A stretch of 49,745 nt of DNA, the filler included, from Jimgerdemannia flammicorona (Eukaryota): the NCBI GenBank assembly GCA_003990765.1. It is 2 parts of 2 records of this genome, joined end to end, with 100 filler letters (N's around TTAATTAATTAA, not from the genome) between each part and the next. Parts side by side here need not be neighbours in the genome. Positions count along the whole stretch, not along the records: positions 24,925 to 49,745 come from RBNJ01000921.1; 1 more part is not named here. One strand, written 5' to 3'. The translations under genes were made by a program, and so were the position numbers. Under the pieces are notes generated by a model. The model did not search any database and was not told the DNA's origin. It was given only the letters and a program-made list of their open reading frames with translations. Position 1 is the stretch's first letter; each line of letters opens with the position of its first letter. Shown in pieces: positions 1-49,745 of this stretch.

Positions 1-2237
1 AAAAAAAAGCAATATACTCTGGATGCTATCGAAGGATTCTTCCATTGTTGGTGGCTTGGTAGAACACTACTGTCTTTTGATGGCTCACTGGGCTGTGCTA
101 GTAATTCTGAGGGCAGCAGTATTACTTCATTAACTAGTCATGATACTTCTTGAGTCGGTTTCAGTAGATAGTAGTGGGGATGATTGTGCCTGAGAGTTTT
201 TGTAGCCAAAAGGTGGTTCCTTTTATATCTTGCACAAGGTAAGATCCTTCCCACTTGGGCTCCAGTTTTCGTGACCATGAGGCTTCTATCATGTTCTGAT
301 ATACCAGGACTTTGTCTCCTATCTTGATAATCTCTAGGGATTTGTGGGTTTTTTCTGTATTCTTCCATTATAGTGCCTGTGCCTTCATTATGTAATCCTC
401 AGCCTTCTTCCTAATTTAGTACAGTCTCCATATTTCTCCATCCACATGTTTCCATACAGCATCCCTATTGGATGATAGGGTTTCTTGAGAACTTTCTTCT
501 CCAAACAGTATTTCTCGAGGGGTAAAGTGGGTACTTTGTGATCTGATATCTTGGAGAACAGATAATGTTATTGGCAGATAGTGATCACAGTTTTCATAGT
601 TATCACAGATCTTGGCAATAACATTCTTGAGAGTCTTGTTAGTCCTTTCTGCTTATTCATTTCCTTGAGAGTGATAGGCTGCAGTCCAAATGTACTGGAT
701 CTTGTACTTCTCATAGAGAACCTCAAAGAACTGGTTCACAAATTCTATTCCTCTATCTGTAGTTACTTGCATTGGGGTCTTGAACTGGCAGATGATTTCT
801 TTGTGGAAGAAATCAGTGATTAACTGTATATTGGCTTCCTTGAGGGGTCCTGCTTCTATCTACTTTGTAAAAAGGTCTATGATGACAATGATATATTGGT
901 TACCAGTCAGGGTCAAGGGTAGAGGACTGATTACATCTATTGCTATGTGGGCAAATGGTACTGGTTCTATATGTGCTGATCCTGGGGCTTGGTTTTGTTG
1001 GTCTTGTTTCTATTTCTAGTATTTGTCACAGGTTTTGACAAATTGTCTGATATCTTTCTCTATTCCTGGCCACCATATCATTCTTCTTGCCTTGTCATAT
1101 GTATTCATTCCTCCTAGATGACTAAGTTCATATACTGATTTCATTGCTTGCTCCTTCTTGTGTTCTGGTATGACTAGTAGTTTTCCTTTCTTCAGTATTT
1201 GTCCATCAGTTTTGAATTGTTTCTATATTCTGTTGATAATTGTTTGTATCCATTCTTCCAGATGTTGGGGCATCTTTTGCTGTCCCAGATATGTGATGAT
1301 TCCATAGTAGAGCTCCTTATTCATAATTGATTTATTGGTTGGAGGTATTTCGAGGTGTCTATGAGAGAGCATCTGTATTGGAATTTGTCCTTTCAGGGTG
1401 ATATATAATGGTTACATCATAGGCTTGTAACTTTATTATCTATCTGACATAGATTTCTTTGGGTTGTCCAGTTATCAGTAGTCAGGTAAGAGCTGAGTGG
1501 TCCATCTGAATGGTGAAGTATCTTCCAGCCAGATAGTAGTGGAACTTTTCCATAGCCCAGATGACTATGAGGCATTCCAACTTGTAGGATTCATATTCTT
1601 TTTCAGCTCCTCAGGTTCCTTGGCTTAGGTATGCAATGATATACTCTTTTTTGTCTTCCTTTTGAGCTAGAACCACTCCTAGTCCTTGTACACTTGCATC
1701 TGTCTGAAGGATAAACTCTTGGATCCAATTGAGTCATCTGAGGGTGGGTGCCTGGATCAGTCTGATCTTGAGTTCATCAAATGCTTTTTGTTGTCTGCCA
1801 GTCCACTGGAACTTAGTGTCCTTTTTGTTGAGTTCATAGATTGGACCTGTAATATTAGAGAATCCTCTGATAAATCTGCAATAGTAGAAGACAAGTCCCA
1901 TAAAGGCTTGGGCTTCTGTAACAGTGGTGGGCCTTAGGTATGCTACTACTGCTTGTATCTTGAGGGGGTCCATGTGCATTCCATCTCAATTGATAACATG
2001 GCCAAGGTAGGAGATCTCGATTTCTGCAAATTTACATTTCTTAGACTTGATATATAGGCCATACTTTCTCAGTCTTTTCATTATCTGCTATATGTACTGC
2101 AGGTATTCCTCAGGTGTCTTGCTGTAGATAATTATGTCATCAATATAGACCATCATCCATCTTCCTATATCATAGTGAAAGATTTTGTTCATCATTCGCT
2201 GAAAGCTTGCTAGAGCATTGCACATCCCAAATGGCAT

Positions 2238-3215
2238 TCATAGGTAGATGTAGATTCTGTCTGGAGTGATGAAGACTGACTTTTCACTTACCATCTCTGT
2301 GAGTCCAATTTGGTGGAATCCTGAGTATAAGTCCAAGGTACTATAGTACTGTGCTTCATCTCCCAGTGTTATAAAGATGTCACTGATGAGGGGTAGTGAT
2401 TGGTGATCCTTCTTAGTAACTATATTGAGCTTTCTGTAGTCAACACAGAGTCTTGGGGTGAATTCTCCAGGTTTGCTTCCTTTTTTTGAGACTAGTATAA
2501 CTGGTGAAGACCAGGGGCTACTGGTTTCTTTGATAATACCAGCTTCTTCTATCTGCTTGATTTCTTCTCTGAGCCATTCTCGGTAGGCTGGTGGGACAGG
2601 TCTTGCCTTCTGGTAAATTGGTTTGGTGTCTCTGATATCTACCTCATGATAGTAGTATGGGGTCTTTCCCTTGATATCCTTGAAATCCATGGTGAGGACA
2701 TCCTTGAATTTGTGGAGTATTTTCTTGAGTTCTTCCTTGAGTGGAAATTCATTTCTAATGGTGTAACTGTGCTTGTTTGTGATTTCCTCCTTCTTATGCT
2801 CCAGTTCAGTGATCTTGGTACTGGCAAATACTCCTCTTCCTATGGATCCGAATCCTTTCTTTCCTCTTTTTGTTTTCTCCAAATTCTTGACTTCTATGAT
2901 CCTTGGTTGTAGGATTAGAAAGATCAACATCTGTGCCAATTGGTCCTTCTTCTTGATTGGGAATAGGATTATAGGATTGTGATTCCTAGTAATGAGCAGG
3001 ATTTCTCCAATATAGTCAGAATTGATGACTCCTCCTTCAATTGTAATTTTGCTTCTAGCCAGGCTGCTTCTTGTCTTAAGGATCCTGACATGATCCTTTG
3101 GGATAGTCATCTCCAGTCCAGTTGTAAGTAGGGTGGTTGTTTGGGGTTCTAGTATAGCTTCTTCTACCATAGTGATGTCTATTCCAGCTGTATTTTCTGA
3201 CTTGTATTCTGGCAA
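2238..3215 (-). pseudogene. dUTPase + N-terminal reverse transcriptase fragment of Gypsy pol
   Basis: dUTPase motifs AGIDI, RSSLA, GGVINSDYIGEI, RGKKGFGSIG; RT motifs SSPWSSPV, RLCVDYRKLN, LDLYSGFHQI. Confidence 0.93.
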
Positions 3216-5420
3216 GACTGCATCAGGGTGGGTCCTTCAGATCTTGACCTTAATTTCTTCTTCATCATCACTGTCCTCCAGGAGGGCTGGTGGTTCATCA
3301 TCTTCCTCCTCCTTCTCTTCTCTGACCTGTTTTTCGAGAGCTTTCTGTCTTCTTTCCTGGTGGATTTTCTTGATTCTGATGGTGCACTGGTAGCAATCAT
3401 TGACATGCTCCATACAGTACATCTTGATTCCATGAGAACAGACTCCTTATGGTATATAGCCTTCTGTGATCTTCTTACACCATTCTTCTTCACTCATCCA
3501 TCCAACTTTCTTCTTCAGAGTAGTCACCATATAAGCTTCCTCTTGTTCGCTCTCTTCTTCCTCCATGTCAGGCAAGACTTCTTTGTTGACATTGATGGAA
3601 ATTCATATCTTCTGTCTCTGATAGGTGATTTGCATCTTCTGGGCATTGAGATCGATTACTGCTCTGGCTTTGTGAAGCCATTAATTGCCAATGAGGATGT
3701 CATAGTTGGTGGTATTGGTTACAATTACATCTACTGGAATGGTTGCTCCTCCGATCTTGATGGGGACTTCTTGGATCTTTCCCAGAGGGGTGGCTCTTGT
3801 GCCATCTACTGTGACAAAAACCAACTTAGTTGCTTCTTCAACTTCCCAGCCTAGGTAGTCTGCTGCTTTCTTGCTGAGGAGACATCCTCCTGCTCTAGTA
3901 TCAATGATGGCTTCAAAGACTCTATCTTCAATTTGGCATATTGCATAGGCAGAGGTTTTGTGATTGTCTTCACTTTCTTCTCCTGAGTCCTCTTGAACAT
4001 TATTGGCCTTGGTTATCTTCCATCCTTACTCCTTGGTTGTTTTGGTAAGTCTGAACCTTATTTGTTATCTGAATGTTGGGATTTCTGTGAGCTGACCAAA
4101 GGTTGCATTGACCTTTTGTTGGCTAAGGTCCTTGAAGATATCATACTTGAAAGTCTTGGTCTTGCAAAGTTTCTTTTCTTTTTCTCCTTTGCTGGCTGGA
4201 GTAGTTTCTCAGATAATATCTTGAACTGCTTGCTCTAGCTCCATATCTTGGTCCATTTCTTCAGCTTGGCTTTCGGTGGCCATTTCCATCTGCTTTTCTA
4301 CTGGGTTCTTCTTGGGTCTTCCTGGTGGTCTCTTATAGGGTTCCTTGCAAACATCCTTCTTGGTAGTCTGAGCAGGATAGGCCTCTCATTCTTCTTCATC
4401 AGAATCTCCAATTTCCTCAAAGATAATTGTATTGGCCTGCTCTTTGTTTCATGTAGCATTGCTTGGTTGAGTCTTGTACTTGGTTTCACTCATGCATTCA
4501 TAGAAGTAGTGGCCTTCTTCTCTGCAGGTGTAGCAGGTACCTTTCTTCTTGTCCAAGGTGGCAATAAACTTCTGAACTGGGTGGCGGTTTCTTCTTTGGA
4601 TTTCTTTTATCATATCTCCCAGGTGGGCAGTCATTTCAGTGAACCTCTTAGTAAGTTCCTCTATAGGGTCACTGTTCTTTTGCTACTCTGTAGTTTTTGG
4701 CTGAGGTGTGTTTCGATTGATCATTGTAGTAGGAATCACACTGGTTGCCTTGGGTGTTTCGATTCTGACCCCTGTGACTCTTTCCATTGTATGGTCTTGT
4801 GGGTGTCTGGCTGTCCAATATCACTGAGCATAGATGACCTTTTGTGGTAGATCCAAGACTACTGGTGATGAACAGATGGCCATGACTATCTCTGGGTGAA
4901 CTCCTTTCATGAAGATTGCTTTGGCTACTTGATCTCGGATAACAGCAGCATAATCTGTGAGGATTATCTGATATCGAATTCTGGTATAGAATGTGTTTGG
5001 ATCCTCACTCATTCCTTAGCATGTTGTGTTGAGCTGATCCTTTAGGACTTGCTTGATCTCATCTATATAATATATATTTCAGAGCCAGGTCTTCTGTGCT
5101 GTCAGTATAGTATCAGCATTATTTCTTGCATGGATTGCAGCTGTGAATGCTGCTCTGGCAGAACCTTGTAGGCTGAAGGGCATGAGAGCTACTTGCTGTA
5201 CTGCTGTCAGGGTCCTTACAGTGACATATTGCTCAAAATCATCAATGAAGGTAATGATTGATTTACCTGAGATATACCCATGGAATACTGGTGGTCTTAT
5301 ATCTATTTTGTCTAAGTATTGTGGCTCAGTTTATATAGTTGCTCAGATAGTAGTGGTTGTTTATTGTTCAGCTTGAAAGTGAGAGATTCTACTTGAATCA
5401 CTAGCCAATGGACACCAAGT

Positions 5421-5884
5421 TGTAACATAGCAGACACTTACTCTTGAAGTATGTCAGATTTCTATATCTTGAATACTTGATCTTCTCTGACTCCTCGGAG
5501 TCCTTAGGATATAGGGATAGATGAGTTTGAAGTATATCTGCCTGCAGGCTTACTAGTTCCTTTGCTATCTCTTTGCTTTTGAACTATTTCAATCTGAGGT
5601 TTATTCACTCTAAGATACTGAGTTATTTATATAAGTTTGCTAACTATAAGGTGGCTAAGTAATGGCTCATTTTGCAAGTATTGAATCTTTTAGCATCTGC
5701 TAAGATTTCACTGATTATGAAGATTCTAACATCTCCTAAATCTTTGCAAACATTAAAGTTTCTGCACTTTGTGAAATATGACTGCTATTTATAAGGCTAA
5801 GCTATATTGGGAATTGGATTCAGGTACTACGATCAAGTATCTAATTTCCCTGTTTTATGTTACTAATTCGGATCAACCATCACA
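5421..5884 (-). repeat. 5' LTR of Gypsy copy 1 (U3 subtype A)
   Basis: tgtaac...atcaca termini. The PBS-proximal half matches the copy 2 LTRs and the distal half matches the LTR at 40292-40773. TATA-like ccttataaatag on the minus strand at ~5785-5796. Confidence 0.9.
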
Positions 5885-5889
5885 ATAAT

Positions 5890-7150
5890 AATAAGCTACT
5901 AGAAATTTCAATAAAATTTTCAATAGAATTACCAATAGAAATTATAATGAAATTTTTAAAGAAAATTTCAAAATAGTAGTTATATATTATATATAGTATA
6001 ACTATATATAAATATATTCAGTATATCATATTTAGCTATAATTTAATTAGTATAAATATTCTTTATATTGAGTATATTATAATCTTAGCTCAGCTTTTCT
6101 CTCTCAAGAATAAAGAAGTATTCTTATTAAAGAACTCTTAGATCCAACTTATTAATAATTTATATAAGAATCTGAAAGTGATATTTGAACTATACCTCAG
6201 TAACAGGTACTTAGAACTTAATACTTTTTGATAGAACTCAAAACCTAGAGCTGATAGTCTATCTTAAATTATCTATAATATATATATTAATTCTATTAAT
6301 ATAGTTTTATTATAATTTAGTAGTAGCTGGTATATAGTTTCTCTTACTCATGAGTAATCTCTCTTAAATATCTACTATAAATATAGATAACTCTATAAGA
6401 ACCTATTCAATATTACCAATACTGATAGTAATAATTAAGAAATACTTTTACTCTAACTACTTCTCAGAACTTAGTCAAAGAAGCTAATAAAATTATTATC
6501 AAATAGACTGAAACCCATATTAGTTAAGAGAAATTTGATATACTCAATAATAAGACTATATAAAAAATATTTAATACATTTATAATACTTAACAAAGTTA
6601 TCTATACTAAAGATATTAAAGAAGAGTTTAAAAAGTTAATTAGTAGTAATTTCGATAAAAAATATATATGAGAATCTATCAAAGCTATAAATAAACTTTT
6701 TTTAAACTTTCTCTCTAATAATAGCTACAATAAAGCCAAGGTCTTTCTAAACTATAAGAGATATTATACTAACTATAAAAATCTCATCTCTATTATTAAG
6801 ACCTCTATATATATAAATAAAGATAATCTAATACTAAGAACTACAAACTGCCAGACTTAGTGAAGTCCTTACCACATCATCCTAATTTAGAAAAGTAATT
6901 AAAAAAAACATCTGAACCTAATACTGATAGTCTTAGTATTATTATAAATATACTACTAAGATGATAAAAGACCTAGCAGTAACTCTATCAAGACTATCAT
7001 TATACAGTTTGATTACTAATTTATCTATCTCAGTAATATTATAGAAAAAATAATTACATACTATGATATAGTACTATTTCTAAGATAATAGTATCCAAAA
7101 AAGATCACTACTACTCTATTATTTAGAAGATAATGAAATAATACTTATAT
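5890..7150 (+). repeat. Highly eroded dispersed repeat (probable LTR + gag 5' part of another retroelement)
   Basis: 5890-6670 aligns in reverse complement with 46755-47190 plus 48400-48770. Extremely AT-rich with no intact ORF. Confidence 0.55.
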
Positions 7151-7154
7151 AGTA

Positions 7155-7790
7155 CACCACACTTATACTCAACCTTTTTGCTACTCCTTTTTAATCTATT
7201 TAATAAAAAAAAAAAAAAAATCAGAAATTGATAGAACATTCTATCAAGTTTAATAAAATGAAGAGCTTTTTTAATTATTACATATAATATTTTAATAAAA
7301 ATAGTTTTTTTATTATTTTATAATAAATATTAAGACCAGTCACAATTTCGGCCTTAAATTAAAGCCAAATTATAAATTACTGGTCACAATTTCAAAGTCA
7401 ATAAAATATTAAATAAGGCTAAAATTATAACTAACTTTAGTAAATCATTTATAATTATATTATTTAAAAAAAAGCTTTTCATTTAAGTAAAGTAGATAAT
7501 ATTTACTATTTAAATTTTTAATAATATATTTTTTTAATATGATCAATATAAAGGAGAAGAGATTTAAAAAATATAAAAATCTATATTAAATAAGTAAAAA
7601 AATAATCTTTATTAAAATATTTTATACAATAATAAAAAAAAAGCTCTTCATTTTATTAAACTCAATAGATTTTTCTATCAATTTCTAGTTTTTATTTTTA
7701 TTTTATTAAATATATTAAAAAGGAGTAGCAAAAAGAAGTGACAAAAAATTAAGCATAAGTTTAGATATAATTATTAATTTGTAACTTAGT
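7155..7790. repeat. Left terminal AT-rich TIR module, itself bounded by ~100-bp inverted repeats
   Basis: 7176-7272 is the reverse complement of ~7635-7735. The module is mirrored at ~24255-24824. Confidence 0.85.
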
Positions 7791-7809
7791 AATTTTGGTA
7801 TTGTTGAAT

Positions 7810-10800
7810 TGGCCAAATTCCCCTTCAAGTGGTCTTAAATCGATTACCAAAAGTGGTCTTAAATTGTATTCATCTTTGTCAAATTCCCCCTTAAGTGGCC
7901 TTAAATCAATTACCAAAAGTGGCCTTAAATTGTATTCCCAAGGTGGATCAATCTACCTCCACCTTCCCCCACTTCTACCCGATCCACCTCCCCCCACTTC
8001 CTCAAGGTGAAGTGGAGGTGGATTGAGTAGAAGTGGGGGAAGGTAGAGGTGGATTGAGTGGAATTGAGGTCCTTCCCCACTTCTACTTGAGAATACGATT
8101 TAAGGCCACTTTTGATAATCAACTTAAGGCCACTTGAAGGAGAATTAGCAAAGGGGAACAATTTTGGTAATCGATGACAAAGAGGAGCTATTCCACCCAA
8201 TCCACCCTCCCCCACTTTCATCTGATCCACCTCCCCCCAGTTCCTTAAGGTGGAGTGGAGGTGGATTGAGTAGAAGTGGGAAAAGGTAGAGATGGATCGA
8301 GTGAAATTGAGGTCCTTCCCCACTTCCACTTGAGGATATAATTTAAGACCACTTTTGGTAATTGATTTAAGACCACTTGAAGGAGAATTTGGGGAATTTG
8401 GTAAAGGGGAACAATTTGGTAATTGATGGCAAAGAGGAGCCATTCCACCCAATCTACCTTCCCCCACTTCCACCCGATCCACCTCTCCCTACTTCCTTAA
8501 GGTGGAGTGGAGGTGGATCGAGTGGAAGTGGGAGAAGGTAGAGGTGGATTGAGTGGATTGAGTGGAATTGAGGTCTTTTCCCACTTCCACTCGAGGATAC
8601 AATTTAAGGCCACTTTTGGTAATCGATTTAAGGCCACTTGAAGGAGAATTTGGGGAATTTGGCAAAGGGGAACAATTTTGATAATCAATAGCAAAGAGGA
8701 GCCATTCCACCTGATCCACCTTTCCCCACTTCCACCTAATCCACCTTCCCCCACTTCCACTCAATCCACCTTCCCCCACTTCTGCCTGATCCACCTCCCC
8801 CCACTTCCTCAAGGTGGAGTGGAGGTAGATCGAGTGAATTGAGTGGAATTGAGGTCCTTCTCTACTTCCACTCGAGAACATAATTTAAGGTCACTTTTGG
8901 TAATAAATTTAAGGCTACTTGAAGGAGAATTTGGGGAATTCAGCAAAGGGGAGCCATTTCACCTGATCTACCTTCTCTTACTTCCACCTGATCCACCTCC
9001 CCCCATTTCCTCAAGGTGGAGTAGAGGTGGATCAAGTGGAAGTGGGGGAAGGTAGAGGTCGATTGAGTGGGTCAAGTGGAATTGAGGTTCTTCCCCACTT
9101 CTACTCAAGAACATAATTTAAGGACACTTTTGGTAATCGATTTAAGGCTACTTGAATTGATTACCAAAAGTGGCCTTAAATTGTGTTCTCAAGTAGAAGT
9201 GGGGAAGGACCTCAATTCCACTCGATCTACCTCTACCTTCCCCCACTTCTACTCGATCCACCTCCACTCCACCTTGAGGAAGTGGGGGGAGGTGGATCGG
9301 GTGGAAGTGGGGGAAGGTGGATCAGATGGAATGGCTCCCCTTTACCATTGATTACCAAAATTGTCCCCCTTTGCCAAATTCCTCAAATTCTCCTTCAAGT
9401 GGCCTTAAATCAATTACCAAAAGTGACCTTAAATTATGTTCTCAAGTAGAAGTGGAGAAGGACCTCAATTCCGCTCAATCCACTTGATCCACCTCTACCT
9501 TCCCTCACTTCTACTCGATCCATCTCCACTCTGCCTTGAGGAAGTGGGGGGAGGTGGATCAGGTAGAAGTGGGAGAAGGTGGATCAGGTGGAATGGCTCC
9601 TCTTTGCCATCAATTACCAAAATTGTTCCCCTTTACTGAATTCCCCAAATTCTCCAAGTGGCCTTAAATCGATTACCAAAAGTAGCCTTAAATTGTTTCC
9701 TCAAGTAGAAGTGGGGAAGGACCTCAATTCTACTTGATCCACTTGATCCACCTCTACCTTTCCCACTTCCACTCAATCCACCTCCACTCCACCTTAAGGA
9801 AGTGGGGAGGTGGATCAGGTGGAAGTGAGGGAAGGTGGATCAGGTGGAATGGCTCCCCTTTGCTATTGATTACCAAAATTGTTCCCCTTTACCGAATTCT
9901 CCAAATTCTCCTTCAAGTGGCCTTAATCATGTTCTCGAGTGGAAGTGGGGAAGAACCTCAATTCCACTCAATCCACTTGATCCACCTCTACCTTTCCCCA
10001 CTTCAACTTGATCCACCTTCTCTACCTTGAGGAAGTGGGGGGAGGTGGATCGAGTGAAATGGCTCCCCTTTGCCATTGATTACCAAAATTGTTCCTCTTT
10101 GCCGAATTCTCCAAATTCTCCTTCAAGTGGCCTTAAATCATGTTCTTGAGTGGAAGTGGAGAAGGATCTCAATTCCACTTGATCTATCTCTACCTTCCTC
10201 CACTTTCACTCAATCCACCTCCACTCCACCTTGAGGAAGTGAGAGGAGGTGGATTGGGTGGAATGGCTCCCCTTTGCCTTCGATTACCAAAATTGTTCTC
10301 CTTTGCCAAATTCTCCAAATTCTCCTTTAAGTGGCCTTAAATCAATTACCAAAAGTGACCTTAAATCATATTCTTGAGTAGAAGTGGGGAAGGCCTCAAT
10401 TCCACTTGATCCATTTAATCCACCTCTACCTTCCCTCACTTCCACTCGATCTACCTCCACTCCACCTTGAGGAAGTGGGGGAAGGTGGATCGGGTAGAAT
10501 GGCTCCCCTTTGCCATCAATTACCAAAATTGTTCTCCTTTGCCGAATTCCCCAAATTCTCCTTCAAGTGGCCTTAAATCGATTACCAAAAGTGATCTTAA
10601 ATTGTGTTCTCGAGTGGAAGTGGGGAAGGACCTCAATTCCACTCGATCCGGAATAATTTTGGTAATCCACCTTCCCCCACTTCTACCCAATCCACCTCCC
10701 CCCACTTCCTCAAGATGGAGTGGAGGTAGATCGAGTGGAATTGAGGTCCTTTCCCACTTCCACTTGAGGACACGATTTAAGGCCACTTTTGGTAATCAAT

Positions 10801-11300
10801 TTAAGGCCACTTGAAGGAGGGGAACAATTTTGGCAAAGGGGAGCCATTCCACCCGATCCACCTACTCCACCTCAAGAAAGTAGAGAGAGGTGAATTGGGT
10901 GGAAGTGGGTTGAGTGGAAGTGGGGGATCAGGTGGAATGGCTCCCCTTTGCCTCAATTACCAGAATTATTCCCCTTTGCTGAATTCTCCAAATTTCCCTT
11001 CAAGTGGCCTTAAATTGATTACCAAAAGTGGTCTTAAATCATATTCACCTTTGCCAATTTCTCCTTCAAGTGGCCTTAAATCATATTCACCTTTGCCAAT
11101 TTCTCCTTCAAGTGGCCTTAAATCGATTACCAAAAGTGGCCTTAAATCATGTTCACCTTTGCCAAATTCCTCTTCAAGTGGCCTTAAATCAATTACCAAA
11201 AGTGGCCTTAAATCGATTATATACCTACTTCCATTGATCTATATTACCTCCACCTTCTCCCACTTCTACTTGATCTACTTCCACCTTCTCCCACTTCTAC
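7810..11300. repeat. Left subterminal modular repeat array (~200-270-bp units, orientation switches)
   Basis: Recurrent motifs AAGTGGCCTTAAATCGATTACCAA, GGAAGTGGGGAAGGACCTCAATTCCACTCGATCCACC and GGAATGGCTCCCCTTTGCC. Orientation flips at ~7945, ~9155, ~10650 and ~10880. Confidence 0.95.
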
Positions 11301-12146
11301 TTAATCTCTATTTATTAAATATATTTGATAAGATAGTGTTATTTATGCAATATATCTAGCAGCTAATTCTAAATAATCTGAGAGACATATTGATGTGAAT
11401 GATATGCATATTTTCTAATTATAATAAGATCAATAGAGACTAAAGCTTTTGGAATATTTTGCTTCAATCCAGTCCATGTATAATTGCAATGAGTTCTAAA
11501 TATTATAAATAATAAATATAATAATTAATATTATTATTAAATTATAATTATAATTTAATAATATATATATATTACATACCTGCAATACTTTTTTGCACTA
11601 CTCCAAAAATATTCAATATAATTAAGTTCACAATGGAACTTAGAATAAAAAATACATTTATGCCCTAAGTTTTCAATAATTTCTTGAAGAAGTGGCTTCT
11701 GTGCTTTAAAATCTTCTTGATGAGATAGAATTTGTACAGCACAACAATCTTCTTTCTTGCATTTTTCCTTATATTTTCTTTTTAAATCTTTTCTCTAAAG
11801 ATTTCTTTCTTCAAGTACTTGTTGTAAGTCCTCTGTTTTACTACACAGTTTAACAATTTTATATTTCTTTGGAAATATCATTTCTTGAGTAATATTGTTA
11901 AACTTTGTAGTTCTCATAAGTGGCTGTTTTCTACAGATCCAAGATTCATCTTGTGAGCAAATAAAGCATCTGATGCATACATTGAATATCCTTGACTATG
12001 ATCAAATGCAAATACTACCACACAGTTGGGATGAATAGTATTGAAAATTGGAATAGCATTTTCTTGAATATAATTATATAATATTAATTTATATTGTAAG
12101 TTTTATTAATATATTATTAAATTAAATTGTTATTATATATATATAT

Positions 12147-12632
12147 TGTAACATAGCGGACGCTTACTCTTGAAAGTACGTTGGATTTCTGTATCTTGAA
12201 AACTTGACTGTTCTGACTCTCGCAGAGTCTCTTGAAGTTACAGGGGAGGGTGGGTGAGTTCGAAGTGTATCTGCCTGTAGGCTTACTAGTTCCTTTGCTT
12301 ATCTCTTTGCTTTGAACTATTTTGATCTGAGGTTTATTCACTCAAAGATACTGGGTTATTTATACAAGTTTGCTAGCTATGAGATGGCTACTGAGTTATG
12401 TGGCTGAGTTATGAGTCATTTAGACAATGTCCAGAAACTTAGACAATGTCAAAATGCTATACTAAATCAGGACATTCGATTTAGATAATGTCTAAAATTT
12501 AGATAATGTCTAAGAAATTAGACAATGTCGAAATCGAGGACTGCTAACTATAATGCTATACTACTTTGGGAATGGGTGTGATCAAGTGTCTATTCCCTAT
12601 TTCCTTCTTCCAAATCTGGCTGTACCGTCACA
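12147..12632 (-). repeat. 3' LTR of Gypsy copy 2
   Basis: Direct repeat of 18414-18899, with internal tagacaatgtc repeats. Confidence 0.97.
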
Positions 12633-12642
12633 ACTTCCTCCT
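12633..12642 (-). other. Polypurine tract (AGGAGGAAGT)
   Basis: Purine run immediately upstream of the 3' LTR on the minus strand. Confidence 0.8.
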
Positions 12643-12696
12643 GAATAGATGGTCTCATCCCTGAGGCATCTATTCAAACTCCCAGGCTTCAATGGT

Positions 12697-13131
12697 CTAT
12701 ATGGTCTTGTACTGTGCGATTTGCTGCATAACTGTTTCCCAATGATATCTTCTCACCTTCTCAAAGTCAGTAGGGGTTACTCCTCTCAGGTGGTCTATCG
12801 CTGCTTCATCTTCTCGGAATAGCTTGTGGATCCTTTTGGCAATAGTGATCTGTGAGTGGGAGAGTTGACACTCGGCAATCCAGTCCTCCTTGGTCTTTGC
12901 TAGATCCTGGTTGAGCACGTGTCTAAGCTTGAAGTACTCTTGGAATTCTGCCTGATATTGATAGGCTCTAAAGTGTGAGATCCTTGAGAGATGAGTCTGC
13001 ACAATACTCTGAATATCCTCATAGAATGGCTCTATGGTCGGAGGCTTGGTGGTGTGCCATTGTCTTTCGATGGCTCTTTGAGCAGCACTAGTGATCTTGA
13101 GTGTCATTGCAGTGCTTTTGTTACTGGCCAT
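12697..13131 (-). CDS. Extra retrotransposon ORF3 (144 aa, unknown function) in env position
   Basis: Open frame between IN and PPT, with its ATG overlapping the IN end. A homologous in-frame remnant is present in copy 1 (1-141). Confidence 0.75.
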   Translation of the reverse strand: MASNKSTAMTLKITSAAQRAIERQWHTTKPPTIEPFYEDIQSIVQTHLSRISHFRAYQYQAEFQEYFKLRHVLNQDLAKTKEDWIAECQLSHSQITIAKRIHKLFREDEAAIDHLRGVTPTDFEKVRRYHWETVMQQIAQYKTI

Positions 13132-14314
13132 GATATTTCTTGAGTCAGTTTCGGTGAATAGTGGTGGTGATTATCGTGTCTGAGGGTTTTCGTAGCCAAA
13201 AGGTGGTCCCTTTTATATCTTGCACAAGGTAAGGTCCTTCCCACTTGGGCTCCAGTTTTCGTGACCATGAAGCTTCAATCATATTCCGATACACCAGGAC
13301 TTTGTCTCCTATCTTGATGATCTCCAAGGGTTTGTGGGTCTTTTCCGCATTCCTCCATTGTAGTGTCTGTGCCTTCATTATGTAATCCTCAGCCTTCTTC
13401 CTGATTTGGTGTAGTCTCCATATTTCTATGTCCATATGTTTCCATACAGCATCTCCATTGGATGATAGGGTTCCTTGAGAACATTCTTCTCCGAACAGCA
13501 TTTCTCGAGGGGTAAAGTGGGTGCTTTGTGATCGGATATCCTGGAGAGCAGATAATGCTATTGGCAGATAGTGGTCCCAGTTCTCGTAGTTATCACAGAT
13601 CTTGGCAATAACATTCTTGAGGGTTTTGTTGGTCCTTTCTACTTGTCCATTTCCTTGAGGGTAATATACTGTGGTCCGAATGTGCTAGAACTTGTACTTC
13701 TTGTAGAGAACTTCGAAGAACTGGTTCATGAATTCGGTTCTTCTATCTGTAGTTACTTGTGTTGGGGTCTTGAACCGGCAGATGATTTCCTTGTGAAAGA
13801 AATCGGCGATTGACTGTGCATTAGCTTCCATAAGGGGTCCCACTTCTATCCACTTTGTAAAAAGGTCTACGATGACAATGATGTATCGGTTGCCAGTCAA
13901 AGTCAAGGGTAGGGGGCCGATTACATCCATTGCAATGTGGGCGAATGGTACTGGTTCTATGTGTGCTGATTCTGGGGCTTGATTTCGTTGGTCTTGTTTC
14001 TGTTTCTGGCATTTGTCACAGGTCTTGACGAATTGTCTGATATCTTCCTCCATCCCTGGCCACCATATTGTTCTCCTTGCCTTATTGTATGTATTTGTTC
14101 CTCCTAGATGGCCAAGTTCATGTACTGATTTCATTGCTTGCTCCTTCTTGTATTCTGGTATAACTAGTAGTTTTCCTTTCTTCAGTATTTCTCTGTCAGT
14201 TTTGAATTGTTTCCATGTTCTGTTAATAATCGTTTGTGTCCATTCTTCCAGATGTTGGGGCATCTTTCGCTGTCCCAGATATGTGATGATTCCATAGTAG
14301 AGCTCCTTATTCAT
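13121..14314 (-). pseudogene. Gypsy integrase (stand-alone ORF, ~397 codons, internal stops)
   Basis: MNKELYY..., HHCC (HELGHLG...CDKC), IAMDVIGPLP, VDLFTKW, TDRRTEF, GPY module (KLEPKWEGPY). No chromodomain. Confidence 0.9.
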
Positions 14315-14321
14315 GATTGAT

Positions 14322-17300
14322 TTATTGGTTGGAGGTAGTTCGAGGTGTCCATGAGAGAGTATCTGCATTGGAATTTGTTCTTCCAGGGCAGTGCACGATG
14401 GTTACATCATAGGCTTGTAACTTCATTATCCATCTGGTATAGATTCCCTTGGGTTGTCCGGTTGTCAGTAGCCAGGTGAGAGCTGAGTAGTCCATCTGGA
14501 TGGTGAAGTGTCTTCCGGCCAGATAGTAGTGGAACTTTTCCACAGCCCAGATGACTGCAAGGCATTCCAACTTGTAGAACTCGTATTCTTTTTCAGCTCC
14601 TCGGGTTCCACGGCTAAGATATGCAATGACATACTCTTTTTTGTCTTCTTTTTGAGCTAGGACTGCTCCTAGTCCTTGTGCGCTTGCATCTGTCTGAAGG
14701 ATAAATTCTTGGGTCCAATTGGGTCGTCTGAGGATGGGTGCCTGAGTTAGTCTGACCTTGAGTTCGTCAAATGCTTTTTGTTGTCTGCCAGTCTACTAGA
14801 ACTTGGTATCCTTCTTATTGAGTTTGTAGATTGGGCCTGCAATGTTGGAGAATCCTCTAATGAATCTGCGATAGTAGGAGGCAAGTCCCATGAAGGCTTG
14901 GGCTTCTGTGACGGTAGTGGGCCTTGGGTATGCTGCTACCGCTTGTATTTTGAGGGGGTCCGTGTGTGTTCCATCTCGATTGATGATATGGCCAAGATAG
15001 AAGATCTCGATTTCCACAAACTTGCACTTCTTGGGTTTAATATAAAGGCCATGTTGTCTTAGTCTCTCCATTATCTGCTGTATGTGCTGCAGATGTTCCT
15101 CAGCTGTCTTGCTGTAGATGATTATATTATCGACATAGACCATCATCCATCTTCCCATGTCATAGCAGAAGATTTTGTTCATCATTCACTGAAAGCTTGC
15201 TGGTGCATTGCACATTCCGAATAGCATTTGTAGGTAGATGTAGGTTCCGTCTGGGGTGATGAAGGCTGACTTTTCACTTGCCACTTCTGTGAGTCCAATT
15301 TGGTGGAATCCTGAGTATAAGTCCAAGGTGCTGTAGTACTGTGCTTCGTCTCCCAGTGTTATAAGGATGTCACTGATGAGCGGCAGTGGTTGGCGATCCT
15401 TCTTAGTGACTGCATTGAGCTTTCTGTAGTCAACACAGAGCCTTGGGGCAAATTCTCCAGGTTTGCTTCCTTTTTTCAGGGCTAGTATAACTGGTGAAGA
15501 CCAGGGGCTACTGGCTTCTTTGATGATGCCAGCTTCTTCCATCTGCTTGATTTCTTCTCTGAGCCATTCTCGGTAGGCTGGCAGGACAGGTCTTGCTTTC
15601 TGATAAATTGGTTCAGTGTCTCTGGTATCTACCTCATGATAGTAGTATGGGGTCTTTCCCTTGATATCCTTGAAATCCGTGGCGAGGACATCCTCGAATT
15701 TGTGGAGTATTTTCTTGAGTTCCTTCTTGAGTGGGAATTCATCTCCAATGGTGTAGCTGTGCTTGCTCGTGTTTTCCTCCTTCTTGTGCTCGAGTTCGGT
15801 GATCTTGGTGCTGGCAAACACTCCTCTTCCTGTGGATCCAAATCCTTTCTTTCCTCTTTTCGTTTCCTCAAGATTCTTGACTTGTATAATCCTTGGCTGT
15901 ATGATTGGGAAGATCAACATCTGTACCAATCGGTCCTTCTTCTTGACTGGGAATGGAATTGTAGGATTGTGGTTCCTAGCAATGAGTAGAATTTCTCCCA
16001 TATAGTCTGAATCAATGACTCCTCCTTTGATTGTGATTTCGCTTCTAGCCAGGCTGCTTCTTGTCTTGAGAATCCCGACATGATCCTTTGGGATGGTTAT
16101 CTCCAGTCCAGTTGCGAGTAGGGTGGTTGTCTGGGGTTCCAGTACAGTTTCTTCTACTGTAGCGATGTCCATTCTGGCTGCGTTTTCTGACTTGTATTCT
16201 GGCAAGACTGCATCAGAGTGGATCTTTCAAATCTTGACCTTGATTTCTTCTTCATCATCGCTGTCCTCTAGGAGGGCTGGTGGTTTATCATTTTCCTCCT
16301 TCTCTTCTTCCCTGATCTGTTTTTCGAGAGCTTTCTGGCTTCTTTCCTGGTAGATCTTCCTGGTTCCGATAGTGCACTGGTAGCAATCATTGACATGCTC
16401 CATACAGTACATCTTGATTCTATGAGGGCAGACTCCTTGTGGGGCATAGCCTTCTGCGATCTTCTTGCACCATTCTTCTTCACTCATCCATCCAACTTTC
16501 TTCTTCTTTGGGGTGATCACCATATAAGCTTCCTCTTGCTCGCTCTCTTCTTCCTCCATATCAGGCAGGACTCCTTTGTTGACATTGATGGGAATTCGTA
16601 TCTTCTGTCCCTGGTAGGTGATTTGCATCTTCTGGGCATTGAGATCGATTACTGCCTTGGCTTTGTGAAGCCATTGATTGCCGATGAGGATATCATAGTT
16701 GGTGGCATTGGTTACGATTATATCTACTGGGATTGTTGCTCCTCCGATCTTGATGGGAACATCTCAGATCTTTCCCAGAGGTATAGCTCTTGTGCCATCG
16801 GCTGTGACGAATACTAGCTTAGTTGCTTCTTCCACATCCCAACCTAGGCGGTCTGCTGCCTTCTTACTGAGGAGACATCCTCCTGCTCCTGTATCAATGA
16901 TGGCTTCAAAGACTCGATCCTCAATTTGGCATGTTGTATAAGCAGAGGTTTTGTAATTGTCCTCACTTTCTTCTCCTGAGTCCTCTTGAACATTATTGGC
17001 CTCGGTTATCTTCCATCCTTATTCCTTGGTTGTTTCGGCGAGTCCAAACCTCATTTGCTGTCTGAATGTTGGAATTTCTGCAAGCTGACCAAAGGTTGCA
17101 TTGACCTTTTGTTGACTGAGATCCTTGAAGATATCATACTTGAAGGTCTTGGTCTTGTGAAGCTTCTTTTCTTTTTCTCCTTCACTGGCTGGAGTGGTTC
17201 CTTGGATGATATCTTGAACTGCTTGCTCCAGCTCGATATTCTGGTCCATCTCTTCAGCTTGACTTTCTGTGGTAGTTTCCATCTGCTTTTCCACTGGGTT

Positions 17301-18299
17301 CTTCTTGGGTCTTCCTGGTGGTCTCTTGTAGGGTTCTTTGCGAACATCCTTTTTGGTGGTCTGAGCAGGATAGGCCTCCCATTCTTCTTCATCAGAATCT
17401 CCGATCTCCTTGAAGGTAATTATATTGGCCTGCTCCTTGTTTCATGTGGCATTGCTTGGTTGAGCCTTGCGCTTGGTTTCGCTCATGCATTCATAGGAGT
17501 AGTGGCCTTCTTCTCTGCAAGTATAGCAGGTGTCTTTCTTCTTGTCTGAGGTGGTGGCGAACTTCTGAACAGGGCAGCAATCTCTTCCTCAGATTTCCTT
17601 TACCACATCTCCCAGGTGGGCAGTTATTTCAGCAAACCTTTTGGCAAGTTCCTCCATAGGGTCGCTGTTCTTTTGCTGCTCAGTAGCTTTTGGCTGAGGT
17701 GTGTTTCGATTGATCATTGTGGTGGGGATCACACTGGTTGCCTTGGGTGCCTCGATTCTGACTCCTGTAACTCTCTCTATTGTATGGTCTTGTGGGTGTC
17801 TGGCTATCCAGTATCGCTGAGCATAGGTGACCCTTTGTGGTAGATCCAGAATCACTGGTGATGAGCGGATGGCCATGGCTATTTCTGGATGGACTCCTTT
17901 CATGAAGGTTGCTTCAGCTACTTGATCTTGGGTAGCAGCAGCATAATCTGCAAGGATTATCTGATATCGAATTCTGGTATGGAATGTGTTTGGATCCTCA
18001 CTCATTCCTTGGCACGTTGTGTTGAGGTGATCCTTCAGGGCTTGCTTGATCTTGTCTGTGTAATATGTGTTTCGGAGCCAGGTCTTCTGTGCCATCAGTA
18101 TAGCATCGGCATCATTTCCTGCATGGGTTGCGGCTGTGAATGCTGCTCTGGCGGGACCTCGTAGGCTGAAGGGCATGAGGGCTACTTACTGTGCTGCTGT
18201 CAGAGTCCTTACGGCAGCATACTGCTTGAAATCGTCAATGAAGGTGATGATTGATTCATCTGAGGTATATCCATGGAATACTGGCGGTCTCATATCCAT
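14322..18299 (-). pseudogene. gag-protease-dUTPase-RT-RNaseH polyprotein (single frame, premature stops)
   Basis: ORF fragments starting at 18176, 17294, 16628, 16205, 15185 and 14570 share one frame. Motifs: PPVFHG gag start, CCHC knuckle, IIDTGA protease, dUTPase motifs, YVDNII (eroded YxDD), QTDAS and ADTLS RNaseH. Confidence 0.93.
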
Positions 18300-18392
18300 C
18301 TTGTCTGGGTATTGGGGCTCGGTTTGTATGGTTGTTCGGGTAGTGGTGGTTGTTCGTTGTTCAGCTTGAAAGTGAGGGATTCATCTTGAATC

Positions 18393-18410
18393 ACCAGCCA
18401 ATGGGCACCA
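18393..18410 (-). other. Primer-binding site TGGTGCCCATTGGCTGGT (tRNA-His-like, inferred)
   Basis: Starts 3 nt inside the 5' LTR boundary with TGG. Its complement ...ATGGGCACCA resembles eukaryotic tRNA-His 3' ends; tRNA identity not verified. Confidence 0.7.
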
Positions 18411-18413
18411 AGT

Positions 18414-18899
18414 TGTAACGTAGCGGATGCTTACTCTTGAAAGTACGTTGGATTTCTGTATCTTGAAAACTTGACTGTTCTGACTCTCGCAGAGTCTCTT
18501 GAAGTTGCAGGGGAGGGTGGGTGAGTTCGAAGTATATCTGTCTGCAGGCTTACTAGTTCCTTTGCTTATCTCTTTGCTTTGAACTATTTCGATCTGAGGT
18601 TTATTCACTCAAAGATACTGGGTTATTTATACAAGTTTGCTAGCTATGAGATGGCTACTGAGTTACATGGCTGAGTTATGAGTCATTTAGACAATGTCCA
18701 GAAACTTAGACAATGTCAAAATACTATACTAAATCAGGACATTCAATTTAGATAATGTCTAAAATTTAGACAATGTCTAAGAAATTAGACAATGTCGAAA
18801 TCGAGGACTGCTAACTATAATGCTATACTACTTTGGGAATAGGTGTGATCAAGTGTCTCTTCCCTATTTTCTTCTTCCAAATCTGGCTGTACCGTCACA
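18414..18899 (-). repeat. 5' LTR of Gypsy copy 2 (U3 subtype B)
   Basis: Direct repeat of 12147-12632. Confidence 0.97.
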
Positions 18900-20239
18900 A
18901 TATATATATCTGATCTATTAGATGATTTCCAGTCCAATAACCTTTCTTAGCTTTTCCAATTTCAAGTAGACAATAAACTTCTCTTGGAGGCTTTGGATCT
19001 TTCATATCTTTATATTGTTCTTCAGATATAGCCAGCCTTCTAACAATATCCAAAAGAAAGTCACTAACCATTATACTAGTACCTTGTCTTTTTTTTCTAA
19101 GTGGAAATTGTCCTTTAGGTCCCCATTCATAGTTTAGATCATCATTAGAATTGAAAGTAGCCTCATCATGTATTACTAGAATATGTTGTTGTCCAAGAGG
19201 AATAGTATGTTATAATGATTGGAAATCTTTATTATATTGAACCATAAATGGTTTCCAGTCAGCCATCTGCTTTAAAAATTGTTCATGAGATACTTTAACA
19301 TCATCTCTTTCATAACCATCAACATAAAGTCCTTTTCTGTGTCTACTATAAGTATAGCCCATCTGTAGCATCCATCTTCTTACTGTATCTTCATGAATTT
19401 GTATTGATTCTGCTGATGTTGAAAGAATCTCTTTTTCTATATATTTTTTGAGAGACTTTGGAGTAGCAGTAAACTTATTATTTTCTAAATAAGTTTTAAC
19501 TGCAAGTTTAATATTTTTATCTTTAAGAAGACTTTTCTTCTTAGCATGTCTTCCTTGCTGAGAAATAGGAAGAGTTCTGTTGTCAATCCAATTTTGTATC
19601 CATCTTCTTAAAAGCTTTGCATAGTATAAGCCTTTGTTGATACTTTCTGCAATCAGATGACTAGCTTGAGAAGCACTCCTATTATTATTTCTAAATACCA
19701 TATATTGTAATATATGTATGTATTTTGAAATAGAATTTAGAGATAGATTCTCTAAATTCTTCATATGAGTATTAAGTGCAATAATATGAGATTTCCAACT
19801 ATTATCAGCTTTTTTATCTTTATCTTCATTATCTTCTTCATCTTCATCATCATCATCATCTTTATATCTATCTTCATCCTCATCTGTATTTTCATCTTCA
19901 ACTATATCCTCATGTTCATCTTCATCCTCATCATCTTCATCTTCATCATCATCATTCTCATCTTCTTCTTCTCTTTCATTATCTTCTTCCTTACCATCTT
20001 CATTCTCTTCCTCTTCTTCTTCTCTCTTATCATCATCATCTATATTATAATTATAATTATAATTATAATAAATATATTATAAAATCAATAATATTTATAT
20101 AATAATATTTATCTATAATCTCTTCTTCAAGTTTACTTTTTTGTAAACTTTGTAAGTACTGAGTTTGTTTAGATAGTCTTGGCATTTTGTTATAACTAAA
20201 AAAAATATGAATTTAATAATTTAGTAAGATCATCTAAAA

Positions 20240-20540
20240 AGGTGATATAAGATAGATAATAGAAGACAGGCAATGGAAGACAAGACAAGTAATGGGAGAT
20301 GAGATAGGAAATAAGTGACAATACAATGGGTGATGGGAGACAAGATTGGTAATGAGATAGACATAACCATCATTCACCTACTCATTACATCTCATCTCCC
20401 ACACCTGTCTTGTCTTCCATTGCCCATCTCATCTCCCATTGCCTATCTCGTCTCCCATCACCCATCTCATCTCCCATTGCCTGTCTCATCTCCCATTGCC
20501 CATCTCATCTCCCATTGCCCATCTCATCTCCTATCTCAGA
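20240..20540. repeat. Inverted pair of ~22-bp tandem arrays (ATTGCCCATCTCATCTCCC-type)
   Basis: A purine-strand array at 20240-20361 faces a pyrimidine-strand array at 20386-20540, just upstream of the transposase ATG. Confidence 0.8.
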
Positions 20541-20674
20541 AAAATATATATTACATATATATATACCTTGGTTGTGTAAGATATCAAAGAAAGATTGTTG
20601 ACAATATTGACAGATGAATGATCTTATAACTGAGTTAGAAATAAAATGTAGACATCACACTTGAATTATCTGGG

Positions 20675-20975
20675 TTTGAAGTGTGGTTTGAAGTACAGTT
20701 TGAAGTGCAGTTTGAAGTATAGTTTGAAGTGTGGTTTGAAGTGCAGTTTGAAGTGCAGTTTGAAGTATGGCTTTAAGTGAGACTTGAAGTGCACAGCTTA
20801 AAGTGCACAGCTTGAAGGAGAATTTAGCCACTTTTGGTAATCAATTTAAGGCCACTTGAGGCAAAGGTGAACATGATTTAAGACCACTTCAAGGGCACTT
20901 CAAACTGCACTTCAAACCACATTTTTCAAACTGCACTTCAAACTGTACTTCAAACTATACTTTCAAAACTACACT
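20675..20975. repeat. 12-bp tandem repeat TTTGAAGTG(C/T)(A/G)G and its inverted copy
   Basis: About 10 copies at 20675-20815 and reverse-complement copies at 20886-20975. Confidence 0.85.
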
Positions 20976-20984
20976 TACATAATT

Positions 20985-23900
20985 TTGGTTCTCCTTTGCC
21001 ATTGATTATCAAAATTGTTCACCTTTGCCAAATTCTCCAAATTCTCCTTCAAGTGGTCTTAAATCAATTACAAAAAGTGGCCTTAAATTGTGTTCTCGAG
21101 TAGAAGTGGGGAAGGACCTCAATTCCACTTGATCTACCTCCACTCTACCTTAAGGAAGTGGGAGAAGGTGGATTGGGTGAAATGGCTATCAATTACCAAA
21201 ATTGTTCCCCTTTGCCGAATTCCCCAAATTCTCCTTCAAGTGGCCTTAAATCATATTATTAAGTGGAAGTGGGGAAGGATCTCAATTCCACTCAATCCAC
21301 TCGATCCACCTCTACCTTCCCCCACTTCAACTCAATCCACCTCCTCCACCTTGAGGAAGTGGGGGGAGGTGGATTGGGTGAAGGTGGATTGGGTGAAGGT
21401 GGATCGGGTGAAGGTAGATCAGGTGAAGGTGGATCAGATGGAATAGCTCCCCTTTGCTATCGATTACCAAAATTGTTCCAGAACAATTTTGGTAATTGAT
21501 AGCCATTCCACCTGATCTACCTTCCCCCACTTCCACCTGATCCACCTCTCCCCACTTCCTCAAGGTGGAGTGGAGGTGGATCAAGTGGAAGTGGGGGAAG
21601 ATAGAGGTGGATCGAGTGGATCGAGTGGAATTGAGGTTCTTCCCCACTTCTACTTGAGAACATGATGTAAGGACACTTTTGGTAATCAATTTAAGGCCAC
21701 TTGAAGGTGAATTTGGGGAATTCAGCAAAGGGGAACAATTTTGATAATCAATGGCAAAGGGGAGCCATTCCATCTGATCCATCTCTCCCCACTTCCTTAA
21801 GGTAGAGGAGGTGGATTGAGTTGAAGTGGGAGAAGGTAGAGGTGGATTGAGTGGATTGAGTGGAATTGAGATCCTTCCCCACTTCCACTCAAGAACACAA
21901 TTTAAGGCCACTTGAAGGGAATTCGGCAAAGGGGAACAATTTTGGTAATTGATGGCAAAGGGGAGCCATTTCACCCGATCCACCTCCCTCCACTTCCTCA
22001 AGGTAGAGGAGGTAGATCGAGTTGAAGTGGGAGAAGGTAGAGGTGGATCAAGTGGATCGAGTGGAATTGAGGTCCTTCCCCACTTCCATTCGAGAATACA
22101 ATTTAAGGCCACTTGAAGGAGAATTTGGGGAATTCGGCAAAGGGGAACAATTTTGGTAATCAATGGCAAAGGGGAACCATTCCACCTGATCCACCTTCTC
22201 CCACTTTCACCCCCACCTCCCTAATTCCTTAAGGTGGAGTGAAGGTGGATCGAGTGGAAGTGGGGGAAGATAGAGATGGATCAAGTGGATCAAGTGGAAT
22301 TGAGGTCCTTCTCTATTTCCACTTGAGGACATGATTTAAGGCCACTTTTGGTAATTGATTTAAGGCCACTTAGAGAATTTGGGGAATTCAGTAAAGGGGA
22401 ACAATTTTGGTAATTGATGGCAAAGAGCCATTCCACCCAATCCACCTTCCCCCACTTTCACCTGATCCATCTCCCCCCACTTCCTCAAGATGGAGTGGAG
22501 GTGGATCAAGTGAAAGTGAGAGAAGGTAGAGGTGGATCGAGTAGATCAAGTGGAATTGAGGTCCTTCCTCACTTCCACTCAAGAATACGATTTAAGGTCA
22601 CTTTTGGTAATCAATTTAAGGCCACTTGAAGGAGAATTTAGGGAATTTGGTAAAGGGGAACAATTTTGGTAATCAATGGCAAAGGGGAGCCATTCTATCT
22701 GATCCACCTTCCCCCACTTTCACCCGATCCACCTCCCCCCACTTCCTCAAGGTGGAGTGGAGGTGGATCGAGTAAAAGTGGGGGAAGGTAGAGGTGGATC
22801 AAGTGGAATTGAGGTCCTTCCCCACTTCCACTCGAGAATACCATTTAAGGCCACTTTTGGTAATCATTTCAAGTAGCCTTAAATCGATTACCAAAAGTGG
22901 CCTTAAATCATATTATTGAGTAGAAGTGAGGAAGGACCTCAATTCTACTTAACTCACTCAATCCACCTCTACCTTCCCCCACTTCCACTCAATCCACCTC
23001 CACTCTACCTTGAGGAAGTGGAGGGAGGTGGATCAGGTGGAAGTGAGGGAAGGGGGATCAAGTGGAATGGCTCCCCTTTGCCATTGATTACCAAAATTGT
23101 TCTCCTTTGTTGAATTCCCAAATTCTCCTTCAAGTGGCCTTAAATTGATTATCAAAAGTGGCCTTAAATTATATTCTCGAGTAGAAGTAGGGAAGGACCT
23201 CAATTCTACTCAATCCACTTGATCCACCTCCACTCCACCTTGAGAAAGTGGGGGGAGGTGGATCGGGCAGAAGTGGGAGAAAGTGGATCAAGTGGAAGTG
23301 GGGGAAGGTGGATCAGATGAAAGTGGGAGAAGGTGGATCAGGTGGAATGACTCCTCTTTACCATCAATTACCAAAATTGTTCCTCTTTGCTGAATTCTCC
23401 AAATTCTCCTTCAAGTGGTCTTAAATCGATTACCAAAAGTGGCCTTAAATTGTGTCCTCAAGTAGAAGTGGGGAAGGACCTCAATTCCACTCGATTTACT
23501 CGATCCACCTCTATCTTCCCCCACTTTCACTTGATCCACCTCCACTCCACCTTAAGGAAGTGGGGGGAGGTGGATCAGGTGGAAGTGAGGGAAGATAGAT
23601 CAGGTGGAATGGCTCCTCTTTGCCATCGATTACCAAAATTGTTCCCCTTTGCTAAATTCTCCAAATTCTCCTTCAAGTGGCCTTAAATTGATTACCAAAA
23701 GTGGCCTTAAATTGTGTCCTCAAATGGAAGTAGGGAAGGACCTCAATTCCACTCAATCCACCTCTACCTTCCCCCACTTCCACTTGATCCACCTCCACTC
23801 CATCTTAAGAAACTGGGGGGAGGTAGATTGGGTGGAAGTGGGGGAAGGTGGATTGGGTGGAATGACTCCTCTTTGCCATTGATTACCAAAATTGTTCCCC

Positions 23901-24250
23901 TTTGCCAATTCTCCTTCAAGTGGCCTTAAGTCGATTATCAAAAGTGGCCTTAAATCATATTCTTAAGTAGAAGTGGGGAAGGACCTCAATTCCTCTCAAT
24001 CTATCTCTACCTTTCCCTACTTTCACTTAATCTACCTCCACTTCACCTTGAGGAAGTGGGAGGAGATGGATCAAATAGAAGTGAGAAAAGATGGAGGTGG
24101 ATTGATCTACCTTGGGAACACAATTTAAGGCCACTTTTTGGTAATTGATTTAAGGCCACTTAAAGAGAGAATTTGACAAAGATGAATACAATTCAAGGCC
24201 ACTTTTGGTAATCAATTTAAGGCTACTTGAAGGGGAATTCAGCCAATTCA
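20985..24250. repeat. Right subterminal modular repeat array (mirror of left array)
   Basis: Same motifs as 7810-11300, with orientation flips at ~21480, ~22865 and ~24110. Confidence 0.95.
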
Positions 24251-24254
24251 ACAA

Positions 24255-24824
24255 TGCCAAAATTACTAAGTCACAAATTAATAATTATATCTAAACTTAT
24301 GCTTAATTTTTTGTCACTCCTTTTTGCTACTTTTTTTTAATATATATATTTAATAAAATAAAAATAAAAACTAGAAATTAATAGAAAAATTTATTGAGTT
24401 TAATAAAATGAAGAGCTTTTTTTTTATTATTGTATAAAATATTTTAATAAAGATTATTTTTTTACAGATCTTCATATTTTTTAAATCTTTTCTCTTTTAT
24501 ATTAATCATATTAAAAAAATATATTATTAGAAATTTAAATAGTAAATATTATTTACGTTATTTAAATGAAAAGCTTTTTTTTAAATAATATGATTATAAA
24601 TGATTTACTAAAGTTAGTTATAATTTTAGTCTTATTTAATATTTTATTGGCTTTGAAATTGTGACCAGTAATTTATAATTTGGCTTTAATTTAAGGCCGA
24701 AATTGTGACTGGTCTTAATATTTATTATAAAATAATAAAAAAACTATTTTTATTAAAATATTATATGTAATAATTAAAAAAGCTCTTCATTTTATTAAAC
24801 TTGATAGAATGTTCTATCAATTTC
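24255..24824. repeat. Right terminal AT-rich TIR module, truncated by gap
   Basis: Reverse complement of 7224-7800. Confidence 0.9.
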
Positions 24825-24924
24825 NNNNNNNNNNNNNNNNNNNNNNNNNNNNNNNNNNNNNNNNNNNNTTAATTAATTAANNNNNNNNNNNNNNNNNNNN
24901 NNNNNNNNNNNNNNNNNNNNNNNN
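24825..24924. other. Assembly gap/linker (44 N + TTAATTAATTAA + 44 N)
   Basis: Six-frame-stop spacer embedded in Ns, typical of an artificial contig join. Confidence 0.95.
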
Positions 24925-26013
24925 ATTTCCTCTCCAACTTCAGATGTGACCGCACGTTACGCAAGCGGATCCATCGGACCCTCATCATTTTCGAGTGAGG
25001 TCTGGTGAATTATTTAAATGATTGCTTGAAGGGCCCAAACCAAGATGGAGAGCCCGAAATGGGTGTTGCCGTCGCAGCCATCCCAATTTCGGACCTAGGC
25101 TCGAAGCTTGAAGACGAGGTAGGTGAGGTGGGTGTGGATCAATCTCGGAGTCTGAACCGATGAGGATATTTGCGGTAGTGGCGATGGTGTGGGGAAGGGC
25201 CTGTGCGAATCTTGGCGGAAGGTGATCGGGTCTTGAAGGAGGGGACAGGGTCAAGTTTGGTTCGAAGAGGACTCTGAATCCGTAATAATTACGGGCTACC
25301 CTTTGGATATGAAGCCGTTATTGCTCTTTCCCGAAAATATGAACACATGTAGGTATCTCTGGATTTTTACCCCTTGCTCATTAGCCAAAGGCTTCTGCGA
25401 AAGAATGATGTTTTGGGAAAGTTAGCAGATCTCGAACCATATTGTTATATTAATGAGCCATCCCATTGTGCACACGTGCAAATGCGAGGTGGACGTAGTT
25501 GTCGGTGACAGTTCGGAGGTGATTTTGGGTTGGGGTTGGAGTTTGGGGTTTGGGGGGGTGGGGGGTGGGGTGGGTGGTGAAGGGAGTGAGGGTGGGATAG
25601 GGCAAAATGGCTTGTGTGTGTACTGGGATAATGATCAAGGCAGTGTAATGGTGTCATGGTTGGTGGGCGTGATCCCCTCCTCCCAGGATGCGGAATTTTT
25701 CAAAGGCCGAAGTGGGACATGTTGGGATACGATGGATTTCGGGTGTGGTGTGATGCTTTGTGTGCAACGTGGGAAGATGGCGTCACCGTCTTTGACGGGG
25801 TGGTTAGCAACCAACACAGCCGCCCGCACACACTTGTCAACTTGAACATTCAAGCCCGACACACGCCCGAATAAAGGGACTCCCAGAAGAAAACAAAGTA
25901 AGTCGTAGACCCCCCCACACACACACCCTTCCTCACAATCCTTACCTTCTCCTCCCCACCCCACCTCCACCCCAACATTCCTCATAATCACTCCTTTCTC
26001 CCGACTAGCAATC

Positions 26014-26650
26014 ATGTCTCCTGCAATCCTCGTCCTCGGTGGCGTCGGCTTCATCGGCCGGAACTTTGTTGCTTATGTAGTCGAGAATAACCTGGCAGAC
26101 ACCGTCCGCGTCGTCGATAAGGTCCTCCCGCAGACTGCATACTTTAGTGAGCGTTCCAAGAAGACCTTTGAGAAGGTCGAATTCATGCAAGGCAACCTCA
26201 TTAACCCTGGTAAGTTCCTTTACTACACCACATTCCGACACAATCCCTCATCCGTGCAATGACGGAAGACACCGGCGTTTTGACTCCAAGACGGCACACC
26301 CTTTCGTGAGCCGGGCTAAGCCTGTCAATGTATCCGGAGCCACGTGCGCGAGCCTTTGCCAAACAAAGGATATTAGGACCGGCTCTTGGCACGCGACGAT
26401 TTTCACGCGAACCTTGCACAGCCGGCTCCCACGGTCCGTTAGGCCGTTAGGACAGTTGCTTACCATACCACCGATCTCGTCTCGTATGCTCACCTATCTC
26501 TCGAATCCGTTTGTTTGCGACAGACTCCATCGAGAAATGCTACACTCGCGCCGATGGCGAGCAATTTGACTATGTTTTCAACTTTGCTGGTGAAACCAAG
26601 TATTCGCAGACCGAAGAGGTAATTTGATGATTCATTTTCTTTGTAAGGAT

Positions 26651-26703
<53 letters not shown>

Positions 26704-28668
26704 CTTTTTCTTTCTTCGGGACGATGAATGGATGGATGGACGGGTGTGGTTTTGTAGGAATGAATCAGCTTTATATCGGAACAAATGAGGGGATGAAGGA
26801 GGGAGATATTCGAATCCCTCATTACTACAGAGAACATGTGGACAAAGATATGCTTCATTCCACCAACATCCTTCAGTCAGCTCTTGTTGATCAACGATCA
26901 AATTTCAATCGATACCACTGCCCACTCACGCCTCATTCGCTTTCCCGCTTCCCTAGATTTACGAGCAGAAAATTTACAACCTCTCCGTCCTCTGCGCCAA
27001 GGAAGCCGCCAAGCGCAACATCAAGGTCTTTATTGAATTCTCGACGGCCGAGGTCTACGACAGCGACAAGGTATATGTGGGTTTGATCAGGCGATGGAGG
27101 GATCCGATGTTATCGCCTGGTAGTCGCAACCAGTTTGTGAAATTACATATTACTCATCTGGTTTTGGGGGTTTGATTATGCTCAAAAGGGTGCCAGCACG
27201 GAGGATTCCAAGATTTCCCCTTGGACGCTCGTGGCCAAGTACAAGTACAAGGCCGAGGAGGAGCTGAGGAAGATTAAAGGGTAGGCTTTTCATCCCCGCT
27301 TTTCTCTTCTACTCGGGGGAATCGGGGTGGTTGAAACAGAAGAAATTGTCATGTTCAAAATTAAGATATGCGGTGCAAGGAGTTGAATGCAATGATTTGC
27401 TATCCACCAATACTGTGAATGGAAAATTTCAAGATGTTCGTATGCATTTACTCATACCTACTCATAATCTAAATAGCCTCAACCTTATCGTCCTCCGCCC
27501 GGCGCTTGTGTACGGTCCCAGCGCCATTCTCGGTATCAGTAAGTCGCTGAGCCAAACTTCTATCCACTGCACCTATTTTCCCTCACCATCCGTGGCTCGC
27601 GCCGCTCACCCACCCATACTAACTTCCCGACGTTCATCAACAGCTCCTCGCCTGATTATGGGACGCGTCTACAAGCAGCTAAACGAGGAGATGAAGTTGC
27701 TGTGGAATGAGTCGCTGCGTATTAATACAGTCCACGTCGAGGACGTATGTCGCGCTACCTGGCACGTGGCGAATTGGTTCGTCGAAAACGGAAAGGTCGG
27801 CAGCGGCGAGAGCTTTGTGTTCAACCTGGCGGATAAGGGCGATACCAGTGAGTGTTGGCGTTGCCTTTTTTTTGGACGGTTGACAGAGGTGATGGAAGGG
27901 ATATAGTTCGAAGGACTGGGCACTGTTGACTCGCGTTGTAGAGGGGAGTAGAGGGTGAAGATCTGGGAAATCGTGGCTCATGTGGTGGTTCATGGATTGA
28001 GGCATAGATGGCTTGTACGAGTTGGTGGTGTTTGCGGGCGGCGGAAGATCACTTCGGTCATCGTTGAGCGGGGTTTCGGAGATAGAGATTAAGGACGTAC
28101 ATGGCTCATGGACGGATTGTATGACATTCCTAGAAAAAAGATGAATCGAAAAGGATATAGAGATACAGACTAGATTGTGCCCTGCATGCTAACGAATATC
28201 CCATCCACTCACACAGACCAGGAGACCATCAATTTCCACATCCGCGCCATTTTTGGCATCGAGACCGGCTTCGCTGGTACCGTAGTGTCCAACTTCGCCA
28301 AGGTGCAGATAAGCTTCACCACCAGCTAACGCGCGGCCAGGGACATTTGTTCACATTTTCTTGTAAACTAACAAGGCCCAATCATTCCTAATCCTTCCCC
28401 ACAGCTGAATATCGAGTCTGTCACAGAGGAGACGAATGAGAAGCACTTGGCCCCTTGGGCTGACATCTTGAAGGCCTCGCGGATCAAGTCCTCACCGCTG
28501 ACCCCGTACCTCGACAAGGAACTGCTGTACAAAAACGCACTCAGCGTCGACGGCACCAAGATCACCAAGGTTACTAGGTTCGAATACATCGTCCCCGAGG
28601 TCACGCAGGCCAAACTGGTCGAAGTCATCGAGGGTTACAGGGCGCTCAACATCTGGCCGAGGGATTAG
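26014..28668 (+). CDS. NAD-dependent epimerase/dehydratase family (extended SDR), ~8 exons
   Basis: ILVLGGVGFIGRN Rossmann motif, FNFAGETKY, EFSTAEVY, LRPALVYGP, INTVHVEDV, FNLADKG. GT-AG exons at approx 26014-26209, 26524-26618, 26958-27070, 27189-27281, 27477-27538, 27643-27847, 28218-28282 and 28404-28668. Confidence 0.92.
26652..26703. repeat. poly(T) tract in epimerase intron
   Basis: About 50 consecutive T. Confidence 0.9.
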
Positions 28669-29473
28669 AAACCCAAATCTCGGATCCCCCACCACAGCGG
28701 CGCGAGCGTCGTCTGTTGGCCGAACTCTGAGTAATAGGGTCTTTCGGGGTTCAATTTTCTGGGAGACCGTTCTTTCTTTAAATGGATCCCTTGCCCTTTA
28801 TCCTTCCCCTTTGTCTTTCTCCTTACGTCATTCCCCTCCTTTTTCTTTATATCTCCTTCATTCTTTATTTCCTCGTCTTTTTCGTTCTCGGCACTTTTGG
28901 CCCAAGGGCATCTACATCTCATTATATCGGCCACCGGCCCGTTCATTAACGGCCACGCAGTTTTCTATGGTCTGATGGGTGTTCGTGCTATTCTCGCGAT
29001 GCCCCTTTCCCATTCATTCATTTCTGTCAAAGATTCTTGGGGTTGGACCAGAAAGCATAGCCGCGTATTCCTTGCGTGACGGGTAAAACTTTATAAAGTG
29101 ATGAGGGCGCGCCTCCTAGCATTTTCTTGTGATCAGATCCAGGAAGTCGGATTCGAGATGGCTTTGATGTGGGGTGTTTATCAATGCAGAGTAGTTATAG
29201 CAGAGGCATATACTATACTATGCACACACAGGATCAGCCGCAGAATCTTGCTATACATGCTCAATATTGCTTATAATTACATCGGGCTATCCTGAACATT
29301 CATTCATTGAACCGAGACCACGTGACAAGTCTTTGCAAACGGATTAAGCAGGCAAATGATTATTATGACGAAATGCGACCAAGGATGGTCAACACCTCCC
29401 ACTTAAACACCCTTTCTTTACAAGAGAAATTACACATACAGTATACCCTCTAACGACAAAACCTTCATGCTCC

Positions 29474-30674
29474 CTAAGGCTTAGGAATTTTCAGCGTCTT
29501 GCTAACCATAAGCGTCCCACTCAATGCAAACAACGCAACGAATGGATGTGCGTCCCACCCATCGCCACCCCAAGCCAGCTTCGCGAGTGAAACGACGCCG
29601 CCGGGTATGGCGTCCGTTCCGAAACTTTTCTCTGCGATGTTGTAGGCGATGAGGGCGACGAGGGAGAGAGAGGTGGGGATTGGGGTGCCCTCAAAGTATG
29701 CAACCTTGCCCGAGGCGTCCTTGGGGAGGAGAGCGACGGTGGCGTTGTAGCGCGCCAGACGTGCGATCCCGCACGCGATGAAGTAGGTCAGCACTAGCGT
29801 ATCTAGGTAGGTGCGGAGCCCAGCTGCGAAGGCTAGGGCTGCGGGCGCCATGCCGAAGGAGAGCTGTGGTAAAGGTTGGGTGGAGGATAAGTGCCCGAAT
29901 GGTGGGAGAATTTCCCTGGCGGGTCTTCACGATGACAACGTAAAGGCTACCTATCTCTGAACTTTCCCTTCTCTTTCATATAGACATTCGGCATTACTCG
30001 CCCTACCACACTCGTACCCACACAATCGCACCCACACACTCGTACCCACACACTCGTACCCACACACTCTGCCCACCCATCAACCCACTCACCAGATCTG
30101 CTAAGCTATCCAGTTCCTGGCCGAGCTGCGAGCTTTTCTTGCGCCACCTGGCAACGCGGCCGTCCAGGACGTCAAAGGTGAAGCCAAGTGGGATGAAGTA
30201 TATGGCGAGCCAGAGGTCGGCGATGTCGGCGGTGAGGAGGTAGCGCATGCTTGAGAAAACAGAGAGGGAGCCGCAGACGCCGTTAAGGAGAGTGATTATG
30301 TCGGCGAGATGGAAGTTACTAAAAAGAAGGCGAGGGGCGATGGGAAGTGAGAATTTAGCGTTGCTGTGCAACTGTAACAGTTGTGGCGAAGAGGTTGTAG
30401 GGATTCCCAATGTGTGCAGTGAGATATATTTTCGGGTGCAATAACCCCCCGTGAATATATTCAATGACTGACAACGCAACATGCTCATACCAATCCGACT
30501 GCCGCTCGGCGCATAACGATTCGCTATTAACAGAGAAAGATCCAAGGCAAAACGGTGTGACAACCGGACTCACCGAACCAAGGAGAAGTGACCTGGGGTT
30601 TCTGACACCAGCTTTTCATCAGATGGGGATATATTTGCCACGGCAGAGTTCTGGTTGTTCGTTCGTTTCGACAT
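29474..30674 (-). CDS. CHO1: CDP-diacylglycerol--serine O-phosphatidyltransferase (phosphatidylserine synthase), 3 exons
   Basis: MSKRTN...GHFSLVR/NFHLADIITLLNG, CDP-alcohol motif DVLDGRVARW...GQELDSLADL/SFGMAPA, RLARYN, FEGTPIP, MVSKTLKIPKP*. Confidence 0.95.
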
Positions 30675-30796
30675 GGCGTGGAGCGGGTGTCAAGGAAAAA
30701 AAGGTGAGCGTTGCTGTTTTGTGGGCGTTCGGGTGTTTTCAAGCCGTCTGAGCGAGTGTCGAGTGTGGCTTTTTTGGCTTCATTGCTAAGTGACTG

Positions 30797-30818
30797 TGAG
30801 TCATTACGTCACTGACGT
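30797..30818. promoter_or_regulatory. Cluster of bZIP-type sites (TGAGTCA, TTACGTCA, TGACGT) upstream of CHO1
   Basis: Three abutting AP-1/CRE consensus motifs ~120-145 bp upstream of the ATG. Confidence 0.4.
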
Positions 30819-31481
30819 TGGCCTCCCAACTCTTTTAGGCCGCGTTGCTTTTGCTCGGCGTGAAACGCCCAGAGCCGCTTTGGCCCCACTCGCCATGTTC
30901 TGGAAGAAGCGTGTCACGGCTCCCGATCAATATTCCTATTAGGCGCACTGATTTTCGAATAGATTTTTGACTGATCTACCAAATTCAGCTGACAGATCAG
31001 ATTTTCTCTGTCAAGATGCAAACACAAAATCCTTCTATTTTCTCAAATTATATATTTTAATTTTTATAATTTTCTAAATATTTTATAATACATATTTTTG
31101 ATATTTAATATAAATGATATCCCATAGTCTATAAGATAAATGCCTGCAAATTTAAGATGCAGGCAATGTCTATAATATAATTTAAGAGATAAGATCTAAA
31201 ACTTAAATATATAATTTATAAATAAAAAATAGATATTTTATACTATATAAATACTTAAACTCTAGAAAATATAAATAATTCTTATGACAACTCGATATGT
31301 GGGCGTCACATTTCCATCAGTTCGCGCTCTACTGCATTATCAATAAAAATCACCCTTCTTTTCTGCTCGAATTCCTAGAGATTCACTACAAAGGTTATGA
31401 GCCCCGTTTTTCCATCTTAGAGTGTAGCGTATGTTAAGTAAAGAGGTGTTTTTCTATAGCCACTGAACGGGGCTCATAACC

Positions 31482-31818
31482 TTTGTAGTCCGTAAGTTTG
31501 CCGCTCTCGCGCATAGCGGCGACGACGACATTATACGCTTCGGGAAGGCCTCTTGTAAGCGCCAGGACCTTATCTTCGTCCCCAATGGAGTCCGTTTGGT
31601 TTGTAGAGAGGGAATTCACCTCGTTCGCCAGATCGTCGACGCGATTGGCGTAATCGCGGATGCTCTCCTTGGCAAACGAGGTGAATTCCCTCTCTACAAA
31701 CCAAACGGACTCCATTGGGGACGAAGATAAGGTCCTGGCGCTTACAAGAGGCCTTCCCGAGGCGTATAATGTCGTCGTCGCCGCTAAGCGCGAGGGCGGC
31801 AAACTTATGGACTACAAA
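31482..31818. repeat. Long inverted repeat (149-bp arms, 39-nt loop) made of Ty1/Copia gag (UBN2-like) sequence
   Basis: 31482-31630 pairs with 31670-31818 with ~5 mismatches. Translation ESIRDYANRVDDLANEV...DEDKVLALTRGLPEAYNVVV is Copia gag-like. Confidence 0.88.
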
Positions 31819-32595
31819 TATTAAGCGGCAAACTTACGGACTACAAATATTAAAAGATCAGTATATCTGAGTTCTAATTATCACAGATATACAAGGCCTA
31901 CTGAATTTCCATAAAATGTGCATATTTTTGGTTTTTAATCATCAAAAGGACTTTTTCCAGTTAATTTAAAATGTAACACTAACCCTCCAAAACAAATTTG
32001 AACTACAGCCTTAATGAGCCATTGTTTTCTTCTTCCGAGTCTTGTGCTCCAGCTCGTCAGGATACGGATCGCTATGAGTTTTGCGTCACTAGGGGCCAAC
32101 AATGACAATATAGACCAACAATGAAGGCTCGGTCCCTTTAGGATATACTTCCATTATAAATACTGCTACGTTCATTCTTGCTCCAACCCTTGCAGCCTAC
32201 CCGGCAAACATATATATTATCTGGGCATCAGGGGGCCTCTGAGAATGTGAAGTCCCAGGCCCAACCCTCAGGACGGATTACATCGGGTCTTGAGCCACTT
32301 AGGAGCAAGCGAAAATTTAAAGGTTTCGCGTAGATAGATATCCTTCCCCAAGTGCAAATGACAACGTCGAACAAAAAAGGTGGCTGCGCGAGTATGAATC
32401 ATCTCTGTTTTGTTTTTTAAACCTTTGGAACACCTGCAGGCTCGCCGATCTTGGCTAACCCTTAGCCAACTGATAAAAACACTTGTGGGTACTTGATTTA
32501 AAAAAGCCTCCCCCCCCTTCCAAAAAAAAAAAAAAGGTTGCCACGTTTCCGTTGGCAGCGATGGAGGTGGCAGCAGGTCTCAGTTAATCACCACC

Positions 32596-35294
32596 TTAGA
32601 TTGCTGCTTTGCGTTTCGTTTCCCTCGATGTTCGCTGCAGCGCTGCGATGCCGGGGAGGATAATATTCCGATTAATAAGTAAGCTGTGAAACAGAAACAG
32701 CAACAATACCAAAAAAAACCTCAAAACCTCAAAACTCAAGCGAACACGACCCTCACCTTCGGTACGGCCATCCCCTTCGCCGTAAACCAGTACGGTTGAA
32801 ACTCAAACATAACATCGCACCCTGGCTCCTCGCAGACGGCTCGATGTTTCTCCTTGAGCCTCTCGTTGCAGGCGTCGCAGAGCCCGTTGGCCTTGGACTT
32901 GGTCTTGGACTGAGCGGAGGCACGGTTGGTAGTGAGGGTGATAATGCGACCGCAACCCACGGCGGCGCAGTTGACCTCGCGTGGGCCTGCAGCCTCGAGT
33001 ATGCGGTGCATATCCTCAGTCGCCGTCGAGATCTCGCCTGACGGCTGGCAAGGGTGGCGCCCCAAGCCCAGATGCTTGCAGACGAAGTTGCAGCGGTGAT
33101 TCGAGAAGAAGAGGTTAATTCCTTCGAGGCCGAGGTCCGTGGAGCCGAAGCTTTAAAAAAATAGAAGAATCAAAACGAATGTACTTTCTTGAAGGAGGTT
33201 TTCAAATAACGTCAAAAGTGTGTAGTAAACGAGACGCACTCTTTAAGAGGATTCGCAGAATGAATAACCGGATCCGTCATAATATACTCAACACCCTGCA
33301 GATCAACCACAATAAGCTGATTATTCGAGGCCTCCCAAGTAAAATGTGAGTAGGCCTGCGCGGTGACCTTGAGTTCGTTGCTGTAGTTTGCGTTGTTATT
33401 GTGCTTGACATAGTTACCCTCAACGAAGGGCTCGACCGTCACATACATAATTCCGCCGCTGGGACGCCGGATCTCCAGCACCCGCACATCCAGGAAGTCA
33501 ATGGGCCTGGGAGGACGGCGCGTGTTGAACTCGTTCGCAAGCTTGTATGCAATCGATTGCGTAGACATCACCTCTAGGTAATTCTCGCGATCCGCGGGAC
33601 CTCGCTTGAAGACCTTGGCGACCAGGCGGCGCTATGCAATAAAATAGATGGAATGCGCGTTGAGATGAAGGGACACGATTCCGAATAAACAACTGAATCG
33701 ACGCTAACTCCAACAACAATGCAAAGATCGCGATAAAGATCCTTACATTATTATGTGGCTCGTACATGGGGAACGCGTATCGCTGGGTCCCTGATGCAAA
33801 CGGCTGCATACGGATGTAAATGTCCATGGTGCTTTTGAGCAGGTCCTCAAGCGGGGTGTCAAGGACCACTTGCAGCGAGTGGGCGGGGTTGCAGGACATA
33901 GACCGGGCGTTCACCAGGTCTCCCCACGTGTCGGCGCTCCCCCAGTCGATGGTCGTAATGAGCGGAACGTCGGGCAAGACGGTACTACATATAAGAATGA
34001 TGGTTGTCAACATTTCGTGTGCTTTGCGATGATGACGGCTAACGTTTGGGTAAACATTGTAGGGCGCGAGATAGAATCAGTAGAAAAAGGAATCACCTTG
34101 ATATCGATTCGGATTCGGATCGCAAGATTGTTCTTGAGACGGACGCGGTGATGGTTTCGACAACTGTTGGCAGAAACTTCGTAGTATCCCATCCAAGGTC
34201 GAGTACCTATGGAGAGCCAGTGCGACATCAAAAAGTATTATCAGATGAATGCTCGAAATTCCTATCGCACTTCCACAAGCAAAATTGACTTACCTGAAGG
34301 ACACGGAGCGCGGGCTTATTATCATACATTCTCGAAAACTCCTTAATCATCTTTTCGGTATAAGTCTTTTTAGCCTGCACGAAGTGATAGTCAATATTCA
34401 GCTCACCGAGCGCACGCAAGATTATCCCGGCGTCTAAATGCGAGCGCCCATCCGGGTCGGTCGACGGATAATCGTCTCCTGGGTCATCATTGAACTGGGA
34501 GAAATGCGACGGAGCGTCTGCGATGTGGTACAGAACCCTTGTCCTAGCCGACCAAGGGAGCTTGGCGGCCTTGGCGAGGGCGCCCAGGACATCCTCTGGC
34601 CCGTCGCCACCGCCCTTGGCCTTGGTGACGTCGAGCTTGGCCTGCAGCTCAGCGACGTTGGTGGTGAAGGGCAGCTCAGTGAAGCGATCGGAGCCATCAT
34701 CGAAGTCGCGGTAGCCGAGGAAGCCAAACCGCACCTTGTAGCCCTGGAATTTATGGGATATGTGCTGTGCCACGTCTACAACCTTGGCTGCGGCCTCGCG
34801 GATCCAAGGGGCCATGGAACCGGTGCAGTCGATCATGTACAGCACATCGATTGTTTGGAGTTCGGAGCGACGGCGCATGTTCTCCGCTTCCAAGCGTTTG
34901 AGAGCTTCCAGGGTTGCTGTGCTTGTTCTACAGGTATGAGACATCATTGTAAATATCCCATCTTATCAATGCATGTCGAAGAACAAAGAGTGGTTGCTCA
35001 CCTAGCTTCCTTCCGCAACGCGGATGCCTGCAATTTCGCATTCTCTGCCCTTGCCGCTTCAAGTGCCACCCTGGTTCTGCCCGCAGTTCGCGGCGCCGTG
35101 GAGAAGAATGTTGCGCCTGCTGCGCGCAGCGCAGCATTCTCGGCCTCAAGTGCTGAAAGCCTTTCCCTAGTCCGGGTCGAGGTTGGCGGAATAGAATTCA
35201 GGTTCAGGGCGGCGGTTCTCTCGACGAGGAGACGAGCGTTTTCGCGCTCGAGACGCTCACGTGTTCGGGTTGAGGTTGGTGGGGAGTATGCCAT
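32596..35294 (-). CDS. Repeat-VWA-alpha-kinase-Zn-ribbon protein, paralog A (7 exons, intact)
   Basis: MAYSPPTSTRTRERL; MIDAS-like DCTGSM; alpha-kinase motifs PFASGTQRYAF, VAKVF, VEPFVEGNYVKHNNN, QAYSHFTW, VVDLQGV, TDPVIHS, HRCNFVC; C-terminal CEEPGC...VPK/RCSEHR; stop at 32596-32598. Confidence 0.92.
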
Positions 35295-35744
35295 GGTTCG
35301 AATGTGTTGGGGGGGGGGGGGGAGAATGTGATGAAATAGGTAGGCCTTTATATAATTAATTGTCTGGTGCTGCGTCATTAAGCCGGTTTGGGAAAAGAGA
35401 TAGTAATTCAAGCAAACCTGAAATATTTCGACGTCAACTTTATTTTCCTCTATAGTTTTTTATTTTATTTTTTTTTGCGCCAGCAGCATTGCTCCGGCAA
35501 ACAGCCTGTGCGCTGAAAAATCTCTCTATCCCATCTATCTCGCATAACGGTTTGAAGCACAAGGCATGCCGGTTCTGTACGCTACTACGGCAGCACTTCC
35601 AGAAGGTCAACTGACGCGGAACAGTTTCAGGAAAACGGTTACACGGAATGCTAAACACGTCGTTTTGTTTGGGATACATGCTCCTAGTCTAGGTCAGTGG
35701 GTCAGATATATATAGTGTGTGATTGTGTGTGAGAATCCCTTGCC
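35295..35744. promoter_or_regulatory. 450-bp divergent intergenic region with a TATA-like box on each side
   Basis: TTATATAAA on the minus strand at ~35347-35355 and ATATATATAG on the plus strand at ~35706-35715, each 30-60 bp from an ATG. Confidence 0.6.
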
Positions 35745-38504
35745 ATGGCTTACCCTGCCACCACCACCCGCACGCGCGACCGCCTCGCCGCCCTCGAAAT
35801 CGAGAACGCTCGCCTGCTTCAGGCTAGGACCGCAATTCGGATACCGGCCGCGAGAACGGCAGCAACCTCCTCGGCGACCAGAGACAAGGTCGCGCAGCTT
35901 GAGCTTGAGAATGCTCGCCTTCGTCATTCCCGAACGGTTGTCATCCAGGCCACTGGGACGAGGACCAGAGACAGGCTCGCGGAGCTCGAGATTGCGAACG
36001 CCGTTCTGCGTGCTCGCATCCCAACCGTTTCGGGAACCAGCTCACGGACTAGAGAAGCTCTAGCGGTGGCTGAGCTAGAGAACCGAAGGTTGCGCGCAGT
36101 GGCTGTTCGTACAGTAACCCGGTAACTAATCAGCTTATCGCGCCTATGCGCGATTTCTGTGATACGGCGAGGGAATCTTATCTAATTATTCCTTCTGTGA
36201 CCATTTAGGACAAGCACTGAAACGTTGAGGGCCCTGCAGCGCTTAGAAGAAGAGAACCTACGTATACGAGGCGCTCTCCGAACGCTCGACGTCCTTTACA
36301 TGCTAGACTGCACCAACTCCATGAAACCGTGGATTCGAGCTGCTGCCGACAAGGTCAAGGATGTGGCCCAGCAGATATCCACCAAGTTCCCTAAATACAC
36401 TATCCGCTACGGCTTCCTGGGTTATCGCGACTTTGAGAACTCGATCGCCGATCGCTTCACCGAGTTGCCCTTCACCGAGCAGATCGACCAGCTCAAGCGG
36501 CATTTGGACGCCACAAATTCCATCGGGAACACGGACGACGCTGAGAACGTGGTCGGCGCCCTGGCGAAGGTGGTTCAATACCCCTGGAGGGCCAGGACAC
36601 GGGTGCTCTACCATTTCGCCGATTGCCCGTCCCATTTCACCCAATTCCACGATGCCAATATCGCTGATCATCACCCCACGAGGGATCCTGATGGCCGTAC
36701 CGCACGGGAGGCCGAAATGCTTGTGCGCGAGCTGGGTAATCTTGGCATCGACTACTATTTTGTTCAGATCGAGGAGGCGAAGACGAAAAAAATGATCGCG
36801 GAGTTCAAGAAATTCTACGACAATGAAGCGGACGACAGGAAACTACAGGCAAGATGAATTGGCGTGATTGCATTTTATATGCATCTCTGCTTTAAGGCGG
36901 CGCGATAACTGAAACCACTTAATCGCCGCTCATCGTCATACAGATTCTCAGTCTAGGCTGGAACACTGATAGGTTCCTGCCAAGTGTTGTCCAGACAATC
37001 AGTTCGTCCGTGGCGAGGACAATCAGGATGGAGCAAACACGGACTTTGGGGTTCGTGAAGATTTTGTGAATGTTCCTTTATCGAGCGCTGGTATCTTAGA
37101 ACTCTCTAAGTTTGGATAAATACTCACTCCCAAACAACGTAGGATGATTCAGAATGACGACGTCGCCATTGTTCCGCTTAATTGGGACCACGTGGAGCGG
37201 TGGGGCGAACAATTATCGATGAAGTCCTATACGTGCAACCTTCGACGATCGCTCGACAGCATCATACAAGCACCGCTAGCCGACCTTTTGACCAGCAATA
37301 TCCAAGCCTTTATCCGTTCGGACCCGTTCGCGTCCGGGGGTTTGCGCTACGCGTTACCATTGTACCAACCGAGTGATGAGGTAAGGGCTCTCAAACGACC
37401 ATCTGTGTGATTCACGACACATCCTGTACGCACAGACTGTTGAAACATCGCGCAACATTTGTAACACCTGTACCCTAGCGGAAACTCGTCGCGAAGATGT
37501 TTAAGGACGGGCCGCTCACAAAAGATCGCTATCTCGAGGTGATGGCTATCCAAGCTATCGCCACCAAACTGGTCTACGAGTTCAATCGCTACAACCCGCC
37601 CCAGACAATCGACTTCATTGATGTGCGTGTCGTCGAGATCGAACAGACCCATCCAAGCGAGGACACATACTTTACTGTGGAACCCTACATAGAAGGCGAC
37701 TATGTGAAGCATAACAATAATGCCGGTTGGTCGAATGAGCTGATGGCTACCGCGCAAGCATACTCCCACTTCACGTGGCAGAAATCCGGGAATAAGCTCA
37801 TTGTTGTTGATCTTCAAGGCGTTGCTTATATCATGACAGATCCAGTCATTCATTCTGTAAATCCGCCCCATAGGTCAGTCTCATTTATTTTACACTGTGC
37901 ATTTGGTTGAACTTTACCATTCAAATCCCTATTAATAATGTGCTCGTCATTCCACAGCTTTGGCAGCACAGACTTCGGCCGTGAAGGTGTTGACAGCTTC
38001 TTTTCCACCCACCGCTGCAATTACGTCTGCGACATGCTCAATTTGACTCGGCACCCAATGCAACCCCGCGACCCTATCAGCACAATCACCAATCAGCTTC
38101 AGCAGGCCAACGAGCAGTCGGGCCCACGCCAAGTGAATTGCAATGCCGCGGGGTGTTCGGCTCTCGTCTAAATTGGCCAGGGTGGGGTCTTAGGTGCCGC
38201 CGCGACCATGTCCGACATATATTGCAACTCCTGCAAGCGCAGGATGCGGCTGAACCAGACATTCACGTGTAACATGTCCGGGTGCAAAATCAAGTTCAGC
38301 ATCACACCCTATAGATACACAGCCCGCGGAGAAGACCCGCCGACGGTAAGTGTGTGCTTTGGTTTTTCTGGTGTTGGTTTGCGTGTGGAATCTCAACCTT
38401 TTGCCTGCTCCGAACGTCCACAGTGCTGTCCCGCACATCGGAATCCCAATGTCCCGACCCCCGGAGGGCCGGGAAGGAGCAGGAATCCAGGACGGCGTCC
38501 TTAA
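35745..38504 (+). CDS. Repeat-VWA-alpha-kinase-Zn-ribbon protein, paralog B (7 exons; in-frame TAA at 38169-38171 truncates the Zn-ribbon tail)
   Basis: MAYPATTTRTRDRL; DCTNSM; PFASGGLRYAL, VAKMF, VEPYIEGDYVKHNNN, VVDLQGV, TDPVIHS, HRCNYVC. Same six intron positions as paralog A. Confidence 0.9.
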
Positions 38505-39719
38505 TTGGTATCTCCGTCTACTTGCGCGTGATATGACACCCATCGTCATTCACCCTCTTTCTCTTTTCTCCTCGTGAAAAGATAGGAAGAACCCACTCTG
38601 AAAATTTTAAATCCAAAAGAAAGTTGAATCTTTGGAGACGGATTCAAACTTTCCTTTCCATTTGAAACTTTCAAAGTGGATCTTTCCTTTCTTTTTAATC
38701 TTTTCTCTGCGTTTTCGACAGTTGGCTCTCCGGTGTCTTTTTTCTTTCTTTCTTTCGCATATCGTATCTATAGGCTCAACGCTGGTTTCACATGTACCAT
38801 CGACCGATTTGAAATACCATTTCCATTACCAGTTTCTTTACGAACCATATAATCCATGTCATCGTCGCACCGTGGGTGTCACGTTGGTACTGAACTCATC
38901 TCGCTGAGGTTTGTGGGAGGAACTAGGTGATGTGCGCATATATATTATTGAGTTCAACGGTGTATTCTTGGTCTTCGTATTTTACGGTAACAATCAATCG
39001 TACACGCTTCTATTATATACTAAGCTTGGTGGTATATGGCAACTATAATGTGCGATACAATGAGCAGAACTTTCAGTATGCGTCCTTTTTTATTTTCCCT
39101 GATAATCATCAATAAAACCACATCACACGGCATACTTAAATGGATATTATGACGTCAGAACCGATTGTAACCATTCCAACAATTCATGTCTCCATACCGA
39201 ATAGCTTTAGGAAAACTTGCCATCTTGGCCACTTGTCAACACTCTCGACACTGGTCGCAGACCTCTCCCACATGCCTATTTACTCCACCAATCTATCCTA
39301 CCGGAATCGTATCAGACCGCCCCAAGCACAAAAGCCCTTCAAACCGGAAACTCGCGATAACATGCCAGGCTCCCCAGAACTGGGCCTCGCATCAGCGTAT
39401 TACATGGCGTCAACGATATGCTCAAATCAACTCAGAAACCTCTCCTAGCGTGCCCACAAGCGACGGCATTAACAACCCGGGGGCTTTTCCGTATTATAGT
39501 CGATATTCGTCTGCCTCCTATCCAAATGACGCATCACATCCACCGTGGCTTGAAATACTTGAAATTGATCTAGTTATTAACAAAATAGATTTTATAAGGG
39601 TTTAACTCATTATATCACAGTCATGAAATGATGTAGTTTTTGACATATGAATTAAGCAGAGGTGAGATAACACTTTAGTCAAGGTTATGGTCATAGAAAA
39701 TCATTTAATATAGATATCT

Positions 39720-39745
39720 AAAAAAAAAAAAAAAAAAAAAAAAAA

Positions 39746-39787
<42 letters not shown>
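39720..39787 (+). repeat. poly(A) tract, possible tail of a short retroposed insertion
   Basis: About 67 A at the boundary between the gene island and the TE nest. Confidence 0.5.
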
Positions 39788-39788
<1 letters not shown>

Positions 39789-39796
39789 AGGTTAAC

Positions 39797-40265
39797 ATAG
39801 CTGATCTCAATCAATAGAACAGCTTGGCTTCAAATACTTAATAGCTTAATATAAATATAGATTATAAAAAATTTAAATATAAATATTAGTAACTCTATTA
39901 ATATATCATTAAATTTAATTATCTTTAATATATTAAGTTTGTCTTTAAATAGTAAGTTCAGTATTAAATTTATTAAATTTGAAGATATATTTTATTAACT
40001 ATGTTATTAAGTCAATTGAGATTAGTACATCTAAACAAATTGAATTAAAATTAAGAGTCAAACTTTAAAATATAATAACTTAACCAAAATATATCTAAAT
40101 TTGATAATATTTATTATACTAGATTTCTCTAGATAAGGTAAATTTAATATGCTAAATTTTATCAAATTTAGATATATGTATTTTTATTAAGTTATTGAAT
40201 TTTGATTCAATTTATTCTGAGTACTAATTAAGATAAAACTATTCTATCAATTGAGATCAAGCTAT
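39797..40265. mobile_element. AT-rich MITE-like element
   Basis: ~30-bp imperfect TIRs (atagctgatctcaatcaatagaacag / ctattctatcaattgagatcaagctat), internal inverted repeats, no ORF. Confidence 0.6.
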
Positions 40266-40291
40266 TCTTTTTTAATAATAAATATATATAT

Positions 40292-42805
40292 TATGATAGT
40301 TGATCTACATAAATTAGTAATATGAATCAAGAGAATAGACATTTGATTATAGTATCTAAATCTGATTTCCAAATATAGTATAGCCTTATAAATAGTAGTT
40401 ATGTTTCACAAATATAGAAACTTTATAAATATAGAAATTCTACAGATATAGAATCTTCATAATCATAGAGATTTTACAGATATAGAGGATCTATACTTGT
40501 AGAAAATAACTCATAGAAAATATAGTTATAACTTAGCCATCTTATAGCTAGTAAACTTGTATAAATACATAATCCAGTATCTTAGAGTAAATAAACCTCA
40601 GATCAAAATAGTTTAAAGTAAAGAAAAAGTAAAGGAACTAGTAAGCCTACAGACAGATATACTTCAAACTTACTCCTCTGTACTCTGAGAACTCTACAAG
40701 AGTTAGAACAAGTTAAGTTTTTAAGATATAGAAATCTATCATACTTTCAAGGTTAGGCATTTACTACATTATAACTCGGTATCCATTGACTGATAATTTA
40801 AGATAAATCTCTCAATTTTAAGTTGAATAATAAACAACTGCTACCATCTGAATAACTATAAAAATTGATTGTTCAGATGCCAGAACATTGGCTGAGAGAG
40901 TGTGAGGTTTTGGGGGACTTTTGGGTAGAAATAGGAAATAGACTAGGTATGGGGTAGAGGCTGGCAGGTGAGGGAGACCACTGGGAAGACTTGAGATCTT
41001 GGCTAGTAGGTAGGGTGGGGAATAGCTGGCTCACTCTAGGGTGGGTGTTGGCAGTGTAGATGAGACTGGCAGAACATTGGCTTTTTGTATTTGAGGAGGG
41101 GCAGCAGATGGAGCTGCAGGAGAAGATTTCATGGTGAGAGGAGCTGTTGGGAGATCTGTTGACTGGATGATAGATGGGATGAGGTCCTCAGGGCAGGTGA
41201 TATCACAGTTTGGTGGTAAGGATCTGTGAGCAGAATGGAGGGAGAGTGAAGATTAGATTAGACAAAGTGGTCTTTCATCAAAAAGGGTAGGGGGAGGGGG
41301 AGCTCTCCTAGGGAAATTGGATAGAAGGAGAGATCACTGTATTTATATGAGATAGATGGGTATAATAAAGGAAGGAAGTCTAAGTAACTATAAAAAGAAA
41401 AAAAAAAAACTATATAAATTGAATCAAGATATCTAGACAAGATGGATATAAGACCATCAGTATTTCATAGATATACTTCAGATGAATTGATCATTACCTT
41501 TATTGATGATTTTGAGTAATATACTACTATAAGGACCTTGATAGTAATACAGCAAGTAGCCCTCATACTCTTTAGTCTCTAAGAACTAGCAAGAGTAGTA
41601 TTTATAGCTACATATAACTCATATAAGAAATGATGACAATACAGTGCTAGCAGCTGGCTCCAAGCCATTTATTATATAGATAAGATCAAACAAGTTCTGA
41701 AGGATTAGCTCAACCAACTTATCAAGGAATAAGCAAGAATCCAAACATATTCTATATCAGAATTCAATATCAGATAATTCTTGTAGATTATACTAACACT
41801 ATCTAAGATCAAGTAGCTGAGGTAACCTTTATAAAAAGAGTCTACCTAGAGATAGCCTTAGCTATTATCTACTTATCATCAATAGTTCTAGATCTACTAT
41901 AAAAGGTTACCTATGTCCAGTAATACTGGATAGCCAGATACTCACAAGACCATACAATAGAAAGAGTTACTGGAGTTAGAATTGAAGCATATAAGATAAC
42001 TAGTATGATCCCTACTACAGTGATCAATTGAAATATATCTCAGTCAAGAGCTACTGAGTAGCAGAGAAATAGCAACCCTATGGAGGAACTTACCAAGAAG
42101 TTTGCTAAAATGACAGCCCACTTAGGAGATATAGTAAAGGAAATTAAAGGAAGAGACTGCCACCCAGTTCAGAAATTCACTGCTATCTCAGATAAGAAGA
42201 GAAGTATTTGCTATACTTGTGAAAAAGAAGGCCACTACTTATATAAATATATGAGTGAAATCAAGCACAAGACCCAGCCAAGCAATGCTACTCAAAATAA
42301 GAAACAGGTCAACACTATCACCTTTGAGGAGATCAGGAAATCAGATAAAGAGAAATGAGAAGTCTATCCTATTAAGACTATCAAAAAAGATATCTACAAG
42401 CAATCCTATAAAAGACCATCAGGGAGACCCAAGAAGAACTCTATGGAAAAGCAGATGAAGACTGCTACAGAAAGTTAAGGTAAAGAAATAGATAAAGATA
42501 TGGAGCTAGAATAGGCTGTCTAAGATATTATTTGAGGAATCACTCTAGTCAGTAAAGGAGAAAAGAAGAAGAAGCTTTGCAAAATTAAGATCTTCAAGTA
42601 TGATATCTTCAAGAACCTTAGCTAACAAAAGGTCAATATAATCTTTGGCCAGTTAATAGAAATATATACATTCAGACAGCAAATGAGATATAGACTTACT
42701 GAGACAACCAAAGAGCAAAATTGGAAGATAACTAAAGCCAATAATATTCAAGAAGACTTAGAAAAAGAGAGTAAAGATAATTATAAGATCTCTGCTTATA
42801 CAACT
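40292..42805 (+). mobile_element. Gypsy copy 3: 5' LTR + gag remnant, heavily C>T/G>A eroded
   Basis: LTR 40292-40773 matches the copy 1 LTR. Eroded PBS; gag fragment MEELTKKFAKMTAHLGD...CYTCEKEGHY. Cut off by the Copia LTR at 42806. Confidence 0.9.
40861..41407. mobile_element. ~550-bp poly(A)-tailed insertion in Gypsy copy 3 leader
   Basis: Absent from copies 1 and 2. A-tail at ~41390-41407 and aactata duplication at 40854-40860 and 41408-41414. Confidence 0.6.
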
Positions 42806-43371
42806 TATTGGAAAGAGAGACACTTTATTGAAGTTATATATGTAGGTTGTATATTTCTCTATATTACTGATGAATGATATAAGTCTGATAGAATGATATA
42901 AGGTCATATACTGATATATTGAGTTGTTATCTCAATACTTCTGCTCAATGAGATATATAACTAAAAAAAAAAAAAATACAAACTAGAATAGAAGCAAACT
43001 AGAGTAAACTAAATATGACCAATAGAATACTATCTAGATAACCACAGAAGGTCAAAATTTCCTACTTATAAGTATGAAAATAGGTAAATAATATAGTAAA
43101 AGGCTGGTAAGAAAATTTCATAAGTTGAAAAGTATTCCAAAATATACCCAAAAATATCCATAGATGAAGAATATAAAAAATATAATATATGTAATCCACT
43201 TGTAGATATCAAATATATATATAATATGTAATATGATAAGAGAGACTTTTTGCAGTCTGAAAAATGTCCTATGATCAAGCAAATACTGATATGTATAAGA
43301 CCTATTCCTTTACAACATAGCTTGAACTTTGGCTTTGGAAGGGCTTTCATAAATGAATTGGTGATCATATA

Positions 43372-44970
43372 CAGTGACAGCCAAAACTGTAACAATGTTT
43401 AGTTATTTTTTATATATAATTATATTATAGCTTCAATATAAATACAATAAAATCCAAATTTTTATCATTAATAATATAGTATCTCAGCTTTTGAATGGTA
43501 TATTTTTATTTTATTTGGATAAATATAGACATTAATATAACCATTTTAAGTTATATTATCATTGTTATAGTTTTGATCCTCTTGGCCATCCAAACATCTT
43601 ATTTATTTTTATTTAGTATTTAACATATCTACCTTTGGCTTTATATACTACTGCAATGCGCCTGGGCATACTTTCAATTAATTTGATACAAATATCTTTA
43701 GGAATGTTATTCCATATATGCTGTATGCGCTCCCATAATTCCAGCATTCCTTCAGATAGTTCATCATATGCATTCAACTGTTTTTTAAGTTCGCACCATA
43801 AATGTTTGATAGGGTTGAAGTCTGGTGATTGTACTGGCCAGTCTAATATATGGATAGAGTTGTTTTTGAACCATTTGCATACCATTTTGGACATGTGTTT
43901 GGAATCATTATTCTGTTGGAAGGTGATCTTTTTTTGATTAAGTTTGTAATACTTGATCGTTCGAAGCAATTCATCACCAAAGATACTAGTATATAATTCG
44001 GCATTCATTCAGCCTTCGATTTGGCATATGTATCTGATGCCCTTGTACATCATACATCCCTAAAGCATTAACAATCTACTACTGAATTTTAGTATTCTAG
44101 TCATCTGGTTTAGTTGGAGCTCCCCACCACCACCCGATTTATACTATATCCATTTGTGTCCATTGAAGCCCAAATAGTTAATCTTCATTTCATTGGAAAA
44201 CACAATGGTTTTCCAGTCGGCAACTGTCCAATGCTTGTATTTCATGGCAAATTCATAGCATACCTTTATATGGCGAGGTAGCAAAGGTGGTTTCTTTTGC
44301 TTCATGTATGCTTTGAGGCCAGTCTTTCAGAGCATTCATTTTACCATGCTAAGGCTCACCTTTTTGCCACTTTCTTGAAGGACTTTTATAACCCTGGTGG
44401 CATTATCTGCTTTGCCAATTGTAACTTAGTGGGTGATTCATGCTTTATTCCAGGCTGAAAACATAGCCAGATGACTACCTTTCAATGAAGGAATATTGTT
44501 ACAATATGCTATTTTTACACAGTTTACTGTCATTGTACTCACATTGGTTTCTTTGGCAATCTTGCATATGAATAAACTGGATTGTAGTAAGTAGATAATG
44601 CGGTTATGAATATCGACAGAAAGCTTTTTCATTGCTTGAAAATGATGGCAAAACACCGTAGAGTGATAAAGAATATCTGAAACAACACTATAGTAAAAGT
44701 GGATAATTATAGCCCAACTTAATGGTGCATGGTGAACCCAAACAGATTTGGATGGCCAAGAGGGTCAAAACTGTAACAATGGTAATATAACTTAAAATAG
44801 TTATATTAATGTCTATATTTATCCAAATAAAATAAAAAATATACCATTCAAAAGCTGAGATACTATATTATTAATGGTAAAAATTTGGATTTTATTGTAT
44901 TTATATTGAAGCTATAATATAATTATATATAAAAAATAACTAAACATTGTTACAGTTTTGGCTGTCACTA
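43372..44970 (-). mobile_element. Tc1-family DNA transposon (1.6 kb, ~222-bp TIRs, TA duplication)
   Basis: TA|CAGTGACAGCC...GGCTGTCACTA|TA, with TIRs at 43372-43593 and 44747-44970. Confidence 0.95.
43613..44632 (-). pseudogene. Tc1 DD34E-type transposase, degenerate
   Basis: KKPPLL, WKTIVFSNEMK, FQQNNDSKH, WPVQSPDFNPIKHLW, SMPRRI. Catalytic D/D/E eroded to N/N/K by G>A changes; stops present. Confidence 0.92.
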
Positions 44971-46754
44971 TATTCTGTAGGGATGTATTCTAGATGTATA
45001 GTACTAGTTTCTATATATTTATGTATAAAATAATACTATATATCAATATGTTTCATTCTACTATAGTGTATCAGATTCTTGGTAAGTATAATTATAGATT
45101 GGTTATCTTGGTATAGCATAGTACTTTCTTATATAAAGCCAAGCTCTTTTAATAGTTCACAGAGCCATATGGCTTCTTTTATTGCCAATGATAAAGCCTG
45201 ATATTTAGCTTGTATAGATGATATTGTAATAGAGAATTACTTATATGTATATTTGCCACAAGATAATGGATCCTTTGTTGTCAATATAGAAGAGATATCC
45301 AGTTATAGATTGACAGTTATCTAAGTCTTTAGTCCAATTGATATCATATGTACTAGATAGCTGGATACTATTACTCTTGCCATTACTTTCACTTAATCCA
45401 ATATTACTACTGTCTAATATGAGTATATAGTATACTATATTCTTTAGGTATCTGAATATTCTTTTAATAGTACTCTAATATAAATTATCATAGCAGGAGG
45501 AGTACTGTGCCACCTTATTCACAATATATAATATGTCAGATATTGTTATAAGTATTAGATATATGAGAGAGCCAACTGCTTGCTGATAGGGAATATCTTT
45601 AGTATTGTTCTTGGTGAGTACATTGTCATCATTCTTGGGAGTAGTATCAGGCTTCCTTAACTTTATAGAAGTATTTATAGAAGTGTCGACAGATTTATAT
45701 TCACCTATATTAAAGTGTTTGAGAATAGTTTTGGTATATGTTTCTTACAAGAGGTATATAGTACATATGTTTCTGTCATATATGATAGATATCCCTAAAA
45801 GAAAGGATGTATTGCTCATATCTATCATCTTGAACTCTCAGCATAGGATTTTCTTTATTCTGTTAAACCTGTTCTTACTTGCAATGATAATGATATCATC
45901 TATCTATATACCAATGAATACTATGCTCTCATCATCATAATGCTAGATATATATGTAATTATCTACTTTGCAATATATGAATCTATAATCAAGAGATATT
46001 TATCAATTTTTTTGTTCCATAACTATGCTACTTATTTAATACCATATAGTCTTTTGTATAATTTATATACAAGCTTGCTATTTAGGCTATCATATAGTTT
46101 ATATCCTTGCAGTTGATGGACATATAGTTTGGTGTTTATATTACCATTCAGAAATGCCATCTTGATATCTATTTGATGGATTTCAAGATCATATACTGCA
46201 CTAATCACAAGGAGTATTCTAAGTGAAGTAAGCTTGAATACTGATAAAAATGTCTTATTGTAATCTATGCTATAATTTTGTAAATAATCCTTAACAATAA
46301 AATAAGCTTTATACCACTCTATGCTTTTGTCACTTTTGTACTTAATTCTATAGATCTACTTAGATCTGATTGCTTGACAGTTTGGCAAAAGAGATACTAG
46401 ATTTCATATGCCATTTTCAATAAGTAAATTATATTCCTCATCTATTATGCATTGCTATTTCTTGTTATCAGTATATTGTATAGTCTCATTATATATATTT
46501 GGTTTACTGAAAGATATTGTGATATATATGTATTTGTATACTTTAGTATAGCTCATATGGTCTTGATATTATTACTATCTAGAGCTTACTGGCATATTCT
46601 AATAATTTTCTAAATCAGAATGAGTTTCTCAGTAAATGTTGGAGTACTTTTGCTTACTTCTTATAAAGAATTCCTCATTGCTAGGCTCACCATCATCTTT
46701 ATCCTTGATCTCTATTATTCTTAGCTTAGCCATTTCTGGCTTAGGCTTAAATAT

Positions 46755-48770
46755 ACATATATATTTCTTATAGAAGTAGCTACTAATTAATCTTTTGAAT
46801 TCTTTTCTGATTTCTTGAATATAGATGACTTTTTTGTTAAGTATAATGAATGTGTTAAATACTTCTTAGATAGTTTTATTATTGAGTCTATCAAATTTCT
46901 CTTAGCTAATATAGGTCTCAGTCTACTCAATGATGATTTTATTGACTTCTTTGGTTTGGTTCTGGAGAGTAGCCAGAGTGAAAGTATTCTTTAGTTATCA
47001 CTAATAATATTGGTAATATTGACTAAGTTATTTATATTTATAGTGAATTTTTTAAGAGAAGTTTACTTATAAGTGAGAGTAATTTTTATTACTATTAAAT
47101 TATAATAAAACTATATACTAATAGAATTAATATATTGTAGATAATCAAAATTAACTATCAGCTCTAATTTCTGAGTTCTTGTAAGAAAGTACTGAGTTTT
47201 AATTACTTGTTTTTTTTTTTTTTTTTTTTTTTTTAATAGGATCAAGTCTCCACAGATTTTTTATTAGAAAGAAACCTAGACTATATAGGCCAAAACTCTC
47301 TCTTACTCTCTCCTGAGTACTACTCCCCTATTGTTCTTAGGCTATAGAGAGAAATAGCAATTATACTATCTCAACTATATAAGGATAGTATTATATATCT
47401 CTATTCTAATAATATATAGACCAGACTTATCTATTTACTAGAGCTGGATTATTAGATCAATACTGTGAGAGCATACCTATATATCAGATCCAGTAATACT
47501 AGAACTGAACTATATAATCTCTCTAATTAATTAATAAGAAGTAGAATAGATTTATGATAAGTGAGTAAAGAACTTATATAAGACTCTCTCAAAAAAACTG
47601 ATATATAGACTAAGGTCTGAAAAGACTCTAATTCTACTTCTCAAGTCTACAGGTCTCAATTATATTACTATATCAGTTCTTAGTTTCAGTTAAGTATATA
47701 CTATCAAATGAGAAAGATCTCACTCTCTAAGCTTGTAAGTCTTGATTACATTATCATATCAGCTCTTAGTTCTAGTTGGATATATTCAGAATACCAATCA
47801 CTATACTACTTTACTATCTACTAGCTAATCAAAAGGCTCTACTAAGATAATATCTACTCTAACTCTGATGACTGTCTTTAGTCTGGTATCTGACTAGTTC
47901 ATCATTATCATTTTCTCTTCTATCTATAATAGCTATCTCCTCTTCCAATCTGATACTATTTGAAAAATAGTTATCTATACCAGAACTATACTTACTAGGA
48001 AGCTTATTAAAGCTCATAGAGCTCTACTATAAATACTAATAACCTATATATAATCTATACTAATACTTGATGCTCAAGATTGGCTAACTCTCTACATAGC
48101 TTATAATTACTGTAATGATATCTTATTAATAATAGCAAAAGAAAAAAGGTGACATATCAAAATGAGTATACTCCAAATATATATAACTAGAGATATATAT
48201 TAAAAACTGTGAAAAAGTAAAGAAAATACTAATCTGATACTGATAAAGGGGCAACTTATCACTATTACCTCTCTCTCACTGCCCTACAATAGATACAGTA
48301 AACTAATCTGAGATAGAAGAAGTATAAGTTATAGAAAAGAGACTTAGAAGATTATCTACCAAAATCTTGTAACTAATATAATAGCAGAGAAAGAGATATT
48401 TCAATTATCTATTATAGCAGTATAGTTCAAGTATATATCACTTTCAGATTCTTATAGAAGTACCATACTTGTATCCTAAGTTAATTAGGCTCAGAATTAT
48501 TAATAAGTTGGGTCTGAGAGTTCTGTGATATGTAAGAATACTACTTTTTTCTTATATTTAGAGAAAGTAGAGCTAAGGTTATAATATACTCAATATAGAG
48601 GATATTTATACAGATTTGAGCTATAACTAAATATAATATGCTGAATATATTTATATATAGTTATACTATATTCAATATCTATAACTGCTAGTTGAAAATT
48701 CTATAGAAATTTCTATAAGAATTTCCATCAGAATTTCTGTTAAAAATTTCCATAACTTGTAGATATATAA
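46755..48770 (-). repeat. Second copy of the eroded element at 5890-7150, split by a LINE-like insertion
   Basis: Reverse-complement homology on both sides of 47190-48400. Confidence 0.6.
47190..48400 (-). mobile_element. 5'-truncated non-LTR (LINE-like) remnant
   Basis: poly(T) at 47190-47233 is the tail on the minus strand. It interrupts a repeat that is contiguous at ~6200 and has a degenerate ~11-bp target duplication. Confidence 0.55.

Positions 48771-49745: not shown

Follow-up and report, generated by a model that had tools for sequence, protein, structure and literature searches.

Two genes, here called A and B, lie head to head in a window of 49,745 nucleotides (the whole stretch of DNA that was analysed, filler included) from Jimgerdemannia flammicorona, a root-associated fungus of the Endogonales. 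Gene A lies on the minus strand with its ATG at 35294-35292 and gene B on the plus strand with its ATG at 35745, which leaves exactly the 450 bp (35295-35744) between start codons that the first-pass annotation had given for a divergent pair. The spacer presumably acts as a promoter in both directions. An RNA contig of B begins as early as 35483 (X1 record 2, 35483-36059) and a contig of A reaches 35301, with adapter behind that position, so the untranscribed part of the spacer is shorter than about 180 bp. The start contexts of A and B form an 11-nt inverted repeat, and degraded transposable elements, noted earlier as a nest next to the genes, flank the pair on either side. The pairing is not unique to one assembly: in both public J. 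flammicorona strains a single contig carries A together with the N-terminal half of B, their accessions being nearly consecutive and their locus tags directly so.

Gene A (32580-35294, minus strand) encodes 707 amino acids in seven exons (35294-35002, 34927-34294, 34206-34097, 33984-33747, 33631-33240, 33150-32757 and 32642-32580, stop included). It had been taken to end at 32596; since its last intron is 32643-32756, the stop codon instead falls at 32580-32582. The translation differs from the public 707-residue protein P0001 only at residue 344, where the Ile of A is also found in public protein P0170. Gene B (35745-38504, plus strand) likewise has seven exons (35745-36121, 36209-36848, 36944-37050, 37143-37380, 37479-37873, 37958-38345 and 38424-38504), and encodes 656 amino acids as it stands here, or 741 codons with codon 657 read through. 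When the two proteins are aligned, the six intron positions coincide, as first described, with identical phases (2,0,2,0,2,0). All 12 junctions are seen in spliced RNA contigs of two runs, X1 and X2: the six of A in each run, and for B six of six in X1 and, in X2, five plus a sixth listed separately. A and B both yield spliced transcripts in these runs, whose contig depths cannot rank genes by expression, and pieces of both transcripts are present in two root metatranscriptomes.

Intron 2 of B (36849-36943, plus strand, 95 nt) is of the GC-AG type, with the ends GCAAGATG...TCATACAG; X1 and X2 both contain the RNA joint 36843>36939, slidable by 5. The public annotation divides B into two genes at this intron, P0022 reading through it and then stopping ('...KLQAR'), with the N-terminal half of B represented by P0022 and P0171 and its C-terminal half by P0020. 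As these models are broken, orthologues of B in other Endogonales may be missed.

A VWA domain with a D-x-T-x-S motif had been proposed for each protein and is confirmed. In A it covers residues 123-312 (34198-34854, minus strand, intron 2 within), matches Pfam VWA_4 at 1.7e-07 (31.4 bits, cut-off 27) and places D131, T133, S135, D206 and D235 at the metal site, in columns that are invariant or nearly so. It is modelled by AlphaFold2 with pLDDT above 90, and integrin beta chains are among its Foldseek matches. The corresponding domain of B (36282-36848, plus strand; LDCTNSM at residues 157-163) has the same motif and is 57% identical to that of A, although the exon scores 16.4 bits, under the VWA_4 cut-off. 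By analogy, the D-x-T-x-S/D/D site probably holds a partner protein via a metal-bridged acidic residue.

The alpha-kinase of A, residues 409-580 (33078-33797, minus strand, introns 4 and 5 within; Pfam 6.5e-50), contains R414, K431, E492, D535, Q537 and D545 together with a zinc site, H521/H574/C576/C580. That of B, residues 436-610 from PFASGGLRYA to HRCNYVC (37324-38030, plus strand, introns 4 and 5 within), is 64% identical to it, its exons matching Pfam at 5.5e-38 and 9.4e-07. Judging from the conserved core residues, the zinc site and the structural model, this domain would be the seat of catalysis. The claim that every catalytic motif is present holds for the core residues but not for the equivalent of Asp663 in MHCK-A, which is Val in A and B; among 60 relatives the position is Asp in 32 and Val in 5. 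Because the D663A mutant of MHCK-A keeps its ATPase activity with about 1% of kinase activity left (PMC4876393), the protein kinase activity of A and B could be weak.

Two Cys/His ribbons had been described at the C-terminus of each protein; all eight ligands are present in A, but B is cut short in this strain. The tail of A, residues 586-707 (32580-33062, minus strand, intron 6 within), has two sites of treble-clef layout, in which C617/C622 are predicted to bind zinc with C647/C650, and C662/C667 with C689/H692. In the AlphaFold2 model the knuckles lie in hairpins and the second ligand pairs at helix starts. The A tail has no Pfam match even at E<=5; the tail of a family member, P0021, matches zf_Tbcl (PF13451, probable treble clef domain) twice, at 1.5e-06 and 28.5 bits (cut-off 24). 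The second zinc site of A aligns with this stretch of P0021 and has the hairpin-plus-helix layout, but with a C-x4-C knuckle and C-x2-H as the last pair. Such a two-zinc tail would act as a further docking module.

In the tail of B (38136-38504, plus strand, intron 6 within), C647/C652 are followed by an in-frame TAA at codon 657 (38169-38171), found in the genome sequence and in X1 RNA, where T>G accounts for 0 of 70.8 depth. In X2 the base is G in 13.1 of 13.1 depth, giving GAA (Glu), which is also the codon of the public BC936 protein P0020. The stop falls after the first Cys pair and removes three of the four ligand pairs (CxxC, Cx4C and CxxH), so B here lacks most of the zinc tail. Downstream, the reading frame is intact and C675/C678, C690/C695 and C717/H720 are still conserved. 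The nonsense mutation is recent in this strain and leaves the repeats, VWA and kinase domains of B intact.

B might nevertheless be turning into a pseudogene, the pair having no present joint meaning and A carrying the function together with D, one of two further paralogues (C and D) in this genome. In favour of such decay are a premature TAA in both genome and RNA of this strain, a ratio of non-synonymous to synonymous changes among samples of 7 to 6 in B as against 3 to 6 in A, and the long branch and kinase-domain deletion of C, the paralogue nearest to B. The stop is, however, missing from another strain and from run X2, and it costs only the tail, which many relatives do without (Glomeromycotina P0007 and P0011). 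The core kinase and VWA residues are all kept, the six introns are all correctly spliced, and a second B allele in X1, about 4% different, shows 11 synonymous against 2 non-synonymous changes. We consider decay unlikely; stop aside, B still looks functional by its catalytic residues, its second allele and its frame beyond the stop.

The best PDB sequence matches to A are eEF2K (7shq, 1.6e-33) and MHCK-A (3lkm, 8e-31), which also match it in fold (Foldseek E ~1e-19 to 1e-20) and align with it at the P-loop Arg, the Lys, D-x-Q-G, T-D-P, the N/D-loop and the H...HxCxxxC zinc site. Apart from the Val mentioned above, A and B differ from these kinases in lacking a calmodulin-binding region, a SEL1 region and a WD40 domain, and their phosphate-pocket residues are not conserved across the VwkA-type family. 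Vertebrate ALPK1 shares the alpha-kinase fold but is farther from A (2.5e-16 by sequence, Foldseek ranks 42 and 46), and its ADP-heptose-binding N-terminal domain is absent from A and B. ALPK1 had been cited as an innate-immune kinase, but belonging to a common kinase family does not argue for such a role in A and B.

A search of 1.84 billion cluster representatives gave 10142 matches with E<=0.001, of which 453 reach E<=1e-30, and many of these matches span the VWA domain, the kinase and the tail. Named relatives come from Vitrella, Saprolegnia, Ochromonadaceae, Symbiodinium ('vwkA'), Phytophthora, Pythium, Neurospora crassa and Cladorrhinum. By their sequences, A and B are members of a pan-eukaryotic VwkA-type family (VWA plus alpha-kinase), which is widespread and little studied. 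That VWA and alpha-kinase fusions were already known is borne out by the relatives named 'vwkA' or 'vwkA-like', by the N. crassa homologue and by papers describing VWA alpha-kinases in fungi and oomycetes; the pan-eukaryotic architecture speaks against an undescribed fungal module. The N. crassa 'kinase-like protein' P0205 and Cladorrhinum P0041 share the architecture of A and B, P0205 being 28% identical with a tail that ends in C-x2-H as in A.

Dictyostelium discoideum VwkA, known here by description only, places its alpha-kinase after an N-terminal VWA domain, as do A and B, which add a two-zinc tail and an array of Thr/Arg-capped helices. A review (PMC2827801) describes the VWA domain as upstream of a kinase at the extreme C-terminus and the protein as autophosphorylating, and the Dictyostelium kinome paper describes it as apparently orthologous to two N. 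crassa proteins. If A and B did VwkA's job, they would be activated by Ca2+/calmodulin, influence myosin II levels and act at vacuole or Golgi membranes. Their domain order and the database names of their relatives agree with this, as do the autophosphorylation and reported Ca2+/calmodulin activation of VwkA, but in A about 120 residues of zinc tail lie beyond the kinase, where VwkA ends, and a role of this kind seems very unlikely to us. It also sits poorly with a fungus that is not known to have a contractile vacuole.

The proteins of A and B are 50% identical over 730 blastp columns; at the nucleotide level two blocks can be aligned, with about 66% identity. They are two of four J. flammicorona paralogues, A to D, and C and D lie on contigs that differ from that of the pair and from each other's. 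In a tree from a quick search, midpoint-rooted and with SH-aLRT support only, A groups with an Endogone protein (support only 88) and B with C and D (99); the kinase deletion of C lies between the NNN and SHF zinc-site motifs. From this grouping and the 50% identity we infer that the duplication is old. The pair would have arisen by inverted tandem duplication, both copies keeping the six introns and sharing the 450-bp promoter region. The head-to-head order would have been kept since before B, C and D split, which may mean that the shared promoter matters; this is compatible with joint function.

The first-pass annotation had gone further and proposed a sensor/executor, allorecognition or heterodimer role. 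A and B working jointly, through co-regulation, hetero-oligomers or cross-phosphorylation and perhaps as sensor and executor in non-self or stress responses, would fit the divergent order and ~450 bp spacer kept in both public strains, the occurrence of both transcripts in X1, in X2 and in root metatranscriptomes, and a common repeat motif by which each could be the other's substrate. B is also the more variable gene (the nonsense allele, a Cys/Arg change among samples, the divergent X1 allele), and transposable-element remains flank the locus. However, a Pfam search of A and of P0020 found only VWA and alpha-kinase, with no death, NLR, HET, HeLo or TIR-type domain, and C and D are dispersed. 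Of the metagenome loci, 17 extend far enough upstream to reveal a head-to-head VWA-alpha-kinase partner; none of them has one, and the one divergent VWA pair among the metagenome loci (L016) has a partner without a kinase. The family, moreover, is old and occurs in many eukaryote groups as single genes. Variation between samples is low: in A most changes are synonymous (6, against 3 non-synonymous), in B the count is 6 against 7, with a second allele at 11 against 2, and alleles are well under 5% apart, a pattern unlike that of allorecognition loci. The proposed role is thus unsupported, and joint work is in our view distinctly unlikely; A and B would rather each be a self-contained signalling kinase than half of a two-part device.

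As originally described, each protein begins with repeats; there are four units in A and five in B. In A they occupy residues 1-122 (34855-35294, minus strand, intron 1 within), with the caps TSTRTRERL at 7 and 38, TAGRTRVAL at 70 and TSTATLEAL at 99. The repeat helices begin at residues 9, 40, 71 and 101 in the AlphaFold2 model, and the Thr caps are located in the first turn of each. In B the units start at 6, 41, 70, 98 and 127 of residues 1-150 (35745-36281, plus strand, intron 1 within), with domain E-values of 1.2e-10 to 5.3e-08 for a profile made from these same repeats. According to PMC3286862, eEF2K strongly prefers Thr when basic residues follow at +1 and +3, and the core of the standard alpha-kinase test peptide is K-T-K-T-K-E. 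The cap T-S-T-R-T-R-E-R-L fits this substrate preference, so the repeats are probably autophosphorylation arrays. Each short helix begins with a Thr that has Arg at +1 and +3; these caps may be the kinase's own phosphosites, and multi-site phosphorylation of the N-terminal array would switch activity or assembly. We hold with moderate confidence that A and B are VwkA-type paralogues from an old inverted tandem duplication, self-contained kinases with self-phosphorylated repeats.

The repeat caps are the most interesting new detail of the locus. The strict motif occurs in 8 of 177 collected proteins; since most relatives lack it, it cannot be a requirement of the family. In P0205 there is one degenerate cap at most. 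Across 92 non-Endogonales relatives, the density of T-[RK]-x-[RK] upstream of the VWA domain is 4.5 times that downstream of it, and only 10 of the 92 have at least two upstream copies. P0041, an ascomycete protein with otherwise about 36% identity, contains four exact copies of the 9-mer TSTRTRERL, and P0122 has six variants of it; in both proteins the motifs all lie N-terminal to the VWA domain.

Gene A, on the minus strand, and gene B, on the plus strand, form a divergent pair of paralogs that encode a VWA domain and an alpha-kinase. Both were modelled from open frames, splice signals and alignment of the paralogs, and the models were then checked against public RNA contigs. Gene A starts with an ATG at 35294 and stops at 32580-32582, not at 32596, where a first-pass annotation of this DNA had ended it; gene B extends from an ATG at 35745 to a last stop at 38502-38504. 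Exactly 450 bp separates the two start codons, as that annotation had it, and the spacer contains no notable repeat except the inverted start contexts. The two main RNA runs, X1 and X2, carry no firmer label than 'RNA? (a guess)'; every predicted intron is skipped in their contigs, which are thus derived from cDNA. All six junctions of gene A are present in X1 and again in X2, and those of gene B in X1 (6/6) and in X2, where five are exact and the sixth has one changed letter. The six shared introns that had been proposed lie at aligned residues in A and B with phases 2, 0, 2, 0, 2 and 0, and their lengths and sequences differ. Contig depths for A and B are unequal, but such depths cannot rank genes.

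Intron 2 of gene B (36849-36943) begins with GC, a GT being impossible within a 5-nt slide of the RNA joint. In the public annotation B appears as two genes, a front one (P0022 or P0171) and a back one (P0020), and the C-terminal end of P0022, '...KLQAR', is a read-through of this GC-AG intron. The RNA contigs join the front and back halves: B is one gene, and we provide a corrected model for what the annotation splits at the GC-AG intron. Separately, one X1 joint within B (36156-36262; depth 32.5, side 30) skips 105 nt with the CT..AC ends of a minus-strand intron, and could represent an antisense transcript or else an exon of gene A upstream of those modelled.

The VWA domain of A (residues 123-312) is followed in the same protein by the alpha-kinase (409-580), and the RNA-joined halves of B give the same order, in keeping with the fusion first described. 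The two proteins are 50% identical overall, with the highest identity in the kinase (64%), then the repeats (58%) and the VWA domain (57%), and lower values in the linker (37%) and the tail (34%). An AlphaFold2 model of A, computed with 60 relatives as input, has a mean pLDDT of 85.3. The DxTxS metal site reported in the VWA domain is present in A as D131-C-T133-G-S135, together with D206 and D235. Columns D131, T133, S135 and D206 are near-invariant in a 60-sequence alignment and invariant in a 10-sequence alignment of relatives, and D235 is invariant in both; by these residues the site is probably MIDAS-like.

Against a Pfam cut-off of 21.3 bits for PF02816, the kinase of A scores 170.2, the back half of B (P0020) 172.9, and the B exons of the window 131.4 and 29.5. 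The A kinase matches Pfam Alpha_kinase at E 6.5e-50 and, among sequences of solved structures, eEF2K at 1.6e-33 and MHCK-A at 8e-31; the top Foldseek matches of its AlphaFold2 model are eEF2K, an Entamoeba alpha-kinase, MHCK-A, TRPM7 and ALPK1. The core residues of A, namely R414 of the P-loop, K431, D535-x-Q537-G and T544-D545-P, occupy columns that are invariant or near-invariant in 60 relatives, and B has the same core catalytic motifs. Their counterparts in MHCK-A, with roles as set out in PMC4876393, are the P-loop Arg592, Lys645, Asp756/Gln758 (D-x-Q-G) and Asp766 (T-D-P). The zinc site of the alpha-kinase C-lobe (His, then His-x-Cys-x3-Cys; its role is given in PMC2827801) corresponds to H521/H574/C576/C580 in A and to HRCNYVC at 604-610 in B. 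The statement that all catalytic motifs are present therefore stands for the core, but not for the regulatory Asp663 of MHCK-A, whose equivalent is Val446 in A and likewise Val in B. The D663A mutant of MHCK-A is described as keeping ATPase activity with kinase activity at about 1% (PMC4876393). This column, which is Glu in TRPM7, is not family-defining: 32 of the 60 relatives have D in it, 8 have E and 5 have V. With Val at this position, the protein kinase activity of A and B could be weak. The N/D-loop, whose name itself admits either residue, has Asp here, as in 6 of the 60 relatives, the other 54 having Asn. A supposed loss in B of the phosphothreonine pocket (MHCK-A Lys684/Arg734/Thr736) was dropped, those columns varying throughout the family.

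Beyond the kinase, A has a tail of 122 residues with eight Cys/His ligands, and such a tail is common to many relatives. In the model of A each site takes its first ligand pair from a hairpin and its second from the start of a helix, a predicted treble-clef layout. The tail of P0021, a family homolog, matches zf_Tbcl (PF13451) at 1.5e-06, and those of A and P0020 have no match at E<=5; alignment of A with P0021 suggests a possible relation of the A tail to zf_Tbcl. By analogy with such domains elsewhere, the VWA metal site and the zinc tail may act as docking modules.

The two C-terminal Cys/His ribbons attributed to each gene are borne out by four ligand pairs in A. In B, however, an in-frame TAA that the first-pass annotation missed occurs at codon 657 (38169-38171), 11 codons past the first Cys pair of the tail, and leaves one pair of the four. 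As encoded in the window, B is therefore a protein of 656 residues that retains the repeats, the VWA domain and the kinase. X1 keeps the stop (0 of depth 70.8 otherwise), whereas X2 has GAA, with G in 13.1/13.1. The equivalent residue is Glu in the BC936 protein P0020; in paralog D it is Asp, which indicates that the stop is the derived state. Past it the frame is open and the Cys and His residues are kept, which argues that the nonsense mutation is recent. This is a natural truncation allele in which B loses most of the zinc tail only. A second difference affects codon 716 of B (38424, the first of the last exon), which is TGC (Cys) here and CGC (Arg) in X2 and the BC936 protein; the aligned residue of A is Arg.

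Gene A is more uniform among strains. Its 707-residue translation differs from the BC936 protein P0001 at a single position, I344T, where the BC938 protein P0170 has Ile as in the window, and a J. flammicorona protein matches its VWA exon at 100% identity. The window thus belongs to J. flammicorona of the BC938 type. Across X2 and the two further samples, X3 and X4, nine sites vary in A (6 synonymous, 3 non-synonymous) and 13 in B (6 synonymous and 7 non-synonymous, including the stop/Glu site); this is a small sample of four runs with X1 included, two of them low-depth metatranscriptomes with contig depths of 2 to 7, so that some differences may be errors or come from relatives. X1 also contains a second B-like contig set, which differs from B at 13 sites over 36071-37326 (11 synonymous, 2 non-synonymous), reaches about 4% difference over 36785-37012 and shares intron 2 with B; its source could be another allele, another type of nucleus or a copy made very recently.

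The pair had been read as a possible immune or allorecognition module acting as a heterodimer. Neither the domains nor the variation favour this reading. Pfam at E<=5 gives only VWA and alpha-kinase, plus stray sub-threshold zinc-finger matches, and none of the death, NACHT/NB-ARC, HET, HeLo or TIR-type domains. The four runs reveal no deep, mostly non-synonymous allele divergence in A or B of the kind found in allorecognition genes. A complex prediction for residues 1-122 of A with exon 1 of B returned a score of 0.00, which, run without controls, speaks neither for nor against binding. A functional link between A and B may exist through the shared promoter or through cross-phosphorylation. 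The observation of the locus was real and well described, save for the stop codon of B, the 3' end of A and the GC-AG intron, but domains and variation argue against its opening a new class of fungal immune module.

Nor is the module undescribed, since VWA alpha-kinase fusions are already in the literature: A and B are members of a known, old and widespread family. A search of 1.84 billion cluster representatives returned 10142 proteins at E<=0.001, of which 453 reach E<=1e-30; matches that span VWA, kinase and tail are numerous. Named members come from Vitrella, Saprolegnia, an ochromonad, Symbiodinium ('vwkA'), Phytophthora, Pythium, Neurospora crassa, Cladorrhinum and a soft coral ('vwkA-like'). 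J. flammicorona itself belongs to the Endogonales of the Mucoromycota and is not an ascomycete. To our knowledge Dictyostelium VwkA is the only VWA alpha-kinase to have been studied, and we know of no substrate for it. A literature search on alpha-kinases of Mucoromycota and on the TSTRTRERL motif described below found nothing relevant (one unrelated match). VwkA is covered in a review, which reports that it autophosphorylates (PMC2827801), and the Dictyostelium kinome paper describes its activation by Ca2+/calmodulin and its apparent orthology to two N. crassa proteins (PMC1420674). According to the Phytophthora kinome paper, VWA alpha-kinases are described in fungi (PMC3019232). The kinase of VwkA lies at its extreme C-terminus (PMC2827801), whereas that of A is followed by the 122-residue zinc tail.

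Besides A and B, J. flammicorona has two further paralogs, C (P0003/P0172) and D (P0004/P0173), which makes four in all. The pair is not unique to one assembly, as A and the front half of B share a contig in both public assemblies, with consecutive locus tags and with accessions that follow directly in one assembly and differ by two in the other. Paralogs C and D are found elsewhere, on two further contigs, one each. A quick tree joins A to an Endogone protein with an SH-aLRT support of 88 and unites B, C and D with 99, a grouping that makes the A/B split old; dispersed copies arose later from the B line. The 10-sequence alignment, used to scan metagenome contigs, matched 372 stretches, 239 of them coding for a relative; the 80 best loci were kept. 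Of these 80, 17 extend about 1.8 kb or more upstream of the VWA domain, and none of the 17 has a head-to-head VWA alpha-kinase partner; because many of the loci are redundant or short, the result counts only weakly against pairing as a general rule. The Endogone contig, at 3806 bp, is too short to show or lack a partner gene. One metagenome locus, L016, was considered as a second head-to-head pair and rejected. Its divergent genes (1-1551 minus and 1721-2458 plus), about 180 bp apart, both carry this type of VWA domain, and the minus-strand product (P0178, 550 aa) combines a helical domain with VWA and lacks a kinase. The N-terminal helical domain of P0178, of about 300 aa, has no family match, and its relatives P0182-P0184 have a PARP catalytic domain. 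Four other loci (L027, L028, L029 and L037), with dense, long, prokaryote-like ORFs, contain an alpha-kinase-like ORF of 867 aa and a separate VWA ORF of 489 aa, of the type seen in this family; the two are divergent and 4.8 kb apart (for example L027:4759-7362 minus and 9452-10921 plus).

The N-terminal repeat units are predicted to be helices, each with a first turn of the form T-[ST]-T-R-T-R-[ED]-R-L. In the AlphaFold2 model of A the helices start at 9, 40, 71 and 101, and the caps at 7, 38, 70 and 99. A has two exact copies of the 9-mer TSTRTRERL, P0041, the homolog from the ascomycete Cladorrhinum, has four, and another relative, P0122, has six close variants; the copies in P0041 and P0122 likewise all precede the VWA domain. 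The strict cap motif is present in 8 of the 177 proteins compared. In 92 relatives from outside the Endogonales, the density of T-[RK]-x-[RK] ahead of the VWA domain is 4.5 times that behind it, and only 10 of the 92 have at least two copies ahead of the domain. Basic residues follow both threonines of T-R-T-R-E-R at +1 and +3, the context strongly preferred by eEF2K, and a K-T-K-T-K-E core is found in the peptide from the myosin tail that serves as the standard test substrate of alpha-kinases (both per PMC3286862). Alpha-kinases are named for phosphorylating residues in helices (PMC2827801). Taken together, the Thr/Arg pattern of the caps, the preference of eEF2K, the helical substrates and the autophosphorylation of VwkA suggest a target for the kinase, its own conserved Thr/Arg helix caps, so that the repeats would be an array of its own phosphorylation sites. 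A and B have the same caps and share a promoter, and mutual phosphorylation may therefore occur. The full proposal, in which the caps form a built-in substrate array of four to seven sites, conserved from Endogonales to Sordariales, and A and B cross-phosphorylate as a two-kinase switch, we consider improbable. Were it true, the strain-specific loss of the B zinc tail would alter the wiring of the switch.

The A/B pair shares an island of about 14 kb of ordinary base composition with two other genes, one for a CDP-alcohol phosphatidyltransferase and one that is epimerase-like. The adjoining nest of transposable elements noted earlier is real, with remains on both sides of the island, and we found no link between it and the pair. 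Upstream of the island in the window, degraded Ty3/gypsy-type elements occupy 2238-3236 and 12697-18185, with a dUTPase domain beside the reverse transcriptase in their pol region (dUTPase E 1.4e-23 and 1.9e-25). A 154-nt inverted repeat (31477-31630 and 31670-31823) has arms that are 95% complementary and 39 nt apart, both encoding a Copia-type gag fragment (Retrotran_gag_2, E 3.1e-06). The stretch from 39000 to 49745 is AT-rich (23-37% G+C) and contains a long poly-A run at about 39710-39790, the remains of a DDE_3 transposase at 43613-44008 and those of a Copia reverse transcriptase at 46032-46355.
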